Source of the DNA: an uncultured bacterium
GTDB lineage: Bacteria > Abyssobacteria > SURF-5 > CBDUXP01
Assembly: GCA_965371225.1 (NCBI GenBank)
Contig: CBDUXP010000001.1
Span: forward strand, 146,111 to 210,110
Direction of reading: 5' to 3'
DNA length: 64,000 nucleotides
A model generated the notes under the pieces. The model searched no databases. It saw only the letters and a list, made by a program, of their open reading frames with translations, and was not told where the DNA came from. The first letter of the stretch is position 1. The number at the start of each line of letters is the position of its first letter. The translations under genes were made by a program, and so were the position numbers. Below are positions 1 to 64,000 of this stretch, piece after piece.

Positions 1-154
1 TAGGCACACGCTGGGGGTTGGTCCGCGGGCATCATCGACAGGACCACCGGACAGGGGTTCATATGGGGGCGTACGTAGGGGAATCGCGCGTCAGGCGACA
101 CGGAGGCATCGACGCGCACATGGACAGCAGTTTTGCAACAGGTGAGGTGTGCCC

Positions 155-1585
155 ATGTTTCTAAAAGAACACGGGCACCAGCTCATGCGGGCGGCACAGT
201 GGGGCGATTTCGCCCTGATGTGTGCCGCGTTCGTGTGCGCCTCCGCAGCCACCCAGGGGGTGCCCACCGCTTCGGTCTCCAGCATCGTGCACGTTCTGTT
301 GGCCAACGTCAGCTTGCTGGTCATCGGGGGGCTCGGCTTTCACGCGGCCGCCGTGCGCGAGCATCTGTACCGGTCCAGGCGCCTGGAGAGCCTCACCGGC
401 GAGTTCATCCCCCTCGTCCGCGTCACCGCGTTCAGTTTCGTCCTCTTCACGTTGACGGCGTACGTGCTGCACCGGGAACTGCTAACCGCCGATTTCCTCG
501 TGCTGTTTTACGTGGGCACAGTCGGTCTCATCGGCCTGCAGCGCCTGGCCATCCGCGCGGTGCTGCGCCAAGCGCGCCGCCGCGGCCGCAATTTCCGGCG
601 CGTGCTGATCGTGGGCACGAACGACCAGGCCCGGCACCTGTGCCGCACGTTCCGGGAGCACCCCGAGTTCGGTATTCGGGTCCTGGGATTTGCCGACGAC
701 CGGCAGCCCCCCCCCGCGAACGGCACCATGGACGACGCCCCCATCGTCACCCCGCTGGAGAGCATCGGCAACTACGTGCAGGCCCACGTGGTGGATGAGG
801 TATTCCTCACGCTGCCCGTCCGGTCGTACTTCGATGTGATCCAGCGCGTGATCCAGATCTGTGAGGAAGTAGGCATCACGTCCCACGTGAGCACCGACTT
901 CTACCGGACCGCCATTGCGGACCAGGTCCCCGGCCACGTGGGCGCCCTCCCATTTGTCACCTACACCACCGAACCGCACGCGCCATCCCAGCTCGCCCTG
1001 AAACGCCTGATCGACATCGCGATCGCCGCCACCGCGTTGGTCTGCTTCTCCCCCGTCATGCTGGTCTGCGCCTTCGCCGTCAAACTCAGCTCTCCGGGGT
1101 CGACCCTGTTCGGCCAGCGGCGCGTGGGCTATCACAGCCGACCGTTCACCATGTGGAAATTCCGGACCATGTCGCAGGACGCGGATGCGCGCAAAGGCGA
1201 ACTGACGGCCCTGAATGAAGCGGACGGGCCGGTCTTCAAGATCCGCAAGGACCCCCGCATCACGGCCGTCGGCCGGGTGCTGCGCCACTTCAGTCTCGAC
1301 GAACTTCCGCAATTGTGGAACGTGGTGCGGGGGGACATGAGCCTGGTCGGGCCGCGCCCCCTGCCCGCCGCGGAAGCCCAGGCGTGCAACGGGGCCCAGC
1401 GGCGGCGCCTGAGCATGAAACCCGGGCTCACGTGCACCTGGCAGGTGTCCGGCCGCAACGCGGTCCCCTTCGAGACCTGGGTGGAAATGGATTTGGCCTA
1501 TATCGACAACTGGTCGCTCACGCTGGACGCGCGCCTGATGCTGCGCACGATCCCCGCGGTGCTCACGGGACGGGGGGCGTTTTGA
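155..1585 (+). CDS. Polyprenyl-phosphate glycosyl-1-phosphate transferase (WbaP/EpsB-like bacterial sugar transferase), priming enzyme of polysaccharide synthesis
   Basis: 478-aa ORF with N-terminal TM segments and the C-terminal 'bacterial sugar transferase' signature (...PGLTCTWQVSGRNAVPFETWVEMDLAYIDNWSL...). RBS-like GGTGAGG sits 7 nt before ATG 155 (a GTG at 149 is an alternative start). First gene of a co-directional polysaccharide operon. Confidence 0.8.
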   Translation: MFLKEHGHQLMRAAQWGDFALMCAAFVCASAATQGVPTASVSSIVHVLLANVSLLVIGGLGFHAAAVREHLYRSRRLESLTGEFIPLVRVTAFSFVLFTLTAYVLHRELLTADFLVLFYVGTVGLIGLQRLAIRAVLRQARRRGRNFRRVLIVGTNDQARHLCRTFREHPEFGIRVLGFADDRQPPPANGTMDDAPIVTPLESIGNYVQAHVVDEVFLTLPVRSYFDVIQRVIQICEEVGITSHVSTDFYRTAIADQVPGHVGALPFVTYTTEPHAPSQLALKRLIDIAIAATALVCFSPVMLVCAFAVKLSSPGSTLFGQRRVGYHSRPFTMWKFRTMSQDADARKGELTALNEADGPVFKIRKDPRITAVGRVLRHFSLDELPQLWNVVRGDMSLVGPRPLPAAEAQACNGAQRRRLSMKPGLTCTWQVSGRNAVPFETWVEMDLAYIDNWSLTLDARLMLRTIPAVLTGRGAF

Positions 1586-1825
1586 CCCGGCCCGTCCCCG
1601 CGCTGCGGCCGGCGTGGCCAATTGTGGTCAGGCTACGGGACGTATATGCTAAGCACCCGAGCGTCGCGGACTTATGGAGACGGTCGCGCCGCTCGTGCCA
1701 CCCTCTGGGAGAGCGTGGGGCTTTGCGTTCGGGCCGGCGGTTACGACCGCCCCCGCGGGCGTTACAAGCTCGGAGTACAGAACGGGTTCCAATGGTTGTA
1801 CGGGAGGAACCGACCCCAGAGGCGT

Positions 1826-2641
1826 ATGCACAGCCGCACCGATTATCGGGCCGCCGCAGCCGAAACGGCTGCTAGCCCCCCCACCGCCACCCCCGCCGCC
1901 GCGGTTTCGGCCGGCCACGCGCCTGCCGTCCGCCGGGCGCTCGCCGTCCTGCTCGCCGGTGCGGCGTGCCTCAGCTGCGCCACCGGTTCGCGCGAGGTCG
2001 CGGACACATCCGCGGCAGCGGCGCCCGCCCTGGTGGCGGAGGCCCCTGCGCCGGCCGTGCACGAGCCGCTGCGGCTGGTACCGGGCGACGGCATCCAGGT
2101 CCGATTTTTCTACTACCCCGAGTTGAACGCGTCGGTGATCGTGCGCGAGGACGGGCGCGTGTCCCTGGATCTGGTGGACGACGTGCAAGTGGAGGGCCTC
2201 ACCCCGACGGAGCTGGACGCCGTGTTATCGCGTCGCTACGCGCCGCACTTGCGGTACCCCACCCTCACGGTGGTGGTGACGGAAGGACCGCGGCACGTGT
2301 ACGTGGGCGGCGAGGTGCGCCAACCGGGTGCGCTGACCCTGAACCGGCGCATGACCGTCGTCCAGGCCATCTACGCCGCGGGGAGCCTGAGCGACAAGGG
2401 GGATGCGCACCGCATCGTGCTGCTGCGCGAAGCCGGGCCGGGCTTGCGCACCTACCAGGTGATCGACCTGGACCTGGTCCTGCAGGCGAAGGCCGAGGAC
2501 TTGGCTCTGAAACCGTTTGACGTGGTGTTCGTGCCGAGAACGTCTATCGCGAATCTGAACCTGTGGGTCGAGCAATATATCGACAAGCTGCTGCCGTTCG
2601 GCCGGTCCGTCAGCTACAACTACACGGAGGTGTTGCGCTGA
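1826..2641 (+). CDS. Polysaccharide export protein (Wza-like; Poly_export + SLBB domains), probable lipoprotein
   Basis: C-terminal 270 aa of ORF 1622..2641 carry Poly_export/SLBB-like sequence (PGDGIQVRFFYYPELN..., ...FDVVFVPR...). Start placed at internal ATG 1826, which gives a lipoprotein-type signal (LLAGAACLSCATGS). Confidence 0.65.
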   Translation: MHSRTDYRAAAAETAASPPTATPAAAVSAGHAPAVRRALAVLLAGAACLSCATGSREVADTSAAAAPALVAEAPAPAVHEPLRLVPGDGIQVRFFYYPELNASVIVREDGRVSLDLVDDVQVEGLTPTELDAVLSRRYAPHLRYPTLTVVVTEGPRHVYVGGEVRQPGALTLNRRMTVVQAIYAAGSLSDKGDAHRIVLLREAGPGLRTYQVIDLDLVLQAKAEDLALKPFDVVFVPRTSIANLNLWVEQYIDKLLPFGRSVSYNYTEVLR

Positions 2642-3291
2642 TGTCCCGGGCGCCGGCATTCCTCCAGTCGCCCGACCCGGGTCTCGTGGCAGACCTGGTG
2701 CGCTTTGCCGCCATGGCGTGGCCGCGCGTGCATGCCCAGGATGTCCGCAGCATCGCCCTGCTGAGCAGCGTCTCGGGCGAAGGCACGACCACGATTGCGT
2801 GTCTGCTCGGCCAAGTCCTGGCCGCCCACCAGGGACTCCGCGTGCTGCTGCTGGATGGCAACACGCGGCATCCCACCCTCGCCGGGGTGGCCGACGTGGA
2901 TGACAGCCGCGGCTGGCGCGAGGCGGCGACCGACGTCCAGACCGTATGCGCGCCCACCCGCTGGCCGAACGTGGTCGTCAGTCCGCTGGGACCGGCGCCG
3001 CCGGCCGGCGCGCCCACCGACCCGGCAGCGCTCCAAGGGTTGCTGGACCGGTGCGTGGACAAGTTCGATGTGACCCTGCTCGACTGCGCGCCCCTGGAGT
3101 TCATGGGCGACGCGTTGCAGATCGCGCGCCTCGCGGATGCCGCCATCCTGGTGGTGGAAGCCGAACGGTTGAACCGGGCGGCCCTCGCTCACAGTTGTGC
3201 CACGCTCGAGAGTCTCGACCTGCATTTCCTGGGCGTCCTCTTGAACCGCCACCGGCATCCCGTGCCGGGGTTTCTGTACCGCCGTGCGTAA
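2641..3291 (+). CDS. BY-kinase-like P-loop ATPase (CpsD/CapB/Wzc C-terminal domain-like) with degenerate Walker A
   Basis: ParA/MinD-like fold of polysaccharide tyrosine kinases. Walker A-like SGEGTTT (canonical GxxGKS/T; lysine absent), A'-like LLLDGNTRHP, B-like LLDCAPL. ATG overlaps the upstream stop (cTGATGt). The C-terminal tail has a single Tyr. Confidence 0.55.
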   Translation: MSRAPAFLQSPDPGLVADLVRFAAMAWPRVHAQDVRSIALLSSVSGEGTTTIACLLGQVLAAHQGLRVLLLDGNTRHPTLAGVADVDDSRGWREAATDVQTVCAPTRWPNVVVSPLGPAPPAGAPTDPAALQGLLDRCVDKFDVTLLDCAPLEFMGDALQIARLADAAILVVEAERLNRAALAHSCATLESLDLHFLGVLLNRHRHPVPGFLYRRA

Positions 3292-3321
3292 CGCGGCCGC
3301 GCACGGGTGGGGCAACCGGTA

Positions 3322-4839
3322 ATGGCGCAGATCCTCGCGGGATACGACGTCTCCGCCCGGGACCCCAGCCTGAGCTTGCGTGACCTGCTCACGGTCGCGT
3401 TCCGCCGGAAGCGCATCGCGATCGCCGCAGTCGTACTGACCACCGCGTTCACCGGGGGAGGGTCGTATCTCAAGGACCCCACCTATCGCGCGAAGGCACA
3501 GGTGTACGTGCAGCGCGAACGGCCGGCCACCGTGGACCTGGACGACGACCGGCGCGGCCGGCCCGTGCTCAGTCGCACCGACGTGATTAACTCCGAGGTC
3601 AACCTGATTCTCTCGCGCGGCGTAATCGAGCGCGCCGTGGACAACCTGCAACTCTGGACGCGGACGACCGAGCCGAGCCTGTTCCAGACCATCTGCCAGC
3701 CGTTCAAGGATCTCCTGGTGGGCATCGGCATGTGGACGCGGGTGGAGCCGCGCGAAGGCAAGATCCTGCGGCTCCAGCAGCAGTTGCGCGTGCGGGGCGA
3801 ACCGGACGCCGACATCATTTCGGTGTCCCACGCGAGTAGCAACCCCAAGCTGAGCGCCGACATCGTCAACGCCGTGGTGGATGCGTACCTGCGCAAACGG
3901 CAGGACGGGTACGTCACGAGCGAGCGGCACCAGTTCTTCCTCGCACAGCTCGACCGAGCCGAGACGGAGTTGGACACGCTTGCGGAGGACCGCTCCGCCA
4001 TCAAAACCGAGTGGAACATCGTCGAGATCGATCAGGAGAAGCGGCTCATTCTGGATGCGCTCACCCTGACGGAAAACCGGTTGCAGGAATCCCTGGGTGA
4101 CGCGCGCGAGGCGGAGTTCACGCTGGTGCAGCTCAAGACCGAAATTGGTGCGCTGCCCGAGCGGGTGCTGGAAGCGACGGAGACCGAACGCAGCGAGCTG
4201 CACGACGAACTCACGACCATGGCCGCGCGGTTGGAAGCCCAGCAGGCGGAACAGCTCGTGAAGTGGCCGCCGGCCGATCCCCGCGTGCTCGAAGTCACCC
4301 GCGCGCTCGAGGCCATCCAGGCCCGCCTCGCCGACGTCCCGCCCGTCACCCCCAGCGTGGAACGCCACACGCTGAACACGCTGCGCATGCGCCTGCTGGA
4401 ACGCGAGAAGATGGTGGCGGCCAGTCTGGCCGGCCTCCGCGGCAAACTCGGCGAGTTCAAACAGCAGCGGGACCGCCAACTGGAGCGGCTGCTCATGCTC
4501 GACGCGCGGGCGGAGGATCTCGAGAAGTTGGATGAGCGCATCGGCACGAGCCGCGCCCGGCGTGACCTGTTCCTGGCGCGCGCCGAAGAGGCCCGGGTCC
4601 AGACCGAGAGTGGCCCGAACTTCGCCAACGTCTGGGTGATCAATCGCGCCAGCGTGCCCCAGCGGCCGACCCAGATGCGGCTCATCGTCCTGGCGATCGG
4701 CTTGGGCCTGGGCCTCGCGTTGGCGGGCATCCTGGTCGCTATCGCGGAATACTTCGATCACACGATTCACAACCGCGACGACGTGCACCGCCATCTGGGG
4801 GTCCCGGTCGTGGCCGCCGTGCCGTACCGCCGCGGGTAG
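3322..4839 (+). CDS. Polysaccharide co-polymerase / chain-length determinant (Wzz/GumC-like, PCP family)
   Basis: N-terminal TM (IAIAAVVLTTAF), long coiled-coil periplasmic region, C-terminal TM (LIVLAIGLGLGLALAGILVAIAEYF). Start at ATG 3322 (a GTG at 3307 is possible). Confidence 0.65.
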   Translation: MAQILAGYDVSARDPSLSLRDLLTVAFRRKRIAIAAVVLTTAFTGGGSYLKDPTYRAKAQVYVQRERPATVDLDDDRRGRPVLSRTDVINSEVNLILSRGVIERAVDNLQLWTRTTEPSLFQTICQPFKDLLVGIGMWTRVEPREGKILRLQQQLRVRGEPDADIISVSHASSNPKLSADIVNAVVDAYLRKRQDGYVTSERHQFFLAQLDRAETELDTLAEDRSAIKTEWNIVEIDQEKRLILDALTLTENRLQESLGDAREAEFTLVQLKTEIGALPERVLEATETERSELHDELTTMAARLEAQQAEQLVKWPPADPRVLEVTRALEAIQARLADVPPVTPSVERHTLNTLRMRLLEREKMVAASLAGLRGKLGEFKQQRDRQLERLLMLDARAEDLEKLDERIGTSRARRDLFLARAEEARVQTESGPNFANVWVINRASVPQRPTQMRLIVLAIGLGLGLALAGILVAIAEYFDHTIHNRDDVHRHLGVPVVAAVPYRRG

Positions 4840-4857
4840 AATGGGCTAGGGGGGACG

Positions 4858-5958
4858 ATGGTCGAGCTGGTCGAGACGTGGGACGGGATCGTCGCGCTCG
4901 CGCCGGAGTGGCAAGCGCTGGATGCGCGCGCCGGCCACCCGCTGCTTTGCCAGAGTGCGGACTGGGTCCTGCCCTGGTTCAAGGCGTTTGCCGCCCCGGG
5001 CCGCGCGCGCGTCGCCGTGCTTCGCGAGCGCGGGCGCCTGCGCGCGCTCGCGCCGTTCACCGTCACCACGACCATGCTGGGTCCCCTCCCGGTGCGGGCC
5101 TTGGCGCTCGTGCGCAACGCGCACAGCACGCGCAGCGGCATCCTGTGCGCGCAAGACGATCCCATGGCCGCGGCGGTCCTGGTCGCGGGCCTGCTCGACC
5201 GGCACCCGGCCTGGTCCCTCATCGAACTGCGCGACCTGAGCGCGGATTCGCCCACCGTTCCGGTCCTCCGACGCGCGCTACGCGAGCGCGGGGCAGCGAC
5301 GGAGTGGTTGACGCCTGCACTGCGCACGCCCATCGTGCCGCGCGCGGGAACCTGGGAGGCGTACCTGGACAGCCGCTCGCACAACTTCCGCCGCAGTCTC
5401 AATCGGGGCTGGGCGAAGCTGGAGCGGCGGGGCCGGGGCGACGTGGTCTGCTGTCGGACGCCGGACGAGGTGCGCGCCGGCGTGCGCGCCCTCGCCACTA
5501 TCGAGGCGGCAAGTTGGAAGGGCGCGGCGGGGACCGCGCTCGGCACGGACGAACGGGCGCGCGCGTTCTACACGGATGTGGCCACGCGCTTCGCCGCGCG
5601 CGGGGCAGCCGACCTCAGCGTGCTACGCATCGACGGCGCCCCCATCGCCGCATGCCTCGCGCTCCGCCACGGCCGCGTGATGTACGGCCTCAAAGTGAGC
5701 TACGACCCGGCATACGCGGAGGGGTCGCCGGGCCTGGCCTTGGCCCTCGCCATGCTCGAGCGCCAGTGGTCCGGGGACATCGACCGGTTCGACCTCATGC
5801 AGACGTCCACGTTTCCCACGGACCGGTTGACGGACCGCTACGACGAGCGCGTGCTGCTGCGCGTGTTTATGGGGCGGGGGTACGGCCGCGTGCTGGGGGC
5901 CGTGAAGCGCGGGTACGGGCGGCTGCGCGGAACCGCCGCGACCGTGGGGGCCGAGTGA
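4858..5958 (+). CDS. CelD/BioF2-like GNAT acetyltransferase (FemAB-like, Acetyltransf_6 type), polysaccharide-locus associated
   Basis: 366 aa. C-terminal ...EAASWKGAAGTALG...VLRIDGAPIAACLALRHGRVMYGLKVSYDPAYAEGSPGLAL... is typical of CelD-like GNATs. ATG preceded by AGGGGGGA. Confidence 0.6.
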   Translation: MVELVETWDGIVALAPEWQALDARAGHPLLCQSADWVLPWFKAFAAPGRARVAVLRERGRLRALAPFTVTTTMLGPLPVRALALVRNAHSTRSGILCAQDDPMAAAVLVAGLLDRHPAWSLIELRDLSADSPTVPVLRRALRERGAATEWLTPALRTPIVPRAGTWEAYLDSRSHNFRRSLNRGWAKLERRGRGDVVCCRTPDEVRAGVRALATIEAASWKGAAGTALGTDERARAFYTDVATRFAARGAADLSVLRIDGAPIAACLALRHGRVMYGLKVSYDPAYAEGSPGLALALAMLERQWSGDIDRFDLMQTSTFPTDRLTDRYDERVLLRVFMGRGYGRVLGAVKRGYGRLRGTAATVGAE

Positions 5959-5966
5959 GGGGGCCC

Positions 5967-7121
5967 GTGCAGGCCGTGGCCGCGGATGTGCGGACGGAGT
6001 GCATTCACGATGCCGCCCGCCTGGCAGAGATCCGGCGCGAGTGGCTGGCGCTGCTGGAGCGCTTGGCCTCCGACAACCCGTTCGTGCGGCCCGAGTGGGT
6101 CCTGTCATGGTGGGATACGTTCGGCCCGGAACACCGGATGGCTACCGTGGCGGTCTGGGAGGACGACACGCTGATCGGCCTCGCCCTGCTCATGACCGCG
6201 CCGGCCAGGCACGCCCGCTTGCCAGCCACGGTGTTGCAGTTCATCGGCACGCCGTTAGCGGACCGCATGGACCTGCTGATCGAACCGGGCCGCGCGGCGG
6301 AGGTAGCCGCGTGCATCCTGGACGCCGTACAGACGGCGCGGGTGAAGTGGGACGTGCTCAGCCTCCGGGAAGTGCCCGGCAACAGCCCCACCCTGCCCGC
6401 GGTGCGCGCGCACGCGGACGCGCGCGGGTGGAACCGGGACGAACGACCGTGCGCGTGTGCGCCCGTGCTCCCGCTTGCACGGCCGTACGCGGCCCTGCAC
6501 GCCGGACTCAGCCGGAATTTGAAACGCCAACTCACGAAGGCGCACACGCGCCTCCGCCAGCGCGGCGCCCCCGCCTTCACCCGGCGCCTCCTCCTGCCCG
6601 AGGACGTGGGACCCGCGCTGGACACGATCGTTCCCATCGAGCAGGCCAGTTGGAAGGGCGGCGCCGGCGTGGGGATTTTCAAGAACGCCACACAGTGCGC
6701 CTTCTACCGCGCTGCGCTGCACGCGATGGCCGCCGCGGGGCTGGTGGACCTGGCGCTCCTCGCCGTGGATGGCACGGTGGTGAGTTACCAACTCAGTTTC
6801 CGCGTGCGCGGCCGGTGTTTGCTCTACAACAAAGCCTTCCTCCCCGCCTGGGCGAACGCATCACCGGGCATCCTCCTGTTGGACGAACTCGTGCGCGATT
6901 CGGTGGACCGGCGGGATGTGCACGTGTTGGACGCGTCCCGAAGCATGCGCGTGAAACCGGATTCGCTCGCCGGTTGGGCGAGCGAAGCGTACACGCACTT
7001 CGAACTCACGCTCTATCCGCCGCGGTGGTATCCCCGCGGTCTGCACCTGCTCCACGCATCCCTGGCGCCCCGGTGGCGCGCATGGCGCGCGGGCGTCCCC
7101 CACGCGGAGGTCCCGGCATGA
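5967..7121 (+). CDS. CelD/BioF2-like GNAT acetyltransferase (second paralog)
   Basis: This is the 3' portion of six-frame ORF 4878..7121 (the upstream part overlaps gene 4858..5958 out of frame and is rejected). Same family signature (...EQASWKGGAGVGIF...ALLAVDGTVVSYQLSFRVRGRCLLYNKAFLPAWANASPGILLL...). GTG 5967 sits 6 nt after GAGGGGG; an in-frame start nearby is possible. Confidence 0.55.
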   Translation: MQAVAADVRTECIHDAARLAEIRREWLALLERLASDNPFVRPEWVLSWWDTFGPEHRMATVAVWEDDTLIGLALLMTAPARHARLPATVLQFIGTPLADRMDLLIEPGRAAEVAACILDAVQTARVKWDVLSLREVPGNSPTLPAVRAHADARGWNRDERPCACAPVLPLARPYAALHAGLSRNLKRQLTKAHTRLRQRGAPAFTRRLLLPEDVGPALDTIVPIEQASWKGGAGVGIFKNATQCAFYRAALHAMAAAGLVDLALLAVDGTVVSYQLSFRVRGRCLLYNKAFLPAWANASPGILLLDELVRDSVDRRDVHVLDASRSMRVKPDSLAGWASEAYTHFELTLYPPRWYPRGLHLLHASLAPRWRAWRAGVPHAEVPA

Positions 7122-8359
7122 GCCCGCGCCCCGTGTGGGCCTTGCGGCGACTGCTCGATGCGGCGCCGGCAATTCCCGCACTCATCTTCCACAGCGTGGG
7201 GCGCGACAATGGGCACCCGCTGTGGCGACACCTCACCCTGCCCGTCGACGTGTTTGAGGCGCAGTTGGCGTGGTTGCAGCGCAAAGGGTTCCGGTCCGTG
7301 TCGCTGCACGACCTGCGCGCGCACCTGAAGGGGCAGATCGTGCTGCCCGATCGCTCGATCGTGCTGACGTTCGACGACGGATTTCTCGATTCGTGGGTGT
7401 ACGCGAGCCCCCTGCTGGAGCGCTACGGTTTCCAGGCGACGGTGTTCCTCTGTCCCGCGTTCGTGCAGGCGGGCACCGGCACCCGGCCCCGCGCCGGCCG
7501 CGGCCCGCACGGCAGCACGGACCCGGCGGAGTGGTGGGGCTACCTCCGCTGGGATGAAGTGCGCGCTATGCAGGCCTCGGGCACGTTCGATCTCCAAGCC
7601 CACGGCTCAACGCATCGGCGGCATTTCACGGGACCGCGCATCGTCGATTACCTGCGCCCAGGCACGCCGCACTTTTGGCATCGGTGGAACACCGCGCCCG
7701 AGCGGCAGCCCTACTCGCTGTCCGACCCGCTCGTGACCGACGCCGAGTACGGCGAACCGATCTACGAGCACGGGCAAGCGCTGCTCGGGCCGCGCTATCA
7801 GCCCGACCCCGCCGTGGCAGAGATGGCGAAGGCGCTGGTCCAAGCCGAGGGCGGGGCCGCGTTCTTCGCGCGACCGGATTGGCGGACGACGTTGGATGAG
7901 GCGGTCGAGGGGATGCGCCGGGCGCGCGGCGAACGGGGAAGCCGCGAGTCGTGCGCCGCGTACCGGGACCGCGTGCGCCGCGAGTTGATCGATTGCCGGA
8001 CCCTGTTGCGCCGGGAACTCGGCAAGCCCGTGGACTTCTTGTGCTGGCCGGCGAACCAGGATTCTCACGAAGCGCACGCGTTGGCCTTGGACGCGGGTTT
8101 CGTCGCCACCACGTGCCTCCACCGCGCGAACGTGGCGGGGGCCGACCCCACGCGGATCGGCCGCACGTACTTCGGGCAGGATGAACAGTTGTGCCGCGTG
8201 GGGCGCCCGTGGCTTGCGGGGCTGCGCTTCCAGGGCACCGTGCAGTTGGCGAGCGGCCACCGGGCTGGGTACCCGAAGCTCTTCCTGGCGAACCGGCTTC
8301 TGGCATGGTACGACCGGCCGGCGCAACAGCCCGTCGACCGGGACGGCGCCCATGCCTGA
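7118..8359 (+). CDS. Polysaccharide deacetylase (NodB homology domain, carbohydrate esterase family 4-like)
   Basis: NodB motifs LTFDDGFLDS and HGSTHRRH. ATG 7118 overlaps the upstream stop (ATGA). Only the 3' part of six-frame ORF 5999..8359 is genic. Confidence 0.75.
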   Translation: MSPRPVWALRRLLDAAPAIPALIFHSVGRDNGHPLWRHLTLPVDVFEAQLAWLQRKGFRSVSLHDLRAHLKGQIVLPDRSIVLTFDDGFLDSWVYASPLLERYGFQATVFLCPAFVQAGTGTRPRAGRGPHGSTDPAEWWGYLRWDEVRAMQASGTFDLQAHGSTHRRHFTGPRIVDYLRPGTPHFWHRWNTAPERQPYSLSDPLVTDAEYGEPIYEHGQALLGPRYQPDPAVAEMAKALVQAEGGAAFFARPDWRTTLDEAVEGMRRARGERGSRESCAAYRDRVRRELIDCRTLLRRELGKPVDFLCWPANQDSHEAHALALDAGFVATTCLHRANVAGADPTRIGRTYFGQDEQLCRVGRPWLAGLRFQGTVQLASGHRAGYPKLFLANRLLAWYDRPAQQPVDRDGAHA

Positions 8360-9842
8360 ACTCGCCGCGCAGTGGAACGCGCCCGCGGACCGGAGACTGC
8401 CCGATCCGCTCGTCTATGCCGCCATCACAGCGCTCGCTGTCGCGGTCGCCGCGGGCACCCTGCTGGAGTTGTGGGTCCAGACCCTCCTCGTGCTGGTGGG
8501 AATCAGCTTCCTGCTCGCCGTCCTCATACGACCTCTGGTCGGCCTGCTGGCTTGGCTCGTGACGGCACCCGTTCTGAACTACTACGTGCACGTGCGCCTT
8601 CCCGTCGGGGTGCCGGACATTACGTTCCAGCGGTTGGTGATCGGCCTGCTGCTGCTGGTGGTGCTGGCGCCGGTGATCCTCGGCCGCAAACCGTTTCCCC
8701 GCATCGGCGCTACGGAGAAGGCGATGCTGGTGTTTTCCGTGCTGGGGTTCATCTCGTGTTTCTTCGGCGCCCCCCCCGTGCACAGAAATGTGGAGCTGTT
8801 TCTGCGCGCGTATTGCATGCCGTTTCTTATCTTCTTCACCACGACCCACCTGGTGCGAAGCGATCGGGACCTCCGACTCGCCCTCTGGCTGATCGTCCCC
8901 CAAGCCGTGTACCTGGCCCTCCTCGGCATCTACCAGCGGTTCACGGGCACGCTGCTCCTCGTGCCTGCCTCGGCCGAGTTGCAGTCCACATACCTCTTAC
9001 TCGTGGGCCGCGCGACGGGCCCGTTCGCGAACTCGGTCGAGTTCGGGATCGTTGTGGCCATCGGCTTGGTGGTCATGATCGTGCTGCTCGCGCACCGGCG
9101 GCATGACGCGCACGCCGTGCTGTTGTGGGCCGTCATCCCCATTGCCGCCCTGGGCATCTTCTACAGTTATACGCGCGCCGTGTGGCTCGGGCTCGCCCTC
9201 GCCCTCGCCGGGCTGTACTTCTGGGTGCCCCGGATGCGGCGCATGCTGGGGGTCGGGACACTCCTTGGCGGGCTCGGGGCGCTCGTCAGCGTGCCCCTGT
9301 TCCTGGCCGACCCCCTGTTTCTTAGCCGCCTGTCCGCGACCAACCCGATCACGGGCCGCCTCCTCATGTATCCCACGGTCGTCCGCATGGCCATGGCTAA
9401 ACCGCTCTTCGGGTACGGGTTTGCCCCCACGACGTTCTCGCAGGCGCGCGGCGAATTTTTCGACACCTTTGCGGGGATCGGGATCAGCACGGCCCGGGCG
9501 TTGAATCCTCCGCACAATGAAATGTTGCACGTGCTCGTGCTCACGGGTTTTGTGGGGCTGGCCGCGTACGTGGCCGTTTATGTGGGCGTCTGGCGAGACG
9601 GCCGGCGCCTGGCCGCGCTGACGGAGCCGTCGGATGCCTTCGGGCGTGGCTTCCTGGGCATCTACCGGGCCGTCTTCGTCATCGTCGCCGTCAATATGCT
9701 GTTCATCGACCTGGTGTTCCTCACGTACCTGACCGGGTTCGTGTTCTTCTTCTTCGGGCTCATGCAGGCGCGGCTGCGAATGCGGCAAGCGGCCCAGCTC
9801 GCACCGGGCGCGCGCGGGGACGCGGGGGCCGCGGACGGGTAG
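8352..9842 (+). CDS. O-antigen ligase/polymerase-like membrane protein (Wzy_C domain)
   Basis: About 12 TM helices plus a large loop (…YSYTRAVWLGLALALAGLYFW…), typical of the Wzy/WaaL family. ATG 8352 overlaps the upstream gene by 8 nt. Confidence 0.6.
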   Translation: MPELAAQWNAPADRRLPDPLVYAAITALAVAVAAGTLLELWVQTLLVLVGISFLLAVLIRPLVGLLAWLVTAPVLNYYVHVRLPVGVPDITFQRLVIGLLLLVVLAPVILGRKPFPRIGATEKAMLVFSVLGFISCFFGAPPVHRNVELFLRAYCMPFLIFFTTTHLVRSDRDLRLALWLIVPQAVYLALLGIYQRFTGTLLLVPASAELQSTYLLLVGRATGPFANSVEFGIVVAIGLVVMIVLLAHRRHDAHAVLLWAVIPIAALGIFYSYTRAVWLGLALALAGLYFWVPRMRRMLGVGTLLGGLGALVSVPLFLADPLFLSRLSATNPITGRLLMYPTVVRMAMAKPLFGYGFAPTTFSQARGEFFDTFAGIGISTARALNPPHNEMLHVLVLTGFVGLAAYVAVYVGVWRDGRRLAALTEPSDAFGRGFLGIYRAVFVIVAVNMLFIDLVFLTYLTGFVFFFFGLMQARLRMRQAAQLAPGARGDAGAADG

Positions 9843-9848
9843 GCGCCG

Positions 9849-11066
9849 ATGCCCGCGACGGTACACGCGCCGCCGGCCACTGCCGTGGCCGATCCCCCGG
9901 TGGTCATGCACCTGCTCCCGACGCTGGCGACCGGCGGTGCGGAAATGATGGTGTTGCGCGTGCAAGAGCGCGTCCGGCGGCGCGGCCGGTACGCCCCCCT
10001 CATCTGCACCCTGCGCGATGGCGGCACATTGCTCGACGCGTTCCGCGCCCAGGGCTTGCCGGTGCTGGTCCTCGGCCTGCCTCGCCGCAGTCTGTTCAGC
10101 TTCCCGGCGTTCCTCTATGACGTGACCCGCCTGTGTCTGGCCATCCGGCGGGCCATGCGCGCGCACGGCGTCCGCCTCCTGCAGTCGCATCTGCCTGATG
10201 CGGATTTGCTCGCGCTCGCAGTGGGCCGCCTGACGGGCGTCCCGACCGTGCTGACGCACCAGAGCAGTCAGCTCATCCCGGTGCGGCGCCGGCCCGGCCT
10301 GCGTTTGAGTCTGCGGCGTTGGCTGGTCCGCCGGCTGTACCGGCATGCGGATGCCCTGATCGCCGTCTCGCCGACCGTCACGGAGATGCTGACGACGCAG
10401 GCGCGGGTACCCGAGGCCAACATCAGCCTGATCTTCAACGCGGTGGACGCGCCGGGGAAGGCGTCGGCTGCGGCGCGCGCCGCCGCACGGAAGGTATTCG
10501 GCGTCGCGGAAGGCGAGTACGTCATCCTGTGCACCGCGCGCCTGGTGGCAAACAAGGGGCAGGCGTATCTCGTCGACGCCTTGCCGCACCTGCCGGCGGA
10601 CGTCGGGCCCGTGCATGTGATCTTCATCGGCGAGGGTGACGACCGGGAAGCGCTCGAGACACGGGCTCGGGCGATACCCGCACCGCACCGGGTCACGTTC
10701 CTCGGGCTGCGGGCGGACGCGGTGGATCTCTTGGCCGGCGCAGACCTGTTCTGCCTGCCCAGCCTGCGCGAAGGTCAATCCCTCGCGCTTCTGGAGGCGC
10801 TGGCGCGCCAGGTACCGGTGGTGGCGACACGGGCACCTGGCATTCGGGACACCCTTGCGGACGGCCGGCACGCGCTGCTGGTCCCCCCCGAGGATGCCCC
10901 GGCCCTGGCCGACGGCATTGCCCAACTTGCACGCGACCCCGCGCAGGCCGCACGGCTAGCGGTGGCCGGCTACGCCTTCGTGGCAGAGCGGTACTCCTTG
11001 GACAGCGCGGCGGAGCGAACGGAAGCGCTGTACGCCCGCTTGCTGAACGGACGGGCTCGGCGATGA
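9849..11066 (+). CDS. Glycosyltransferase family 4 (GT-B, GT1-like)
   Basis: N-terminal PTLATGGAEMM plus a C-terminal GT1-type nucleotide-sugar motif region (…CLPSLREGQSLALLEALARQVPVVAT…). Confidence 0.75.
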   Translation: MPATVHAPPATAVADPPVVMHLLPTLATGGAEMMVLRVQERVRRRGRYAPLICTLRDGGTLLDAFRAQGLPVLVLGLPRRSLFSFPAFLYDVTRLCLAIRRAMRAHGVRLLQSHLPDADLLALAVGRLTGVPTVLTHQSSQLIPVRRRPGLRLSLRRWLVRRLYRHADALIAVSPTVTEMLTTQARVPEANISLIFNAVDAPGKASAAARAAARKVFGVAEGEYVILCTARLVANKGQAYLVDALPHLPADVGPVHVIFIGEGDDREALETRARAIPAPHRVTFLGLRADAVDLLAGADLFCLPSLREGQSLALLEALARQVPVVATRAPGIRDTLADGRHALLVPPEDAPALADGIAQLARDPAQAARLAVAGYAFVAERYSLDSAAERTEALYARLLNGRARR

Positions 11067-12241
11067 CCGCGCGGCCCACCATCGCGTTTGTCACCACGTC
11101 GTTGATCGTCGGCGGACAGGAGCGGTCTCTGGTGGACTTGGCCGTCGGCTTGAACGGCGACCGCTTCCGCACGCTCGCCATCACGACGAAGATGCCGGGT
11201 CCCTTGGCCGCCGACCTCCGGCGCGCCGGCATCCCGGTATACAGCGACCTGTTGCGCTCGCGCTACGACGTCCGCATCCTCCCGCGCCTGGTCCGCATCC
11301 TGAAACGCGAACGGGTGGATGTGGTGTACACCATCGGCAGTGGGGACAAGATGTTCTGGGGGCGGCTCGCCGCCCGACTCGCCGGGGTTCCGATCGCGAT
11401 CGCGTCCATACGCAAAACCCGGAGCGCGGATGGAACGCACAGCATCGAGTGGTTAAACCGGCTGCTCACCCCGCTTACGGATTGCATCATCGCCGTCGGC
11501 GCCGCCCAAGCGGCGTACCTGCGAGAGTGTGAGGGGATCCCGCCCAGGCTCCTGCGCGTCATCCACAACGGGGTGCCGGTGGCGCGCTTCCCGCGGGAAC
11601 CGGACGCGGCTACGGCACTGGCCGCGCGGCAGGCGCTCGGGCTGCCCGCAGACGCGCCGGTCATCGGCATCGTTGCGGCCCTGCGGCCGGAAAAGGCGCA
11701 CGAAGTGTTCCTGGAAGCCGCCCGCCACACCCGCACGCAACACCCGACGACGCACTTTCTGGTAATCGGGGACGGGCCGCGCCGGGCAGAGCTGGAAACC
11801 CTGGCGGAAGCGCAGGGGCTGGCCGACTGTGTGCACTTTCTCGGGACGCGGGCCGATGTGGCGCACGTGCTCCCCGCGCTGGACGTGATTTGCCTCAGCT
11901 CGCACCCGCTGGTGGAAACGTTCCCCGTGTCCATCCTCGAGGGCATGGCCGCGGCGCGGCCGGCGGTGGTGACGGATGTGGGCAGCCTGCGCGAGATGGT
12001 CCGGCATGACGAGACGGGGCTCGTAGTCCCTGCGGACAATCCGGCCGCCTTGGCCGAGGCCTGGGGGTGGATGATTGCGCATCCGGCCGAGCGCCGCGCG
12101 ATGGGCCGGGCGGGCCGGCAGCGGTTCCTGGAACGCTTTACACTCGCCATCACCCTGCGCACACACGAGGACCTGTTCGATGAGCTGCTGGCGCGCGGAC
12201 CGCGACTCGCGCGCGTGCCGGCCGGGGAGACGGTCTCGTGA
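11063..12241 (+). CDS. Glycosyltransferase family 4
   Basis: GT4 signature (…SSHPLVETFPVSILEGMAAARPAVVTDVGSLREMV…). ATGA overlap with upstream gene. Confidence 0.75.
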   Translation: MTARPTIAFVTTSLIVGGQERSLVDLAVGLNGDRFRTLAITTKMPGPLAADLRRAGIPVYSDLLRSRYDVRILPRLVRILKRERVDVVYTIGSGDKMFWGRLAARLAGVPIAIASIRKTRSADGTHSIEWLNRLLTPLTDCIIAVGAAQAAYLRECEGIPPRLLRVIHNGVPVARFPREPDAATALAARQALGLPADAPVIGIVAALRPEKAHEVFLEAARHTRTQHPTTHFLVIGDGPRRAELETLAEAQGLADCVHFLGTRADVAHVLPALDVICLSSHPLVETFPVSILEGMAAARPAVVTDVGSLREMVRHDETGLVVPADNPAALAEAWGWMIAHPAERRAMGRAGRQRFLERFTLAITLRTHEDLFDELLARGPRLARVPAGETVS

Positions 12242-13407
12242 TCCCCGTCGGCCACTTCATCCGGACGTGGTTGCGGCCGACGGAGACCTTCGTGTGGCAG
12301 CCGCTCGCGCACCACGTGCGGTATCGCCCCGTCGTGCTGGCGCGAGACTGGCTGCCGAGTGCGCCCGCGTGCGCCGCGGAGGTGCACATCGCGAGTCGGG
12401 CGCTGCGTGGGCCGGCGCGGACCTGGGCCGACCTGCGCTATCGCGCGCACCGGGGCCTGGTCGGCGCGGAACGCCGCTACTACACGCGCACCCTGCGGGC
12501 GGCCGGGTGTGCGCTCGTGCACGCGCAATTCGCCACGGACGCGCGGTACGTGTTGCCGGCGGTGCGCGATGCGGGCTTGCCCTTCGTGGTCAGCGTGCAC
12601 GGGTATGACTATTCGCGCTTCCCGCAGAGTTACGGCGGCCTGGGACAGCGCTACCTCCGGCCGCTCTTCGAGAGTGGGGCGCGGTTCATCGCCGTGGCCG
12701 GCGCGGTGCGGGACGCGCTGGTGGATCTCGGCTGCCCGGCGGAACGCATTACGGTGTTGAGCTTCGGGATCGACACCGAGCAATTCAGCCCGGGACCATC
12801 CTCCCCGGCGTCCGACGGCTGCACGTTCCTCATGGTGTCCGGTTTCACCCAAAAGAAGGGCGTGCCGACGGCCATTCGCGCGTTCGACCGCGTGCGCCGC
12901 GAGGTGCCTGGCGCGCGGTTGGTCCTCGCGGGCACGGGGCCGGAGCGGGCGACCGCCGAGGCGTTGGTGCGCGACCGCGGCCTGCAGGAGCACGTGACGT
13001 TTCCGGGGTTTGTACCGCAAGCGGACCTGCCGGCGCTGTACCGCCGCTGCCAGGTGTTCGTGCAACCGAGCGAAACCACCGCGGCCGGCGACAAGGAAGG
13101 CATCCCCACCGTGATGATGGAAGCGTACGGCTGCGGCCTGCCGGTTATCGCCACGACGCACGCGGGGATACCCGAACTCGTTACCGACGGGGACAATGGG
13201 TACCTGGTGCCGGAACGTAATGTCGAGGCCCTCGCGGCGCGCATGCAGCAGCTCGCCGAGCGGGCGGACCTGCGGCACGCGTTTGGCGAAGCGGGGCGGC
13301 ATCGCATCCTGGCGGACTACAACGTGCGAACGCAGACCGCCCGCCTGGAAGCCCTCTACGACCTGTGCATGGGAGAGAGTGGGGCCGCGGTCGGGGCCGC
13401 GGGATGA
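12238..13407 (+). CDS. Glycosyltransferase family 4
   Basis: GT4 signature (…QPSETTAAGDKEGIPTVMMEAYGCGLPVIATTHAGIPELV…). GTGA overlap with upstream gene. Confidence 0.7.
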   Translation: MIPVGHFIRTWLRPTETFVWQPLAHHVRYRPVVLARDWLPSAPACAAEVHIASRALRGPARTWADLRYRAHRGLVGAERRYYTRTLRAAGCALVHAQFATDARYVLPAVRDAGLPFVVSVHGYDYSRFPQSYGGLGQRYLRPLFESGARFIAVAGAVRDALVDLGCPAERITVLSFGIDTEQFSPGPSSPASDGCTFLMVSGFTQKKGVPTAIRAFDRVRREVPGARLVLAGTGPERATAEALVRDRGLQEHVTFPGFVPQADLPALYRRCQVFVQPSETTAAGDKEGIPTVMMEAYGCGLPVIATTHAGIPELVTDGDNGYLVPERNVEALAARMQQLAERADLRHAFGEAGRHRILADYNVRTQTARLEALYDLCMGESGAAVGAAG

Positions 13408-13452
13408 ACGTGCGCGACACGGGCGTCCGCGCAGACCCGGCGGGGGAAGACG

Positions 13453-14829
13453 ATGCCTGAACCCGAAGCGCCGCTCGGTGCCGCCGGGCGCATCGGCGCA
13501 AACATCCGGCGCATGCTGACGAACAGCGCCGGCGTGCTCGCGTTGCACTTCGTCGCGACGATCCTCCTCTCCCGGTGGCTGCTACCGGAAGGCAAGGGGA
13601 TCTATGCGCTCGTCATCCTGATCCCCATGACGCTCGCGCGCGTGGCGAGTTTGGGCATGCCTCAGGCGCTCACCCACTACGTGGGCAAGGATGAATCGCG
13701 CGTCCCGGCGCTGCTGGCCGGTGCGACGCTCGTGGCAGCCGTCGCGGGCGGCGCGTGCATCGTGGCGTTTGCCGTCGTGGAGCGGTCCTACCCCTTGGCG
13801 ATTTTCGCGCACGCGCCGACGCCTGCGAAGATCGCGGCCGTCGGCATCGTCCCCCTCCTGCTGTGGGTGCAGTTCGCCTCCGGGCTGCTGTTGGGCCTCG
13901 ACCGCCAAGCGGCGTACCGCGGCGTGCGCTTGACGGAAGCGGTCGCGCTGCTGGTGGGCGTGGCGGCGCTCGTCGTGGGCCGCGGCTACCTGGTGTACGG
14001 CGCGCTGGGCGCCTGGCTGGCCTCGCAGGTCGCAGCCGCAGCCGTGTGTCTCGCCACGCTCGCGCGCTACCGCTTGTTGCGGTTCCGCTGGGACGGCGCC
14101 CTCCTGCTCCGGTGCCTACGGTACGGCGGCGCCGCGTGGATCGGGGGGATGGCCAGTTACCTGCTCCTCCGCGCGGACCTCTACCTGGTCAATGCATACC
14201 TGGGATCGGAGGCGGTGGGCCATTATTCCGTCGCGGTCGCGCTGTTCACGATTCTGTTCACCCTGCCCCTCTCCGGCGCGCTCGCTGTGTTGCCACAGGT
14301 CACGCGCACGGATGCGGCGGAGGCGCGGCGCATCACGGCCCTCACTTCGCGCGTGATCACGTTGGCTTGCGTCGTGGTCGCAAGTGTCAGCCTCCTGGTG
14401 GCACCGGCGGGGGTGGTCTTGCTCTTCGGAGAAGCATTCGCACCGGCCATCGCACCGCTGCTGCTGTTGCTACCCGTGTTCCTGCTATTCGGCGCGGGCG
14501 CCATCGTGCACGCCGCGATGCAGGGTATGGGCGACCTCCGCCCCTACGCGTACGCGAACCTGGCCGGGATGGTGCTGAACATTACGCTGAATCTGTTCTG
14601 GATTCCGCGATGGGGTCTGCCGGGCGCGGCCGCGGCGTCGACCATCGCGTACCTGCTCATGGCGGCCCTCCAGGTGGCCGCGTACGCGCGCAGGTCGGGA
14701 ACACCGGTGCGGGACTTACTGATCGTGAAGCGGGACGATTGGTCACTCGTGGCCGACTTCGTGCGGTTTCGCCGGCCCCCCCAGCTCGGGACCGCCGCGC
14801 CCGCTGCCACACCCACCGCCCACCCGTGA
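13453..14829 (+). CDS. Polysaccharide biosynthesis protein / Wzx-like flippase (MOP superfamily)
   Basis: 458 aa, about 12-14 TM helices, pattern typical of Polysacc_synt/Wzx. Confidence 0.65.
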   Translation: MPEPEAPLGAAGRIGANIRRMLTNSAGVLALHFVATILLSRWLLPEGKGIYALVILIPMTLARVASLGMPQALTHYVGKDESRVPALLAGATLVAAVAGGACIVAFAVVERSYPLAIFAHAPTPAKIAAVGIVPLLLWVQFASGLLLGLDRQAAYRGVRLTEAVALLVGVAALVVGRGYLVYGALGAWLASQVAAAAVCLATLARYRLLRFRWDGALLLRCLRYGGAAWIGGMASYLLLRADLYLVNAYLGSEAVGHYSVAVALFTILFTLPLSGALAVLPQVTRTDAAEARRITALTSRVITLACVVVASVSLLVAPAGVVLLFGEAFAPAIAPLLLLLPVFLLFGAGAIVHAAMQGMGDLRPYAYANLAGMVLNITLNLFWIPRWGLPGAAAASTIAYLLMAALQVAAYARRSGTPVRDLLIVKRDDWSLVADFVRFRRPPQLGTAAPAATPTAHP

Positions 14830-16739
14830 GCGCCTTCGCCGCCATTTTCGAGTGTGCCCAGGGCCACGGCACTCTCGCCGAGGATTTGCGCCGCGTGCAT
14901 GAGGTCGGTGCGCGACGCCCGCACCAGGCGGCTGGGTCCCGCAGCGATGCCAGCGCCGGCCTGACCGCACATCTGGTCGCCACGGCGGCGGGCGAGCCCC
15001 CGGCCGCGGTGCCACAGGACGCGCGCGGGCGCATGGCGGCGTGTGCCGGTACCTTCTACAACCTGGGCGATCTCGCCCCGGCCCTCGACCTCACGGCGGC
15101 GCAGGCCGACCGGCTGTCCACCGCCGAACTGCTGCTCCGTGCGTACGAGCGCTGGGGGGATCGCTTCGTCGAGCACGTGGTCGGCGAATTTTCGTTCGCC
15201 CTGTGGGATCCGTTGGAACGGCGCCTGCTCGCCGGGCGCGATCCGCTCGGTGTGCACTCTCTCTTTTATTTTTGGGACGGGGAAACGCTGGTGGCGGCCA
15301 ATAGCATTGCGCAAGTCCTGGCGCATCCGCGCGTGGCGCGAGACCCGGATTGGGCGCAGGTCGGCGTGTTCCTGCTGGGGGAGATGGGCCAGCGGGCGAT
15401 GGGCGAGGCGACGTGCTTCGCGCAGGTGCGCCGCCTGCTCCCAGGCCACGTGCTCCGCGCGCGCGGCGGGCGGCTGGAAACCGAGCGCTACTGGCGCGTG
15501 GACCCCACGTCCACGATCCGGTTCGAGGCGGATGACGCGTACGGCGCCGCCTTTCGCGAGGTGCTGGGCACGGCCGTCGCGGACCGGATGCGCAATGTGA
15601 CGGCGCTGGGGGCGAACTTGAGCGGCGGGCTCGACTCCGCCTCCCTGGTGGTGCTAGCGGACCGGATGCGGCAGGCGCACGCCCCCCCGCTGCCGACGTT
15701 CTCGGCCGTGTTCCCTGAAGTGGAAGCGTACGACGAACGGGACGCCATCGGGAGCGTGCTGGAACGCACGAATACGACCCACCGGTACTTGTCCAATGGG
15801 GCGGACGATCTCTTCGGTTCGATCGATGCGTTTTTCGATGCTCACGACGAGCCTACCATCGGCTTTTCGGCCCTGGTCTTCTGGCTATTGAAAACCGGCC
15901 CCGCCGAAGCGGGCGCCCGTGTGGTCTTGAACGGCGTAGGCGCGGACGAGAGTCTGATGGGTTCGCTGTACTACTTCGCGGACCTGCTCCGCGCCGGCCA
16001 GTTCGGGCCGCTCCACGCGGAACTGGCTGCCTATCAGAAACACGATGCGTTCCACCTCCGCGACAGCGGAACCCGGTTGCTGTTCCGCTTCGGGCTGCGT
16101 CCGCTGGCCCCGGCGTGGCTGCGCAGGGCGCAGCGCCGCTTCGCCCCCGTGGCGCAACCGGAGTGGATGCCCGCCGACTTCGTCAACGGCAGCGGCGTGT
16201 TGGACCGGATCCGCGCGCGGCCCCCCCGCCTGTTCCGGTCCGAATTCCATCAACGGATGCACGACGGACTCTTCTCCGACTACACGCCCCATCTCCTCAG
16301 CTACGAAGAGGCGGGAGCGGCCGCGCGCGGATTCGCGTACCGCTTCCCGTTTCTCGACTCGCGGGTGGTGCAGTTCCTGTTCGCCCTCCCGCGCGATCAG
16401 TTGCTGCGGGGGGGCGTCCCCAAGGTCGTCCTGCGGTCGGCGGTGCAGGGGCTGGTGCCCGAAGCGATTCGCACCAAGATCGTCAAGTCGGGCATCCCGC
16501 TGCTGATCGATACGTGGCAAACCACTACTTATCGCGACCGGATCGAGGAGTGCCTCACGGATCGAGTGCTCGACGACTGTCCGGTCGTCGCGGCCGGTGC
16601 GCTCCCCCGCCTGTTCCGGGCCTACGTGGACGGCCGGCGGGAGTTGCGGGGCCTGGTCTGGCGTGCGTTTCACCTGACGCACTGGCTGCAGCGCCATACG
16701 GCCGCTGGCGCGCCGGCCACCGAGGCCGGAGCCCACTGA
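14826..16739 (+). CDS. Asparagine synthase (glutamine-hydrolysing)-like amidotransferase (AsnB family)
   Basis: GATase-II region (…EFSFALWDPLERRLLAGRDPLGVHSLFYF…) and synthetase PP-loop (ANLSGGLDSAS). This is the 3' part of six-frame ORF 13755..16739. Start uncertain: GTG 14826 (GTGA overlap) or ATG 15033 (MAACAGTF…). Confidence 0.7.
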   Translation: MSAFAAIFECAQGHGTLAEDLRRVHEVGARRPHQAAGSRSDASAGLTAHLVATAAGEPPAAVPQDARGRMAACAGTFYNLGDLAPALDLTAAQADRLSTAELLLRAYERWGDRFVEHVVGEFSFALWDPLERRLLAGRDPLGVHSLFYFWDGETLVAANSIAQVLAHPRVARDPDWAQVGVFLLGEMGQRAMGEATCFAQVRRLLPGHVLRARGGRLETERYWRVDPTSTIRFEADDAYGAAFREVLGTAVADRMRNVTALGANLSGGLDSASLVVLADRMRQAHAPPLPTFSAVFPEVEAYDERDAIGSVLERTNTTHRYLSNGADDLFGSIDAFFDAHDEPTIGFSALVFWLLKTGPAEAGARVVLNGVGADESLMGSLYYFADLLRAGQFGPLHAELAAYQKHDAFHLRDSGTRLLFRFGLRPLAPAWLRRAQRRFAPVAQPEWMPADFVNGSGVLDRIRARPPRLFRSEFHQRMHDGLFSDYTPHLLSYEEAGAAARGFAYRFPFLDSRVVQFLFALPRDQLLRGGVPKVVLRSAVQGLVPEAIRTKIVKSGIPLLIDTWQTTTYRDRIEECLTDRVLDDCPVVAAGALPRLFRAYVDGRRELRGLVWRAFHLTHWLQRHTAAGAPATEAGAH

Positions 16740-16743
16740 GACC

Positions 16744-18720
16744 ATGCCCAGTCCCTCCCTGCGCCTGCGCCGCCTGACGCATCCCGACGCGCTGTTCGCG
16801 CTCGAAGCGCAGTTGGACGCACTCGCGGCTCAACAGCCGCGCCCCACGCCGTTCTGCACAGTGCCGTACCTCCATGCGCTGGCCTGCGCGGCGGCGGAGG
16901 CGTTTGACTACCGGACTGTGTGGCGCGGCGATGAATTAGTGGGGTTGCTGCCGCTCGTGTGCGCGCCGCGCGTCCGCTTCGGGATTCCCGTGCCCCGGCT
17001 GGGGTTCGCCCCCGGGCGCCCCGCGCTGCCGGGCGACTGGCTGCTCGACCCAAGCCTGCACGGGGCCCTGCCGGAGCTTCTCACCGCGCTCAGAGAGTCG
17101 GACGTATGGGCCGATGCGTACTTCACCAAGCTCGCGGCGGATTCGGTGTTAGTCGCCGCGGCGCAGCAAGCCGGGCTGCCCTGCGTGGAGGTCGGCGGGG
17201 AGTACAGCACCACGCTTACTCCGCGGTGGGAAGACGTGTGCGCCCGCTTCTCGAGCAACCGGCGCCGTCAAATACGACGTCTCCTTCGTCTGGAGAAGTT
17301 CGGACCGGGCGTGGGAGCAGACATCGCCGTCCTGCCGGAACCGGCGGGTGACGCTGCCACCCTGGTCCAGGACATGCGCGCCATCCTGGACCGTAGCTGG
17401 AAGTCGGCTGCGCCCGCGTTCGCGGCGCAGTGTGAGCTGTTCCTGCGCATGACGCCGGGCATGATGGAACGCGAGCGCGTCGTATGTTTCCTGCTCCGGT
17501 TGGACGAACGTCCGGCGGCGTTTCTCCTGCTGTATCGCGCGGGCGGGCACCTGTACGCGGTCCTCAACGGCCACGATCCCCAGGCGGCGGCGGGGTCGCC
17601 GGGTGCGACGCTCATCGCCGCGGCGCTACGCTGGGGATGCGCGCACGGGTTTCGCGCGCTGCATTTCGGTAACGACACGCCGTACTTGCGCCACTGGAGC
17701 AGCGTGCGCGCACCGGTCTACGCCGTGCGGTTGTACAACGCGACGTTGCGCGGCCGGCTCCTCCGTGCCTTCAGCGGCAGGCCCGCCGGCAGCGACCTGT
17801 CACGGCAGCCGGCGCACTCGGCAAGCCTTGCGTGTCTGCCCGGGCGGCCGGCACCGTCTGGACCTGACCGCCGCATGCCCCTCACCGCGTGGGTGCGCCG
17901 GGCGTTCCTCGTCGTCTACGAGCAGGGCTATCGCCGCTTTGATTCGCTACTGGTGCCGCTGGAGAATCGGCTACTGGGGTGGTACGCGCGCCGGGCGCCG
18001 GCCGCCTTCGCGCGGCGGATCCAGACCGCCATCGACCGGGGCCTGCGATACGTGGATGCGCAGCCGCACCTGGAAATCTCGACGTTGGTAGCCCTGCTCC
18101 GCTTCGCCGGGGTGGCTCGCGAGCCACGGTTGCGAAGCCTCGAACCGAAACTCGAGGCGTACCGCCGCGCGTGGCGCGATCCCCACTTGCGCCTGTTCGA
18201 CCGGGACTACGATCCGGAGCGCGACGGGGCCGGGCGCCCGCACGAGTTCGAAACGGCATCCCCGATGGAGCTGTGCATGATCGCCTGTCTGTATGCGGAC
18301 CGCCGCGGCCTCGGAGACGCGGCCCTTCAGGAGTTGCGCGCACTGGATGATGGCGGCGGCTACGGCACGACGCACGTGCTGTTCGGGTGTGCGCTACTGC
18401 GGGAGGTCGGCGCGTGTTCGGAGGATGCCCGCGCCGCGTTGGAGGCGAGCACCGTCGAGCCGCTGTTGCGCGCGGCGCGCACCGCCCGTCTCGACGATCT
18501 CTACTGTGAGCGCCTCGCGTTCCTGCAATGGTGCGGCTACCACGACCGGATCGAACCGGCGTGGATGCTCCGCGTCGCGCTCGGCCAATTACGGGACGGC
18601 GGGTGGTACTGGCGACGGGTCGCGGTCCGCCCACGGTCGGGCCAGCACCCCACGTGCCTGGCCCTGTCCGCCCTCATCCATTTTCGGGAGCACTGCCTGC
18701 GGCGAAGCGAGAACGGGTAG
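16744..18720 (+). CDS. CelD-like GNAT acetyltransferase (third paralog) fused to a ~300-aa C-terminal domain of unknown function
   Basis: N-terminal ~340 aa are CelD-like (…DRSWKSAAPAFAAQCELF…FLLLYRAGGHLYAVLNGHDPQAAAGSPGATL…). No stop separates them from the C-terminal region (…LRALDDGGGYGTTHVLFGCALL…), which has no family I recognise. Confidence 0.55.
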   Translation: MPSPSLRLRRLTHPDALFALEAQLDALAAQQPRPTPFCTVPYLHALACAAAEAFDYRTVWRGDELVGLLPLVCAPRVRFGIPVPRLGFAPGRPALPGDWLLDPSLHGALPELLTALRESDVWADAYFTKLAADSVLVAAAQQAGLPCVEVGGEYSTTLTPRWEDVCARFSSNRRRQIRRLLRLEKFGPGVGADIAVLPEPAGDAATLVQDMRAILDRSWKSAAPAFAAQCELFLRMTPGMMERERVVCFLLRLDERPAAFLLLYRAGGHLYAVLNGHDPQAAAGSPGATLIAAALRWGCAHGFRALHFGNDTPYLRHWSSVRAPVYAVRLYNATLRGRLLRAFSGRPAGSDLSRQPAHSASLACLPGRPAPSGPDRRMPLTAWVRRAFLVVYEQGYRRFDSLLVPLENRLLGWYARRAPAAFARRIQTAIDRGLRYVDAQPHLEISTLVALLRFAGVAREPRLRSLEPKLEAYRRAWRDPHLRLFDRDYDPERDGAGRPHEFETASPMELCMIACLYADRRGLGDAALQELRALDDGGGYGTTHVLFGCALLREVGACSEDARAALEASTVEPLLRAARTARLDDLYCERLAFLQWCGYHDRIEPAWMLRVALGQLRDGGWYWRRVAVRPRSGQHPTCLALSALIHFREHCLRRSENG

Positions 18721-18769
18721 GGGCGAAGGAAGGATTCGCGGGCGCGCCCGTCGCGCGCCCCAGCAAGCG

Positions 18770-21415
18770 TTACGGGCCGACAGTCGCGGTGCCGCCGGGG
18801 GTCACGTGCACCACCACACGATCGCCGTCACGGGTGAACGCCGTGGGCGCTCCGTTGACCAGGACCGTGGCCGCCGCCGGCGCGTACAGGCTCACGAGCG
18901 CGTCGGACGCCGCGTCCACGTGCGCCGTGGTGTCTTGCAGCCGCACCTGGACGGTGACGGAAGCATCCTGGCTGCGGACGATCACCTGTCCAGTGGCCCA
19001 GTCTCGCAGCTCAGTGCCATCGCCGAGGAAATAATCCTGCACCTCGCCGGTGGGGTTCGTGTGGACGACCCCGACGCGGCCCGTGAGGCCGAAGGACGTG
19101 GCCGCCGGGGCTCCCTCCGCCAGCCCGACAGCGTACGTGCCAGCGGCGTCGGTCATGGTCACGTGCATCCCGTCGGGACCATCGACGTTGATGTCGCTGA
19201 CCGGCACGCCTTCGGTACTGGAGGCGCGGACAGTCGCGAGCGTCACAAACCGATTGGTGCGTCGAGCGCGTCGCGCGTTGAGGCGCGCGAAGTAGAACGG
19301 CGGGGCCCCGGGGGCGGCGGTATCGGAGCCGTATTTCACCTTCAGGCTCCGCGGCGCCAGCAGCCCCAAGCGGAGGCTCGCGCCCCCGGCCGCTTCCGTC
19401 TCGACCGTTCCTCCGCGTCCACTGAACCGCTCGCCATACCGGCGCCACACGAGATGGACGGGCAGGCGCGAATCCAGGTCCACCTGGTCTACCAGGAGCA
19501 CGAAGCTGGGTTTCAGAAACAGGACGCGCCGCGTATACCGCTGCACGCCAAGGGTGGCGGGGTAGGTGGGGCCGGCTTCCGCCACGGCAAAGTCGTACAG
19601 CGGCACGCCGAGATGGCGGAGAATCTGTCCGCGCGCGTCGGCGGCCACGGCCGCCTGGAGATCGAACGCGTCAGAGCCTTCCCCTACCTGTCCCGTAGTG
19701 TCGACCAAGATGGTGTTGTGCTTGTGAGTGAGTTTAGGAAGGGGATAGCCCGGCCCGCCCAAGAGCTGGGCCCCATGGGCGAACAGGGTGACCGCGTTCT
19801 GGTTCGGATGGTCGTGCGTGGCGTGGAGGTGGCCGGCCCCTGGGCGTTGCGTGAGTACGTCTTCGTACCGCGAGCGCCCCTCCGGCGTGCTGGACTTCAG
19901 CGTCAGGACGGCGGCGTCCGCGCTCCAGCCGGTGCGCATGACGAGAAAATCCAGATCGGGGAATAGCCGGCTCGTCGGCAGATCGGTCGGCGCCTTGGGT
20001 TCGACGGTGGGGTCGTACCAGAAGAACTCGAAGGGTGCCCAGCGCCGGCGTTCGTAATACATGGGGCCGCGGCCAACGGTTATCTGGCGCGCCAGCCACT
20101 CGCCGTAGCCGGTGCGGTAGCGGGCGTCCAAGGCGCGCAGGATGTGTTGCGGCCCGTCGTAGTCGGCGAGGGCGCCGTCGGCGAAGGACGTGACGGTAAA
20201 CGCATCGGGCTGCTGCGCGTAGAGGCGGAAGTACAGGGTCTCGCGCAGCCACGGGTTGGCTCCGACCAGATCCATCCCATCCGCCTGCTCGATGGCCGAG
20301 GTGTGCGCGAGCAGATAGCTGAGCATGTAGCTCCAATAGGCCACCCCTTCGTGATACGAGCCGTCCCCGATGCGGCTGAGGGCGGTGAGCACGCTCTCGG
20401 CATTGGCGCGCGCCTGCGCCGCCCATTCGTCCGCCTCCACCACTTCCCCGCGGAGGGCGTAGCCGGCCATGCCCAGACCGGCGTTGTTGATCGTCGTATG
20501 GTTTTGGGTCCACGTGTCCCGCCACCAAATCGCGGCATACCCGGCCGCGAACGAGTGCATCATCGCCGCCTGATTCGCGAGCTTGCGCCGGACGACGGCT
20601 CGGTCCTCGGGCGAGAGCACGTCGTGGAGCCAGTCGTAGGTCAGGCCGACGCCGAAGAGCAAGTGCGCGGCGGGCAGGTCGCGATCAGGAATGTTGCCGG
20701 CCCCCCAGTGCGGATAGGCGCATACCGCTAACAGCCACCGCCGCGCGGCGGCGATATCCGCCGGGTCGTCCGTGATCATGGCGCGGAATGCCAGCTCCAC
20801 GAGGTTGTTGCCGTAGGTGCGCCAGGGATCGATGCCTCCCGCAGCCACCAGGGTGGCATAGGCGAGCGGTTGGCCGTCGGCGAACTGCGCGACGGACAGG
20901 CGATTCACCTCGAGGATGGCCGCCTGTTCCGCGTTTACGGCACCGCCCCCCCCGCCCGCCGCCCCGGCGGTGAAGAACAGGTGCGGGTGCGTCGCGCCCG
21001 CGTCGCTGGGAGTTCCCACGTCCCACTCGCCCGTTTCGAAGTGGCGCACGAGGGCAAAGCAATAGCGATGCAGCGTGCGGTAGACCGCCTCCAGGTCCCC
21101 TGCCGCCGTCTCGACGCGGCCGCGCGCATCGAACACGATGGCATAGATGCTCATGTCGTGCCCGGCGGCGCCCAAGGTGTCCAGCAAGTCCCGGGCAGCG
21201 GCCAGCCGCGCGTCCACGTTCGACGCGTCCGTGGGAACCGTCTCCAGGTCGAGGCGGAGCGCGGCGACCTCGTCCGCCGTGATTGCGAGCGCGGGGGAGG
21301 CGAAGGCGGCGCACCAGAGGACGAGCGGCGCGACACCGTGGGAGAGCAGGCGCAGGATCCGCCTGCGGAGGGATGAGGCGGCGCAGCCGAAGGACTGTGG
21401 TGTCAGTGGGGCCAT
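18770..21415 (-). CDS. Secreted polysaccharide lyase, heparinase II/III-like (alginate-lyase-like α/α toroid + β-sandwich)
   Basis: About 880 aa, with N-terminal signal peptide (LVLWCAAFASPALAITA) from ATG 21415. Motifs reminiscent of the Hepar_II_III family (…DGSYHEGVAYWSYM…, HATHDHPNQNAVTLFAHG). Confidence 0.5.
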   Translation of the reverse strand: MAPLTPQSFGCAASSLRRRILRLLSHGVAPLVLWCAAFASPALAITADEVAALRLDLETVPTDASNVDARLAAARDLLDTLGAAGHDMSIYAIVFDARGRVETAAGDLEAVYRTLHRYCFALVRHFETGEWDVGTPSDAGATHPHLFFTAGAAGGGGGAVNAEQAAILEVNRLSVAQFADGQPLAYATLVAAGGIDPWRTYGNNLVELAFRAMITDDPADIAAARRWLLAVCAYPHWGAGNIPDRDLPAAHLLFGVGLTYDWLHDVLSPEDRAVVRRKLANQAAMMHSFAAGYAAIWWRDTWTQNHTTINNAGLGMAGYALRGEVVEADEWAAQARANAESVLTALSRIGDGSYHEGVAYWSYMLSYLLAHTSAIEQADGMDLVGANPWLRETLYFRLYAQQPDAFTVTSFADGALADYDGPQHILRALDARYRTGYGEWLARQITVGRGPMYYERRRWAPFEFFWYDPTVEPKAPTDLPTSRLFPDLDFLVMRTGWSADAAVLTLKSSTPEGRSRYEDVLTQRPGAGHLHATHDHPNQNAVTLFAHGAQLLGGPGYPLPKLTHKHNTILVDTTGQVGEGSDAFDLQAAVAADARGQILRHLGVPLYDFAVAEAGPTYPATLGVQRYTRRVLFLKPSFVLLVDQVDLDSRLPVHLVWRRYGERFSGRGGTVETEAAGGASLRLGLLAPRSLKVKYGSDTAAPGAPPFYFARLNARRARRTNRFVTLATVRASSTEGVPVSDINVDGPDGMHVTMTDAAGTYAVGLAEGAPAATSFGLTGRVGVVHTNPTGEVQDYFLGDGTELRDWATGQVIVRSQDASVTVQVRLQDTTAHVDAASDALVSLYAPAAATVLVNGAPTAFTRDGDRVVVHVTPGGTATVGP

Positions 21416-21715
21416 GCGTGGCCTAGCGCTGGGCAGGCGACCAGCCCTGCCGGAGGTGACTTTATGCCAAACATTTTCAGAGCGCACGTAAAAGGGCAGG
21501 CCTCAATATAATGCTAAAAATGCTAATCAAAGTCAACTTTCCCCTCGGCGTCACCGAGGAATGAAACATTCATAACGTGTTTATTTATAAATACTTCCAT
21601 GTATATTTGACCGTAGAGCCCGTCTCCTATGTGCCAATTCAAGTACTGCCGGCCATCGTCTCGATCCTCTGTTTCTGGCAAGTCGCGCGAGAGTCGCCGG
21701 GAGGCCGGTGCCGGC

Positions 21716-22999
21716 TCAGGCGTCTCCTTCGCGCGTTGGCGGCATGCCCGCCCACGCGCGGACGATGCGATCCAGGAAGAGGGCCGCCACCGCGATGAGC
21801 AGATAGTCGTGGGGCAGGCGAAACCGGATTCGCGTAAAGAAGATCGCGTAGCACGCGGCGTTCGCCAGGTAGAGGGCCAGACACAGGACTTCGAAACGCG
21901 ACAGGGGCACGCGCGCGAGAACGCCCAGCCGAACGAGGACCAGTCCGAGGAGCGGGCCGTAGGTTGCCAGCATGAGCATGTCGGCGATGCGGGTGTTTTC
22001 GGTTTGCGTCGCCAGGTTGTTGCGATAGTGGAAGTGGTTCAGGAACTTGAGCGCGTACCGCTTGAGCGATTCCACCTTGTGAGCGCGCATGTAGGCGAAC
22101 GCCTGCGCGCGATAGTAGCGGTCCCGTTCCACCTCGCCGAGTTGGTCTCCGACGTCGCGGTAGCGGCGAATGTCGACCTGCGTACCATCGTTCGGCCCGG
22201 TGTGCTCCGAGTTGCCGAGGAGCAGATTGATGCCGCCGTTCGTCGAGACGGGGACGAATGCGTGGAAGACCACGTAATTCCGGCCCGACCACACGGCCAC
22301 GACGCATGCCGCGATCAGCGCGGTGAGCGGGAAGCTTCGCAGCCATGCCTTCATGCGGTACAGCGCGAACCACAGCGGGACGATCACTAGCACCGTCGCG
22401 AACGTGGGCACGGTCAGGATCAGACCGCCGAGGAGCAGGCCGGCGGCCGCGCAGGCGCGCTGCGGCGCCCACGGGCCCGTCAGGAGGTACAGGATGAGCA
22501 GAAAGACCAGCGCGGCGACGGTCTGTGGGTAGAGGGTCCCCGCGGTATAGAACAACCCCGGATACCCCACCACTCCCACCGCTGCGAAAATCGCGGCCAC
22601 CGGGGAACCGTGTCGGAGCACGGTCAAATAGAGCAGCACCAGCGTGGCGCCAAGCGCCGCGTAATTGAGCGCGCGCAGGTGGATGGGCCGCGCCCCCCAC
22701 GCCACGAACGCGGACAGGAACATGGGATAGCCGGGCGGCCGGTATGCGGTGGGGTGGGTGCCCTGCACGCTGAATGCGTGCTCGTCCGCCAAATGCGTAG
22801 CGAGGGCCATGTATTCGCGTTCGTCGGGAAAGCGCAGCCGGTCGCCGACCGCGCGGGAGTAGAGCAGGCCGGCAAGCACGAGGACAGTCACCAACACGCA
22901 CACCATGCTCGCATGTCGCCGCTCGACGAATGCCAGGACCCCATGCACTCGCGCGGCGCGCCCGCGACCGTGCGCCTCGATCGGGGCGGGCACCGTCAC
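21716..22999 (-). CDS. GT-C fold glycosyltransferase, family 39/83-like (ArnT/PMT-type, polyprenyl-phosphate-sugar dependent)
   Basis: Polytopic membrane protein with a DE motif in the first loop (LRFPDEREYMALATHL) and a long hydrophobic core. Confidence 0.5.
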   Translation of the reverse strand: MTVPAPIEAHGRGRAARVHGVLAFVERRHASMVCVLVTVLVLAGLLYSRAVGDRLRFPDEREYMALATHLADEHAFSVQGTHPTAYRPPGYPMFLSAFVAWGARPIHLRALNYAALGATLVLLYLTVLRHGSPVAAIFAAVGVVGYPGLFYTAGTLYPQTVAALVFLLILYLLTGPWAPQRACAAAGLLLGGLILTVPTFATVLVIVPLWFALYRMKAWLRSFPLTALIAACVVAVWSGRNYVVFHAFVPVSTNGGINLLLGNSEHTGPNDGTQVDIRRYRDVGDQLGEVERDRYYRAQAFAYMRAHKVESLKRYALKFLNHFHYRNNLATQTENTRIADMLMLATYGPLLGLVLVRLGVLARVPLSRFEVLCLALYLANAACYAIFFTRIRFRLPHDYLLIAVAALFLDRIVRAWAGMPPTREGDA

Positions 23000-24195
23000 G
23001 TGGCGAACAACTGGTCGTAGGCCCGGAGCAGCTTGGGGGCCTCGTACCGCCAGGCCAGTTCCTCGTCCACCCGCCGGCGCCCACAGGCCCCCAGGGCAGC
23101 GGCCCGCTGCGGGTCGTCCAGCAACTCCACCACCCGATCCATCAGATCCGCCGGATCGTTGGGACGGGCGTAGAGCGCCGCCTCGCCCGCCGCCGCCCGG
23201 CCCTCCGGCAGGTCGAACTGCACCTGCGCGCGCCCCAGCGCCATGTACTCCAGCACTTTATTCATGGTGCACCGGTCGTTGTACGCGTTGGACGGATCGG
23301 GGGTCACGCACACGTCCGCCGACCCGAGCGCGCTGCGCAGCCGCGCGCCGTCGCTCACGAAACCCGTGAAGGTGCAATAGTCCTCGATCGCGAACTCCCG
23401 GGCGCGCGCGCGCAGGGCGGGCAATTCCGGCCCGTCCCCGAGCAGCACGAACTGCACGTCGCGCCGGTGCAGGTCGTGCACCAGGTACCGCACCCCCTCC
23501 AAGAGCAGGTCAACCCCGTCCTGGTTCCCCATGACGCCCACGTAGCCGACCAGGTGGGGGCGGCCCTGCCGCCAGGCGGGATCCGGCTCGACGGGGGCGT
23601 GCCACGCCGCGCCCGGTCCACTGCGGACCACGTGCACGCGCTCGGGCGGGAGTTTTCCGCGTCGCAGAACCACGTCGCGTATGGAGGCATTGGTGGCGAT
23701 CACCGCATCGGCGGTCGCATAGTTCAACCGTTCCGCAAGGCGCACGAACGCGTGGACGATTCCGCGGCGGCCGAACTTGGCTTCGTACATCTCCGGACAG
23801 GGGTCGTGTTGGTCGAACAGATACCGCTTGCCGAACAGCTTGAAGAACCCGCCGATGAGAAACAGGTTGTCCGGCGGGTTGCAGGCGTGGATAACGTCGA
23901 AGCCGCGCGTCAAGAACACGCGCCACGCGAGCAGGATTTCCCAGCAGAGGGCCGCGCCATACTCGGCGAAGAAGCCGAGCACGCCGCGGGCTTCCAGGGG
24001 CAGCGGATGCCGATAGATGTGGATGCCGTCGAGGACCTCGCGCCGCGCCTCACAGCCCTTGCCCGCGGGACAGATGACGCTGACCTGGTACCCGGCCTCG
24101 CGCAGGGTGGTGGCTTCCTGCCAGACCCGCCGGTCCACGGGGACGGGCAGGTTCTCCACGATGATGAGTACGCGGCGCGTTTCCGCAGTGGGCAT
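22996..24195 (-). CDS. Glycosyltransferase family 4
   Basis: GT4 signature (…TPDPSNAYNDRCTMNKVLEYMALGRAQVQFDLPEG…). Overlaps the downstream GT39-like gene by 4 nt. Confidence 0.7.
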   Translation of the reverse strand: MPTAETRRVLIIVENLPVPVDRRVWQEATTLREAGYQVSVICPAGKGCEARREVLDGIHIYRHPLPLEARGVLGFFAEYGAALCWEILLAWRVFLTRGFDVIHACNPPDNLFLIGGFFKLFGKRYLFDQHDPCPEMYEAKFGRRGIVHAFVRLAERLNYATADAVIATNASIRDVVLRRGKLPPERVHVVRSGPGAAWHAPVEPDPAWRQGRPHLVGYVGVMGNQDGVDLLLEGVRYLVHDLHRRDVQFVLLGDGPELPALRARAREFAIEDYCTFTGFVSDGARLRSALGSADVCVTPDPSNAYNDRCTMNKVLEYMALGRAQVQFDLPEGRAAAGEAALYARPNDPADLMDRVVELLDDPQRAAALGACGRRRVDEELAWRYEAPKLLRAYDQLFAT

Positions 24196-24234
24196 AGGTG
24201 CGAGGACGCCGGCCGCAGTGGCGCCGGGGTCGGC

Positions 24235-24684
24235 TCAGGCCCCCGCCTGCTCGGCCATCTTGCGGTAGTCGACCGTTAGCCAGTGTTTCGGCGTGAGGCT
24301 GACCAACACGCTCCCGGCGCGCTCGTCCTTCGTCATCTCCAGGTACATGGCCCCCATTTGCTCGCCCAGATAGCGAATCGCCATCTCGCTGGCGACGGGG
24401 CCCGTGTCGGCGTCCGAATCGATGCGCACCGGCCCTTCGACGGTCAAGTACTGGTACGGCGGTGACTCGGTTTGGACGCACAGACTCATGCGCCCCGCCT
24501 GCCGGAACAGCGTCGCCTTCTTCGACGTGCCGCCGGTCACCATCTGCACGTCGCCGCCGGAGGCGTAAGCGTACCAGACGGGGACCGTGAGCGGCCCGCG
24601 CCCCGGCTCCTCGACACTGATGATGGCGCAGTGGGTCTCCGCCAGAAAGGCTTCGCGTTCGGCCTTGCTCATCGCCATGGACAT
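24235..24684 (-). CDS. Pyridoxamine 5'-phosphate oxidase family protein (PPOX class, probable F420/FMN-binding)
   Basis: 149-aa split-barrel pattern (…TVPVWYAYASGGDVQMVTGGTSKKATLFRQAGRMSLCVQTE…). Confidence 0.55.
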   Translation of the reverse strand: MSMAMSKAEREAFLAETHCAIISVEEPGRGPLTVPVWYAYASGGDVQMVTGGTSKKATLFRQAGRMSLCVQTESPPYQYLTVEGPVRIDSDADTGPVASEMAIRYLGEQMGAMYLEMTKDERAGSVLVSLTPKHWLTVDYRKMAEQAGA

Positions 24685-24838
24685 CGCAATCTCCTCGACA
24701 CGGCTGGGCTGCCGCGGGGGTCAGCGTACCAAGCGGTCCCGAGCCGGACAACCGGGGGGCGCCGGCCGGGGGCCCGTGCGATATGCTACGCGCCTCGCCG
24801 CGCCCCGGCCCGGGCGCACACACGAAGGCAGTAGCCCC

Positions 24839-25756
24839 ATGCGCATCGCGATCGGCCACATTGAAGAAACATCCCTGGAGACCTACCTCGCCCGCATCCG
24901 GCAGGCGGAAGCCGACGGCTTCCCCACGGTCACCATCGCGAATATCTTCGACTTCGACGCGCTGATGCTCTGCGCGCTCGCGGGGCGCGAAACGACCACC
25001 GTGGAACTGATGACCGCGGTGGTGCCGACGTTCCCCCGGCATCCCCACGCCGTGGCCCAACAGGCGCTGACCGCGCAGGCCGCCACGAACGGCCGTCTCG
25101 CGCTTGGCGTGGGGATCAGCCATCAGGTCGTCATCGAAGCCATGCTCGGGCTGTCGTACGACAAGCCGGTGCGGCACCTGCGCGAGTACCTGGAAGTGCT
25201 CAACGGGCTGCTGGAGAACCACTCGTGCGAAGTGGACGGGGAGATGTACCGCGTGCACGCGCAGATTGGGTTGCCGGACGTGCCGGCGCCGCCCGTGCTC
25301 ATCGGCGCGCTGCGTCCGCAGATGATCAAGCTCGCCGGCCGCATGACCGACGGCACGATTACGTGGATGGCCGGACCCACCTACCTGGAGCGGGACATCG
25401 TGGGCCCCATGAACGCCGCGGCGGCTGAGGCGGGCCGGTCGACCCCCCGTACGGTGGCCGGGGTGCCCATCTGCGTCACGTCCGACCGCGACACGGCGCG
25501 GGAGGAGATCAACGGGCGCTTCGCCATCTACGGCAATCTGCCCGTCTACCGCGCCGTGCTCGACGCCGAGGGGGCAGACGGCCCCGCGGATATTGCAATC
25601 GTCGGTGACGAGGCGGAAGTGGAAGCCGGGCTGCGGCGGTTGAAGGATGCGGGCGTCACCGATTTCGGCGCCTCGATTGTCGGCACGGGGAGTGATCCCA
25701 AAGCCGCGCACCAGCGGACGTACGAGTTTCTCGCCAGCCTCGCCCCGGAGTTGTAG
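24839..25756 (+). CDS. LLM-class (luciferase-like monooxygenase) F420-dependent oxidoreductase
   Basis: TIM-barrel LLM pattern (MRIAIGHIEE…, …ALGVGISHQVVIEAMLGLSYDKPVRHLREYLEVL…). ATG 24839 preceded by GAAGGCAG. Only the 3' part of six-frame ORF 24587..25756 is used. Confidence 0.65.
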   Translation: MRIAIGHIEETSLETYLARIRQAEADGFPTVTIANIFDFDALMLCALAGRETTTVELMTAVVPTFPRHPHAVAQQALTAQAATNGRLALGVGISHQVVIEAMLGLSYDKPVRHLREYLEVLNGLLENHSCEVDGEMYRVHAQIGLPDVPAPPVLIGALRPQMIKLAGRMTDGTITWMAGPTYLERDIVGPMNAAAAEAGRSTPRTVAGVPICVTSDRDTAREEINGRFAIYGNLPVYRAVLDAEGADGPADIAIVGDEAEVEAGLRRLKDAGVTDFGASIVGTGSDPKAAHQRTYEFLASLAPEL

Positions 25757-25904
25757 GCGCGGCCGCGGCGTGCGCCGTCGCAGACGTGTATTATAGATAG
25801 AGAGACGGCACTCGGCGCCGAGCGGTGGTGACGTGCAGTAGAGGCGACGCATCGCGTGACCGGCGGCGGCACGCTGGCCGGGCCGAAGGCGACATCACCA
25901 GCGC

Positions 25905-28181
25905 ATGACGGACGACGAACGGCGGGAACTCGCCGAGCTGCGCGCGACGCTGGACGCACTCCGTACCCAAGTGCAGGCGGCGGAAGCGCGCCTCCGAGCC
26001 CTGGAAGGGCCCGGCCCGGCAGCAGCAGCGCCCACACCGTCCCCGCCCCTCGCCGCGGCTGCGCCCCTGCCAACGCGTCCCGCGCGCCGCCCGCGCGCCC
26101 GGCCCATCGGTCTCGGCGCTCCCCGCCCCCCCCGCGAGCCGAGTCCCGCCGAGCGGTACGTTCGCGCGTTCCTGGCCGAGGTGAATCCGCTCAGCCTGTT
26201 CGGGGCGCTCATGCTGCTGGTGGGCGCGGCCATCCTCTTCAAGTACGCCATCGACAACAACTGGATTGGGCCCACCGGCCGGGTAGCCATGGGCATCCTC
26301 GCGGGGATGGGGTTCCTCGCCGCCGGGGAGTACTTCCAGCATCAGGCGGAAACGCGTTGGTCCGGCTGGCGCCGGTTTGCGCCGGTCCTGGTGGGCGCGG
26401 GCCAAGGCATCCTCTTCATCGCGGTGTATTTCGGCCAGCAGCAGTACGAGATCATTCCCGCGCCGCTCGCGTTCGGGCTCTACCTGGTCTTCACGGCCAC
26501 CGTCGTCGCGCAATCCCTGCGGTACAACGCCGTGGCGCTGGCCATGTGGGGGCTGGTGGGCGGATACCTGACGCCGGCGCTCGCCAGCACGGGCTCGGGC
26601 AACTACGTCTTCCTCTCCACGTACCTGCTCGTGTTGAACACGGGCGTGTTCGCGGTCGCGTACCACCGCACCTGGCAGCCGCTGAAGTGGATGGCGTTTC
26701 TCCTGACCGTGCCATACATGTTCCTGTGGGTGGCCAACTACCTGGCCGATCCGCACGGGACGCGCTGGCTCGAATTCCACTGGCTGCTGCCGTACCTCTG
26801 GGTGTTCTTCGTGTACTTCGCCGCCATCCCCACCTGGCGGAGCGTCCTGCGGCGCGAACCCATCGACCGCTTCGGCCAGGTCCTCACCATCCTGAACGGC
26901 GTGGTGCACTTCGCGTTCGCCGTGGCGCTCCTGTACGAGGATCACCGCATCTGGCTCGGCGTGGTCGCGGTGGTGGTGTCCGCGCTCTACGTGGTCATTT
27001 CGTCGCGCGTGGTGCGTCAGCCGGAGCTGGACCAGCGGGCGCTCGTCGTGTTCGCGGGCACGGCCGGTGCGTTTCTCATGCTGGCCACCCCGTTCCTGGC
27101 GCGCGGGTCGGCGATCACGCTCGTCTGGTGCGCGGAAACGGTCTTCCTCGCCTGGGTCTGCACGCAGCCGCGGTACGGGTTCCTGCGTTACCACGTGCTG
27201 GTCATGCTCGCGATCATCCTCATCCGATTGATAGCCCGGGACCAGCTGCTGAGCCCCGCGTGGTCCGGCGTGGACAAATCCTACATTCCGCTCTTCCACC
27301 TGCGCAGCTATCCCCCGCTCGCGGCGGCAGCCACGTTCGCCCTGGTGGCACGATTGCTCGCACGGGTGCCCAACCTGCGGCTCCCGCTCGGCTGGGTGCT
27401 GGCACCGGGGCTCATCGTTCTGGTGGCCGCGATGGATGGCGAGGCGTATCGCGTCGCGCGATACGTGCTGGTCCCGGGTACGCACCTGTACCTACGCGAG
27501 CTGGTCCAGGCCGGGCTGTTGGTGGGTGTGCTCGCGGCCATGTGGTTCGCGGCGATGCGCATACTCGGCGCGAGCCGGATTCCGTGGATCGCGCTGTTCG
27601 GGTTCACCGCCCTGCTGACCTTCTGGGTGCTCGATGACCTGCTCTGGCCGGTACCCTACCGGCGGATGGTCCGGGTGCTGGACCCGGACATGGGGCTCTG
27701 GTGGTTGCACGGCGGAGTGCTGTTCATGCTCCCGTTGGTAGTGCTCTTCGCGCGCCTGGTAGCGCACGTGCCGGACGGGCTCGGCAAGCTCTCGCGGGAC
27801 CAAGTGCGTGCGCTGTGTTTCGCGGCGGCTGTGGTCGTCACCATGCTGCTGATGCGTCGGGAAATTTTCGCCATCACCCATGCGCCCCCCCTCGCGGATC
27901 TGTTCCCCGATGCCGCGCGCCGATCCTGGTACCGGATGCTGCTCTCGTTGAGCTACGCCGCGCTCGCGTTCGGGATCTACCTGAGTGCGATCCGCACGGA
28001 CCTGCGCCTGCGCCTGTACGCGGCGTATAGTCTGTACGTCTTCATCGCGCTGAAAGTCATGGTGCTTGACATCGAATCCCGGAACCAGCTCTACCGCGGA
28101 TTCTCCGTGGTCGCCATGGGGCTCGTCCTGATCCTCAGCCATTACTTCGCCCAACGCCAGCGGATGCGCCATGCGCAATAG
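25905..28181 (+). CDS. DUF2339 family polytopic membrane protein
   Basis: N-terminal coiled coil (ELRATLDALRTQVQAAEARLRALEG), Pro/Ala-rich linker, then about 20 TM helices. This is the typical DUF2339 architecture. Confidence 0.5.
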   Translation: MTDDERRELAELRATLDALRTQVQAAEARLRALEGPGPAAAAPTPSPPLAAAAPLPTRPARRPRARPIGLGAPRPPREPSPAERYVRAFLAEVNPLSLFGALMLLVGAAILFKYAIDNNWIGPTGRVAMGILAGMGFLAAGEYFQHQAETRWSGWRRFAPVLVGAGQGILFIAVYFGQQQYEIIPAPLAFGLYLVFTATVVAQSLRYNAVALAMWGLVGGYLTPALASTGSGNYVFLSTYLLVLNTGVFAVAYHRTWQPLKWMAFLLTVPYMFLWVANYLADPHGTRWLEFHWLLPYLWVFFVYFAAIPTWRSVLRREPIDRFGQVLTILNGVVHFAFAVALLYEDHRIWLGVVAVVVSALYVVISSRVVRQPELDQRALVVFAGTAGAFLMLATPFLARGSAITLVWCAETVFLAWVCTQPRYGFLRYHVLVMLAIILIRLIARDQLLSPAWSGVDKSYIPLFHLRSYPPLAAAATFALVARLLARVPNLRLPLGWVLAPGLIVLVAAMDGEAYRVARYVLVPGTHLYLRELVQAGLLVGVLAAMWFAAMRILGASRIPWIALFGFTALLTFWVLDDLLWPVPYRRMVRVLDPDMGLWWLHGGVLFMLPLVVLFARLVAHVPDGLGKLSRDQVRALCFAAAVVVTMLLMRREIFAITHAPPLADLFPDAARRSWYRMLLSLSYAALAFGIYLSAIRTDLRLRLYAAYSLYVFIALKVMVLDIESRNQLYRGFSVVAMGLVLILSHYFAQRQRMRHAQ

Positions 28182-29469
28182 CCTCGCCCTCGCCCTGTGC
28201 GTCCTCTCCTTCGCCGGTGCCGCCTGGGGCAAGACCACGGTCGCGCGGCGGGCGCCCAGCGATTTCCACCGCCTGGCCGAGGTGGACGCGCCGGCCCTGA
28301 CGCCGGGGGAAGCGTATGCCGTCTCCCTGTCGTACGACGCAATCGCGATGCTCCGATTCAAGGGCGAGCTGCGGCTGTTCGACAGCCGCGGGGTGGAAAT
28401 TCCGTCGGTCATCCACACGCGGAAAGAGCGGCGCACCGTCAGCCGTTCACTCACGATCTACGACTCCGCGTGGGAACCGGGGCTCATTCAGACGCTGGCC
28501 GTGGATCGGGGCGCCGCCGCCCGCGAGGCGATCAATGAATTCACGCTGACGATCACCGATCGCCAGTACAACGCCCGCGTGCAGGTGCACGGGCGCGACG
28601 GGGACGAGGAGTGGCGCATCGTGCGGGACAACCTGCACCTGATCCGGCACGCCATTCCCGCGGAAAACATTCGGTACACGCACAACACCCTGCGGGTGCC
28701 CCTGTCGCGCTTTCGCTACTTCCGATTCCTCATTGCCGCGTCGGGCCGCACCGGACCGCTGACCGTCACCGGCGTTGCGGTGCAGCAGATCATGCCGGAC
28801 CCGGACGCGTTCCTGCGACGCGAGGTGTTCCCCGTACGGTGGACCAACCCGAAGGACCCGGACGAGCGGCGGGAGTATTGGCTGTTCGACCTGGGGGCGA
28901 CGTACCTGGGCATGACGGAACTGCACCTCCAGTTCGGGGACGGTGACTTCGCCCGGCCGGCGCGCCTCCAGGCGTGGGATCCCAAACGCAAGCGTCCGGG
29001 CCGCCACCTGGCACGGGCCATGCTCTACCGCTACGGGGACGACAGCCAGACGGCGCTCAAGGGCTTCGCGGCGGACGCGCAGCGCCTGGTGCTCGTGATC
29101 GACCACGGCGACAACGCGCCGCTGCCGCTCACCGGGGCCACGGCGGCGCGCCCGAAGCTGGAGGTGCGGTTCCTGGCGGAGGGCGGTATCACGCCGCCCC
29201 TGCGCCTGTACGTGAAGCCAGACGAGGCCCGTACGCCGAACTACGACCTGGCGAAGCGGCTCGCGAAGCGCAAGGACGTGCAGTACACCGCGTTGGCCCA
29301 CGGCATCGTGATCGAGAACGCCGGGTACGCCGAACCGATCCCGCCCCTCAGCGAGCGCGTGCCGTACCTGCTGTACGCCTTTGTCGTGCCGGTCGTGCTC
29401 CTCATGGGCTGGTACATCGCCCGGGTGGTGAAGGCGGGGGTGCCGGCGGATCCGCCGCCCGCGGGCTAG
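28171..29469 (+). CDS. DUF3999 family protein (secreted/anchored partner of DUF2339)
   Basis: Signal peptide (ALALCVLSFAGAAWG) and a C-terminal TM anchor. Overlaps the upstream gene by 11 nt. Confidence 0.45.
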   Translation: MRNSLALALCVLSFAGAAWGKTTVARRAPSDFHRLAEVDAPALTPGEAYAVSLSYDAIAMLRFKGELRLFDSRGVEIPSVIHTRKERRTVSRSLTIYDSAWEPGLIQTLAVDRGAAAREAINEFTLTITDRQYNARVQVHGRDGDEEWRIVRDNLHLIRHAIPAENIRYTHNTLRVPLSRFRYFRFLIAASGRTGPLTVTGVAVQQIMPDPDAFLRREVFPVRWTNPKDPDERREYWLFDLGATYLGMTELHLQFGDGDFARPARLQAWDPKRKRPGRHLARAMLYRYGDDSQTALKGFAADAQRLVLVIDHGDNAPLPLTGATAARPKLEVRFLAEGGITPPLRLYVKPDEARTPNYDLAKRLAKRKDVQYTALAHGIVIENAGYAEPIPPLSERVPYLLYAFVVPVVLLMGWYIARVVKAGVPADPPPAG

Positions 29470-29537
29470 CCGGGCTGCGCCGGCCCACCCGGATATACTG
29501 GTGCCGCGAGGCCGGTCGGCCCGCAAGGAGTGGGGGC

Positions 29538-30731
29538 ATGAGCACGAACGGCACGCCAATCATCGACGCGGACGGCCACTTCATGGAAGTCCACGAAACG
29601 TGGACGACGCACCTGGGTCGCGCCTTCTGGGACCGGCGCATCGACGTGGTGGAGGATGCGGATGGGGTGACCTGGTCGTGTATCGGCGACCGCAAGCTGC
29701 GAACGCTCGGCCGGATGGATCCCGGCACGATCAAGGAAGAAGGCAAACAGGCGGCCGAAGCGCGGAAGCGCGGCCTGAGCACGCAGGGGCGGGCCCACGA
29801 CCAAGGGGGCGGGCGCACCTACATGGAGTCGCTCCAACCCGGCGCGTATCAGCCCGCACCGCGGGTCGCGATGCTCGACGAGATGGGCATCGACAAGCAG
29901 ATTATCTTCCCCACCATCGGGCTCAGCGTGTACAAGGCCCTGTGGGACGACCTGCCCGCACTGTATGCGAACTTCAGCGCGTACAACCGGTGGGTCGCAG
30001 AGTTCAATAGTCACGCGCCCGACCGCCTGTTCGGCGTCGGACAGTTCAGCTTGGAGGATCCGGCCTGGGCCGCGGCGGAAGTCGGGCGCTGCGCCGCCGA
30101 AGGGATCAAGGCGATCATGATCCCCGCCGCGTCCACCACGCGCGACGTCCCCATCTTCCACGAGAGCCACGACCAGGTTTGGCGGGCGTTCGTCGAGCAC
30201 AACGTGGCGGCGGTGTTTCACATCGCGACGCACAAGCGCCCGCTCCCCATGGAGTGGTACGACGGGGATGACGCGCCGAGCAACAAGGCTATGGACCTGG
30301 TGTTCCAGTACCTGCCGGCGGCGACGACGTTGACGGCGCTCATTGCCCACGGCAAGCTGGAGCAATTCCCCGAGCTGCGCATTGGCGTCATGGAGCTGAC
30401 CGGGCGGTGGGTGCCCGAGTGGTTGCGGCTCATGGACATCAACCTGAAGTACCACGCGATCATCGGCGGCGGGGGCCTGCCGAAACGCTCCATGAAGCCG
30501 AGCGAGTACTTCCACCGGCAGGTGTGGGTCAGCCCGTTCGCGTGGGAGAGGATCGGCGATTGCGTGGAGAAGGCGGGGCCGGACACGTTCATGTTCTGCA
30601 GCGACTGGCCCCACCCCGAAGGCAGCAAGAATCCGGTGCCCGACTTCCTGAAAGCCATCAGCCAGGTGGACGATCCCGCCCGCACGGCGATCATGGGGGG
30701 CAACGCCGCTGCGCTGCTGGGGATCAACTGA
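29538..30731 (+). CDS. Amidohydrolase-2 family metal-dependent hydrolase (TIM barrel)
   Basis: …IIDADGHFMEVHE…, …FMFCSDWPHPEG… are typical of Amidohydro_2. ATG 29538 preceded by AAGGAGTGGGGG. The upstream part of six-frame ORF 28974..30731 is rejected. Confidence 0.6.
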   Translation: MSTNGTPIIDADGHFMEVHETWTTHLGRAFWDRRIDVVEDADGVTWSCIGDRKLRTLGRMDPGTIKEEGKQAAEARKRGLSTQGRAHDQGGGRTYMESLQPGAYQPAPRVAMLDEMGIDKQIIFPTIGLSVYKALWDDLPALYANFSAYNRWVAEFNSHAPDRLFGVGQFSLEDPAWAAAEVGRCAAEGIKAIMIPAASTTRDVPIFHESHDQVWRAFVEHNVAAVFHIATHKRPLPMEWYDGDDAPSNKAMDLVFQYLPAATTLTALIAHGKLEQFPELRIGVMELTGRWVPEWLRLMDINLKYHAIIGGGGLPKRSMKPSEYFHRQVWVSPFAWERIGDCVEKAGPDTFMFCSDWPHPEGSKNPVPDFLKAISQVDDPARTAIMGGNAAALLGIN

Positions 30732-30734
30732 GCG

Positions 30735-31811
30735 ATGACGGAGCAGACGCAGGCGGACCGGGAACTCGTTCCCGTCCGCGAGGGGCTTGAATTCGATTTC
30801 GCCGCGCTCCGGGGGTGGTTCGACGGCAACGTGCCGGATTTCCCGGGCGGCGAGTTGGAAGTCCTGCAGTTCGGCGGCGGGCAATCTAATCCCACGTTCA
30901 GCATTCGCGCGGGGGGCGAGGAAGTGGTGCTGCGCAAGCAGCCGCCGGGCGACCTGCTGCCGACGGCGCACGACATGGCCCGTGAGTTCCGCGTCATGTC
31001 GGCCATGCACAAAGCCGAGGTGCCAGTCGCACGGCCCATCGCCATGTGCACGGACCGCGCGGTCATCGGCACGCAGTTTTATGTCATGGAGCGCAAGCAC
31101 GGGTTCGTCGTGCGCGAGGCGATCACGCCGGAGATCGAGAGCGAGGAGATGCGGCGAAAAATCAGCTTCGGGCTGATCGATGCCGCGGCGAAGGTGCACG
31201 GCGTGGACTACGAGGCCCATGGGCTCGCGGACTTTGGCAAGCCCCACGGCTATGTGGCGCGGCAGGTGAAACGCTGGTGGTCGCAGTACGAACAGTCACA
31301 GACGCGGGAGATCGCGGTGGTCCCGCAACTGCGCGACTGGCTGATGGGGCGGCTGCCACCGGACAGCGAATCGCGGGTAGTGCACGGGGATTTTCGCGTC
31401 GAGAATGTGATGTATGCCGATGACGGCACGGGCCGCGTGACCGCGATCATGGATTGGGAGATCAGCACCCTCGGGGATCCGCTCTGCGACCTCGGGTATT
31501 CCATGGCGTACTGGCTACAGGGCGAGCGGGAGTCGTTGCAGAGCATGCTCATCCCCAACGTCACGCTCGAGCCGGGCTTCCCCACGAAGACCGAAATGAT
31601 CGCGTACTACGAAGAGATCACCGGCCGCACCATGACGAACTTGGAGTACTACGAAGCGTTCAGCTTCTTTCGCCTGGCGTGCATCGCCCAGGGCATCATG
31701 AAACGCTACCTCATCGGCCAGGCCAAGCACCCGCGCGCGAAACTCATCGGTGAAGCAACGGAGATGATTGCGCAGGCGGGATGGACCATCGCGGAGAAGT
31801 CCGGCCTCTGA
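30735..31811 (+). CDS. Phosphotransferase enzyme family protein (APH/CHK kinase-like)
   Basis: …VVHGDFRVENVMYADDGTGRVTAIMDWEISTLGDPLCDLG… matches the catalytic loop and DxD of the APH family. Confidence 0.6.
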   Translation: MTEQTQADRELVPVREGLEFDFAALRGWFDGNVPDFPGGELEVLQFGGGQSNPTFSIRAGGEEVVLRKQPPGDLLPTAHDMAREFRVMSAMHKAEVPVARPIAMCTDRAVIGTQFYVMERKHGFVVREAITPEIESEEMRRKISFGLIDAAAKVHGVDYEAHGLADFGKPHGYVARQVKRWWSQYEQSQTREIAVVPQLRDWLMGRLPPDSESRVVHGDFRVENVMYADDGTGRVTAIMDWEISTLGDPLCDLGYSMAYWLQGERESLQSMLIPNVTLEPGFPTKTEMIAYYEEITGRTMTNLEYYEAFSFFRLACIAQGIMKRYLIGQAKHPRAKLIGEATEMIAQAGWTIAEKSGL

Positions 31812-34111
31812 ACGCCGCACCCGCCGCATCGGCCCCGACCGCTGCGCCTGTCGCCCGCTGGGCCGATCGCGCCGCGCTCGGGGCGTTCTTCATCTGGGCC
31901 GCGGTCTACGCCACGCGCCGGCTGGGCGGCGCCGACTACTGGTGGCACCTGGCGTTCGGCCGCTACGTCTGGGAGCACCGGGCGCTGCCCGAGGTGGATG
32001 TGTTCACCTTCACGCACCATGGCGCGCCCTGGGTCAACGTCTCCTGGCTCGCGGACCTGCTGCTCTACGGGTTCTACAGTCTCGGCGGCGTGGCGGCGAT
32101 GGGCGCGCTGGTCACCATCCTCATACTCGGCAGCCACGTGGTCATGGCCGGCGCGAGTCACCGCGCGGGGCGCAGCATCCTGTTCATCCCTGCGGCCGCG
32201 CTCGCCCTCGGCCTCCACTGGGGCCGCTTCGTGCTCCGCCCGTTCCTCATCTCTTCACTGCTCACCGCGACGGTGATGCTTCTTATCGAACGCGATCGGC
32301 GGCGGTCCGCGCGCGGCGAGCCGACACCGGGCCGCGCACTCTGGCTGCTGGTCCCGCTCGCGTGGTTCTGGGCATGCAGCCACGGGGCGTTCGTGATCCT
32401 GTACGGGCTCATCGGCGCGTACGGCCTGGAAGTGCTCTGGCAACAGCGCCCGGCGCGCGACGCCGACGCTGGCGCGCGCACAGCATGGCGGCTTCGATTC
32501 CGGAAGCTGGTGCTGCTCGGCATGGCGTGTGCGGTCGCAACCGTCGCGCAACCCTACGGATTCACGGCGTTCGGACGCATCGCCGCCATGATGGGCAGCG
32601 AGGTGTGGCGCACCGCCATCGGCGAGTGGCAGCACACGTGGGAGTACGCCGCGCGCAGCCCGCAACTGGCGATGCAGTGGTACGGCTTGTGGGCGTTGAT
32701 CCTGGTTAGTTTTGTCGCGGCTGGGCGTCGCGGCAGTCTCTTCCGGGGTTGCGTGGTGGCGGGCATGGGGGTGCTCGCCTTCGACGCCGTGCGCCACCTG
32801 GACATCTTTCTCTACATCGCCGTCCCCGCCGTAGCGTGCAACTTCCATGACGCCTGGGAAGCGCGTGGGGCGCGCGTGCGCGAGTGGTTGCGCGCACGCG
32901 GGGTGCGCACGGTCGGTTTCGCGCTCGGGTGGGCCGTCCTCGTCGCCGGCGCGTGCGGCTTTGCCGCGTCACGCTACGTGGTCGGCACCTACGTCCGTGG
33001 GGACGCGCAGGGGCGCGTGCGCGCATGGGCTACCGCGCCGGGCGCCTACCCGGCACAACCCATGAGCCTGCTGCTTGCCCGCCCCACCAGCGGCCGCGTG
33101 TTCAACTCGTTCGAGCACGGCGGCTACGTCTTCTGGCGCCAGTATCCCAAACCAGTCTTTATCGACAGCAAAGGCCTGGACGAACGGCAGTTCCTCGACT
33201 ACGTGGACATCCTGAATTCGCACGAGGCCTTTCAGGCCGCGACGGAGACGCACAACCTGCGCGCGGTGGTCATGCCCCTGGCTCCGCGCTGGGCGGACTT
33301 GTACGTGCGCCTGCAGGCCGACCCCGCGTGGCGGCTGGAACTGCTGAGCCCTGACGGGTACCTGTTCACGCGCCGGCAGGGCACCGCGCCATCCCCATCG
33401 CCCGAAGGAGATCTGGCGACGTTCATCCCGCCGCCGGTAGGACTCGTGGACGCAGGCGCCGCGCGCGTGGCCCCGAACCCCATCGATGCCCGGGCCATGG
33501 GGCAATTCCTGACCGCCGCCGGCATGCCCAAGCACGCCGCGGTCGCCTATGGTACGGGCATCAAACTGAGTCCGCACCACGCCCCCACCCGCCTGGACTA
33601 CGCCAATCTCCTGGTGGACCTCGGCCACGGGAGCGCTGCGCTGGCGGCCGTCGAAGGGGTCGATCGGCGTGCGGGCCGCGACGTGGCAGCCGCAGCCAGC
33701 CTCGTGCGCGCGCGGGTCGCGCAAACGGCCGGCGACCTGACGTCAGCGGTGATGCACGCGGAAGCGGCGGGCCGCGCGGCGGGAGAACCCGGTTTCGAAC
33801 TGCGGCTGCAGTTACGCCTCCAGCAGGGGGACGCTGCGGGTGCCGTCGCGGAAGGCCGCCGCTGGGTGCGGCGCTATCGCCGTTCCGCGACCGCGCGAAA
33901 CAATCTGGCCGTGGCCCTCAACACGAACGGGGACTCCGACGCGGCGCTCCGCGCGATCGGGCGGGCGGGGGAATTGGCCCCGGCGCGCGGCGATATACAG
34001 TACACGCGCGGGCTGATTCTGCAGGGCGCGGGCGATGCGGCTGGTGCGGCGGAGGCATTTGCCGCGGCCCGTAGGATGGGGTTCACGTCCTCGGAGGACG
34101 GGGGGAGGTAG
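31781..34111 (+). CDS. Polytopic membrane protein with C-terminal TPR-repeat domain (function unknown; possibly GT-C-like)
   Basis: About 400 aa with about 11 TM helices, followed by about 250 aa of TPR-like Ala/Leu-rich repeats. Start uncertain (the 31781 ORF start overlaps the upstream stop by 31 nt). Confidence 0.4.
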   Translation: MDHRGEVRPLNAAPAASAPTAAPVARWADRAALGAFFIWAAVYATRRLGGADYWWHLAFGRYVWEHRALPEVDVFTFTHHGAPWVNVSWLADLLLYGFYSLGGVAAMGALVTILILGSHVVMAGASHRAGRSILFIPAAALALGLHWGRFVLRPFLISSLLTATVMLLIERDRRRSARGEPTPGRALWLLVPLAWFWACSHGAFVILYGLIGAYGLEVLWQQRPARDADAGARTAWRLRFRKLVLLGMACAVATVAQPYGFTAFGRIAAMMGSEVWRTAIGEWQHTWEYAARSPQLAMQWYGLWALILVSFVAAGRRGSLFRGCVVAGMGVLAFDAVRHLDIFLYIAVPAVACNFHDAWEARGARVREWLRARGVRTVGFALGWAVLVAGACGFAASRYVVGTYVRGDAQGRVRAWATAPGAYPAQPMSLLLARPTSGRVFNSFEHGGYVFWRQYPKPVFIDSKGLDERQFLDYVDILNSHEAFQAATETHNLRAVVMPLAPRWADLYVRLQADPAWRLELLSPDGYLFTRRQGTAPSPSPEGDLATFIPPPVGLVDAGAARVAPNPIDARAMGQFLTAAGMPKHAAVAYGTGIKLSPHHAPTRLDYANLLVDLGHGSAALAAVEGVDRRAGRDVAAAASLVRARVAQTAGDLTSAVMHAEAAGRAAGEPGFELRLQLRLQQGDAAGAVAEGRRWVRRYRRSATARNNLAVALNTNGDSDAALRAIGRAGELAPARGDIQYTRGLILQGAGDAAGAAEAFAAARRMGFTSSEDGGR

Positions 34112-34113
34112 TT

Positions 34114-34893
34114 ATGTACGACACACTGGAACTGGAGCGGGACGGCGCGATCGCGCACGTGTGGCTGAACCGGCCGGAGAAATTAAACGCCATCAACAGC
34201 ACGATGCTCAAGGAGATCGTGCAGGTGTGCGACGCGCTCCAGCAGATGCCGGACGTGAGCGTGGTGGTGTGGGGCGGCCGGGGCCGGGCGTTCAGTGCGG
34301 GGGCAGACTTCACCGCGCCCCCCGGCGGGACGGGCGCGCAGGCGGCGACGAACGCGCGGGCCCAACGCTACGCGGGCCAGATTGGCCGGCGCGCCACGGA
34401 GGCAATAGAATCCCTGGAAGCGACGACAATTGCTCGCGTACACGGCTGGGCCGTGGGCGGCGGGTTGGTCCTGGCGTTGGCGTGTGATTTCCGCATCGCC
34501 GCGGCATCGACCACGTTCTGCATCCCGGAAGTGGACTTGGGCATTCCGCTCATGTGGGGCGCAGTGCCGCGGCTCATCCAGTGCGCGGGCCCGACGAAGG
34601 CGCGGGAGTGGATCCTGCTGTGCGACCGTTTTCCCGCCGCCGAAGCGCAGCAGCACGGGCTGCTGAACGCCGTCGTGCCGGACGACGACCTGGACGGCAC
34701 CGTCCGCGAGTGGGCCCAACGCCTGGCGGCGAAAGATGAATTGGCGCGGCACGTGACGAAGACCCAGTTCCGCGCGTACGGACGCCGTGCACTCCTGGGC
34801 GACCTGACGGAGTGCGATGCCGACGCCATTCTGATGGGCGGCCGGATGCGGCGGCCGGCGGGTGGTGACGCTGGGGACGGCGAGGGGCCGTAA
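34114..34893 (+). CDS. Enoyl-CoA hydratase/isomerase (crotonase) family protein
   Basis: …AHVWLNRPEKLNAIN…FSAGADF…GWAVGGGLVLALACDFRIAA… ATG preceded by GGGGGAGG. Confidence 0.75.
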   Translation: MYDTLELERDGAIAHVWLNRPEKLNAINSTMLKEIVQVCDALQQMPDVSVVVWGGRGRAFSAGADFTAPPGGTGAQAATNARAQRYAGQIGRRATEAIESLEATTIARVHGWAVGGGLVLALACDFRIAAASTTFCIPEVDLGIPLMWGAVPRLIQCAGPTKAREWILLCDRFPAAEAQQHGLLNAVVPDDDLDGTVREWAQRLAAKDELARHVTKTQFRAYGRRALLGDLTECDADAILMGGRMRRPAGGDAGDGEGP

Positions 34894-34940
34894 GCCCTTG
34901 CCCCCTTGCGTCTTGTGGGGGTAATGTAAAACTAGGTGTA

Positions 34941-35210
34941 ATGCTCAGCTGCGAGGCTGTCAAACAGCTCATTGAACAAGCGCTCCCCGGGGCCGAGGCC
35001 CGGGTGCAAACCTTTGGCGGCGGGGCGGATCACTTCGAGGCCGTAGTAGTGGCGCCACAGTTCGAGGGCTTGTCGATGGTCAAGCAACACCAACTGGTCT
35101 ACGCACCGGTGCAGACGCACCTCCAGAGCGGGGCGATGCATGCCCTGGGCCTGAAGACGTACACGCCCACGGAATGGGCCGACACCCACAGCGGCCCGGC
35201 CGGCACATAA
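34941..35210 (+). CDS. bolA: BolA family protein
   Basis: 89 aa. …GGGADHFEAVVVAPQFEGLSMVKQHQLVY… is the BolA fold signature. Confidence 0.65.
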   Translation: MLSCEAVKQLIEQALPGAEARVQTFGGGADHFEAVVVAPQFEGLSMVKQHQLVYAPVQTHLQSGAMHALGLKTYTPTEWADTHSGPAGT

Positions 35211-35221
35211 TCGAGGAACCC

Positions 35222-35560
35222 ATGTCAGATCTCGCTACCCAAATTCGCGACGCCATCACCGAACACAAAATCTTGTTATTCATGAAGGGCACGCCGGAGT
35301 CTCCGCAATGCGGTTTTTCCGCCACCGTGATTGATGTGTTGAAGCAGTACGGCAAACCCTTCGCCTCGTGGAACATTCTGGAAGACCCCGCCGTGCGCCA
35401 GGAATTGAGCGCGCAATCCGCCTGGCCCACCATCCCGCAGTTGTTCATCAATGGCGAGTTCGTCGGCGGCTGCGACATCGTGCGGGAATTGCACGCCCGC
35501 GGCAAAATCCAAGCGCTGATCGATTCGGCCTTCGCCGAAGAAGAAGCGCCCACCGGCTAA
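35222..35560 (+). CDS. grxD: Monothiol glutaredoxin (Grx4/GrxD family)
   Basis: CGFS active site (…LFMKGTPESPQCGFSATVIDVLK…). Adjacent to bolA, its classic partner. Confidence 0.8.
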   Translation: MSDLATQIRDAITEHKILLFMKGTPESPQCGFSATVIDVLKQYGKPFASWNILEDPAVRQELSAQSAWPTIPQLFINGEFVGGCDIVRELHARGKIQALIDSAFAEEEAPTG

Positions 35561-35594
35561 CGGGGGGGCGCGCCCGGCAGGGCGCAGCCTCGGC

Positions 35595-36506
35595 TCAGCC
35601 GCCGAGGATCTCCGTCAACGCCGCCTCGGCCGTCGGATACTGGAAGCGGTAGCCACTCGCCAGCGCGGCGGCGGGTTGCACGTGCTGTCCGTCGAGCAGG
35701 ATGGTCGCCATCTCGCCGAAGAGCAGCCGCAGCACCGGCGCGGGGACGGAGGCCCACGAGGGGCGGCGCATGACGCGGCCCAGCACACGGCAGAACTCCC
35801 GAAACGACAGGCCTTCGGGTGCGGTGGCGTTGACGGGTCCTGCCAGCGTCGGCGTATCGATGGCGTGCTCAACCAGGCCGATGATGTCCGCGCGATGTAC
35901 CCAGGGGAAATGTTGGCGTCCGCTGCCCAGCGGGCCGCCCACGAACATCTTGAACGGCAGCAGCATCTTCGCGAGCGCGCCACCGTCCGCGCCGAGCACC
36001 ACACCGATACGCAAGCACACGACACGGCAATGCGCCTCCGCCGCCCGCGCGGCCGCCTCCCACTCCACGCAGAGCTGCGCCAGGAAGTCGGTGCCCGGGG
36101 GCGTGGATTCGGTCACCGGTTCCGCATCGCGCGGCCCGTACCAACCGATCGCCGACGCGTTGACCAGCACGGAGGGCGGCGTCGCAGCACCGGCAATCGC
36201 CTGGACGATCGCATCGGTGGCCTGAACCCGGCTATCGCGGAGCGCCGCCTTCCGCGCCGGGGACCAGCGCTTGTCCGCCACCCCTTCCCCAACAAGATTA
36301 ATCACCGCGCCCGCGCCGTTCACGTGCGCGGCCCAGTTGCCGTGGGTGCGCCCGTCCCATGCCGCGAGGGTGATGCCGTCGCCAAGCCGCGCCGGGGCAC
36401 CACGGGGATTGCGGCTGAGACCGATCACCGCATGGCCGTGCTGCGCCAGATGAAGGCAGAGGGGCACGCCGATGAACCCGGTCGCGCCGGCAATGACGAT
36501 CTTCAT
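35595..36506 (-). CDS. TIGR01777/YfcH-like NAD-dependent epimerase/dehydratase family protein (DUF1731 C-terminus)
   Basis: MKIVIAGATGFIG Rossmann start and the conserved C-terminal region. Confidence 0.6.
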   Translation of the reverse strand: MKIVIAGATGFIGVPLCLHLAQHGHAVIGLSRNPRGAPARLGDGITLAAWDGRTHGNWAAHVNGAGAVINLVGEGVADKRWSPARKAALRDSRVQATDAIVQAIAGAATPPSVLVNASAIGWYGPRDAEPVTESTPPGTDFLAQLCVEWEAAARAAEAHCRVVCLRIGVVLGADGGALAKMLLPFKMFVGGPLGSGRQHFPWVHRADIIGLVEHAIDTPTLAGPVNATAPEGLSFREFCRVLGRVMRRPSWASVPAPVLRLLFGEMATILLDGQHVQPAAALASGYRFQYPTAEAALTEILGG

Positions 36507-36656
36507 GAGGACTCTCCGTTGCGACGACCCCGGACCCTCCCGTGGGGTCCGGCCCAGTCCATAGTGACACAGGCTGCGCTGTAGAGAAAAGCGGTAACGG
36601 CGCGGGGCAACCGGCTATGCTGAAGGTCCGGCGCAAGCCGGTTTCGCCACGTCATC

Positions 36657-38465
36657 ATGATGCAGGATACCGTGACGCCCGCCGCCGCGCCGCCCCCCCG
36701 TCTGCAGCGGGCCGCCGCGTACACGGGCCGGCTGTGGGTGCTCGCCGCTGCGTGCGTGCCCCTCAGCACGCTCGCGTATGCGGTGGCCGCGTATTCCCCC
36801 GTTCAGCTCCACGATCAGTGGGAAGAAGTCCTGTGGCTACAGCGGTACGCCGCGGGGGGCGCGCGGTTTTCCGACCTGTGGCGGCTGCACAACGAACACA
36901 GCATTCTCTTTCCCCGATTCTTCATTCTGGCGGACCTGTTCCTATTCCGCGGCACGAACGCGTTGCTGACTCCCGTCAATCTCGCGTTGCAAGCGGTGAC
37001 GTGCGCGCTCTACGCGCGGTTCGCGTGGCGCACGGTCAACCTCTCGCGCCCACTGGTGTATTTCCTCGTTGGCGTGTATCTCGTGGTGCTACCGTCCGCC
37101 GTGCAGATGGAGAATTTCATCTGGGGCTTCCAAGTGACCTTTCTCCTGGTCTTCTGCGCGGCGGTCGGGTCGATCGTCTGCATCTCCCGGTACGGCACAA
37201 GCCTCGCCACCGGCGTGGCCGCGCCCCGCTGGCTCGCCCTCGGGTGTGGGGCGGCCATCGTGGCGACCTTCTCCATGGTGAACGGCATATTGATCTGGCC
37301 CGTGCTGGTGCTCCTCGCGTTCGCCAGCCGCCTGCGCGGGAGGGATATGGCCCTGCTCGTCTGCGTAGCCACCGCGGTGATCGGAGTGCGCCTGGCCATC
37401 GGCATCCCCGGCGCGGATCTCACCGTCGTCCTCACCCAGCCGCGCCGCGTGCTGACGTTTTTCTGCTGGTACTTGGGCACCCCCTTCCGCCATGTCTCCG
37501 TGTTCGCGGTGCAGCGGCTCGGCATCGCCGGCGGGATGTTCACCGTCCTCATCCCGGTGTACTTCGCGGGGCGCCGCCGCCGATTAGAGGCCTTTCAGGC
37601 CACCCATCTCGCGGTGATCGCGTTCGTTGCCGGCAGTGGCCTCGCCACCAGTATCGGGCGCCAACATTGGCCGCTGGACATCCTGCTCAACACCCGGTAC
37701 GCGACGCCGGCGCTCCTTTTCTGGGCCAGCGCCGTGTCGCTCGTAGTGTACGAAACGCGCGCGGCGGCGCGCGGCGCGCGCATGGTGCGGGCGTGCGTCG
37801 TCGCGGTGGTGGTGCTGGTGCTGGCCACCTGCGCCGTCCCTGCCCACATGGTGGCCGGCCCCGCCCAGCGCGGCTACTCCCGTTCGGCGGAGTACGCCAC
37901 GCTGGCCTTGGTGGTGGGCGTCGAAGATGAAACGTCGCTCACGAATCTGCACACCCACGCCGAGGTGTTGCTCCCCCTGGTACCGTTCCTGCGCGACCGC
38001 CGGCTGGGACTCTTCTCGGAAGAGTGGACTGCACACCTGAATCGCCCGCTGGCAGACGTCTACGCCATCGATGTCGCGTCGGACGCGGCTCGCCCCGCGG
38101 AACGTGGCGTGGTCGGCAAGCTGGAAAGCGCGGGGCCCCTGCCGACACCGGAGGGTCGGCCGGCGCCGCCCGAGGGCGCGATCGTGGAGGGCTGGGCTTG
38201 GGACGTGCAAGGCCGGCGCCCCGTTGCGCTCGTTCTCCTCGTGAACCCGGCTGGCGTGATCCGCGGATTTGCGTTGCCGCACGTGCCGCGGCCGGATATC
38301 ACCACGCGCTACGGTCCCGAGCTACCCGGCTCCCTGGAGAACGCGGGCTGGTTCGGATTCGTGGCGTCGCGGGGGGACTTTCCCGTGCGGGCGTACGGGG
38401 TGCGCAAAGGCACCACCATCGCGTACCCGCTCTCCGCCGGCCCCGACGCGCCGGCACAGCGGTAG
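36657..38465 (+). CDS. Hypothetical polytopic membrane protein with C-terminal soluble domain
   Basis: About 14 TM helices over 450 aa plus a ~130-aa hydrophilic tail. No family recognised by eye. Confidence 0.4.
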   Translation: MMQDTVTPAAAPPPRLQRAAAYTGRLWVLAAACVPLSTLAYAVAAYSPVQLHDQWEEVLWLQRYAAGGARFSDLWRLHNEHSILFPRFFILADLFLFRGTNALLTPVNLALQAVTCALYARFAWRTVNLSRPLVYFLVGVYLVVLPSAVQMENFIWGFQVTFLLVFCAAVGSIVCISRYGTSLATGVAAPRWLALGCGAAIVATFSMVNGILIWPVLVLLAFASRLRGRDMALLVCVATAVIGVRLAIGIPGADLTVVLTQPRRVLTFFCWYLGTPFRHVSVFAVQRLGIAGGMFTVLIPVYFAGRRRRLEAFQATHLAVIAFVAGSGLATSIGRQHWPLDILLNTRYATPALLFWASAVSLVVYETRAAARGARMVRACVVAVVVLVLATCAVPAHMVAGPAQRGYSRSAEYATLALVVGVEDETSLTNLHTHAEVLLPLVPFLRDRRLGLFSEEWTAHLNRPLADVYAIDVASDAARPAERGVVGKLESAGPLPTPEGRPAPPEGAIVEGWAWDVQGRRPVALVLLVNPAGVIRGFALPHVPRPDITTRYGPELPGSLENAGWFGFVASRGDFPVRAYGVRKGTTIAYPLSAGPDAPAQR

Positions 38466-38474
38466 CCGAGCCGC

Positions 38475-38957
38475 TCAGGGCCAGGCGGGGCGCTTCCCAC
38501 CGTCGTACGGTTTCGCCAGGCCGGCACGCAGCAGCGCCTGGCCGAGGTCCTGGCCGTCCACCTCCACGTCGGCTACCAGGCGAAAGTATTTTCCGCGGCG
38601 CACGTGGTGCAGTTGGATTCGCTCGGCGCCCCACAGCCGGTCCGCGGTGTACGCCTTGGCCGTGACCGCCATCGCCCGCACCTTCGGCCGCTTGTCGCGC
38701 AATTCGGGTGTGTCGATGCCCGCCACGCGCACGCGGATGCCGTCGCCCACGATGGGCGGCCAGCCCTCCACGTCGGCGCGGAAACTATCCCCGTCGTACA
38801 CGGACCGGACCCGGTGGACTCGCGCGGACCCGTAGTCGCTCTGACGGCCCGCGTGGGCCCAGACGGGAGCGGCGAGCACCGCGGCTGCGACCAACAGGCC
38901 AGCCCGCCGGCGCGTCCGCTTCTCCGTCGGGCGGCTGCGTACGTCCCTAAAACCCAA
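38475..38957 (-). CDS. Thermonuclease (SNase-like) family protein, secreted
   Basis: SNase motif IRVRVAGIDTPE and an N-terminal signal peptide. Confidence 0.55.
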   Translation of the reverse strand: MGFRDVRSRPTEKRTRRRAGLLVAAAVLAAPVWAHAGRQSDYGSARVHRVRSVYDGDSFRADVEGWPPIVGDGIRVRVAGIDTPELRDKRPKVRAMAVTAKAYTADRLWGAERIQLHHVRRGKYFRLVADVEVDGQDLGQALLRAGLAKPYDGGKRPAWP

Positions 38958-39990
38958 ACTCTTGTTGGGCCGATGGGATGCGGAACGTGGCGGGGGGATC
39001 GGGCGGGGGCTGCTGATTGAAGCCCAGGCGCTCCGCGTGCAGGTGGAACAGCCGCTGCAGGCTGTCCCAATAGGTGCCGCGGCCGACCATGCGCGCGCCG
39101 AACCGCCATTCGTTTAGCTTGTTGCCGCCGCGCACTTCACGCACGCGACTGAGGATGCGGTCCGCGCGCAGGGGGAGCCGCTCCCGAATCCCCGCCTCGA
39201 ACACGTCCTTCACAGTCTGGGGCAGCCGCAGGCAGATAAAGCTGGCATCGGTCGCGCCGGCGTCGCGCGCGGCGGCGAGCAGTCCCGGGATATCCGCATC
39301 GTTCAGCCCCGGGATGATCGGCGCGATGAGCACTCCCACGGAAAGGCCCGCCTCTGCCAAAGTGCGGATCGCATCCAGACGCTTCTGGGGCGGCGCGGCC
39401 AGCGGCTCGATGACCCGGGCCAAGTCGCGATCCAGAAAAGTGAGGCTGACGACGACTTTCACGGCCGCGCGCGCGTGCAACGCCTGCAGGACGTCCAGGT
39501 CCCGCGTCACCAGGTGGGATTTGGTGACGATCGCGACGGGATTGCGGAAGGCGGCGCAGACTTCGAGACACCGTCGCGTCAGCCGCCATTCCGCCTCCAG
39601 GGGTTGATAGCAGTCGGTGTTACCGCTGAAGGCGATGCACTCCCCCCGCCAAGTCCGCTTGGTCCGGAACTCGCGCTCGAGCAATTCCGGCGCGTTGACC
39701 TTGACGATGATGCGCCGCTCGAAATCGCGGCCGGCGCTCATGTCCCAATACTCGTGGGTCGGCCGCGCGTAACAGTAGATACAGCCGTGCTGGCAGCCCC
39801 GGTACGGATTCACGCTCCAGTCGAAGCCCACGTCCGGGCTGTCGTTCCGCGTCAGAATGGTGTTGGGGCGTTCCTTGATGACCTCCACCGGCACGTCGTC
39901 CGGCGGCGCCTCCCAGTCGATGTGGTGTGCCTGAAAGGCCGTGTCGGGATTCGGGAGGGGCGCGTACTGCCGTCGCCGGTGGACGGGCAC
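38947..39990 (-). CDS. Radical SAM protein (SPL/PA0069-type 'DNA repair photolyase-like' subfamily)
   Basis: CxxxCxYC cluster motif (YRGCQHGCIYCYARP) and a C-terminal domain typical of this subfamily. Confidence 0.55.
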   Translation of the reverse strand: MPVHRRRQYAPLPNPDTAFQAHHIDWEAPPDDVPVEVIKERPNTILTRNDSPDVGFDWSVNPYRGCQHGCIYCYARPTHEYWDMSAGRDFERRIIVKVNAPELLEREFRTKRTWRGECIAFSGNTDCYQPLEAEWRLTRRCLEVCAAFRNPVAIVTKSHLVTRDLDVLQALHARAAVKVVVSLTFLDRDLARVIEPLAAPPQKRLDAIRTLAEAGLSVGVLIAPIIPGLNDADIPGLLAAARDAGATDASFICLRLPQTVKDVFEAGIRERLPLRADRILSRVREVRGGNKLNEWRFGARMVGRGTYWDSLQRLFHLHAERLGFNQQPPPDPPATFRIPSAQQEFGF

Positions 39991-39998
39991 GGACGGCG

Positions 39999-40433
39999 CT
40001 ACTCGGCCGGGCAGCGCACTTCGACGTCGAGGCCGTTGGGATCGCGGCAGGTGAACGTGCGGCGCCAGCTGCCGCCCTCCAGCACATGCTGGGGCTCGCC
40101 GACGGCGAAGCCCGCCCGGCGGCAGAGGGACTCCCGCAGCGAGTGCAGCTCGTCCGCGGTCTGCAGCTCGAAGGCCAGGTGGGCGAAGGGGCTGACCCGC
40201 TGCGCCTCGTTCTGCGCCTGGTCCCAGGACTCTCCGCTGGTGAAGATCACGGCAGCGTTCCCGCCCTCGTAGACCAGCGCGCCGATGCCGTCATCGACCC
40301 GGCGCCAGCCCAGGAACGCCATCAGCGCGTCCCAAAAACGCGCGGCGGCAGCCAAATCCGCCACCACGAACTCCACCGTTCGGCGATCGACCTGTGTCTC
40401 TAGCACACGGCTCTGGGTTTCCATTGTAATCAC
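39999..40433 (-). CDS. VOC/glyoxalase-like domain protein
   Basis: Small βαβββ-like pattern (…HLAFELQTADELHSLRESL…DPNGLDVEV…). Confidence 0.4.
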   Translation of the reverse strand: MITMETQSRVLETQVDRRTVEFVVADLAAAARFWDALMAFLGWRRVDDGIGALVYEGGNAAVIFTSGESWDQAQNEAQRVSPFAHLAFELQTADELHSLRESLCRRAGFAVGEPQHVLEGGSWRRTFTCRDPNGLDVEVRCPAE

Positions 40434-40644
40434 CTACCTCCACTATCGGCAGCTTCGTATCAACCTAAAGTCAGCTCGCGCCTGGCCCCCAGTGCCAGGC
40501 TCCACTGCGTGATGCCTATATATAATGATAGCGTACAAATGACGAAATTACAAATAAAAAGCGAAAGTTACTTCCCGCACTGGTAAGCGTGAGCCTGCCA
40601 ACGCGATAGGCCCCTTGGAGCGCCGCGCGCCGAGGCCAGCGAGC

Positions 40645-41253
40645 CTAGAAGCCCGAGGCGGCGCTGTCGGGAGGATCGTCGTCCAGATGGGCGGTGCAGT
40701 TGAGCAGCCGCACCTGCCAGGGGGGCGTGGCGTCGACCGTGGTCAGGGAGGTATTCGCCCAGCCGTCGGGCCTGGCCCAGCCGTCGGGCAGGGTGAGATG
40801 GCGCTCCGTCAGGACGCGGCAGACGAGCCCATGGGTCACCACCGCCAAGTGGCCCTCGAGCCCGGCCAGGGCCCGGCGGATGCTCTCCCACGCCCGGCCG
40901 ACGCGGCGGTGAAAGACTTCCCAGGTTTCGCCCGCCGGGGGCGCGTAGCCGGGAGCAAAGATGTCGATGCCCACAGCCTCATACTCGCGGCCCCGAAGGT
41001 CGCCGAAGTTCCGCTCGTGCAAGAGCGCGTCGTGCGCCACCGGCGCCCCCGTGGCCGCCTGGACGCAGTCTGCGGTCATGGCCGCGCGGGCGAGATCGCT
41101 CGACAGAATGCGGGTCACCCCCGCATCGGCCAGCCGGTGCCCCAGGCGCGTCGCCTGTTCCATCCCGCGCGCGCTCAGGGGCGTGTCCGGATTCTGGATA
41201 ATCTGCCGGGCGTTCGAGTCCGTCTCCCCGTGGCGGATAAGAAAGATGGCCAT
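40645..41253 (-). CDS. Histidine phosphatase family protein (phosphoglycerate-mutase-like)
   Basis: LIRHGETDSN catalytic motif. …VVTHG… second His region. Confidence 0.65.
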   Translation of the reverse strand: MAIFLIRHGETDSNARQIIQNPDTPLSARGMEQATRLGHRLADAGVTRILSSDLARAAMTADCVQAATGAPVAHDALLHERNFGDLRGREYEAVGIDIFAPGYAPPAGETWEVFHRRVGRAWESIRRALAGLEGHLAVVTHGLVCRVLTERHLTLPDGWARPDGWANTSLTTVDATPPWQVRLLNCTAHLDDDPPDSAASGF

Positions 41254-41388
41254 GGCGCGTCAGCCTAGCAGACCGCCCGCAGGGGCGCCGCGGGGCCGCT
41301 CCGGCCGCCTCGGGTATACTGCCGCGCGCTGGTGGTGGGGATGGACGGTGGTTTAGACGGCTCAGAGGGGCTGGAGGAGTACACGGTA

Positions 41389-42177
41389 ATGCAGTTACAA
41401 GACAAAGTCGCGGTGGTGACCGGCGGGGCGTCGGGCATGGGCGAGGCCATGGTCCGGCGGTTTGCGGCCGAAGGGGCCAAAGTCTACGCGGGCGACGTGA
41501 ACGGGGATGGGGTCGCGGTGCTGGCGGAAGAGCTGGGCGGCGACGTGAAGAGCATGCGCAGCGACGTGACGCAGGAAGCGGACGTGCGCGCCCTGGTGGA
41601 GTCGGCAGTGGACGAGTGGGGCCGGCTGGACATCATCTGCAACAACGCGGGCATCGAAATCCTGGCGCCCACTATCGCGACCAGCAATGAGGACTGGGCC
41701 CGGGTGCTGGCCGTGAATCTGACTGGCGTGTTCTACGGCTGCCGGGCGGCGCTGGAACAGATGGTGCCCAACGGCGGCGGCGCGATCATCAACACCGCCA
41801 GCGTGGCGGGCACGTGGGCGGCGCCGGGGCTGGCGGCCTACGCGGCGACCAAGGGGGGCGTGGTGCAGCTCACGCGCGCCATGGCGCTTGAAAACGCGCC
41901 GTTCGGCGTGCGGTGCAACGCCATCTGTCCCGGCCTAATCGATACGTCCATGTACGACCGCACGGTCGCAGCCGTGGGCGACCCGGCCGCGGACGAGCGG
42001 CTGCAGGCGGCGGTCCCCGCGGGACGCCTGGGGCGACCGGAAGAAATCGCGGCGCTCGCCGCGTTCCTCGCCAGCGACGCGGGGGCGTACATCACCGGCC
42101 AAGCGCTGGTCATCGACGGCGGGCTAACGCTGCGCACGCTGCAAGCGAACCTGGGCCTCCAGCCGCAGGAAGCGTAG
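41389..42177 (+). CDS. SDR-family oxidoreductase
   Basis: TGGASGMG cofactor motif. N[AI]G plus a YxxxK region. RBS GGAGGAG 9 nt upstream of ATG 41389. Confidence 0.75.
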   Translation: MQLQDKVAVVTGGASGMGEAMVRRFAAEGAKVYAGDVNGDGVAVLAEELGGDVKSMRSDVTQEADVRALVESAVDEWGRLDIICNNAGIEILAPTIATSNEDWARVLAVNLTGVFYGCRAALEQMVPNGGGAIINTASVAGTWAAPGLAAYAATKGGVVQLTRAMALENAPFGVRCNAICPGLIDTSMYDRTVAAVGDPAADERLQAAVPAGRLGRPEEIAALAAFLASDAGAYITGQALVIDGGLTLRTLQANLGLQPQEA

Positions 42178-42235
42178 GCGTCTCTTCGTCCCGCGTAGGG
42201 GCGCGATTGATCGCGCCCGACCCGATGGGCGGCCC

Positions 42236-42874
42236 CTACGGGGCGGGGTTCGGGCGGCCGGTGAGGGCTTCGAGGGCGGCTTCGGCCGCCTTGGCGGCTT
42301 CGATGATCTCGGCTTCGCCGCCGCCGAGGTAGAGGCGGCCGAACGCGCCAAAGGTCATCACTTCGAGCACATTGATGGGTGACGCCTTCTCCGCCTCGTT
42401 ACATGCGATGGCGGCGTACCCCGCGGGGTGCGTCTCCAGGATGTACAGCGCGTCGTTCTTCAGCAGCATGTCCCCGTGGCGCATCCGGTTGATGAGCGCG
42501 CTCTGCCGGTCGGTCATGCCGGTGATGATCTCGCGGGACACGACGCGCGGCGCGAGCCGGTCCTCGTCCGTCAGTCCGAAGTAGTCGAGGATCGCGGCGC
42601 CCGCAGCGCGAATCTGGCCCTGGTCCTCGTGGTGCATCTCCAGGAGGCCGAAGGCGCGCTCGACGATCTGCATGCCGGGCACGACCGCGGTCTGCTTGAG
42701 CGCCACGTCGGTCGCCGTGTTGATCTGCAGGCCGGGCGCGATCTCCACGTAGAGCGCCGCTTGCTGTTCGAGCGGCAGGAACCCCTGCGAGACGGTTTGA
42801 ATGAACGACGCGAGTTGCGGCTGCAGGATGTCGATGTACGTGAAGGTACGAAGGTCGATGCCGGCGGCGCTCAT
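42236..42874 (-). CDS. BMC-T shell protein (tandem, non-permuted BMC domains)
   Basis: Two internally homologous halves. The second (…ILETHPAGYAAIACNEAEKASPINVLEVMTFGAFGRLYLGGGEAEIIEAAKAA…) aligns by eye to the BMC-H at 46096..46404. ATG 42874 is 1 nt after the aldolase stop. RBS GGAGG. Confidence 0.55.
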   Translation of the reverse strand: MSAAGIDLRTFTYIDILQPQLASFIQTVSQGFLPLEQQAALYVEIAPGLQINTATDVALKQTAVVPGMQIVERAFGLLEMHHEDQGQIRAAGAAILDYFGLTDEDRLAPRVVSREIITGMTDRQSALINRMRHGDMLLKNDALYILETHPAGYAAIACNEAEKASPINVLEVMTFGAFGRLYLGGGEAEIIEAAKAAEAALEALTGRPNPAP

Positions 42875-42875
42875 G

Positions 42876-43745
42876 TCATGCCTCCGCGCGTGCCAGGGCG
42901 CGGCCCACTGCATCGACGATAACTTGCATCGTCTGCTCGTCCACGTTCGGGATCGTGGCGGCCACCGGCGCGGCCGCTGCCGGCGCACACACCGCCGGTC
43001 CTGGCGTCGGCGACGGGTCGTCTGCCGGGATCGCGAACGGTTGCAGCTTCCCGTTCGGGCACGCGTTGCAGTGCTCGCAGCCCAGGGCCACGGGGCGCCG
43101 CGGCAGGCCCAGGCCGTCGCCGATTTCCTGCAGTTGGCGAATCTGTTCCGGGGTCAGCGGTTGCACCTCGCCGAGCTGGCGGGCGGCGTGCGTAATCTGC
43201 GCCACGTGCTCCATCCGTTCGAGCTTCATGTACGCGTCCATCAGGTCCACACCCACGGTGAGGCTGCCGTGGCGTTCGAGGATCATCGCATCGAAATCGC
43301 CGATGTACTTTTTGATCGCCGCCGGTACTTCGTCGGTCGTGGGCGCGCTGTACGGCGCCGTGGGGATCACGCCGAACGTGAACACGATCTCGGGCAGCAG
43401 GCATTGCGCGAGGGTCTGGCCGGCGACGGAAAACGCGATGCAGTACGTGGGGTGCATGTGCACCACGGCGTTCACGTCCGGCCGCTCCTCGTAGACCGCC
43501 ACGTGCATGGGCATCTCCGTGGTGACGGGGTGCGCCCCCGCCATGCGCCGGCCGCGCATGTCGCAGATCACCAGATCGCTCGGCTTGAGGAATCCTTTGT
43601 GCAGGCCGCTCGGCGTGGAGAGAATCCGGTCGCGGCCGAGCCGCACGGACACGTTGCCGTCCGTGGCCGAGAGCCATCCGCGCTCGTAGGCCCAGCGGCA
43701 GACTTCGCAGATTTGCGCGCGCAGCGCGTGCAAGGGTTGGATCAT
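42876..43745 (-). CDS. Class II aldolase/adducin-family aldolase (FucA/RhaD-like) with C-terminal extension resembling a BMC encapsulation peptide
   Basis: Zn-ligand region VVHMHPTYCIAFSV. 289 aa versus about 215 for FucA. The tail has a Pro/Ala-rich linker followed by amphipathic helix EQTMQVIVDAVGRALARAEA. Confidence 0.65.
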   Translation of the reverse strand: MIQPLHALRAQICEVCRWAYERGWLSATDGNVSVRLGRDRILSTPSGLHKGFLKPSDLVICDMRGRRMAGAHPVTTEMPMHVAVYEERPDVNAVVHMHPTYCIAFSVAGQTLAQCLLPEIVFTFGVIPTAPYSAPTTDEVPAAIKKYIGDFDAMILERHGSLTVGVDLMDAYMKLERMEHVAQITHAARQLGEVQPLTPEQIRQLQEIGDGLGLPRRPVALGCEHCNACPNGKLQPFAIPADDPSPTPGPAVCAPAAAAPVAATIPNVDEQTMQVIVDAVGRALARAEA

Positions 43746-44023
43746 GCGGGCGCGCCCGTGCGGTCAATCGCGTCGACGATCCCGGCGATTACACAGTGGA
43801 CAGGCGATTGCGCGTCTCCGACCACCTGACGGGCGGCGTTCCCCTCGGGCACGATCAGCACGAGGTCCCCCTCGCCGGCCTGCACGGAATCCACCGCGAG
43901 CATGGTCTGGCCATCCGCCCGTCCGTCGGCGTCCAGCGGTTGCACCACCATTATCTTGTGGCCGCGGTAAATGGGATGCTTCACCGTGCTCTGCACGTTC
44001 CCGACGACGGTGGCGAGCTTCAC
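43742..44023 (-). CDS. BMC-P vertex protein (EutN/CcmL/PduN family)
   Basis: VKLATVVGNVQSTVKHP…GHKIMVVQPLD…VDSVQAGEGDLVLIV is a typical pentamer signature. GTG start overlaps the upstream stop (GTGA). Stop overlaps the aldolase ATG (ATGA). Confidence 0.65.
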   Translation of the reverse strand: MKLATVVGNVQSTVKHPIYRGHKIMVVQPLDADGRADGQTMLAVDSVQAGEGDLVLIVPEGNAARQVVGDAQSPVHCVIAGIVDAIDRTGAPA

Positions 44024-44307
44024 GGGGCGGCCTCCACCGGCATGGCGTAGAGCGAGTCGACGATGCCGACGATGCCCGAGTCCACCGGCACGAACCACTC
44101 GGGCAGCGCGTAACACGCTTCGCGCCCGTGGCAGAGCATCACGAGATCGCCCGGCCCGCTCTGCTCGGCCCCGTCGGGTACCACGATGGGTTCGCCCTTG
44201 GCGTGCCGCTCGTGATCCACCGGCTGCACGACCAGCAGCTTCACGCCGGCCAGCCCCGGCGTCTTACGCGAGGCGACGACGCGCCCGATGACTTGCGCGA
44301 GATGCAT
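44020..44307 (-). CDS. BMC-P vertex protein (EutN/CcmL/PduN family)
   Basis: MHLAQVIGRVVASRKTPGLAGVKLLVVQPVD…GPGDLVMLCHG. ATG 44307 lies just after the ALDH stop (44310). Confidence 0.65.
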   Translation of the reverse strand: MHLAQVIGRVVASRKTPGLAGVKLLVVQPVDHERHAKGEPIVVPDGAEQSGPGDLVMLCHGREACYALPEWFVPVDSGIVGIVDSLYAMPVEAAP

Positions 44308-44309
44308 GG

Positions 44310-45749
44310 TTACACGATCCGGAAGTGGTCTTTGAGCGTGCAGCGCCGCTCGCGGGTGAAGTGGACCGCGGTGGTCAGCCCCTCGCCCGTCGGACTCGCA
44401 ATGGTGAACGAGGTGTAACCCTCGCCGCGGTAACCGAGGCCGGACAGGCTCGACCCGTTTTTCACAAAGATGCTCGTATTGATGACCGCCGCCATCCGGC
44501 TGAGGCTGTCGATATTGCGCGAGTGCATCACCGCCGTGTGGCCGAACCCGTGCTCTGCCTCCACCGCCAGGTCGATGGCGGTATCCACGTCGGGCACGCG
44601 CACGAGCGGGATCAGCGGCATCATGAGTTCCATCTGCACCAGCGGATGCTCGAACGGCACTTCGGCCAGGATCATGCGCAGGTCGTGCCCCGCGTCGACC
44701 CCGATCTCCCGCAACAGGCAGCACGCGTCCCGGCCCACCCATGCGCGATTGATGGCACCGTGCGGGTTATCCGGCGACGGCGGCTCGGTCACCACCACTT
44801 GCGTGATGGCATCGATTTGCGCCTCGGTGAGTTCCACCGCGCTAATCGCTTTGAGTTCCGCCTTGAGGTCGTCAGCAATACTGTCGACCGCGAGGATCTC
44901 CTTTTCCGCCACGCAGATGATGTTGTTGTCCGTGGTGCAGCCTTCGATCAGAAACTGCGCGGCCGAGGGCAGGTCGGCCGTCTCGTCCACCACCGCGGGC
45001 GGGTTGCCCGGGCCGGCGGCGATGACCTTTTTGTCGCTGTTCATCGCCTCGCGCACCACGCCCGGCCCACCCGTCACCACGAGCAACCGAACGGCCGGGT
45101 GGCGCATGAGGGCTTGCGCGGTGGGGATCGTCGGTTCGGCCACCGAGGTCAACACGTTGGCCGGCCCGCCGGCGCGCTGAATAGCGCGGTTGAGAACATC
45201 GATGGTGAACAGGGACACGGCCGTCGCCGACGGGTGCGCGTTGAACACGACCGCGTTTCCGCCGGCGACCATCCCGATGGCGTTGCAGAGGATCGTCTCC
45301 GTGGGATTCGTGCAGGGCGTGATGGACCCGATGACGCCGTACGGGGCCCGCTCGGTCAGCATGAGGCCGTGGTCGCCGGTGCACGCCGCCGTCCGCAGGA
45401 TCTCCGGCCCCGGGGTCTTGTCGATGACGAGCCGGTTCTTGATCACCTTGTCCTCGGCGCGCCCGAGCCCCGATTCGTCCACCGCCATTTGGGCGATGGC
45501 GGGCACGATCTCATGCGCCGCGCGGCGCATCTCCGCGATGATGCGGGTCCGCCGCTCGAGCGACTGAGCGCGGAGGGCGGCCGCCGCGTCGTGCGCCGCC
45601 TGACAGGCGTCGTCCATCCGGGTAAACACCCCCTGATACCCGGCGGACGATTGCGCGGCGGCGACCGCCCCATTCCCCTCCGCGGTCAGGCGCGCGACCA
45701 CCTGCTCCACGACGGCAGTGATCTGGTCGCGGCTCAGCGTCGCGCGCAC
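44310..45749 (-). CDS. CoA-acylating aldehyde dehydrogenase (EutE/PduP-like) with N-terminal encapsulation-peptide-like helix
   Basis: ALDH superfamily with the EutE/PduP pattern (…IGSITPCTNPTETILCNAIGMVAGGNAVVF…, …CTTDNNIICVAEKE…). N-terminal DQITAVVEQVVARL helix plus a Gly/Ala/Ser linker before the catalytic domain. GTG start. RBS GAGG. Confidence 0.75.
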   Translation of the reverse strand: MRATLSRDQITAVVEQVVARLTAEGNGAVAAAQSSAGYQGVFTRMDDACQAAHDAAAALRAQSLERRTRIIAEMRRAAHEIVPAIAQMAVDESGLGRAEDKVIKNRLVIDKTPGPEILRTAACTGDHGLMLTERAPYGVIGSITPCTNPTETILCNAIGMVAGGNAVVFNAHPSATAVSLFTIDVLNRAIQRAGGPANVLTSVAEPTIPTAQALMRHPAVRLLVVTGGPGVVREAMNSDKKVIAAGPGNPPAVVDETADLPSAAQFLIEGCTTDNNIICVAEKEILAVDSIADDLKAELKAISAVELTEAQIDAITQVVVTEPPSPDNPHGAINRAWVGRDACCLLREIGVDAGHDLRMILAEVPFEHPLVQMELMMPLIPLVRVPDVDTAIDLAVEAEHGFGHTAVMHSRNIDSLSRMAAVINTSIFVKNGSSLSGLGYRGEGYTSFTIASPTGEGLTTAVHFTRERRCTLKDHFRIV

Positions 45750-45759
45750 CTCTCAGCCC

Positions 45760-46074
45760 TCACACTCCGGCGGGTTCCGCCGCCGGATATTTCTCGAACA
45801 CCACCTCGCCGTCCAGGTCCCACGTGTCCACGATGGCCATGATGACCGCATCCACGGGCCGCGCATCGGTGAGGTCCGTCTGCCGCGCGGCCGAGCCGGT
45901 GGCGTACAACACCACTTCCCCAACGCCGGCACCGACGGCATCGACCGCCACGTGATATCCGTCTGCGGCCTGCGCGCGCACATCCAGGTTGCGCACGAGC
46001 AGTAATTTCAAGTCGAGGAGCCGCTCATCCTTGCGCGTGGCAACGACGGTGCCCTCGACGCGCCCAAACAGCAC
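45760..46074 (-). CDS. BMC-P vertex protein (EutN/CcmL/PduN family)
   Basis: MLFGRVEGTVVATRKDERLLDLKLLLV…VGAGVGEVVLYATGSAARQ. Confidence 0.65.
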   Translation of the reverse strand: MLFGRVEGTVVATRKDERLLDLKLLLVRNLDVRAQAADGYHVAVDAVGAGVGEVVLYATGSAARQTDLTDARPVDAVIMAIVDTWDLDGEVVFEKYPAAEPAGV

Positions 46075-46095
46075 GGTCGAGTCCTCGCGCCCGGC

Positions 46096-46404
46096 CTACG
46101 CGGCCGGCAGCGCGGCGGTCGCCGTGGGCCCGCGCCCGAGCGGCAGCCGCTCGTCGACATTCTCGTGGGGCCGCGGGATCACGTGGACGCTCACCAGCTC
46201 GCCGACCTTTTCGGCCGCGCGGCTGCCCGCCTCGGTGGCCGCTTTCACGGCAGCCACGTCGCCCCGGACCACCGCGGTGACGTATCCCCCGCCGATTTTC
46301 TCGTAGCCCACGAGTTCGACCCGCGCGGCTTTCGCCATGGCGTCCGAGGCTTCGACCATACCGACGAAGCCGCGGGTTTCGATCATGCCCAATGCATCTG
46401 ACAT
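46096..46404 (-). CDS. BMC-H hexameric shell protein (PduA/EutM/CcmK-like)
   Basis: [56 protein letters not shown] is the canonical BMC domain. RBS GGAGGAG. Confidence 0.85.
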
Positions 46405-46583
46405 CTCATTACTCCTCCGCTGCAGGCGCCGCGGTTGTTAAGACCGGAATATGCAATGTGCGCCCGGTCGAGAAAAATCCCTGCGAGATCCTAGGGGCGA
46501 ATCGTGTATTCACCCATCGGGTGCGGGCGATCACAAGGATCGCCCCTACGGGAGAGAGGTGGGACATTGCACAGCCGTTCTCA

Positions 46584-47231
46584 CTAATTTGCGGCCGCTT
46601 CCCGGGCCTCTTCACCAAACGGAATACCTTCCACGCGTTCAAGCGCTGCGACGGCCGCTTCCGCCGCGGAGTCGATCTCCGCTTCGCCGCCGGACATGTG
46701 CAGCCGGCCGTACGCGCCATACGGGCGGACTTCCACCAGCTTCACGTCCGCCGCCTTCTCCGCCTCGTTCGCGGCGTACACCGCGTAGCCCGCGGGCTCC
46801 GTCTCCAGAATGAACAGGGATTCTCCCGGCAGGATCATCGACCCGTTGCGGTTCCGGTTGATGAGCTGGCATTGGTAGGGCTCGACGGCGCGGATGATCG
46901 TGTTCGAGACGATGTTCGGCTTCAGCCGGTCGGTCTCTTGCAGGCCGATGTGCCCGAGCACGGCGCGGCCCGCGCTGCGCACCTCGCCCTTGTCCATGTC
47001 GTGCACCTCGAGCAACCCGAACGCGCGTTCCACGATCTGAATGGCCGGCTGACAGGTGGTGGCCTTCAGCGCCACGTCGAGGACCCGATTGATCGCCAAG
47101 CCCGGGGCAATCTCCACGAACAGGGACCCCACGCCGGGGACCGGCAGGAAGCCCCGGGCCGTCGCCCCCATGAACGACGCCAACTGCGGCTGCAGGCTGT
47201 CCAGGAAGATGTAGGTGCGGAGCGTAGTCAT
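46584..47231 (-). CDS. BMC-T shell protein (tandem BMC domains), paralog of 42236..42874
   Basis: Same two-repeat architecture (…[23 protein letters not shown]…, …[55 protein letters not shown]…). Start taken at MTTLRTY (ATG 47231). Confidence 0.5.
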
Positions 47232-47241
47232 GCCGGGGGCC

Positions 47242-48120
47242 TCAATACTGTTTGCGCACAATCGCGTCTTCGATCTTCTTCTGGTTGCGGTACATGCGCT
47301 GGGGATTGCGCATGCCCAGCAGGACGAAGAGCGCGTCGATGATGGCGGCCTGGGCCAGCCGGCTCGCCAGCGCCTCGGCCCGGTACCGGGTTTCGCTGGA
47401 CGCCGTGACCAGCACCACGTCGCTCACCTTCGTGATGGGCGAGAGTGAGTTGTTGGTGATGGCGATCACCCGCGCCCCGGCCTGCGCCGCGACGCGAATC
47501 GTGTCGATGGGATCCGTGGTGCTGCCACTGTGCGACACGGCCAGGACCACGTCGCCCTTCCCCAGCAGGGCGGCCTCCATCATCTGCAGGTGGCTGTCCG
47601 TCTGGACGCGCACCGGCAGCCCGAGGCGCAGCAGCTTGTTATACGTGTCCGTGACCACGGGGCCCGAGGTGCCCACGCCAATGACGACGATGGTCCGGGC
47701 ACGGAACAGCAAATCCACCGCCCGCTCCACGGCGGCGGGATCTAGCACGTCCAGCGTGTCTTGAAGCGTCTGGATGTTCAGGCCGAACACCTTGCGCACC
47801 ACCGTGGACGTGTCGTCCGACGCTTTCACGTCTTCCAGCAGGCTCTGCAGGGGCGTCAGCCGGTCCCGCGCCAGCGCGATCTTGAACTCCTGGAAGCCCG
47901 AATAGCCCAGGGTGCGGCAGAAGCGCATGACGGTGGCCTCGCTAACGCTGCTGCCGGCCGCCACCTCGTTGATCGCCTGCCCCAGCAGCGCCTCCGGCTC
48001 GGCGGCCACATAGGCGCCGACTTTCCGCTCGGCCTTGGACAGACTGGCCTGGGCGCCGCGCACGCGGGCCAGGCAACCGCTGCCCAGGGGACCGGCGGTA
48101 CGCGCCTGGGTCTTAGCCAT
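47242..48120 (-). CDS. RpiR/MurR-family transcriptional regulator (HTH_6 + SIS domain)
   Basis: N-terminal HTH (…[54 protein letters not shown]…) and SIS domain (…[14 protein letters not shown]…[12 protein letters not shown]…). ATG 48120 with GAGGA 8 nt upstream. Confidence 0.7.
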
Positions 48121-48171
48121 GGGACCGTTCCTCCACAGCCCCACCCTAGCAAGCGTGGGCGGCCAGGTCAA

Positions 48172-48225
48172 GAGTTTTACGTTATTTTACTAAAAAAAAT
48201 GTAGTAAAACGTTATTTTTCCACCA
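48172..48225. promoter_or_regulatory. AT-rich divergent intergenic region with 8-bp inverted repeat (TTTTACTA-N9-TAGTAAAA) and 10-bp direct repeat (ACGTTATTTT); candidate operator/promoter between RpiR regulator and ABM gene
   Basis: Read directly. Arms at 48185-48192 and 48202-48209. Direct repeats at 48179-48188 and 48209-48218. Strongly AT-rich island in a GC-rich context. Confidence 0.4.
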
Positions 48226-48308
48226 AGCCCCCCTTTACCGGGCCCGCCCGGTAGGAGAGAATGGCCCCGAAAGCGCCCGCGCCCGTCCCAGGAGGCTCGC
48301 TCAGTGCC

Positions 48309-48632
48309 ATGATCGTGTCCATCATCCGGTTTCGCGTGTTCCCCGACAAAGAACCGATCCTGCCCATGGTGTGGGGCGGGCAAAAGGGCATGCTCAATGA
48401 CGTGCCCGGGTTCGTCCACGCCCAGCTCTTGAAGGACCTGGCCGAAGAGCACAGTTACATCATTCAGACCGTGTGGGAAACCGAGGATGCGCTGACGGCT
48501 TGGAAGACGGCGGCGCAGGAGCGCGGCGGCGAGCACATGCAGCGCATGCTCCGCGGCGAATCGGTCATGGTGGATCCGCCGTACGAGGTGCGGCACTTCG
48601 AGGTGCTGCTCCGGTCCGACGACCCGGACTAG
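48309..48632 (+). CDS. ABM (antibiotic biosynthesis monooxygenase/Dabb-like) domain protein
   Basis: About 107 aa with a ferredoxin-like ABM pattern (MIVSIIRFRVFPDKE…YIIQTVWETEDALTAWKTAAQ…). Start at ATG 48309 (the 48261 start adds an Ala/Pro-rich leader). Confidence 0.45.
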   Translation: MIVSIIRFRVFPDKEPILPMVWGGQKGMLNDVPGFVHAQLLKDLAEEHSYIIQTVWETEDALTAWKTAAQERGGEHMQRMLRGESVMVDPPYEVRHFEVLLRSDDPD

Positions 48633-48635
48633 GGT

Positions 48636-48666
48636 CTTTCCCCGGCGGTCCGTAGCGCGGGGAAAG
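48636..48666 (+). terminator. GC-rich hairpin (9-11 bp stem) immediately after ABM stop; right arm overlaps the AAGGAGG RBS of the downstream SGNH gene
   Basis: CTTTCCCCG (48636-48644) pairs with CGGGGAAAG (48658-48666). No U-tract, so it may be an intrinsic-type terminator of the high-GC kind or an RBS-sequestering structure. Confidence 0.3.
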
Positions 48667-48679
48667 GAGGCGCGCCCGA

Positions 48680-48725
48680 TATACTCCGCGGCATGCGGCG
48701 CCCCCTGACGTTTCGGGAAATGCTG
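48680..48725 (+). repeat. 46-nt exact direct repeat (copy 1) spanning TATACT box, 7-nt spacer and first 11 codons of SGNH gene
   Basis: tatactccgcggcATGcggcgccccctgacgtttcgggaaatgctg is identical at 48680..48725 and 49513..49558. Confidence 0.8.
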
Positions 48726-49454
48726 CGCGTGTATCTCGCGTGCTTGACGGGGTTGGCGCTGATGCTGAATCGCGACCAGTTTCCGGCCTGGGCGCTCCCC
48801 GAACTCCGTGGCCTGGGACCCATCGTGCGTGAGGCCCACCCGTGGCTCGGGGAACAACGGTCTCGCTCTGCGTCGTTCCGGGGCTCCGGCGTTTCCCTCT
48901 TAGGCAAAGCCCATCTTGTGGTCGGCGATTCCCAAGCGTATTACTGGCCGTGGTCCGCGGACATCATCGGTATCCCTGGCATTATGGCCGACCAGATGCG
49001 TGAGCGGTTTCTTCAGGAGACAGCGAAGCGCCCGTTCCACTATGAACTGATCGTGCTGTGGATTGGTACGGCCCATTTCCAGCGCGGGTGCGACGTCCCC
49101 TCGTACGTTGACGGCGTAGCCGAGACGGTGGCGGCCGCGCGGCAATTGGGTGACCACGTGATCGTCCTGACGGGGATGCCCCATGAGGAATGGCAGGCGG
49201 CCCGGTATATCAAGCACAATCCGGACACGCCCGCACAGCGCGATACGCTTGCGCAATCGGCGGAGGCGGTTCGCGCGCTGCGGGCGCACCTGCCCGATGT
49301 GTTCGTCTTTGACATGGGGGCGTTCCGCGCCCCGTTAGCAGCGGCGGACCTCCTCGACACGTATTACGATGACGCCGTACATCTGTCGTCAACCGGCTGG
49401 GAGGCGTTGGGGGACGAGCTCGCCACCGCCGGCGTTTACGTAAGTCCCGACTAG
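48693..49454 (+). CDS. SGNH/GDSL-like hydrolase (copy 1 of tandem pair)
   Basis: Block-I-like LVVGDSQ, N-terminal TM/signal (LRVYLACLTGLALML), and a C-terminal DxxH-like region (DDAVHLSSTGWE). Confidence 0.5.
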   Translation: MRRPLTFREMLRVYLACLTGLALMLNRDQFPAWALPELRGLGPIVREAHPWLGEQRSRSASFRGSGVSLLGKAHLVVGDSQAYYWPWSADIIGIPGIMADQMRERFLQETAKRPFHYELIVLWIGTAHFQRGCDVPSYVDGVAETVAAARQLGDHVIVLTGMPHEEWQAARYIKHNPDTPAQRDTLAQSAEAVRALRAHLPDVFVFDMGAFRAPLAAADLLDTYYDDAVHLSSTGWEALGDELATAGVYVSPD

Positions 49455-49512
49455 CCGCGTTCCCCGCCGGGAAGCTGCGTAGTAGCGGCCACCGTGGTAC
49501 CGGCGTGCCCGG

Positions 49513-49558
49513 TATACTCCGCGGCATGCGGCGCCCCCTGACGTTTCGGGAAATGCTG
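49513..49558 (+). repeat. 46-nt exact direct repeat (copy 2)
   Basis: Identical to 48680..48725. Confidence 0.8.
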
Positions 49559-50296
49559 GGGGTGTATCTTGTGTGCTTGGCGGGCTTGGCGGTCACGCTC
49601 AACCGCAACCTGCTTCCCACGTGGGTGCGGCCGGAGTTCTACGCCCTGGAGGAGACCCTCAATGCGGCCCACCCGTGGCTCGCCATCCCGCGCCCGCACC
49701 GCTCGCCGTTCGTGTCCACGCGCGTCGCCATCACGGGGCACTCCTGTCTCGTCGTCGGCGATTCGCAGGCGATCAAGTGGCCCTGGTGCGCGGACGTGCT
49801 GGGCTTTGCCGGCGGCAACGCCATGCAGATCTTCCGGCGGATGCGCGTGGAGTTGGAGCACCGCCAACCGCAGTACGCCCAGATCGTGGTCATGGTCGGC
49901 ACGGCCCACTTTCAGGGCGGCGCCAACGTGCGCACGTACGTCGACGGTGTGGCCAAGATGGTCGCCTTGGGCCGGGAGAGCGGTGCGGAGGTTTTCGTGG
50001 TGACTCCGATGCCGTATGACGAACGCCAGATCGAGCGCTTCCTGGCCGCGCATCCGCACATCCAGGGGAAAGGGATGCGGCGCGACACCCTCGCCCACAC
50101 GACGGAAGCTGCCGCGGCCTTGCGCCTGCGCCTGCCCGACGTGGTGATGTTCGACTTAGGACAATTTCACGCCATGCTGACGGGGAGCGGCCGGCGGGAG
50201 GCCTTGTACGTGGATGGGCTCCATCTCACCCCCGAGGGCTGGTCGCTCTTGGCCGATGAGCTCGCCGCGGCCGGGATTCAAGTGACGGACTTCTAA
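49526..50296 (+). CDS. SGNH/GDSL-like hydrolase (copy 2 of tandem pair)
   Basis: Paralog of 48693..49454 (LVVGDSQ, …DGLHLTPEGW…). The first 11 codons and 13 nt of leader are identical to copy 1. Confidence 0.5.
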   Translation: MRRPLTFREMLGVYLVCLAGLAVTLNRNLLPTWVRPEFYALEETLNAAHPWLAIPRPHRSPFVSTRVAITGHSCLVVGDSQAIKWPWCADVLGFAGGNAMQIFRRMRVELEHRQPQYAQIVVMVGTAHFQGGANVRTYVDGVAKMVALGRESGAEVFVVTPMPYDERQIERFLAAHPHIQGKGMRRDTLAHTTEAAAALRLRLPDVVMFDLGQFHAMLTGSGRREALYVDGLHLTPEGWSLLADELAAAGIQVTDF

Positions 50297-50353
50297 TCCC
50301 TACCCCGCCGATCGAGATCCGGTCCACGCGTCGGTCCGCCCCGCGTACAGGGC

Positions 50354-51172
50354 TCAGCGTGCAGTTGGCGGCGTTCCCAACGTGCGGAGAAAACGGAGGT
50401 GGCCGGGCGGTGCCTCGCCCGCCAAGGCGGCTTCGTAGCGCTCCAGGTCTTGGACCGTGTCCACTTCGCACCAGTCGCCGGAAATCGGCACGGCGGACGG
50501 CGCCACACCCGCCGCGATCATGCCCTGGAGCAGGTCCGTCATGTACGCGGCGCGGAGGGACGGCACCCCGGCGAACGCCTCCGCCCCCGCGGCCTCGCGC
50601 TGCGCCGCCTCGTCGTACACTCGGCGCAGCGAGGCCAGGCCGTCCGTGGTGAAGCGCATGAGGCCGATGTATTGCCCCTGGATCTCGGCGAGGCTGCCGG
50701 GGCGCTGCCCGATTTCCGTGAGGTGGCCGTCGGCGTCCACCCGCAAGCTCTCCGCATCCTCCAGCGGATCGTCATGCCGGAAGCGCCACAGCGTCTCCCA
50801 CGCGCGGTCCACCGCCACCGCGCAGGCCGCCTCCGCCGCCAGGACGCGGCGCACCACCTGGCCGCTATACACGATGTCCGTATACGCGACCAGGGTGGGT
50901 TCGGTGAACTCGTGCGCCGCGCAGAAGAGCGAGTGCACCATGTTCGTGGTGGCGTACTCCGGATTGTGAACCCGCCGGGTACCGTAGGCGGCCAGGGCCT
51001 CGGCCCGGTAGCCGGTGACTACCACGATGTCGTCCACGCCCGCCGCGTGTAGTACCTCGAGTTGCCACGCGAGCAACGGGCGCCCCGCCAGCGGCACGAG
51101 GCACTTCGGCCGGTCGTCCGTGTGGGGTCGCAGGCGCGTGCCCTGCCCCGCGGCCAGCAGGATCGCCTTCAC
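50354..51172 (-). CDS. Nucleotidyltransferase (LicC/CTP:phospho-substrate cytidylyltransferase-like)
   Basis: VKAILLAAGQGTRLRPHTDDRPKCLVPLAGRPLL is the GxGTRL nucleotide-binding signature. C-terminal …ISGDWCEVDTVQDLERYE… GTG start overlaps the upstream stop (GTGA). Confidence 0.65.
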   Translation of the reverse strand: MKAILLAAGQGTRLRPHTDDRPKCLVPLAGRPLLAWQLEVLHAAGVDDIVVVTGYRAEALAAYGTRRVHNPEYATTNMVHSLFCAAHEFTEPTLVAYTDIVYSGQVVRRVLAAEAACAVAVDRAWETLWRFRHDDPLEDAESLRVDADGHLTEIGQRPGSLAEIQGQYIGLMRFTTDGLASLRRVYDEAAQREAAGAEAFAGVPSLRAAYMTDLLQGMIAAGVAPSAVPISGDWCEVDTVQDLERYEAALAGEAPPGHLRFLRTLGTPPTAR

Positions 51173-51873
51173 GATGCGTGCGCGCGCAGGGCATCGAGCA
51201 ACCGCTGCCAGAATGCGCCGGCATGGATGCGCGCCGCGCCGTCCGTGGGCATGGGACGTTCCGGATGCCACATGATGCCAGCGATGGGGGCGCTGCGGTG
51301 CACGCAGGCTTCCACGCTCCCGTCCGGCGCGAACGCGGTGGGCTCCAGGTCCACGGCAATGTCTTCCGGCCGGATCCAGCGGTCATGATAGGAATTGACG
51401 GACACGGTTGGCTCGGGCCACACCCCCGCCAGGGCCGCGCCGGTGAACTGCACGTCGTGGCACGTGCCCCGGTGCGCCTGCACGTCCGGCACCGGCGCAT
51501 CCGCGCCGCCGAACGCCTGGTTCAGGAACTGGAAGCCGCGACACACGCCGACCACGGGGATGCCCGCCTCCCGCGCCGCGCGCAGGTAGGCTAGTTCCGC
51601 ATAGTCGCGCCGCGCCCAGGGATCCTCGGACTCCTGCACGGGAGTGTCCGGACCGATGGGCGCGCGGAGGTCATCGCCACCGGTCAGCACGAGCAGATCG
51701 AGGTTGCTGCGGTGCAGGCGGTCGGCGGCCGCAAGCGGCGCGTTGGGCAGGAGCACGGCCTCGGCCCCGCACGCGTCGAGCGTCCGGGACCAGTCGTGGC
51801 TGATCGCATCCCGCGGGTCGCTGTAGTCCGCGCTGGCGACATCCATCACCCGCATGGTCAGCCCAATCCGCAT
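51169..51873 (-). CDS. Peptidase C26 / class-I glutamine-amidotransferase-like hydrolase (γ-glutamyl hydrolase type)
   Basis: Catalytic Cys context GVCRGFQFLNQAFGG and His context MWHPERP. ATG 51873 overlaps the upstream stop (TGATG). Only the 3' 705 nt of six-frame ORF 51169..52527 is used. Confidence 0.6.
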   Translation of the reverse strand: MRIGLTMRVMDVASADYSDPRDAISHDWSRTLDACGAEAVLLPNAPLAAADRLHRSNLDLLVLTGGDDLRAPIGPDTPVQESEDPWARRDYAELAYLRAAREAGIPVVGVCRGFQFLNQAFGGADAPVPDVQAHRGTCHDVQFTGAALAGVWPEPTVSVNSYHDRWIRPEDIAVDLEPTAFAPDGSVEACVHRSAPIAGIMWHPERPMPTDGAARIHAGAFWQRLLDALRAHAS

Positions 51874-54800
51874 CACACGCCCGCCACGGTGCGATTCCCG
51901 CAATCCAGTTCGATGGCGGACGCGCGGCGCAGGTCGGCATAGAGCGCCGCCCCGCACCCGATGGCCGCGGGGAGCCCGAACTCCGCCGACCGGATCGCCA
52001 TGTGGGAATTGGCGCCCCCGTACTGCGTAATCAGGCCGGCGATGTCCCGGGTGAAAATCCAGTCGAAGCCCGGGTCCGCAAAGGAGAGCAACACGATCTT
52101 TCCGGACAGGTCGCCCGCTGCCGCGTCCCCTTCGAGCACTGCGGGCGGCGCCAACACGCGGCGCGTGGTGATGAAATTGGGCCGACTGTGAATCTGTTCG
52201 ACGATTTCCAGATCCCGCGCGGCGGTAATCAGGCCGGGCATGATCAGCATCTGCTCCAGCCGGTACTGCTCCCGCGCCGCGGCGATCTCGGCGCGCGCCG
52301 CGTCCACCCGGGCGGGCGACGCCGCTTCCCGGCTCAGCCGGAGCAGGGTGCCGTAGGACAGGAACGACAGATCGTCCCGCGTCAGCCCCACCGTCTCGCC
52401 CCAGCGGGCGATGCACTCGAGGGCGGCGCTGAGGTTCACGGTGAAGCGAAACTTCGCCGCTTCGCGCGCGGCCACCGTCGCGGCGACGAACCGGAGCACC
52501 GCATCCGCGGAGGCGCACAGCCCGCACGCTTCCAGGGCCTGCGTCATCGCACCGCGTTCACCTTCGGAGAATTCGCCCAGCAGGTCCCCCGCGTCCGCGG
52601 GCGCCTGTGCCGGCGCCTGGGCGGTGGGCGACGCCGCGGCAGGGAAATACCGGTCGGGCGCCGCATCGTAGCGGGGGGAGAGGATGTCGTAGGTGCCGGG
52701 GCGGAGGTGCCCGTACATTTCGAGAAACGAGTCAAGGCTCGTGCGACTTTCACGCACGCCGGTCAGCGCAGCCATGAGGTCGGACGCCACCGTTGGAATG
52801 TGTTGGTGCACGCTATCCAGTTGCCGCGGTGTGAGGAGCCCTTCCGCCGCCAGCCCCCGCAACAGGGCGGACCCGACGAACGCCATGCGCGCCAGCATGC
52901 TGAACGGCAGGGTGCCGCACGTGCGCGCGTCTTCCAGCATCCGCTGCATCGCACTCAGCGGCACGGTCTCGCCCAGTGCGTGGTGCTGCGCCCGGCGCGC
53001 CGTCAACCGGTCGACCTGCTCCAGCAGGCCGGCGACGGTCGGCCCTTCACCCTGCAACATCCGATTGGTCAGCGGCAGGAGCGCGGCGCGGAGCGCGGCA
53101 ATGTCGCCGTCGACCACCCCGTGTTCGCGGAGCCGACCGGCGTGGCGGTCGAAGTCCGGGGTGGTGCACGTGACGGCGATTTCGAACTCCAATTTGTCGT
53201 GGGCCGCCGGTTCGGCCTCGAGCGCGTCCAGGTACGCCGTCACGATGCGGTCCCGCACGTCGGGCGCGAGGGCCGCCGGGGTCAAGCTGTTCAGGCTGTT
53301 GCGCACGTCGATGTACGGGTGTCCGCCCACGAGCAACATCAGGGGCTCGCCTTCGGGGTGGAAGTAGCCCAGGGCCGCGCGCGCGTCCCGCCACGTGTGA
53401 TTCGTGATCAGGTCGGCGTACAGCGTGTGCGCCAACGGGCGGGGATGCGCGCCGAGCATCTCGGCCGGATTCCAGTCCGGCATGTCGCCCAGAATCGTGC
53501 GGTCGCCCCCCAGCGGCGGGCGGGGGCCGAGCTGCGCCTCCACGAACGCGCGATTGGCCTCCACCAGCGGCGTGACGTCGTTCAGGTAGTAGCGCGACAC
53601 CACTTCGGTGATCGCCAGCGGGCGCGCCTGGAAGAGCACGACCTCGCCCGACGCGCGCACGGCGTACTCCACGTCGACCGTTTCGCTTCCGGTGCGCGCT
53701 TCGACCTCCTGGACCGCGGCGACCACACGCGCCAGCTCCGGTGCGCCCGGGGATTCGCGCGTGTGCTTCCACAGGGCGACGGTTTCCAGGTCGGTGGCGC
53801 TGCCGCTGGTGACGCCGTCCGTGCGGCTGGACCGCTCGTGGGTGAGCACGTAGTAGGGGCCGCCCGTGCGCAGGTCGCAGGACACCGCCACCCCGCTCAG
53901 CACTGCATCGTCCAGCCAGGGCTGCACCAGCACGCGATGATCCGCGCGGGTGTCGCCGTAGCTGTCCAGCACCGCGTCCACTGCCGCGGCCACGGCGGGC
54001 TGATCCACCACCGCCACACCGAGCACGGAGTGGTACACCCCGGCGTTCGAACTATCGAGCGCGTCCTCGTCGGGCGCCGAGCTGCGCACGACGATCTGCC
54101 CCTGGGGAAACGCCTCGCGGATGCGCGCGTACGCCGCCGCCGGCTCCTCCGCCCACTCCCGGGCATCCACTGTCACCTGATCGAGGACGCGCGCCGTCTG
54201 CAAGACCGGCTGGAGGCGCTCGAGAGTCTCCGCCTTGGTGCCGAACACGAACCGGGTCAGGTCCTGCGGCGAGTCCAGGTCCGCCCATGCGTTGCCGATG
54301 TCGACCGCGTGCACTCGGTCGCCGCGGTCGATCAACGCTTGCAACAGGTCGATGATGGTCAGGTCCGCCGTGCGGTCCGCGCCGGCCACCCCGAGGGCCG
54401 CACCGCCGCCCAGGTCGGCTAGTTGGCGCACGGCCGCGGTCTGGGGCGGGGCGAGGTACAGGAGACCGGTGAACTCTCCGTGCGCTTCGGCGCCGGGCAG
54501 GTCGCGGGCGATGCGCCGCACGGTGCCGTCGGGGGCCACCTCCACCTTCTCGGCCTTGCGTTGGAGCGCGTCGCTGCGATCGAGGTACCGCACCTGCCAC
54601 TGCCGGTCGATCGCGACGACGAGGCCGTGCGCCGCCGCATCCAGCACCACGCCGACGGCTTCCGGCCGGTAGACCGTATCGCAGTAAGTCACGAGCACGG
54701 GCCCGTCCACGTCCGCGGTTCCCACGAGGAGCGAGCCCACCATGCCCGACGTGGCCCAGTGGGGATTAAACCGGAATTGCACGGCGGGATACCGCGCGCT

Positions 54801-54977
54801 CAACACATCGATGTCCTTCCCGCCGACGACCACCACGTCCTCGATGCCGTTGCGCCGTAGCGCGTCGAGAAGCCACGGCAGCGTCGCGTCCATGCGGCCG
54901 TGGAGGGAGGACGCCGCGCGCAGGTAAGGGGGCTGCACGGATTCCAAACCGCGCGCGGCCAACAGGACGGCTCGCAC
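51873..54977 (-). CDS. PEP-synthase/PPDK-like ATP-dependent kinase (PPDK_N ATP-grasp-like domain + PEP-utilising phosphohistidine domain) with N-terminal degenerate nucleotidyltransferase-like domain
   Basis: Middle region VVRSSAPDEDALDSSNAGVYHSV (PPDK_N hallmark). C-terminus …GGANSHMAIRSAEFGLPAAIGCG (phospho-His mobile domain). N-terminal ~250 aa resemble an NTP-transferase fold (MRAVLLAARGLES…) but lack GxGTRL. Confidence 0.6.
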   Translation of the reverse strand: MRAVLLAARGLESVQPPYLRAASSLHGRMDATLPWLLDALRRNGIEDVVVVGGKDIDVLSARYPAVQFRFNPHWATSGMVGSLLVGTADVDGPVLVTYCDTVYRPEAVGVVLDAAAHGLVVAIDRQWQVRYLDRSDALQRKAEKVEVAPDGTVRRIARDLPGAEAHGEFTGLLYLAPPQTAAVRQLADLGGGAALGVAGADRTADLTIIDLLQALIDRGDRVHAVDIGNAWADLDSPQDLTRFVFGTKAETLERLQPVLQTARVLDQVTVDAREWAEEPAAAYARIREAFPQGQIVVRSSAPDEDALDSSNAGVYHSVLGVAVVDQPAVAAAVDAVLDSYGDTRADHRVLVQPWLDDAVLSGVAVSCDLRTGGPYYVLTHERSSRTDGVTSGSATDLETVALWKHTRESPGAPELARVVAAVQEVEARTGSETVDVEYAVRASGEVVLFQARPLAITEVVSRYYLNDVTPLVEANRAFVEAQLGPRPPLGGDRTILGDMPDWNPAEMLGAHPRPLAHTLYADLITNHTWRDARAALGYFHPEGEPLMLLVGGHPYIDVRNSLNSLTPAALAPDVRDRIVTAYLDALEAEPAAHDKLEFEIAVTCTTPDFDRHAGRLREHGVVDGDIAALRAALLPLTNRMLQGEGPTVAGLLEQVDRLTARRAQHHALGETVPLSAMQRMLEDARTCGTLPFSMLARMAFVGSALLRGLAAEGLLTPRQLDSVHQHIPTVASDLMAALTGVRESRTSLDSFLEMYGHLRPGTYDILSPRYDAAPDRYFPAAASPTAQAPAQAPADAGDLLGEFSEGERGAMTQALEACGLCASADAVLRFVAATVAAREAAKFRFTVNLSAALECIARWGETVGLTRDDLSFLSYGTLLRLSREAASPARVDAARAEIAAAREQYRLEQMLIMPGLITAARDLEIVEQIHSRPNFITTRRVLAPPAVLEGDAAAGDLSGKIVLLSFADPGFDWIFTRDIAGLITQYGGANSHMAIRSAEFGLPAAIGCGAALYADLRRASAIELDCGNRTVAGV

Positions 54978-54999
54978 TCAGTGCCCGGCCCCGGCCGCC

Positions 55000-55812
55000 C
55001 TAGATGCTCGCCGCCGGCCCCGGGGGCAGCGCTGCGACGATGAAGGTGCGATTCCGGTCGAGAAAGGTGCCATAGTCGAGGACCGTTTCTTCCTGCAGGG
55101 TGAACAGGTCCGCAATGATATCCCGGACCACGGGCAACTGCGCCCCTTCGTGCTCGGGCGGATGGGATTCGAACAGGAACAGGCCGCCGGGTTCCAGCAG
55201 CGCGCGACATTTGCCGAAGTACTCTTCGAGCGGTTGACGCGTATTGCCGTCATAGGTCGAGTGATTCGCGAATGACAGGACCGCATCGACCGGACACGGC
55301 GGCCGGAACTCCTCGAACGCGCTCACGTGGAACTCCACATTGGCGGCGCCGAGGTAGGCGGCGCCCGCCCGCGCGATGTCGATAAGGTGGGGGTTCACGT
55401 CGAAGCCGATGACGCGGTCGGCCACATCGGCCAGCGCCAAGGTCAGGAACCCGGTGTTGCACCCAATCTCCAACACGGTGCGCCCGGCAAGTCGCTCGCG
55501 CAGGCCCATCATCCGCACGCGCTCATCCGTATCCCGGAGACCGGAAAAGCCGAGCGCGCGCAAGCCCTGGTACAGGTAGCCCTCTCCGTAGTCGTAGCTG
55601 TCCCACTCCCGCGCCGCCTGCAGCAGGGCCGCGTTGCAGTGGCGGTGCAATTCCCGAAGGCGTTCATCCTTCATAAGCAACGTGTAATTGCGCAGGCGGT
55701 TCGACAGAGCCAGGCGCCGGCGCTTTCCCCGCGCGCGGAGCATATGCCAGGTAAACACGAGGGGCGCCACGCCGTGGTACCGGTCGTAATACTTCAGGTA
55801 CGCCTCGCGCAT
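55000..55812 (-). CDS. Class I SAM-dependent methyltransferase
   Basis: Motif I VLEIGCNTGFLTLALA, motif II region VIGFDVNP. Confidence 0.65.
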   Translation of the reverse strand: MREAYLKYYDRYHGVAPLVFTWHMLRARGKRRRLALSNRLRNYTLLMKDERLRELHRHCNAALLQAAREWDSYDYGEGYLYQGLRALGFSGLRDTDERVRMMGLRERLAGRTVLEIGCNTGFLTLALADVADRVIGFDVNPHLIDIARAGAAYLGAANVEFHVSAFEEFRPPCPVDAVLSFANHSTYDGNTRQPLEEYFGKCRALLEPGGLFLFESHPPEHEGAQLPVVRDIIADLFTLQEETVLDYGTFLDRNRTFIVAALPPGPAASI

Positions 55813-55816
55813 AGCG

Positions 55817-56701
55817 CTACTCAGGCCCGCCGGTGAACACGCGCGCGAGCGCCGCGCCGCGCACCGCCTCGTGCATGAAGTGATAGGTCACGCCGGCCTC
55901 GCGATCCTGCGGGGTGGCGGGCCAATCGGCGAGGTCCGGCGCCGCCGCCACCTGCCGGGCCAGCATCTCCGCCCGGAGCACGGGATCGTAGAACGCGAAC
56001 AGCGCCCGATACAGGGTCGGATCGTCCGGCCGCGGCAGCCCGGACAGGTCGAACGCCAGGGATTCCAGCTCGGCCGTGCACACCACGTCCCCCGCATCCA
56101 GTTCGGGAACCATAAAGAACACACTCATACCCGGTCGCCCGCGCACCATGGTAGACCACAACAGGCCGTCCGCGCCGCGCACGTGCGGCAGGTAGCCGGG
56201 ATGCAGGTGGAGGAACCGGAGCCCGGGCGTCGCGAGCAGGGGCGCGGGCAGCAGGCCGCCCCCCGTGTAGAGCACCACCGGCTGCCCCAAGGCCGTCAGC
56301 GCCGGGCCCAACGATTCTGCCCGGTAATCCGCCGCGAGAACTCGCCGCACCTCGTCCGCGAAATCCTCGTAACGCACCGGCCCCCGCAGCGCGGATACTA
56401 CGGCCGCGCTCTCGGGATAGGCCTCCCCAATGGCGCGCTCCATCCGCTCCACCAAGCCCGCGTGAGTCTGCCGAATGCGCCGGGGCCAGAACCAGTGTGC
56501 AAGCGATTGCACGCGCTCGGCGTAGGCGAGCCGGAGCCGGCCGGGGAGCCAGCGGCCGACCGGTTTGCCGGTGGCGGGATGCGTGGGCGCAACCAGGAGC
56601 AGTATGCCGGCAGGCCGGTAGCCGGCGGCACGCAGCCGCAGCAGGTACGCGGCAACCTGCGGCCCTTCGTAGGCCAGCACCGTAAGCGGGAGGGTGTTCA
56701 T
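55817..56701 (-). CDS. Formyltransferase-family (Fmt/PurN N-terminal domain-like) protein
   Basis: …LRFLHLHPGYLPHVRG… resembles the HxSLLPxxRG formyl-transferase motif. ATG 56701 overlaps the upstream stop (ATGA). The upstream ~85 codons of the six-frame ORF are rejected. Confidence 0.4.
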   Translation of the reverse strand: MNTLPLTVLAYEGPQVAAYLLRLRAAGYRPAGILLLVAPTHPATGKPVGRWLPGRLRLAYAERVQSLAHWFWPRRIRQTHAGLVERMERAIGEAYPESAAVVSALRGPVRYEDFADEVRRVLAADYRAESLGPALTALGQPVVLYTGGGLLPAPLLATPGLRFLHLHPGYLPHVRGADGLLWSTMVRGRPGMSVFFMVPELDAGDVVCTAELESLAFDLSGLPRPDDPTLYRALFAFYDPVLRAEMLARQVAAAPDLADWPATPQDREAGVTYHFMHEAVRGAALARVFTGGPE

Positions 56702-57150
56702 CCCGCGGCAATCTCCCCGAGCACCGCATCCGCCTCCGCGCGCAACTCCGCCAGCAGGGGCACGTCTGGCTGCGTAGCAAGGAGGTCCAGCGCCTGGAAC
56801 GCTCCGTTGACCCACTTCAGGGCGGGACCGCGGCGGGCGGGCTCCGCATCGGTCGCCGCACGGCCGTACGCCAGCAGCACGGCGACGCCCAACGCCAACG
56901 CCGCATCGGGAAGCGGCGCCGCGTCGGGGTCTTTGCGCCAATCCGCATCGTAAGCCGTCCACACGCGCTTCGCGATGGCGATCTTGCGGCAGAGGGCGTG
57001 CAGCCAGCCCGCGCGCATCCCGTCGGGCGGGTCCCCGGCGGATTCCGCGAGGTGCCGCAACAGCCCCACCATTTCCTGCTGGGGAATGGGGCCCGGCGCG
57101 GACGCGGGGGGCGCCGCGACCAGCGCGCGGTGCAGCAGGGGGGCAACCAT
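56698..57150 (-). CDS. Hypothetical protein
   Basis: In-operon ORF with no recognisable family. Start chosen at MVAPLLHRAL to avoid a 74-nt overlap with the upstream gene, but it is uncertain. Confidence 0.3.
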   Translation of the reverse strand: MVAPLLHRALVAAPPASAPGPIPQQEMVGLLRHLAESAGDPPDGMRAGWLHALCRKIAIAKRVWTAYDADWRKDPDAAPLPDAALALGVAVLLAYGRAATDAEPARRGPALKWVNGAFQALDLLATQPDVPLLAELRAEADAVLGEIAAG

Positions 57151-57154
57151 CGCG

Positions 57155-58318
57155 TTATCCGGCCGCGGCGCGGCGACCGGCTGCGGCCACGATGTAGTCC
57201 GCGGCGGCGCGACCGCTTTGGCCAACATTAAAGAGCCACCGGTCCCGGGCCGCGCGAATTTCCGGAACCCGCTGCGCCGTGGTCTCCCGCAGTTCGCGGA
57301 CGTGCCTGGCGATGTGCGGAATCTCCGCGGGCGAGATGACGGTGCCGATGGCGGACCGGATCAGGACTTCGAACGGCTCGCACGGGATGGCGTCCGCATT
57401 CGGGTTGTTCACTTTGCGCGCCACGTCGATAAACAGCACGGGGCGTTCGAGCCCGAAGGCGAATTCCGCGGCCACCCCGGACCAGTCACTCACCATCACG
57501 TGGGCCGCAAAGAGCGACTCGGCCGACGCGACGTCCGTCTCCAGCACCACCTGCGGATGATCGCCGAACGCCTCGCGCAGCTTCGCAATCACCTCAGGCC
57601 GCTGGAGCGCGGTCCGCGGATGGGGCCGAATCGTGACGTGGCAGCCGGCGTCCAGCAGCGCGGCGACCGTGTCGTGGCCGTGGGCTTCCAGGATCGCCTC
57701 CGGCCCCCACGTGGGTGCCAGCAACACCCGGGGGGGGCCGTCGTGGGCGGGCGGCGGGCGGCGGGCCCCCTCGCGCATAAGCGAATCCAACCGGCTGTAT
57801 CCGTGCTCGGGCAGCGCGCGGGGCGGCCGGCCATGCGCCTGTTCCAGGGCGCGGGCTTCGGCCACGTGGTGCGGCCCCACGCACAGGATCGCGTCAAAGT
57901 AGTCGAATGCCCGTTCGCGGTAGATCGTGTGCATGCTGACGATGGAGTGGTGGAGGTACACGTAGTGGACCGGATAGTAGCGCGACCGCTTGACGTGAAA
58001 GACTTCCAGGTCGGGCGTGGTGAGGACCATCACATCGCTGCGCAGGGTCCAGAACGCATACGTGCGGACGATACCCCTGCCCACGTAGCAGACGTGCAGG
58101 TGCTCCTCGGTCCGGCGTAGCCCGGGATCGGCCGGGTCCGAGGTCAAGTAGGCGACCGGGCGCTGGTGCTCCACGCGCAGGGCGGTGACCACCGGCTCCA
58201 GGTGGACCCAGGCGGCCGCGTCCTCGGCGTAGAACACGATGGAGCGGGCCGCAGGATCGAGGGCCAGGAACCGCCGCAGCCCGGCGCACGCCCGGGCGAA
58301 GTCTCGGAAACCATGCAT
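57155..58318 (-). CDS. CDP-glycerol glycerophosphotransferase family protein (TagB/TagF-like, Glyphos_transf)
   Basis: C-terminal …FAAHVMVSDWSGVAAEFAFGLERPVLFID… and preceding …LLAPTWGPE… are typical of the TagF-like catalytic domain. First gene of the minus-strand operon. Confidence 0.55.
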   Translation of the reverse strand: MHGFRDFARACAGLRRFLALDPAARSIVFYAEDAAAWVHLEPVVTALRVEHQRPVAYLTSDPADPGLRRTEEHLHVCYVGRGIVRTYAFWTLRSDVMVLTTPDLEVFHVKRSRYYPVHYVYLHHSIVSMHTIYRERAFDYFDAILCVGPHHVAEARALEQAHGRPPRALPEHGYSRLDSLMREGARRPPPAHDGPPRVLLAPTWGPEAILEAHGHDTVAALLDAGCHVTIRPHPRTALQRPEVIAKLREAFGDHPQVVLETDVASAESLFAAHVMVSDWSGVAAEFAFGLERPVLFIDVARKVNNPNADAIPCEPFEVLIRSAIGTVISPAEIPHIARHVRELRETTAQRVPEIRAARDRWLFNVGQSGRAAADYIVAAAGRRAAAG

Positions 58319-58452
58319 CACAACTGTGGTCGGCACTCTGCGCCGCGGGTTGCAACGTGGATCAGCCGGTCATTAGACTATCTCACCTGTGGTGCCGCGC
58401 GCGGTGGTAGGGGGGATGACCGCGCTCGGGGCGATCCCAGGAAGGGGCGGGG

Positions 58453-58704
58453 ATGCGAAAGATGTGTGCAGGCAGGAACAGGCAACCGGGAACCCGCTGG
58501 GATGTGGTCATCATAGCGGGCTGCATCGCCGGCATCGTGTGGCAACCGCCCGCGTACGCTTACCTGGACCCGGGCTCGGCCGGGGTCCTGGGGCAACTGC
58601 TCGTGGCGATCGTGGCGGGGGCCGGCGCGACGATGACGTTCTTCTGGGGCCGGATCAAATCGACCGTCGGCCGCCTGTTCGCGTCCAAATCCGATTCCGA
58701 GTAG
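58453..58704 (+). CDS. Small hypothetical membrane protein (2 TM)
   Basis: 83 aa with two hydrophobic helices. AGGAAGGGG upstream. Immediately precedes the tandem GT-C-like genes. Confidence 0.35.
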   Translation: MRKMCAGRNRQPGTRWDVVIIAGCIAGIVWQPPAYAYLDPGSAGVLGQLLVAIVAGAGATMTFFWGRIKSTVGRLFASKSDSE

Positions 58705-58735
58705 CCCGCGCCGGTCGGGCACTGAGAGCGCCGGC

Positions 58736-60703
58736 GTGGTGCCGCCGGCTTCGCCCGTGAATCCCAAGCCGCGCGTCCCCCTTGACCTGCTGCTGGTCGG
58801 CGGTGCGCTCCTCGCGGTGCATCTGGGGGTGCGCAACCATACGCTGACCCCGCTGAACGGCGGCATCGAGGCGCTCGACGGCGGCTACCTGATGGAGGCG
58901 CTGGCCCGGGTGGCCGGCGGCGAGCGCGCGTATACCCCGGTGGTCTTCCATTACGGACCGTATTGGGTGGGCTATTACGTGGGGATGATGAAGCTCTTCG
59001 GGGTCTCGGTCGGCGGCGTGCGCTGGGGGGTGGCGTTGCTCGCCTGGCTGCGCAGCGTCACGACGTACGCGCTCACCGCCCGCTTGGCCGGCCGCTGGTG
59101 GGGGTTGGTCGCGGTGGCGGTGACCATCGTGTCCCCAAACGTCCTGTTGGGTGCGCCGTACGGGAGCTACACGTCCGGAAGCGTGCTGCTCGTGTTCGCG
59201 GGCGCGGTGCTCTGGGCGCTGGCAGCGGAGGGATCGGCCCGGCGGTGGTTACTGGTCGGCCTGCTGATTGGCGTCATGTTCGGTGCACGGTGGTCCAGTG
59301 CGTTCATTGCGCTGGCGGCGACCGGCATCGTGGGGGGGGCCACGGGCCTCCTGCACCCGCCCGTGCGGCGGGGCCACTTGGTGGGCACGGTGGTGATCCC
59401 CGGCCTGTTGTTGGTCAGCGTGGGCCTGCTGGTCTGGCCCTATGCGCGCGCGTCGTGGATCGCCTTCGGTCCGCCGGCAGTGGGCGCCGCGGTGTTGGCC
59501 GGGGCGGAGAGCTGGCGGCGCCGGGGCACCGGGCCGGCCACCTGGCGCGAATGGCGCGCGGCCCCCGCCTGGTGCGCGGCCGGCATCGGGACGGCGACCC
59601 TGGTCTGGCTCGTGCCCATGACCCTGGCGGGGGATGTGGCCACCCGGGTGCATGACATGTTCCTGCGCTACGCGGCATCCGTCCAAGTGGGCCGCTGGTA
59701 TGCGGTGGAGCAACCCCCCGGGCTCGAGGCGCTCGGGCTCGTGACGCACACCCCCCCCGCACCGCTCATGCTTGCCGGCTGGGGGCTGCTCCTGTTCGGC
59801 TGGGTCGTGCACGCGCGCCGGGGGGATGGAGCGCGGTGGCGCCTGACCTGTCTGGCGTGGGCCGCCGCAGGCGTGATGCTCACCGTGTCCATGGTGCGGG
59901 CACACGCGTTCCAGTCCGCCCGGCTCGGGGATCTCCTGTGGGCGGAACTGCTGGGGCCCGTGTACCTGGTCTGGTGCCTGCACCACGCGTTCCGCGCCGG
60001 CGACGCGCGGCCTCCCTGGCTGGTGCCCCTGGCCTGCCTGGCCGGGGTGACGTTCCTGGACGGCGCGGCCGACGTGAATTGGGTGCATGTGGGTGCGGCG
60101 ACGGGAGTGGCCATCGTGTTTGGCGTCGTCGCGGCCCATCAGGCGTGGCTCGCGGGGCGGACGGCGACGCGGCTCTTGGGCCCGGCCCTGGCCGTGGGGG
60201 TGGCCCCGCTGATCGCCGCGCAATTCCTGCTGGGCGCCGGCCTGTGGTGGACGCTGCCGGGCGATTCGTGGCGGTTTACGCGCCGCGACCTGGCGTGGGT
60301 GGATGTTCCCCGCGGGCAGGTGTGGGAGGACGTCGGCGTGGCGCGCGAGATCCGGGCAAACGTACTGTTCTTGCAGGCCGCCTTGCCGCCGGATGAACCC
60401 TGCTTCTCCTTTCCGGATGCGCTCTACCTCTTTCTCGCCGACCGGCGCGGCACGGCGGACGTGACCTATTTCTGGCCGGGCTATTCGGCGCCCCACATCG
60501 ATGGACACTATGCCTCCTACCTGCGCACCGATCCGCCGCGACTGGTCGTGACCCGCTACAGCCCGCTTGACGTGTTCGGGGGGCCGTTGTACCTGGCCCG
60601 CGGGTTCCCCAAGATTGTCGACACGCTCGATGACGAGTTCCGTGTCGTCCAAGAAATCGGCATCCTGCGCTACTACGCCCCACGCCGGCGCGGCGGCCGG
60701 TAG
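58736..60703 (+). CDS. Polytopic membrane protein, putative GT-C-like glycosyltransferase (paralog A)
   Basis: 655 aa, about 14 TM helices, first-loop acidic motif (GGIEALDGGYLME), C-terminal ~130-aa soluble domain. Confidence 0.4.
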   Translation: MVPPASPVNPKPRVPLDLLLVGGALLAVHLGVRNHTLTPLNGGIEALDGGYLMEALARVAGGERAYTPVVFHYGPYWVGYYVGMMKLFGVSVGGVRWGVALLAWLRSVTTYALTARLAGRWWGLVAVAVTIVSPNVLLGAPYGSYTSGSVLLVFAGAVLWALAAEGSARRWLLVGLLIGVMFGARWSSAFIALAATGIVGGATGLLHPPVRRGHLVGTVVIPGLLLVSVGLLVWPYARASWIAFGPPAVGAAVLAGAESWRRRGTGPATWREWRAAPAWCAAGIGTATLVWLVPMTLAGDVATRVHDMFLRYAASVQVGRWYAVEQPPGLEALGLVTHTPPAPLMLAGWGLLLFGWVVHARRGDGARWRLTCLAWAAAGVMLTVSMVRAHAFQSARLGDLLWAELLGPVYLVWCLHHAFRAGDARPPWLVPLACLAGVTFLDGAADVNWVHVGAATGVAIVFGVVAAHQAWLAGRTATRLLGPALAVGVAPLIAAQFLLGAGLWWTLPGDSWRFTRRDLAWVDVPRGQVWEDVGVAREIRANVLFLQAALPPDEPCFSFPDALYLFLADRRGTADVTYFWPGYSAPHIDGHYASYLRTDPPRLVVTRYSPLDVFGGPLYLARGFPKIVDTLDDEFRVVQEIGILRYYAPRRRGGR

Positions 60704-60708
60704 ACCCG

Positions 60709-62682
60709 GTGCAGCCCACTCCGCCTGTCACCCGTCCCTCGCGCGTGCCCCTCGACCTGTTGGTGGTCGGGGGCGTCTTGCTGGCCGTGCATCTGGCAGT
60801 GCGCAACTACGGGCTCGGCAGCCTGAACGGGGGCACCGAAGCGCTGGACGCGGGGTATCTCATGGATGCGCTCGCGCGCGTGGCCGGCGGGGAGCGCGCC
60901 TACTCCCCCGTGGTCGCCCACTACGGGCCCTACTGGATGGCCTACTTCGTGGGCATCTTGAAACTCTTCGGCGTGTCCCTCGGCGGCGTGCAGTGGGGCG
61001 TGGCCCTGCTGGCGTGGGTGCGCAGCGTCGTGACGTACGCGCTCACGGCCCGCTTGGCCGGACGCCGGTGGGGTCTCGTCGCCGTAGCCGTCACCCTCGT
61101 GTCCCCGGGCTTGCGGTGGGGTATTCCCTATGGCGTGTTCATGTCCGGGGTCGTGTTGCTCCTCTTCGCGGGGGCGGTGCTGTGGACGCTGGCCGCGCCC
61201 GCCAGCGTGCGGCGATGGTTCCTCGTGGGGGTGCTGATCGGCGTACTGGTGGGCACCCGCTGGTCCAGCGCGTTCATTGCGCTCGCCGCGCTCGGCATCG
61301 TCGGTGGCGCCACGGGCCTCCTGCACCCGCCCGTGCGCCGGGGCCATCTGCTCGGCACGGTCGTGATCCCGGCGTTGCTCCTGGTCAGTACGGGCCTGCT
61401 GCTCGGCCCCTACCCCCGCGATTCGTGGGTAGCGTATGCACCCGTCGCGTTGGGAACGGCCGTGCTGGCGGGGGCGGAAAGCTGGCGGCGCCGGGGGACG
61501 GGACCCGCCTCCTGGCGCGCGTGGCTGGCCGCGCCCGCCTGGTGCGTCGCGGGCATCGTCGCGGCCACCCTGGTCTGGCTCGTACCCTTCGTCATCAGCG
61601 GCGACGCCGCCACCCGGGTGCACGACATGTTCTTCCGGTACGCGGAGTCTGTGCAGGTGGGCCGGTGGTACACCCTGACGCTGCCTCCCGCCCTCCGGTT
61701 GCTCGACCACATCGCGCCCCCCGCGCCCGCACCGGTCTTTCTGGTCTGCTGGGGGCTGATCCTGTTGGGGTGGATTGCCCACGCGCGGGCGGGAGCGCCG
61801 GTGCGCTGGCGGGTGACGAGCCTGGCGTTCGGCGCCAGCGGCGTGATCCTGAGTGCGTGGATGCTGCTCGCCAATGCGTTCCTCGCCGCGCGGCTGGGGG
61901 ATTTCATCTGGATCCAGTTGGCGGGAGCCTTCTACCTGATCTGGTGCTTGCACCACGCCCGCCGCTCCCGGCCCGGGGACGAACGGTCGTGGTGGCTCGT
62001 GCCCCTGGCCTGTCTCGCGGGAGTCACGTTTCTGGACGGCGCCGCAGAAGTGAGTTGGATCCACGTGACCTCGGCGACGGCGGTGCTCATCGTCTTCGGC
62101 GTGGTGGCGGCCCGGCAGGCGTGGCTCCACGGGAAGGCACACTCCCGCCTGTTGGGGCCGGCGCTGGTCGGGGCGGTGGTCCCGCTCATCGTGGCGCAAT
62201 GCCTATTGGGCGCCGGGCTGTGGTGGACGCTGCCCTTTGATTCGTGGCAGCTCATTCGCCGGGAGCTGGCGTGGGTGGACGTTCCCCGCGGGCAGGTCTG
62301 GGAAGACGCCGCGACCGCGCGCGAAGTGCAAGCCAACGTGTTGTTCCTGCAAGCGGCGCTGCCCCGGGACGAGCCCTGTTTTGCGTTTCCCGACGCGCTC
62401 TACCTCTTCCTCGCCGACCGGCGCGGGACCGCCGACGTCACCTACTTCCAGCCCGGCTACTCGGCGCCCCACGTGGACGGCCTGTACGCCTCACAACTCC
62501 GCGACGCTCCGCCCGCGCTCGTGGTCGCCCGGTACAGTCCGCTTGATTTCTTCCAGGGCAATCCCCTGTACCTGGCCCAGGGGTTTCCCCAGATCATCGA
62601 TGCGCTCGATGAAGAGTTCCGCGTCGTCCAGGAAATCGGTGTCATGCGTTACTACGCCCCGCGCCAACGCCTTCGCCGCTAA
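60709..62682 (+). CDS. Polytopic membrane protein, putative GT-C-like glycosyltransferase (paralog B)
   Basis: 657 aa, collinear with paralog A at roughly 70-75% identity by eye. Separated by 5 nt. Confidence 0.4.
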   Translation: MQPTPPVTRPSRVPLDLLVVGGVLLAVHLAVRNYGLGSLNGGTEALDAGYLMDALARVAGGERAYSPVVAHYGPYWMAYFVGILKLFGVSLGGVQWGVALLAWVRSVVTYALTARLAGRRWGLVAVAVTLVSPGLRWGIPYGVFMSGVVLLLFAGAVLWTLAAPASVRRWFLVGVLIGVLVGTRWSSAFIALAALGIVGGATGLLHPPVRRGHLLGTVVIPALLLVSTGLLLGPYPRDSWVAYAPVALGTAVLAGAESWRRRGTGPASWRAWLAAPAWCVAGIVAATLVWLVPFVISGDAATRVHDMFFRYAESVQVGRWYTLTLPPALRLLDHIAPPAPAPVFLVCWGLILLGWIAHARAGAPVRWRVTSLAFGASGVILSAWMLLANAFLAARLGDFIWIQLAGAFYLIWCLHHARRSRPGDERSWWLVPLACLAGVTFLDGAAEVSWIHVTSATAVLIVFGVVAARQAWLHGKAHSRLLGPALVGAVVPLIVAQCLLGAGLWWTLPFDSWQLIRRELAWVDVPRGQVWEDAATAREVQANVLFLQAALPRDEPCFAFPDALYLFLADRRGTADVTYFQPGYSAPHVDGLYASQLRDAPPALVVARYSPLDFFQGNPLYLAQGFPQIIDALDEEFRVVQEIGVMRYYAPRQRLRR

Positions 62683-62774
62683 ACGGTTTACCCCTCGGCG
62701 ACGTCAGCTTCTGGTGGCCGTACGCCGCCGGGGCGAGTGCCACCAAGCGTGGTCAGCCGGTCGAGGGCGCGTGA

Positions 62775-63998
62775 TTACCCATCGACCATCTCGCCGCTCG
62801 GCGCGCGACCGGCGCGCGAACGCACGACCAGCACACCGGCGCACGCGACGAGCGCGCACGAGCCTGTCAGCGCCACCGGGATGCTGGTGGCCTGGGCGAT
62901 AATGCCGAGCGTAATTCCGAGGACGATCTCGCCGAAGTATTCGGCCTGGGCGAGGAAGGACTGCACCGTCGCCCGCACGTCGCTGGTGACGCGCCGGTTG
63001 ACCCAGATCACGCTGACCGTCCGGGTCACGGGCCAGGCGATGCCACCCACGAGCAGCACGCCCGCCATGCCGGTGACATCGTCGGGCGCGTGGGCGAGCA
63101 CGATCAGGCCGAGCGCGCCGATGAAGCACGCTGCGGCATAGATGCGGCGGGCCACGCCCACGCCGTCGATGCGCGCCTCGACGATGCGGAGCGCGAGCGC
63201 GGCGATCGCCAACGTGATGAGACCGAGTGCCGTGAACCACACGATCGGACCGGGTTGTTCAGGAAAGCCGAGGTCGAGGAGCCGCTTGGGGAACAGCCGC
63301 CCGAACGCTTCCGCGGCGCCGTTCACGAGGATCGTCGCCGCGAAGACGAGCAGGATCTCGCGATCGCGGCGCGCGAGGTCGATCCCGCGCCGGAAGATCG
63401 ACACCGACTCCCGCCAGCGGTGCTCGCGGGTTGGGGTGAAGTTATGTTCGGTGAACCGTGCCGCGACGAACAGCCCGAGCACCCACATGGCGAGCCCGGA
63501 CGCCACGATGGAGGTGGCGAGGTCGGTTGCCCAGGCGAGTGCGCCGAACCCGACCAAGCCGCCGGCCGCTCCAACCTGCTGCCAGCGAGCGCTTGCCGTC
63601 AACACGCCGGCGACGCGGTCGGGTCGGTCAAGCTCATCGGTGAGCCACGCGACGTCGGCGCCGCTCGAGAATGTCCAAGCCAGCCCCCACAACATCTGCG
63701 TCGCCACGAGTGCCGGGAAGGCCGTGACGAGTCCCGTGACCAGCATGCCGGCCCCCATCACAAGATGCGCGATCACGATTGACCACTTGCGGCTGATCGT
63801 GTCCGCCATGACCCCGGTGGGCACCTCCGCCACCAGCGCTGTGACCCCCTGGGCGGTGCCGATGAACACGAGCTGGAACGCGGACAGGTCGGCCTCAACG
63901 ACGAGGTAGAGGCTGGTGACGAGCCAGTAGCCGTGGTGGAAGACCGCCCGCATGCACGTCCACCGGATGAAGGTGGCGGCGACGTCGCGATCGGGCAT
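62775..63998 (-). CDS. MFS transporter
   Basis: 12-TM pattern with MFS-like loop motifs. The N-terminus lies 2 nt from the window edge, so it may be truncated or extended. Confidence 0.45.
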   Translation of the reverse strand: MPDRDVAATFIRWTCMRAVFHHGYWLVTSLYLVVEADLSAFQLVFIGTAQGVTALVAEVPTGVMADTISRKWSIVIAHLVMGAGMLVTGLVTAFPALVATQMLWGLAWTFSSGADVAWLTDELDRPDRVAGVLTASARWQQVGAAGGLVGFGALAWATDLATSIVASGLAMWVLGLFVAARFTEHNFTPTREHRWRESVSIFRRGIDLARRDREILLVFAATILVNGAAEAFGRLFPKRLLDLGFPEQPGPIVWFTALGLITLAIAALALRIVEARIDGVGVARRIYAAACFIGALGLIVLAHAPDDVTGMAGVLLVGGIAWPVTRTVSVIWVNRRVTSDVRATVQSFLAQAEYFGEIVLGITLGIIAQATSIPVALTGSCALVACAGVLVVRSRAGRAPSGEMVDG

Positions 63999-64000
63999 CG

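Follow-up and report, generated by a model that had tools for sequence, protein, structure and literature searches.

The nine minus-strand genes running from 48123 to 42236 of the window, by which we mean the whole 64 kb stretch of DNA analysed, are tightly packed into one operon that, reading the genes alone, probably encodes a complete, minimal bacterial microcompartment (BMC) metabolosome of the Haliangium ochraceum (HO) type, near the 'type II' HO loci and SPU5. The operon order is RpiR, BMC-T, BMC-H, BMC-P, CoA-acylating aldehyde dehydrogenase (AldDh), BMC-P, BMC-P, class II aldolase and BMC-T (Table 1). Pfam matches and GC3 agree with the coordinates, order and strand given in the initial annotation. 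The GC3 values of 0.82-0.89 across the nine genes, set in surrounding sequence of 69% GC, argue that all nine frames are real coding sequence, for which the ATG starts were refined to 48123 (RpiR), 47231 (T2-like BMC-T) and 42874 (T3-like BMC-T). RpiR lies 10 nt from the next gene, junctions of 21 nt and 10 nt follow further down, and from AldDh to the last BMC-T the start and stop codons abut or overlap at each junction; there is translational coupling within the operon, and its sole loose junction is the spacer between the first BMC-T and BMC-H (T-H spacer).

Table 1 Predicted features of the operon and its borders, listed in the direction of transcription (window coordinates).
Feature	Position	Strand	Basis and remarks
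Putative promoter/operator region	48124..48215	-	Upstream of rpiR; read from sequence
RpiR/MurR-family regulator, HTH_6 + SIS phosphosugar-binding domain	47242..48123	-	Pfam; first operon gene
BMC-Tdp, HO-T2 orthologue (Hoch_5816; CsoS1D-like clade)	46584..47231	-	PDB phmmer
Structured T-H spacer	46405..46583	-	Between BMC-T and BMC-H, 180 nt
BMC-H hexamer, Hoch_5815 orthologue	46096..46404	-	PF00936 3.8e-30
BMC-P pentamer 1, Hoch_5814 orthologue	45760..46074	-	PF03319 2.8e-27
CoA-acylating aldehyde dehydrogenase (PduP/EutE type)	44310..45749	-	PF00171 6.6e-34; NF011927
BMC-P pentamer 2	44020..44310	-	PF03319 2.6e-22
BMC-P pentamer 3	43742..44026	-	PF03319 4.9e-25
Class II aldolase-family enzyme (FucA-like fold)	42876..43745	-	PF00596 2.4e-50
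BMC-Tdp, H. ochraceum HO-T3 orthologue (CcmP-like clade)	42236..42874	-	PDB phmmer; last operon gene
GC-rich hairpin, possible terminator	42178..42235	-	58-nt gap between operon end and convergent SDR gene

The shell proteins provide the clearest guide to the type of compartment. When the shell calls were checked with HMMs, BMC-H and the three BMC-P proteins matched PF00936 and PF03319, respectively, while the BMC-T pair scored weakly on PF00936 (7.4e-08 and 0.0079) but was clear against solved structures. In PDB phmmer searches the T2-like protein matches Hoch_5816 with E=1.6e-88 and 69% identity over 203 aa, and the T3-like protein matches 5V76 with E=3.1e-86 and 67% identity; by this comparison both are unambiguously predicted to be tandem-domain, double-stacking Tdp shell proteins, and a CsoS1D_N domain is given for the former in a precomputed listing. 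The top natural PDB match of BMC-H is the HO BMC-H (6e-46) and the top PDB match of BMC-P1 is the BMC-P of 5V74 (2.2e-27). BMC-P2 shares 35-37% identity with the other two pentamers and has positional orthologues in other phyla. Judged from their sequences, the shell proteins of the window are orthologues of those that make up the HO shell. No PduT-like BMC-Ts is encoded in the operon or anywhere else in the 64 kb window.

The metabolosome core of aldolase and acylating AldDh that had been proposed at the outset is borne out, and both enzymes carry an encapsulation peptide (EP). AldDh scores 640 bits against NF011927 (cut-off 403), its best PDB matches are the BMC AldDhs 5JFL and 4C3S (E~1e-127), with which the NNxxCVAEKE catalytic Cys motif aligns, and its N-terminal EP (residues ~5-21, LSRDQITAVVEQVVARL) forms a helix that is kept across phyla. 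The aldolase ends in a three-part tail, in which a disordered linker joins a CxxCxxC motif (43059-43079) to an amphipathic encapsulation helix at the C terminus (42882-42938), and this architecture, including the three invariant cysteines, recurs in 118/120 homologues. The AF2 model of the enzyme has pLDDT >90 in the core, <50 at residues 234-256 and ~90 in the helix at residues 270-288. Since in each enzyme a disordered linker leads to an amphipathic helix at one terminus, both are likely to be cargo.

What the aldolase does within the shell is less directly read from its sequence. Its fold is FucA-like (TM 0.89), E. coli FucA is its top structural neighbour at 30-31% identity, and the Zn ligands E77, H96, H98 and H159 align with those of FucA, as do the phosphate-site residues. 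However, no curated cut-off is reached (78-111 bits against 250-400 for the FucA models; 60 against 170 for RhaD) and FucA Tyr113, a catalytic residue, has no conserved equivalent, and for these reasons aldol cleavage is only assumed here. The class II aldolase superfamily also spans epimerases, decarboxylases, dehydratases and oxygenases, and it is conceivable, if distinctly improbable, that the enzyme performs decarboxylation, epimerisation, dehydration or metal-dependent oxygenation instead, with no classic aldolase-AldDh relay, in which case the invariant CxxCxxC might bind an extra metal or an Fe-S centre. The missing Tyr113 and the near-universal cysteines would fit such a role, as would the best sub-threshold NCBIfam matches (3-oxo-tetronate-4-phosphate decarboxylase, then Ru5P 4-epimerase), structural neighbours that include decarboxylases and non-haem-iron oxygenases, and a Minicystis rosea orthologue that adjoins a TRAP transporter of the organic-acid type. 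Yet the enzyme's obligate partner inside the shell is an acylating AldDh, which implies that an aldehyde is the intermediate, and the site of one Glu and three His with its phosphate-binding residues matches the aldolase members. The Cys motif is not part of the catalytic domain, falls where the AF2 model has low confidence and may only be structural.

The initial annotation had filed the locus as PVM or PVM-like, with a fuculose- or rhamnulose-1-phosphate aldolase releasing lactaldehyde that AldDh would convert to lactoyl-CoA. The locus does share with PVM BMCs a BMC-P triplet and an acylating AldDh alongside a class II aldolase as signature enzyme, FucA heads the structural neighbours, and JGI pipelines auto-label the aldolase homologues 'L-fuculose-phosphate aldolase'. 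The triplet is no PVM mark, being found in HO, SPU, ACI and FRAG too, and the remaining evidence makes this reading very unlikely. [quoted passage not shown] PVM loci also have a DeoR regulator and, besides PTAC and acetate kinase, a lactate/malate-DH-like reductase; the window contains no DeoR, PTAC, acetate kinase or lactaldehyde reductase. According to the searchable text and tables of the BMC catalogue of Sutter et al. 2021 (below, the catalogue), PVM is restricted to Planctomycetes and Verrucomicrobia, and PVM-like loci are mostly from Firmicutes, with AldDh, PTAC and BMC-P of the GRM5 type. The proposed fucose/rhamnose substrate finds no support either, as the aldolase, besides falling below every curated FucA and RhaD cut-off, is no closer to FucA than to OtnC/YgbL or DrdA, and no isomerase, kinase or transporter genes for fucose or rhamnose lie near the operon.

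The operon is headed by a sugar-phosphate-type regulator. RpiR matches HTH_6 (1.6e-19) and SIS (4.6e-20) in Pfam, and reaches none of the NCBIfam equivalog cut-offs compared (MurR/RpiR 226/378, AlsR 193/400, HexR 180/296). The region upstream of it holds an AT-rich island in which the motif AAAATAACGT(N3)AC is repeated, followed by TTGACC-N17-TAGGGT and by GGAGGA ahead of the ATG. A generic sigma-70 scan made no call for this putative promoter, but its -35/-10 elements and a TAyTACATTT box are also kept upstream of rpiR in the related contigs L081 and L083, and partly in L084. The T-H spacer is predicted to be structured (MFE -59 kcal/mol, z=-3.4), has no match in an Rfam search and is specific to the window, the same interval being 25-124 nt in relatives. 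Beyond the last gene, the possible terminator hairpin folds at -37 kcal/mol with a weak z of -1.7, is without a U-tract and was not called in a terminator scan.

We tentatively propose the following scheme for the compartment. RpiR would repress the operon from the conserved operator/promoter, and repression would be lifted when its SIS domain binds a phosphosugar, for which a ketose 1-phosphate is the likeliest candidate. This compound may then enter by way of the Tdp trimers, whose gated pores measure ~14 Å, and be split by the aldolase into DHAP and a short aldehyde, which AldDh would capture as acyl-CoA, yielding NADH. The reported lack of PduL, AckA and ADH extends to the whole 64 kb window, in which neither DERA, PduS, RPI, TPI nor a lactaldehyde reductase was found. 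Because the clade is without PTAC, alcohol dehydrogenase and PduS/MNdh with an Fe-S BMC-Ts, acyl-CoA/CoA and NADH/NAD+ would have to be exchanged via the Tdp pores or recycled by unlinked EP-tagged enzymes. PTAC-less SPU loci typically have Tdp, and exit of acyl-CoA through the Tdp pore has been proposed for them (PMC11585597). The pathway as drawn is incomplete, since no cofactor-recycling enzyme was found within the 64 kb window.

It is also possible, though unlikely, that the locus serves an SPU-like metabolosome for nucleic-acid sugars, in which an EP-tagged DERA (pfam01791) elsewhere in the genome makes acetaldehyde, the class II aldolase is an accessory handling triose-phosphate products, and RpiR senses a pentose phosphate. 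RpiR-family regulators classically control pentose-phosphate genes, in keeping with this idea. The catalogue places the HO AldDh closest to those of SPU5 and SPU7, reports an EP-bearing pfam01791 enzyme elsewhere in some HO genomes and proposes nucleic-acid catabolism for HO. SPU5 (8 loci; sugar-phosphate utilisation family) resembles the window in its AldDh with N-terminal EP, optional pfam00596 aldolase with C-terminal EP, CsoS1D-like Tdp, P triplet and lack of PTAC, and only half of its loci have DERA. Nevertheless, SPU is defined by DERA, and DERA, RPI and TPI are absent from the ±10 kb flanks of L081 and L084 as well as from the window. All SPU subtypes have a BMC-Ts, which this locus is without, and the T2-like Tdp is 69% identical to HO-T2 against 61% to that of Bdellovibrionales L012, presumed SPU5-like. 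The module travels between genomic contexts as one unit with no cargo enzymes other than AldDh and the aldolase, which argues that the aldolase is the signature enzyme.

The complete nine-gene module occurs in three other contigs (L081 and L083 at 71-92% identity, L084 at 51-85%), RpiR leading in each, and is autonomous because the flanks of L084 are unrelated. More widely, the order T-H-P-AldDh matches Hoch_5816→5813 and is found both in type I HO loci (L088) and, across many phyla, in about 70 loci. A PduT-like BMC-Ts comes after AldDh in all other lineages examined. Nitrospinota MAG loci (L001, L005, L007, L020 and L087) share with the window the linked, leading RpiR, the order Tdp-H-P-AldDh ... 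P-P-aldolase, 77-82% identity in Tdp and 82-94% in H, and an aldolase tail with Cys motif and EP. They differ in carrying a NAD+ recycling module, PduS/MNdh with an Fe-S (CPGK) BMC-Ts, between AldDh and P2, and in having no second Tdp within ±10 kb. The clade of the window has lost PduS/MNdh and the Fe-S BMC-Ts and gained a second Tdp in the operon.

Among catalogued systems, ACI of Acidobacteria also has a P triplet and a pfam00596 aldolase with C-terminal EP, the latter 'most similar to that of HO/MIC3' according to the catalogue, but differs in its hydroxyacid dehydrogenase, unique unknown proteins, satellite-locus AldDh with C-terminal EP and lack of a Tdp pair. The closest correspondence is with HO itself (41 loci), defined in the catalogue as a PTAC-less type with one H, a P triplet and two Tdp, one of the CsoS1D clade and one of the CcmP clade. 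Its AldDh has an N-terminal EP, and a pfam00596 aldolase extended at the C terminus is optional. The HO BMC (shell structure PDB 5V74) shares with the window orthologous H, P, T2 and T3 proteins, the T-H-P-AldDh order, the AldDh EP, a pfam00596 aldolase adjoining two BMC-P genes and the lack of PTAC and alcohol dehydrogenase, and 'type II' HO loci likewise hold the P triplet and aldolase within the main operon. The locus had been judged under-described, which stands in part: the HO type is already catalogued, but with its function given as "enigmatic", and the RpiR linkage and the fully consolidated, Ts-less layout are not described in the searchable catalogue text and tables. The triplet, the two BMC-T genes and the RpiR regulator noted at the outset are all present. 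In contrast to the canonical HO BMC, the window has no PduT-like BMC-Ts (HO-T1) after AldDh, has its CcmP-clade Tdp within the operon and not at a satellite locus, places RpiR at the head, and comes from a host not demonstrably a myxobacterium or deltaproteobacterium. The locus is an unusually compact version of HO with a sugar-phosphate-type regulator.

The nine co-directional genes reported for this locus in the initial annotation stand in number, strand and order once their translations are inspected and searched against Pfam. Since the window has a GC content of 69%, the true genes were picked by third-position GC before the translations were inspected. HTH_6 and SIS domains are present in the RpiR protein, the BMC-H matches PF00936 (3.8e-30), the three BMC-P match PF03319 (1e-22 to 1e-27) and the class II aldolase matches PF00596 (2.4e-50); an aldehyde dehydrogenase (AldDh) is likewise confirmed by Pfam. 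Both tandem-domain proteins score weakly on PF00936 but are clear BMC-T proteins when compared with solved structures, so that all the shell genes hold as originally called. Neighbouring genes are separated by 10–21 nt or overlap at their start and stop codons, except that a 180-nt spacer follows the first BMC-T and precedes BMC-H, and the nine genes form a single operon. This spacer has a very stable predicted fold (−59 kcal/mol, z = −3.4). It has no Rfam match, is itself not a repeat and is unconserved among relatives, in which the corresponding gap is 25–34 nt, or 124 nt in the related locus L084. It might set the ratio of shell proteins through an effect on mRNA processing or stability. 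Rfam gave no usable result for the BMC locus, nor did scans for consensus promoters and terminators.

Coordinates of the features discussed in the window and in comparison loci
Feature	Sequence	Position	Context
Nine-gene BMC operon	Window, minus strand	48123-42236	RpiR (ATG at 48123), BMC-T (T2-like), BMC-H, BMC-P1, AldDh, BMC-P2, BMC-P3, class II aldolase, BMC-T (T3-like)
AT-rich island, candidate RpiR operator	Window	48124-48215	Between divergent ABM gene and rpiR
T-H spacer	Window	46405-46583	Between first BMC-T and BMC-H
CxxCxxC motif (CEHCNAC-P)	Window	43059-43079	Aldolase residues 223-229, junction of catalytic domain and EP linker
EPS cluster	Window	146-14829	
F420-dependent enzymes	Window	24235-25756	
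Radical SAM and nuclease-like pair	Window	38475-39990	
1034-aa protein	Window	51873-54977	
PduS/MNdh followed by CPGK BMC-T^s	L007	11461-13362	Sister locus
PduS/MNdh followed by CPGK BMC-T^s	L087	6293-8387	Sister locus
PduS/MNdh followed by CPGK BMC-T^s	L014	11452-13331	Sister locus
Stand-alone aldolase orthologue	L085 (Minicystis rosea CP016211)	8949-10897	

Comparison with solved structures provides the decisive evidence on the identity of this organelle, and on these sequence grounds the locus is an operon of the Haliangium ochraceum (HO) BMC type, close to its type II form and to SPU5. The top Protein Data Bank match of the first BMC-T is HO-T2 (Hoch_5816; E = 1.6e-88, 69% identity, 299 bits versus 239 for T3), and that of the last is HO-T3 (PDB 5V76; E = 3.1e-86, 67% identity, 292 bits versus 227 for T2). 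Scores of each against the other HO paralogue, CcmP and CsoS1D are distinctly lower, and this pattern of matches marks both as double-stacking BMC-T^dp; their placement in the CsoS1D clade (HO-T2) and the CcmP clade (HO-T3) is by best-hit orthology. The window holds one single-domain PF00936 gene, whose best natural match among solved structures is Hoch_5815 (E = 6e-46). The three BMC-P are 35–39% identical to one another; the first has the HO pentamer as its best match, and positional orthologues of BMC-P2 and BMC-P3 occur in other phyla. A tblastn search with three queries of the single-stacking, PduT-like BMC-T^s found none in the 64-kb window, nor was one present within ±10 kb of the L081 and L084 modules, two related loci. 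Outside the operon, the window has no additional shell, AldDh or aldolase gene, and PduS is absent from it. Verrucosispora-type MIC, ARO and BUF2 actinobacterial BMCs, a lead from a 2014 paper, are rejected on the HO orthology of the shell.

In the 2021 BMC catalogue of Sutter et al. (PMC8217296) the HO type comprises 41 loci without a phosphotransacylase (PTAC), and its function is termed 'enigmatic'. The HO shell consists of one BMC-H, a BMC-P triplet, two T^dp (one of the CsoS1D clade, one of the CcmP clade) and one BMC-T^s; an N-terminal encapsulation peptide (EP) is always present on the AldDh, and two BMC-P genes adjoin the pfam00596 aldolase, which may carry a C-terminal EP and which type I places in a satellite locus, type II in the main locus (PMC8217296). 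Here we find the single BMC-H, the BMC-P triplet, the two T^dp and an AldDh with an N-terminal EP, and a pfam00596 aldolase with a C-terminal EP lies beside two BMC-P in the main locus, as in type II. The locus had been filed as a PVM-like fucose/rhamnose metabolosome on the strength of its aldolase, AldDh and three pentamer genes. This filing does not survive: the PVM shell has two BMC-H and three BMC-P but no BMC-T, and PVM-like loci, found mostly in Firmicutes, combine a GRM5-type AldDh with PTAC and BMC-P (PMC8217296), whereas one BMC-H and two T^dp are encoded here. The PVM-like assignment fails not only on shell composition but also on accessory enzymes and regulator, and the supposed fuculose or rhamnulose specificity of the aldolase is unsupported, which makes a PVM or PVM-like metabolosome very unlikely. 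The reported lack of PTAC, acetate kinase and reductase within the locus extends to the whole window, in which PduL, AckA, Fe-ADH, DERA, RpiB and TPI are all absent. For annotation, the lesson is that aldolase, AldDh and a BMC-P triplet together are not diagnostic of PVM.

When genomes, one for each species, were scanned with the AldDh as seed, 80 loci from many phyla were recovered, all of them at 60% identity or less, and all nine window proteins were mapped onto these loci. A widespread core of T^dp-H-P-AldDh-[X]-P-P-(aldolase) is conserved, in which X is a PduT-like BMC-T^s in almost all of the 80 loci. Three forms can be told apart. The type I HO form, T^dp-H-P-AldDh-T^s without RpiR, is found in L088 as well as in H. 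ochraceum; a Nitrospinota-style form, RpiR-T^dp-H-P-AldDh-PduS-T^s-P-P-aldolase, is found in five loci (L001, L005, L007, L020 and L087); and the window form, RpiR-T^dp-H-P-AldDh-P-P-aldolase-T^dp, occurs again in L081 and L083 (71–92% protein identity) and in L084 (51–85%). The BMC-T^s of the Nitrospinota-style form bears a CPGK Fe-S pore motif, and PduS together with a CPGK BMC-T^s constitutes the MNdh/BMC-T^SE module for NAD+ recycling (PMC11626177). In the sister loci a CPGK BMC-T^s invariably comes after PduS/MNdh, and BMC-T^s proteins without an adjacent PduS (L016, L067, L078 and L004) have no pore Cys, a pairing in line with the MNdh/BMC-T^SE rule of 2024.

The flanks of L081 are those of the window (ABM, SDR, histidine phosphatase, radical SAM and SNase genes). 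In L084, on a contig of 4.58 Mb, the neighbours are completely unlike the window's, and the nine genes are therefore an autonomous module to which the flanking SDR and phosphatase do not belong. We considered whether the convergent SDR, His_Phos, glyoxalase and radical-SAM neighbours could supply missing pathway parts, such as an NAD+-recycling reductase, and rejected this because their synteny holds in L081 only and is absent in L084, and because no extension resembling an EP is present on the SDR. The radical SAM protein is of the PA0069 family (403 bits, cut-off 360); it and the staphylococcal-nuclease-like gene that follows are syntenic in L081, and the pair is unrelated to the BMC module. 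Elsewhere in the window, a 1034-aa protein shows only short PPDK_N and PEP-utilizer mobile-domain matches and is mostly Pfam-less. The remark that the host uses F420 finds support in two F420-dependent enzymes, an LLM-class oxidoreductase (TIGR03564, 309 bits, cut-off 234) and a TIGR03618-like PPOX-class protein that falls below its cut-off. A large EPS cluster encodes a polyprenyl glycosylphosphotransferase, an export protein, a chain-length determinant, an asparagine-synthase-like gene and GT4 glycosyltransferases like families of PEP-CTERM/XrtA systems; its gene content suggests a diderm host. L081 encodes OmpA. Named homologues of a YfcH-type gene are at most 55% identical and come from mixed phyla, the hosts of the HO type being mostly Deltaproteobacteria/Myxococcota.

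Both enzymes of the operon are regarded as cargo because of their terminal helices. The AldDh scores 640 bits against NF011927, the curated PduP/EutE-type model (cut-off 403), its best solved relatives are the BMC AldDhs 5JFL and 4C3S (E~1e-127), and its catalytic Cys motif, CVAEKE, aligns with 5JFL, on which grounds it is classed as a CoA-acylating aldehyde dehydrogenase of the PduP/EutE type. Its N-terminus, LSRDQITAVVEQVVARL, is an amphipathic helix conserved in all lineages and followed by a variable linker. The fold of the aldolase resembles that of FucA (TM 0.89 when normalised to FucA, 30–31% identity), and residues E77, H96, H98, H159, N31 and T44, invariant in our alignment A2, align with FucA E73, H92, H94, H155, N29 and T43, thus retaining the Zn site (Glu and three His) and the phosphate-site residues; the equivalent of FucA Tyr113 is not conserved. 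Although fold and metal site would fit the fuculose- or rhamnulose-1-phosphate aldolase originally proposed, the protein falls below every curated equivalog cut-off (best results, as score/cut-off: OtnC 130/250, Ru5P epimerase 121/251, FucA 78–111/250–400), including all those for RhaD, and it is equally close to YgbL/OtnC, DrdA (5-deoxyribulose-1-P aldolase) and FucA. That this class II-fold enzyme performs chemistry other than an aldol cleavage is compatible with its sequence but very unlikely in our judgement.

Three elements make up the aldolase tail: the CxxCxxC motif, which is invariant, a disordered linker rich in Pro and Ala (AlphaFold pLDDT <50 for residues 234–256) and a terminal amphipathic helix (pLDDT about 90 for residues 270–288). 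Of the 120 closest homologues, 118 have the motif, and they span phyla; it lies in a region of low AF2 confidence, and we found no mention of it in the text of the BMC catalogue. It may be a binding site for a metal or an Fe-S cluster. The aldolase belongs to a BMC-dedicated subfamily. A metagenome scan with the aldolase recovered just two unrelated stand-alone paralogues (43% identity). One of the 118 homologues with the motif, a stand-alone orthologue with 63% identity and an EP-like tail, occurs in Minicystis rosea, divergent from a TRAP-type transporter (TAtT, DctQ, DctM), a neighbour that may be a clue to a pathway starting with an imported organic or sugar acid.

The regulator is RpiR rather than DeoR, as first read, and the window contains no DeoR. 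It has the N-terminal HTH_6 and C-terminal SIS layout, its gene stops 10 nt ahead of the first shell gene, and none of the characterised equivalogs of the RpiR family is matched. The region upstream of the gene is an AT-rich island, striking in a 69% GC genome, which carries a repeated AAAATAACGT(N3)AC motif and then a putative TTGACC-N17-TAGGGT promoter; the −35, the −10 and a TAyTACATTT box are conserved 5' of rpiR in L081 and L083 and partly in L084. No link between an RpiR/SIS regulator and a BMC was found in the literature or in the searched text and tables of the catalogue. From the SIS domain, the effector is presumably a phosphosugar.

We tentatively propose the following mechanism. 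A phosphosugar would lift RpiR control, and the sugar phosphate would enter through gated T^dp pores, an entry route proposed for carboxysomes and SPU BMCs (PMC11585597). The aldolase would then yield DHAP and an aldehyde, which AldDh would trap as acyl-CoA. As the clade of the window has no PTAC, AlcDh or MNdh/T^SE, cofactors would have to cross the shell or be recycled by unlinked genes elsewhere; PTAC-less SPU loci typically carry T^dp (PMC11585597). Taken further, six shell genes, two cargo enzymes and one regulator could amount to a minimal, self-contained HO organelle with no dedicated NAD+ or CoA recycling, which exchanges cofactors through its two gated T^dp pores. Its dedicated Cys-motif aldolase would act on a phosphosugar other than fuculose-, rhamnulose- or deoxyribose-phosphate, and the co-transcribed RpiR would sense that same compound. 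As a whole, this reading is possible but doubtful. A different view, favoured for HO by the authors of the catalogue, is that the system is SPU-like and that a distal DERA is the true signature enzyme. As no DERA lies nearby and the autonomy of the module points to the class II enzyme, we consider this unlikely.

The BMC operon is real and well-conserved, and it is valuable chiefly because its compactness offers a way in to the native function of the HO organelle. The HO shell is the reference system for BMC structure and engineering and the HO BMC the main structural model for BMC shells, its native role having stayed obscure since it was described. Apart from BMC-T^s, every HO component is brought together here in one transcription unit that encodes just two enzymes, each with an EP, plus a ligand-sensing regulator. 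The module travels as a unit between genomic contexts, and these features together make it well suited to experiments. Knowing the effector of RpiR and the substrate of the aldolase should identify the pathway; were the minimal organelle proposed here correct, the effector by itself would reveal the long-sought function. The absence of BMC-T^s, PTAC, AlcDh and MNdh also offers a test of whether T^dp pores, by exchanging cofactors, are enough to keep a metabolosome running.

Set against known systems, the locus lacks the accessory set of PVM loci (PTAC, acetate kinase, reductase and DeoR), and it differs from PVM-like loci in having no PTAC and an HO-type shell. SPU and SPU5 differ from it in their DERA (pfam01791) signature, absent within the 64-kb window, and in requiring at least one BMC-T^s (PMC11585597). 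Every point of the HO definition fits save BMC-T^s. The initial description of an under-described variant is thus right in part: the kind itself is known and catalogued as HO, and what is new are three traits, namely the loss of BMC-T^s together with the MNdh module present in Nitrospinota sisters, the presence of both T^dp within one operon, and an RpiR gene at its head.

Follow-up and report, generated by a model that had tools for sequence, protein, structure and literature searches.

Among the microcompartment (BMC) shell genes of an uncatalogued, high-GC environmental genome lies a class II (FucA-like) aldolase gene whose product is longer than the E. coli enzyme, and the question raised by this locus is whether the additional C-terminal residues constitute a signal for loading the aldolase into the compartment. 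The gene (positions 42876..43745, minus strand; an open reading frame of 289 amino acids [aa]) is contained in the window, the whole stretch of 64,000 nucleotides of DNA that was analyzed; all features described below are encoded on the minus strand. The initial annotation had concentrated on the interval 42876-43150, which corresponds to approximately aa 199 to 289 plus the stop codon, and all three peptide strings quoted in it were found exactly in the translation.

Operon structure and shell genes

The aldolase gene was the eighth of nine genes in a compact minus-strand operon, the products of which were assigned to the Pfam families BMC, EutN_CcmL (three genes), Aldedh, Aldolase_II, and RpiR. 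The first gene (47242..48171) was annotated by Pfam as encoding an RpiR-family regulator with an HTH_6 domain and an SIS sugar-phosphate-binding domain. It was followed by genes predicted to encode a double-stacking BMC-T protein (gene 2; 46584..47231; closest to HO-5816/HO-T2, E = 1.4e-88) and a BMC-H hexamer protein (gene 3; 46096..46404; closest to HO-5815, E = 6e-46). Pfam assignments further identified the first member of a BMC-P triplet (gene 4; 45760..46074), an acylating, PduP-like aldehyde dehydrogenase of 479 aa (gene 5; 44310..45749), and the second and third members of the triplet (gene 6, 44020..44310, and gene 7, 43742..44029, the latter a EutN/CcmL pentamer protein). Downstream of the aldolase, gene 9 (42236..42874) encoded a double-stacking BMC-T protein with a tandem BMC domain, closest to HO-T3 (PDB 5V76; E = 3e-86). 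The operon therefore contained six shell genes, encoding one BMC-H, three BMC-P, and two BMC-T proteins, and no HO-T1-like single-layer BMC-T gene. The aldolase start codon overlapped the stop codon of the upstream BMC-P gene (ATGA), and on the other side only a single nucleotide lay between the aldolase stop codon and the start codon of the BMC-T gene (TGAcATG).

Searches with Pfam across the operon and approximately 12 kb to either side revealed no phosphotransacylase (PTAC; PduL), acetate kinase, lactaldehyde reductase, DeoC, or RpiB, and scans of the region for tandem repeats, promoters, and terminators returned nothing relevant. Since the shell of Haliangium ochraceum supplied the best matches to the shell proteins, the locus was classified as HO-like (type II of the 2021 catalogue) and not as PVM-like; the PVM-like label was rejected, given an HO-type shell and a locus without PTAC or acetate kinase. 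The initial annotation had proposed a comparison with aldolases of PVM-like loci. C-terminal encapsulation peptides (EPs) have been published for PVM-like aldolases, but the locus found here is of another type.

Aldolase core and comparison with FucA

The catalytic core of the aldolase (aa 1 to 218; 43092..43745) was delimited by Pfam, alignment, and structure matching. The Aldolase_II domain (PF00596) spanned aa 11 to 185 (E = 2.4e-50), and the Zn ligands H96, H98, and H159, together with E77, were invariant in the homolog alignment. The PF00596 fold, the three-histidine metal site, and the catalytic glutamate that characterize the class II, FucA-like enzymes were thus all present. E. coli FucA (215 aa) aligned to aa 8 to 202, and the AlphaFold2 model of the aldolase matched FucA structures in Foldseek (TM score, 0.89; identity, 30%; root mean square deviation, 2.2 Å; approximately 208 columns), with 1E4C among the matches. 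Approximately 70 aa of the aldolase lay beyond the FucA fold. The total excess over FucA was 74 aa (289 versus 215), in agreement with the figure of about 75 aa given initially, and none of the solved structures identified by Foldseek as related to the aldolase reached past the FucA end point.

Linker and terminal helix

Alignment, AlphaFold modeling, and composition all delimited a Pro/Ala-rich, flexible linker at aa 230 to 266 (PNGK...ATIP; 42948..43058). A Pro/Ala/Ser/Thr linker had been described from the sequence, and these four residues made up 62% of the segment, with pLDDT values below 50 at aa 237 to 258. Within the linker, Cys253 (codon 42987-42989) was kept only in the closest relatives. 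The linker was followed by the terminal segment NVDEQTMQVIVDAVGRALARAEA (aa 267 to 289; 42879..42947), a putative EP according to AlphaFold modeling, its hydrophobic moment, and a pattern shared among homologs. In the AlphaFold2 model, for which an alignment of 118 sequences was used, the core was predicted with confidence, pLDDT fell to 66 and then to 50 over aa 221 to 240, and a helix was predicted at aa 270 to 288 of 289 (42882-42938; pLDDT, approximately 90). The helical hydrophobic moment reached its maximum in the aldolase, 0.573, in the 15-residue window from aa 273 to 287, with M273, I276, V277, V280, and L284 forming the hydrophobic face. The amphipathic terminal helix claimed in the initial annotation is borne out by these results, and the AlphaFold prediction that had been suggested as a check returned a helical tail, not a nonhelical one.

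Compared to shuffles of the same 21 residues, the hydrophobic moment was only modestly unusual (P of approximately 0.05), and the comparative evidence for amphipathicity was stronger than this test of a single protein. Among 118 full-length homologous aldolases (identity of at least 49%), the C-terminal pattern hydrophobic-hydrophobic-x2-hydrophobic-x3-hydrophobic-x3-hydrophobic was found in 107, versus 4.6% of shuffled tails, with acidic residues before and basic residues after it. Conservation differed among the segments of the protein. Mean pairwise identity was 0.71 in the core (aa 1 to 215; length range, 201 to 235) and 0.57 in the cysteine segment (aa 216 to 232; 12 to 24), 0.07 in the linker (aa 233 to 266; 0 to 93), and 0.32 in the helix (aa 267 to 286; 16 to 20). 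A conserved helix behind an unconserved linker of variable length is the textbook layout of an EP. Every computable feature in the EP definition of Kinney 2012 and Aussignargues 2015 was found here, in line with the claim that the tail has the format of a BMC cargo-targeting peptide: a terminal position, a predicted helix of approximately 19 aa (15 to 20 aa in the definition), amphipathicity, a poorly conserved linker, and an extension that is present in BMC-associated orthologs and missing from non-BMC homologs.

Many long spurious open reading frames were present in the high-GC DNA of this region, and the tail could be imagined as a functionless artifact, produced where a chance run without stop codons is read through in a genome with 69% G+C. 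The third-position GC content of the tail codons (0.84) was close to that of the core codons (0.89), which indicates that the tail is truly coding and did not arise by read-through of high-GC DNA. With the tail conserved at the protein level in 118 homologs from several phyla and the next gene beginning 1 nt past the aldolase stop, an artifactual origin can be practically dismissed.

A matching helix on the partner dehydrogenase

The N terminus of the aldehyde dehydrogenase reads MRATLSRDQITAVVEQVVARLTAEG and forms an amphipathic helix, RDQITAVVEQVVARLT (aa 7 to 22; 45684..45731), which on the basis of hydrophobic moment and conservation is a putative second EP. Its hydrophobic positions (i, i+3, i+4, i+7, i+8, and i+11) matched the spacing in the aldolase helix, and the motif DQIxxVVxxVVxRL (also written DQIxxIVxRVVxRL) was kept in 13 syntenic loci. 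The matching spacing suggests that two unrelated enzymes of one operon bear tags of one kind, the aldolase at its C terminus and the dehydrogenase at its N terminus. In the 2021 catalogue, an N-terminal EP was always present on HO dehydrogenases (PMC8217296).

Association of the helix with shell genes

An alignment-based scan of species-representative genomes identified 44 loci; a scan of the genome collection with the single aldolase protein as the query returned zero relatives. The same gene order, including a tailed aldolase, was found in genomes of Candidatus Eiseniibacteriota, in many of Nitrospinota, and in some of Nitrospirae. It was also found on a 255-kb metagenomic contig, on which the aldolase was 79% identical and synteny extended far past the operon. 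Absence of the tail from orthologs in BMC loci, named initially as an outcome that would speak against its role, was accordingly not observed: the syntenic BMC loci carried tailed aldolases. With all loci that had enough flanking sequence pooled, shell genes adjoined 22 of 32 helix-bearing aldolases versus 0 of 15 helix-less ones (Fisher test, P = 4.6e-6, uncorrected for kinship). The aldolases of three loci (L030 to L032; approximately 50% identity) ended at 208 to 211 aa, kept the catalytic residues, and had no shell genes nearby, and more distant FucA-like genes were likewise without nearby shell genes.

No shell gene was found within 8 to 10 kb of the remaining ten helix-bearing aldolases, nine of which were myxobacterial or deltaproteobacterial. 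Aldolase satellite loci have been described for HO type I, and an SPU3 BMC is listed elsewhere in the genome of Minicystis rosea, one of the organisms with an orphan tailed aldolase (PMC8217296). Because of these two entries in the catalogue, the orphan tailed aldolases are probably satellite loci of microcompartments located elsewhere.

The same ten aldolases could be taken to indicate that the terminal helix belongs to the enzyme proper and functions independently of any microcompartment, for example as a lid with an autoregulatory role, a contact between subunits, or a helix for higher-order oligomerization, with a secondary link to BMC operons. The C-terminal tail of FucA closes over the active site, and a pLDDT of approximately 90 is unusually high for a free peptide. 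The confidence in the helix was, however, not a constant of the family: in the minimal-tail homolog P0112, the predicted terminal helix (residues 229 to 245) had a pLDDT of only 62 to 65. A linker of 0 to 93 aa without sequence conservation is hard to square with a defined docking geometry, and the non-BMC relatives of approximately 50% identity keep every catalytic residue in spite of lacking the helix. A helix of the same kind is, moreover, borne by the dehydrogenase, which has an unrelated fold. An intrinsic function of the helix was consequently judged unlikely.

The orphan copy in M. rosea adjoined TRAP-transporter genes, and basic residues followed the C-terminal amphipathic helix in most homologs. 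Both observations would be in keeping with a membrane-targeting helix in the style of MinD or FtsA that keeps the enzyme at the inner membrane. In contrast, small aliphatic residues (V/I/A) make up the hydrophobic face, which lies behind an acidic N-cap and is without an aromatic or lysine-rich flank; the aldolase gene is translationally coupled to shell genes, and the same signal is carried by a soluble dehydrogenase partner. Membrane targeting was regarded as very improbable in view of these properties.

A conserved cysteine motif and Cys115

Just past the FucA end point, the homolog alignment revealed a C-x2-C-x2-C motif, CEHCNAC (aa 223 to 229; 43059..43079). The motif (consensus, P-C-[DE]-H-C-N-A-C-P) was present in 118 of 120 homologs, and the two exceptions were truncated. 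C223, C226, and C229 were invariant in this alignment, as was a fourth cysteine, Cys115 of the core (codon 43401..43403). The Cys-rich segment reported in the initial annotation is thus present, but it forms a distinct, conserved element that does not belong to the flexible linker. AlphaFold confidence over the segment was low, with pLDDT falling from 66 to 50 in the window aldolase and at 50 in the minimal-tail homolog.

A HMMER scan of 1.84 billion cluster representatives yielded a more distant set of 148 single-domain relatives (30 to 51% identity). Cys115 occurred in 16 of the 19 motif-bearing relatives versus 33 of the 129 motif-less ones, the strongest association of any core column (219 columns in all; P = 1.3e-6). 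Each of the three motif-bearing relatives without Cys115 had a fourth cysteine in the tail, as in C-x2-C-x2-C-x2-C. A loose regular-expression classifier assigned approximately 14 of the distant representatives to a class with both motif and helix, approximately 30 to helix only, approximately 5 to motif only, and approximately 86 to neither, counts that are to be read as approximate. Three motif-only proteins with usable flanking sequence were located outside any BMC context, and one helix-only protein adjoined a BMC-H gene and two BMC-P genes. Since the motif occurs in helix-less aldolases outside BMC loci, the putative cysteine site would predate the recruitment of these enzymes to microcompartments.

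A ferredoxin-like arrangement (C-x2-C-x2-C...C-P), completed by Cys253-Pro, was confined to seven sequences, those of the window aldolase and of the six relatives closest to it. A ferredoxin-type [4Fe-4S] motif was considered as a feature of the family and rejected because the fourth cysteine was not conserved; 94 of 118 homologs had no downstream cysteine, and no Fer4 match was obtained by Pfam. These data also bear on a related reading, according to which the whole extension, from CxxCxxC through Cys253-Pro to the helix, folds as a small metal-binding or iron-sulfur domain of which the helix is a structural part. The invariance of C223, C226, and C229 and the ferredoxin-like arrangement in the seven sequences are what such a domain would predict. 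The missing downstream cysteine in 94 of 118 homologs and the missing Fer4-type domain are not. The segment between motif and helix was, furthermore, predicted to be disordered and was unconserved, and motif and helix occurred independently of each other in distant relatives, so that a single folded domain appears improbable.

Cys115 aligned with Ile111 of FucA, two residues ahead of Tyr113, and entries for the FucA Y113F/Y209F mutants were among the structure matches. Joerger et al. reportedly described in 2000 that the aldehyde pocket of FucA is lined by Tyr113 and by two residues from the mobile C-terminal tail, Phe206 and Tyr209. On the strength of the sequence patterns, the CxxCxxC motif and Cys115 probably form a metal-binding site and not a targeting signal. 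A more specific possibility, put forward tentatively and held to be somewhat less probable than its opposite, is that Cys115, Cys223, Cys226, and Cys229 bind Zn or an Fe-S cluster in a previously undescribed site and in this way hold the C-terminal tail in place above the entrance to the active site. If this were true, the signature enzyme of HO-type compartments could be metal- or redox-dependent. Binding of a metal or cluster by the motif would also require that the "linker" of these aldolases be redrawn and may bear on the control of activity. A literature search returned no paper on cysteines in these aldolase tails, which is not proof of absence from the literature.

Proposed role of the extension

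Taken with the alternatives considered above, the data make it likely that the aldolase tail is a C-terminal EP that directs the aldolase into an HO-like microcompartment, along with the dehydrogenase and its own putative EP. In the proposed arrangement, the extension comprises the last approximately 60 residues, in which the disordered Pro/Ala linker (aa 230 to 266) would tether an amphipathic helix of approximately 19 residues (aa 270 to 288). By analogy with characterized microcompartments, the hydrophobic face of this helix would bind the lumen-facing side of shell proteins, the N-terminal helix of the dehydrogenase, or both. Inside the shell, cleavage of a sugar phosphate by the aldolase would yield dihydroxyacetone phosphate (DHAP) and an aldehyde, which the dehydrogenase would convert into acyl coenzyme A (acyl-CoA) before the aldehyde could escape. 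The CxxCxxC segment would be a separate, older feature of the aldolase subfamily that lies outside the targeting signal. Shell binding, encapsulation itself, and the choice of substrate are inferred in this scheme, and native EPs are often inefficient at cargo loading (PMC6787980).

In an alignment of class II aldolases, 23 of them BMC-associated and 12 serving as controls, Aussignargues et al. (2015) reported C-terminal EPs of approximately 17 aa on 21 of the 23 BMC-associated enzymes (PMC4594438). C-terminal EPs have also been reported for aldolases of the ACI, MUF2, MUF3, and SPU5 loci (PMC8217296). The reading of the tail given in the initial annotation is therefore correct but restates a known feature, published in 2015 and again in 2021. 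The catalogue of Sutter et al. (2021) graded the extension of the HO aldolase as "possibly an EP" (PMC8217296), and a literature search for experiments on HO-type aldolase tails returned none. The encapsulation tail by itself adds little, and the part of note is the conserved cysteine motif with Cys115, the sole element for which no description was found in the literature.

The locus adds an environmental genome with an HO-like microcompartment, both enzymes of which bear putative loading tags. It also supports the view that the aldolase is the signature enzyme and source of the aldehyde in a type of compartment that is still described as functionally enigmatic. Engineering in the field relies mainly on the H. 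ochraceum shell as its chassis, so a natural C-terminal tag matched to this shell family could serve as a reagent.

Comparison with known systems

E. coli FucA (PDB 1FUA and mutant structures) shares with the window aldolase the fold, the Zn-binding histidine triad, and the catalytic glutamate. It differs in that its chain of 215 residues finishes in a short mobile tail, in that it has no cysteine motif, linker, or terminal helix, and in that it carries an isoleucine at the position aligned with Cys115. The N-terminal EPs of PduP, PduD, and other aldehyde dehydrogenases resemble the aldolase tail in their combination of a short amphipathic helix and a linker and in their presumed action. They are located at the opposite terminus and have no sequence homology to it, and for the Pdu peptides experimental tests have been carried out.

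[quoted passage not shown] The published linkers range from 23 to 81 aa (PMC4594438), and the value in the window protein falls within this range, at 37 aa after the cysteine motif or approximately 48 aa if counted from where the core ends. Those linkers have no sequence conservation (PMC4594438), whereas the first part of the corresponding region here carries the invariant C-x2-C-x2-C motif. Unlike PVM-type loci, the present locus is without PTAC, acetate kinase, and lactaldehyde reductase within approximately 12 kb, and its shell is of the HO type. SPU5 is an alternative label for the locus, as its aldolase has a C-terminal EP and its dehydrogenase is HO-like, but SPU5 includes a PduS/PduT pair that is lacking here.

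The locus was also compared with HO type II loci (PMC8217296). The HO-type shell set consists of one BMC-H protein, a BMC-P triplet, two double-stacking BMC-T proteins, and one single-layer BMC-T protein (PMC8217296). The present operon shares with HO type II the BMC-H, the BMC-P triplet, and the two double-stacking BMC-T genes, with proteins closest to HO-5815, HO-5816, and 5V76. It differs in that its HO-T3-like gene is in the main operon and not in a satellite locus and in that an RpiR regulator heads the operon. The hosts listed in 2021 were mainly deltaproteobacterial (PMC8217296), whereas the syntenic relatives of the present locus belong to Eiseniibacteriota, Nitrospinota, and Nitrospirae.

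Cysteine positions and a candidate metal site

Sequence comparison of the class II aldolase and its relatives revealed an invariant C-x2-C-x2-C motif at the base of the C-terminal tail (43059-43079, minus strand) that covaried with a cysteine of the enzyme core, Cys115 (codon at 43401-43403, minus strand); relatives lacking Cys115 carried a fourth cysteine in the tail. Together, these residues possibly form a Cys4 metal site, a candidate for which no description in these aldolases was found in the literature searched. The loop containing Cys115 (amino acids 111 to 120; 43386-43415, minus strand) was a local dip in AlphaFold confidence in the models of both the window aldolase and a minimal-tail homologue (pLDDT of 82 and 73, versus >90 in the surrounding core), which is consistent with a loop conformation that depends on a partner absent from the models; a metal, the tail, and a neighboring subunit are examples of such partners. 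A further cysteine, Cys253 (42987-42989, minus strand), lay within the linker in a conserved [AVL]-C-A-[PG] context and was restricted to the window aldolase and its six closest relatives, giving this clade a ferredoxin-like C-x2-C-x2-C...C-P pattern; the rest of the linker was unconserved.

The C-x2-C-x2-C motif was also present in aldolases that lacked the terminal helix and were encoded outside bacterial microcompartment (BMC) loci. Myxobacterial and deltaproteobacterial aldolases at six loci (L048, L007, L008, L017, L020, and L024) retained the Cys motif, linker, and helix, but their genes were orphans, lacking any shell gene in the surrounding 9 to 10 kb. One of these, from Minicystis rosea (L048; CP016211.1, 1791419-1812315), adjoined the TRAP-transporter genes TAtT, DctQ, and DctM. 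Other relatives of ~416 to 445 amino acids, including database matches P0147, P0153, P0167, P0187, P0207, and P0229 to P0231, aligned to the window aldolase twice and appear to be tandem duplications of the class II aldolase domain.

Operon organization and flanking genes

The aldolase start overlapped the preceding BMC-P stop (ATGA; 43742-43745, minus strand), and only a single nucleotide separated its own stop from the start of BMC-T (TGAcATG; 42872-42878, minus strand); these junctions suggest that the aldolase is translationally coupled to both flanking shell genes. The aldehyde dehydrogenase of the operon carried an N-terminal amphipathic helix (RDQITAVVEQVVARLT; 45684-45731, minus strand) that had hydrophobic spacing identical to that of the aldolase helix and was kept in 13 syntenic loci.

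A short-chain dehydrogenase (SDR) gene (41332-42177, plus strand), in which no obvious encapsulation peptide was seen, was convergent with the operon end and occupied an equivalent position in L045, a metagenomic relative with a 79%-identical aldolase. Farther out, the His_Phos_1, radical SAM, SNase, epimerase, BolA, and enoyl-CoA hydratase genes likewise lay at equivalent positions in both regions. Just upstream of the operon, on its regulator side, were two tandem paralogous SGNH/GDSL hydrolase genes (48693-49454 and 49505-50296, plus strand) with near-identical, signal-anchor-like N termini (MRRPLTFREML...).

Comparison with other HO-like operons

Nitrospinota and Nitrospirae operons contained extra coding space of about 1.5 to 2 kb between the 3' end of the aldehyde dehydrogenase gene and the BMC-P pair (loci L002, L004 to L006, L010, L012, L013, L015, L022, L025, and L035). 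This space often held one or two divergent BMC-H-like genes (29 to 36% identity to the window BMC-H), whereas the window contained none. Among loci L001 to L035, RpiR-headed HO-like (Haliangium ochraceum-type) type II loci appeared to be common in Nitrospinota and were also found in Nitrospirae and “Candidatus Eiseniibacteriota”; the HO hosts in the 2021 catalogue of Sutter et al. (PMC8217296) are mainly Deltaproteobacteria.

Follow-up and report, generated by a model that had tools for sequence, protein, structure and literature searches.

In the MeOPN capsule pathway of Campylobacter jejuni (Cj1415–Cj1422), Cj1418 is an L-glutamine kinase, Cj1416 a CTP:phosphoglutamine cytidylyltransferase, Cj1417 a gamma-glutamyl-CDP-amidate hydrolase and Cj1415 a cytidine diphosphoramidate 3′-kinase (PMC11800397, PMC6429109). 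It has yet to be worked out how the phosphoramidate group reaches the sugar (PMC12409886). P–N groups also occur on envelope glycans outside Campylobacter, since a phosphoramide group on the lipooligosaccharide core of Xanthomonas campestris pv. campestris is ascribed to Silipo et al. (2005) in PMC8042644.

We analyzed a 64-kb stretch of DNA (the window) in which seven genes, G1 to G7, probably form one phosphoramidate-type decoration operon that reaches CDP-amidate by the three C. jejuni steps and puts it to use in another way. We give this reading a probability of roughly 0.55. Enzyme functions were inferred from family membership, and the likeness to Cj1416–Cj1418 was drawn through NCBIfam models and JGI protein names. 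A first-pass annotation of the same DNA had proposed a Campylobacter-like MeOPN operon. That proposal is supported for the core trio of a kinase matching NCBIfam NF004508, a C26 hydrolase with its triad and an intact nucleotidyltransferase (NT), which are of the same enzyme classes as in C. jejuni; the operon also has a SAM methyltransferase. It does not hold for the downstream half: the window has no kinase of the Cj1415 type, a TagF-like protein is the candidate transferase, and there is an extra G2–G3 unit. The fused, degenerate NT domain on the kinase is a further difference from C. jejuni, as is the low score of G6 against its nearest hydrolase model.

All seven open reading frames (50354–58336) are intact, and their Pfam and NCBIfam profiles agree with the enzyme classes named at the outset (Table 1). 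The description of these genes as having overlapping stops and starts is accurate for three of the six junctions, namely G2/G3 (ATGA), G5/G6 (TGATG, 1 nt) and G6/G7 (GTGA). At the remaining junctions the genes are separated by 4, 4 and 22 nt, and every junction is operon-tight. The database start of G1 is the ATG at 58318. For G5, the GTG start at 54977 is backed by the N-termini of homologues; the database version (P0001) begins 28 codons downstream of it.

Table 1. Genes of the putative operon and the two parts of G5, with window positions and assigned or candidate identities.
Feature	Position	Strand	Description
G1	57155-58318/58336	minus	387-393 aa; TagF-like (GT-B fold) CDP-dependent phosphotransferase; candidate phosphoramidate transferase
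G2	56698-57150	minus	150 aa; small helical protein, partner of G3; no Pfam or NCBIfam match
G3	55817-56701	minus	294 aa; formyltransferase-fold protein; Pfam Formyl_trans_N
G4	55000-55812	minus	270 aa; class I SAM-dependent methyltransferase
G5	51873-54977	minus	1034 aa; NT-fold N-terminal domain plus kinase; PPDK_N, PEP-utilizers (Pfam)
G5 N-terminal domain	54264..54977	minus	residues 1-238; degenerate paralogue of the pathway nucleotidyltransferase
G5 kinase part	51873..54263	minus	residues 239-1034; L-glutamine-kinase-family; ATP-grasp, central helical and phosphohistidine swivel domains
G6	51169-51873	minus	234 aa; C26/GATase1 hydrolase; candidate gamma-glutamyl-CDP-amidate hydrolase
G7	50354-51172	minus	272 aa; LicC-like nucleotidyltransferase; candidate CTP:phosphoglutamine cytidylyltransferase

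G5 scored 786 bits against NF004508 (cutoff 501), with residues 239–1032 covering the model end to end; we take this family to include Cj1418. The best PEP synthase model gave 45.8 bits (cutoff 883) and RIF_Ptrans_rph 32 bits (cutoff 999), and all PEP-synthase and rifampin-phosphotransferase models, with equivalog cutoffs of 598–999, stayed at or below 46 bits. On sequence grounds, G5 is neither of those enzymes. The same three-domain architecture is found in rifampin phosphotransferase, PEP synthase and PPDK, the dikinases with an ATP-grasp domain and a swivel histidine, but the likeness is at fold level only: the closest solved fold to the kinase part, a rifampin phosphotransferase (Foldseek E 6e-22), is 14–17% identical. 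H992, within the motif GGANSHMAIR, is invariant. G5 is 37–41% identical to proteins that carry the JGI name “glutamine kinase”, a name also borne by fused homologues (P0129, P0157).

The N-terminal domain of G5 had been overlooked in the first-pass annotation. Residues 1–238 have an NT fold (Foldseek matches to 4jd0, 2xme, 1jyk and 6pd1, TMt 0.67–0.74), with pLDDT below 50 at residues 9–27. Two family-specific motifs, D..W..W..R...L.DAE and GW.E.D..DL, are common to this domain and the G7-type NTs. Neither the G-x-G-T-R-L loop nor the P-K lysine is present in the domain. It would be a catalytically degenerate version of G7 that probably binds phosphoglutamine or CDP-glutamine, or docks G7 to the kinase.

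G7 itself matches NTP_transf_3 (77 bits), has LicC (1jyk, E 3e-17) as its top PDB match, and has intact LLAAGQGTRL and PKCL motifs. It forms one BLAST family with the NTs of 68 loci from both of the layouts described below. G7 would add CMP from CTP to give CDP-L-glutamine, from which G6, through Cys111/His203/Glu205, would remove glutamate to yield CDP-amidate. G6 matches Peptidase_C26 at 101 bits and its triad is invariant in the alignment. Its best NCBIfam match is the gamma-glutamyl-CDP-amidate hydrolase model NF045546, at 69 bits and thus far under the 250-bit equivalog cutoff; counterparts from four other loci, with or without an APS-kinase-like gene, reached 95–122 bits, also below that cutoff. 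The first-pass annotation had named two sequence findings that would speak against it, a kinase grouping with rifampin phosphotransferases or PEP synthases and a C26 protein without its Cys/His dyad, and we saw neither.

We fetched 80 loci from many bacterial and archaeal phyla, and about 74 of them share one gene order for kinase, C26 hydrolase and NT. This points to a glutamine-derived intermediate, because an obligatory gamma-glutamyl hydrolase makes sense only for one. That G5 instead phosphorylates something other than free L-glutamine (another amide, for instance, or a gamma-glutamyl compound), so that the final group is a different phospho-amide, is improbable. Its identity to the named glutamine kinases is just 37–41%, and the additional N-terminal domain and the G2–G3 pair show that the pathway has diverged, all of which would suit such a substrate. 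However, the match of G5 to NF004508 runs over the whole model and exceeds the cutoff, and the retained hydrolase is of the gamma-glutamyl type with an intact triad.

If the trio makes CDP-amidate from glutamine, as we prefer, G1 is the candidate for the step that follows. Its Pfam match to PF04464 (Glyphos_transf) is marginal, at 22.9 bits against a cutoff of 22.1. The G1 family profile matched TarL 8va1 (E 4e-5), TagF 3l7i (E 1.3e-4) and Cps3D in the PDB, and the AF2 model of G1 (pLDDT 94.7) had TagF structures (3l7j/i/k/m) as all of its top five Foldseek PDB hits (E 9e-12, TM 0.60). TagF uses His444 as its base and has His584 at the donor pyrophosphate. The invariant R237-P-H239 of G1 aligned with the R-M-H(584) of TagF, and S-D-W-S-G with T-D-Y-S-S; H130, in the N-terminal domain, is also invariant and lies outside the stretch aligned to TagF. 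G1 thus has the GT-B-like two-domain fold of TagF, TarL and the TagF-like capsule polymerases, which use CDP-glycerol or CDP-ribitol (3l7i, 8va1, 8qoy). It differs from them in its low identity (about 13%), its compact size of 390 aa without the extra polymerase domains, and its setting, since the family always lies beside a CDP-amidate-type trio and not beside tagD or tarIJ. In most loci with a TagF-like gene, the G1 homologue directly follows the NT.

The GT-B fold does not by itself identify the donor of G1. TagF-family enzymes take plain CDP donors, as in the PDB structures of TagF with CDP-glycerol, and their targets are lipid-linked glycopolymers. With CDP-amidate as donor, G1 would place the phosphoramidate on a hydroxyl group of a glycan, probably a lipid-linked one, and release CMP, presumably as a single-addition enzyme rather than a polymerase. 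We also considered a teichoic-acid-like addition of a phospho-alcohol from CDP-glycerol, -ribitol, -choline or similar, by an ordinary LicC/TarI-type G7 and an ordinary glycerophosphotransferase G1, with the kinase and C26 protein unrelated to any P–N bond. LicC is the best solved relative of G7, and NCBI labels G1 in relatives “CDP-glycerol glycerophosphotransferase family protein”. Yet the operon holds neither a kinase or dehydrogenase gene for glycerol-3-P, ribitol-5-P or choline nor a gene of the tagD, tarI or tarJ type, the trio is kept as a unit, and the nearest named family of the C26 enzyme is a CDP-amidate-forming hydrolase. This makes a phospho-alcohol very improbable.

A plain CDP-amidate donor would fit the gene content. 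The first-pass annotation had reported no Cj1415-like kinase in the window, and we confirmed this: an HMM trained on 15 locus-linked APS-kinase-like proteins gave nothing above 9 bits in the six-frame translation of the 64 kb, and tblastn was also negative. This is a systematic trait of one of two layouts and not a gap in the window. In the Campylobacter-like layout, an unfused kinase goes with an APS-kinase-like (Cj1415-type) gene, which is adjacent or fused in 17 of 26 loci and missing in 9. In the layout seen here, which many unrelated bacteria have too, the kinase is fused to the NT-like domain and almost never goes with a Cj1415-type gene (none nearby in 51 of 54 loci, one present in 3), and often there is a TagF-like gene (33/54, vs. 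0/26 with unfused kinases). The fetched flanks of the remaining 21 fused loci showed no TagF-like gene. These locus counts are not phylogenetically independent: in a rough NJ tree, a single large clade holds most fused loci with a TagF-like gene.

If G1 uses CDP-amidate directly, the 3′-phosphorylation of the Cj1415 type is not needed. The contrary possibility, that an unlinked APS kinase (CysC-type) elsewhere in the genome still 3′-phosphorylates CDP-amidate and that G1 or another enzyme uses the 3′-phospho donor, strikes us as unlikely. It gains from the fact that no more than 64 kb of the genome are visible and that in three fused loci (L003, L012, L055) an APS-kinase-like gene lies within 8 kb, but it fits poorly with the counts for the two layouts and with the plain CDP donors of the TagF family.

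Between G1 and the trio, the operon encodes G2, G3 and G4. Nine G2 homologues occupy the equivalent position in their loci, and G2 is homologous to a protein of about 200 aa that precedes the formyltransferase-like gene in Campylobacter-like loci (hhalign probability 90%, E 1.4e-6). In one locus (L009), G2 and G3 are fused into a single 457-aa open reading frame. Since the pair is adjacent in both layouts, homologous across them and fused in that locus, we treat it as one unit. The MeOPN papers that we consulted describe no counterpart, in a comparison made by descriptions rather than by Campylobacter sequences. G3 homologues occur in 37 of the 80 loci, in both layouts.

G3 matches Formyl_trans_N (PF00551) at 30.4 bits against a cutoff of 26.1, and its family profile matched Fmt 4iqf (E 1.6e-11), sugar N-formyltransferases and PseJ in the PDB. 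It resembles the N10-formyltetrahydrofolate-dependent formyltransferases (Fmt, PurN, the ArnA N-domain, sugar N-formyltransferases, PseJ) in the fold of the catalytic core and has their H...P..RG...D.G signature. H165, H167, G169, P172, G176, D202, G204 and R243 do not vary among 26 family sequences. The canonical motif of these enzymes is N-x-H-x-S-L-L-P...D-x-G. G3 departs from it in that the Asn-His-Asp triad is not kept: the Asn position is His (H165-x-H167) in 26/26 sequences, while D202 is retained. G3 also lacks a C-terminal Fmt-type domain and is always paired or fused with G2. The G2–G3 unit may modify an intermediate or product of the pathway, the most economical guess being N-formylation of the P-NH2 of the nucleotide-linked amine. 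G4 matches Methyltransf_25/31/11/12/23 in Pfam and no specific NCBIfam model; its homologues occur in 15 of the 80 loci, and other loci have different SAM methyltransferases. G4 would methylate the phosphoramidate group. The grouping goes beyond coincidence, as homologues of G1, G2 and G3 accompany the trio in nine further genomes (L009, L010, L017, L024, L033, L036, L037, L041, L060), six of which also have a G4-type methyltransferase.

We suggest, tentatively, that phosphoramidate transfer has a second, widespread route, in which a TagF-like enzyme acts on plain CDP-amidate without a PAPS-like 3′-phospho donor. In the same scheme, G2–G3 would put a formyl or another acyl group on the P-NH2, and the result would be a final N-acyl phosphoramidate or a transient protection like that by ArnA/ArnD in the Ara4N pathway. 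The CDP-amidate trio is spread over hundreds of species of bacteria and archaea, in a large subset of which the 3′-kinase step seems to have been swapped for a gene set around the TagF-like enzyme, whose transfer step we infer. G1 is thus a candidate for the missing transfer step, an assayable, soluble GT-B enzyme of 390 aa with CDP-amidate as its putative donor. If this is correct, P–N envelope glycans would be no Campylobacter speciality but a common trait of Actinomycetota, Planctomycetota, Pseudomonas and many further lineages. Unrecognized phosphoramidate decorations would then be predicted on environmental bacterial envelopes, with relevance to phage receptors, immunity and glycan chemistry. 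To our knowledge, the phosphoramide of X. campestris pv. campestris has no known genetic basis.

The first-pass annotation had noted that the genome is not from Campylobacter. Such genes are not rare outside that genus: we counted relatives in over 597 species-representative genomes and 3668 protein clusters, and the best 120 relatives listed include no Campylobacter proteins. A Wzx/Wzy EPS cluster does exist in the window (146–18720), but it lies about 31.6 kb from the operon, not within the 30 kb first reported, and no conserved synteny backs a link between the two.

It is rather unlikely that CDP-amidate or a derivative is made for a target other than surface polysaccharide (lipid head groups, lipid A/core, proteins or small-molecule natural products that contain a phosphoramidate, for example). 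The cassette in the window is not embedded in glycan genes, and no glycan-synthesis gene is conserved beside it, nor are its neighbours. In some Streptomyces genomes the kinase stands by itself (L054), and the stand-alone operon of Pseudomonas chlororaphis, which also encodes a YidC-like protein and a membrane protein of the sulfatase family, resembles envelope-lipid or periplasmic modification systems. On the other hand, TagF relatives work on lipid-linked glycopolymers, and many other carriers share with C. jejuni a placement in clusters of the O-antigen or capsule type: the cassette lies among epimerases, DegT, UGDH, amidotransferases and acetyltransferases, and in one locus (L082) inside a nonulosonic-acid/capsule and O-antigen-type gene set. 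A surface glycan is the target that we favor, and cultured, tractable carriers exist, such as P. chlororaphis (CP027744.1). Both layouts also have recurrent sulfatase-family neighbours, which in some loci could be the enzymes that actually carry out the final transfer.

The operon comprises seven intact ORFs on the minus strand (50354-58336), called G1 to G7 here in order of transcription. The gene list and order named in the first-pass annotation were right. Three of the six junctions are overlapping (ATGA, TGATG, GTGA), and the rest are gaps of 4, 4, and 22 nt. G+C content in the window is 66–71%. A promoter and terminator scan of 49800-59000 was uninformative, with no promoter-like sites and one terminator-like site, a count under the shuffle mean.

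Coordinates of features in the window and in homologous loci (L numbers, positions within each fetched locus)
Feature	Position	Strand	Length	Content or Pfam match
G1, TagF-like	57155-58336	-	387-393 aa	Glyphos_transf, 22.9 bits, barely above cutoff; database start, ATG at 58318
G2	56698-57150	-	150 aa	no match
G3, formyltransferase-like	55817-56701	-	294 aa	Formyl_trans_N, partial
G4	55000-55812	-	270 aa	class I SAM methyltransferase
G5, kinase	51873-54977	-	1034 aa	PPDK_N + PEP-utilizers
G6, C26 hydrolase	51169-51873	-	234 aa	Peptidase_C26/GATase
G7, nucleotidyltransferase	50354-51172	-	272 aa	NTP_transf_3
EPS cluster	146-18720			Bac_transf priming enzyme, Poly_export, Wzz-like protein, GT4 enzymes, two FemAB-like Acetyltransf_6 proteins
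Wzy_C polymerase (EPS cluster)	7989-9842
Flippase (EPS cluster)	13408-14829
Tandem membrane protein 1	58736-60703	+	~655 aa	72% identical to protein 2
Tandem membrane protein 2	60709-62682	+	~655 aa
Microcompartment-like set	42236-48186
Class II aldolase	42876-43763
Aldehyde dehydrogenase	44310-45752
BMC shell protein	46584-47423
RpiR/SIS regulator	47242-48186	
L085 cassette, Pseudomonas chlororaphis CP027744.1 (~35.5-46.6 kb)	3376-14461			sulfatase-family membrane protein, fused kinase, C26, nucleotidyltransferase, TagF-like protein, 80-aa ORF, YidC-like protein, 456-aa protein
L028 sulfatase-superfamily neighbour	6352-8175
L057 sulfatase-superfamily neighbour	5201-6958
L081 sulfotransferase-like protein	15148-16449	-	433 aa	Sulfotransfer_3, weak
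L076 homologue of the L081 protein	~4227	-
L086 giant-virus-binned locus (GVMAG-M-3300024261-33)	5284-9030
L087 giant-virus-binned locus (GVMAG-M-3300009496-9)	5200-8670

Residues 239-1032 of the kinase, G5, match the NCBIfam model NF004508 over its full length with 786 bits (cutoff 501), whereas models of PEP synthase, PPDK, and rifamycin phosphotransferase gave at most 46 bits against cutoffs of 456-999. H992 of the swivel domain (GGANSHMAIR) is invariant. The closest solved fold is that of rifampin phosphotransferase, at an identity of merely 14–17%; the PDB copy searched holds no glutamine kinase structure, and no sequence relatives of Cj1415-Cj1418 were found in PDB. JGI gives the product name "glutamine kinase" to G5 homologues that are 37–41% identical, including fused proteins of ~1020 aa, so the breadth of the family is already implicit in databases. 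For the hydrolase, G6, the best NCBIfam match is NF045546 (gamma-glutamyl-CDP-amidate hydrolase) at 69 bits, below the cutoff of 250. This model is narrow, since the corresponding hydrolases of the four further loci tested, three of them with an APS-kinase-like (Cj1415-type 3'-kinase) gene, reach just 95–122 bits. Cys111, His203, and Glu205 of G6 are invariant. Neither of the sequence features that the first-pass annotation said would count against it was seen: by HMM score the kinase does not group with rifampin phosphotransferases or PEP synthases, and the hydrolase keeps its Cys/His residues on alignment. The nucleotidyltransferase (NT), G7, has intact LLAAGQGTRL and PKCL motifs, and its best solved relative is LicC.

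An extra NT-fold domain, overlooked before, makes up residues 1-238 of G5. This domain is paralogous to the NT of the pathway itself; D..W..W..R...L.DAE and GW.E.D..DL, unusual motifs of the pathway-NT family, are common to it, and its fold resembles cytidylyltransferases. The G-x-G-T-R-L loop and the P-K lysine have been lost, and the lost-loop stretch (residues 9-27) is the sole low-confidence part of the domain in the structure model. The domain is probably non-catalytic. The database protein for G5 (P0001, 1006 aa) begins 28 codons 3' of the GTG at 54977 (54894-54977). Since the N-termini of G5 homologues match the longer form, the deposited start is probably too far downstream, a gene call that would cut off the first beta-strand of the domain.

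Scanning a single genome for each species returned more than 597 kinase relatives in bacteria (Actinomycetota, Planctomycetota, Pseudomonadota, Bacteroidota, Spirochaetota, and CPR bacteria) and archaea (Haloferax, Methanosarcinales, and DPANN archaea). A profile built from aligned low-GC kinases matched 3668 protein clusters at E < 1e-20, and no Campylobacter entries are among the best 120 of these. We fetched 80 loci, and the order kinase, C26 hydrolase, NT is kept in about 74 of them. In the Campylobacter-like layout the kinase is either unfused (~790 aa) or joined to an APS-kinase domain (~970 aa; proteins P0040 and P0045-P0053, and locus L081). The hallmark of the window's layout is the NT-like N-domain fused to the kinase. 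Fisher tests were run on the layout counts but are given no weight here, since the 80 loci are related and were picked by similarity to the fused query. The counts do not represent independent events: an APS-kinase-like gene (NF004041) lies nearby in 17 of 26 Campylobacter-like loci and within 8 kb in just 3 of 54 fused-kinase loci, and a G1 homologue is found in 33 of those 54, mostly directly 3' of the NT, and in 0 of the 26 with an unfused kinase. In a rough NJ tree, one large clade takes in most fused-plus-TagF loci; the window's and other fused lineages fall outside it. An HMM of locus-linked APS-kinase-like proteins had no match in the whole window, bearing out the earlier statement that it contains no Cj1415-like kinase.

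Nine loci (L009, L010, L017, L024, L033, L036, L037, L041, and L060; hosts in Planctomycetota, Phycisphaerae, Acidimicrobiia, and Solirubrobacterales) combine homologues of G1, G2, and G3 with the kinase, hydrolase, and NT, and six of the nine have a G4-type methyltransferase. The commonest order is kinase-C26-NT-G1-G2-G3, of which the window's order is a cyclic permutation.

Searched against PDB, the G1 family profile matched TarL, TagF, and a TagF-like capsule polymerase. The invariant R237-P-H239 of G1 lines up with R-M-H584 of TagF, and S-D-W-S-G with T-D-Y-S-S. The five best Foldseek matches to the AlphaFold model (pLDDT 94.7) are all TagF (E 9e-12, TM 0.60), with generic GT-B enzymes ranking below. 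NCBI names G1 relatives "CDP-glycerol glycerophosphotransferase family protein", and one is in a complete Pseudomonas chlororaphis genome. G3 has a formyltransferase fold, its profile matching Fmt (E 1.6e-11), sugar N-formyltransferases, and PseJ in PDB. The canonical N-x-H is replaced by H-x-H in 26 of 26 family members and the triad Asp is retained. G2 matched none of the database families; the ~200-aa protein encoded 5' of the formyltransferase-like gene in Campylobacter-like loci is its homologue (hhalign probability 90%, E 1.4e-6). The G2-G3 pair is found with both layouts; the two are fused in L009, and the 456-aa P. chlororaphis protein is probably also a G2-G3 fusion. No G2-G3-type component is described in the MeOPN literature searched, as judged from descriptions rather than Campylobacter sequences.

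The route to cytidine diphosphoramidate (CDP-amidate) through Cj1418, Cj1416, and Cj1417 is established (PMC11800397, PMC6429109). We infer all functional assignments for G1-G7, and we infer that the window locus acts like the front half of the pathway for the O-methyl phosphoramidate (MeOPN) of Campylobacter jejuni capsule (Cj1415-Cj1422). Going by family membership, the amide nitrogen of glutamine would be phosphorylated, CMP would then be joined to the phosphorylated glutamine, and glutamate would be cleaved off to give CDP-amidate. Unlike the Campylobacter pathway, the window locus has no Cj1415 feature and has three additions: a pseudo-NT fused to the kinase, a TagF-like enzyme, and the G2-G3 pair. 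Relatives of TagF take the phospho-alcohol moiety from a CDP-activated donor and pass it on, with release of CMP. Because they use CDP donors, and because G1 is confined to loci that lack the 3'-kinase gene, we propose that G1 may transfer phosphoramidate from plain CDP-amidate. This would make G1 a testable candidate for the unsolved phosphoramidate transfer step. G4 may add a methyl group. For G2-G3, the simplest guess is N-formylation of the P-NH2 group, given that nucleotide-linked amines are substrates of formyltransferases. In other genomes, capsule and O-antigen-type genes surround the cassette.

The kinase has been termed C. jejuni-specific (PMC9561416) and MeOPN Campylobacter-only (PMC6429109). 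A four-gene MeOPN-like cluster outside Campylobacter has been reported in a Borg preprint (10.1101/2024.11.05.622173), and we found no others in the searchable literature. We predict that P-N glycans are widespread.

A nearby Wzx/Wzy-type EPS cluster had been put forward as the source of an acceptor glycan. The cluster is present and looks complete; no conserved synteny ties it to the operon, and the stretch between them carries unrelated genes. We also considered the tandem paralogous membrane proteins (58736-62682), which are upstream of the operon and divergent, as acceptor machinery; a weak PMT_2 (GT-C glycosyltransferase) match was obtained for the first. None of the other loci examined has homologues of them close to the cassette, so we rejected them as part of the system. 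An SGNH hydrolase, an RpiR regulator, and a microcompartment-like set similar to the Planctomycetes-Verrucomicrobia type lie 3' of the operon. The microcompartment-like set and the best cassette matches (L009 and L037) hint that the DNA derives from a member of Planctomycetota.

In P. chlororaphis, which is cultured and fully sequenced, the cassette is a stand-alone operon. Sulfatase/alkaline-phosphatase-superfamily proteins of ~590–610 aa also adjoin Campylobacter-like, APS-kinase-containing loci (L028 and L057, with relatives in L034 and L067) and could be phospho-group transferases of the system. In L081, a sulfotransferase-like protein adjoins an APS-kinase-fused glutamine kinase operon, which would fit a PAPS-like 3'-phospho-CDP-amidate donor. 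We dropped a sulfotransferase-fold transferase as a general rule for Campylobacter-like loci because a homologue occurs in just one other locus, for two in all.

In two giant-virus-binned contigs from IMG/VR (L086 and L087), an NT-kinase region comes after a C26 hydrolase gene, and there is no separate NT gene. These could reflect contamination or a genuine viral glycan-decoration module. Their NT part is like the catalytic G7 type (35% identity, 157–184 bits), not the degenerate domain.
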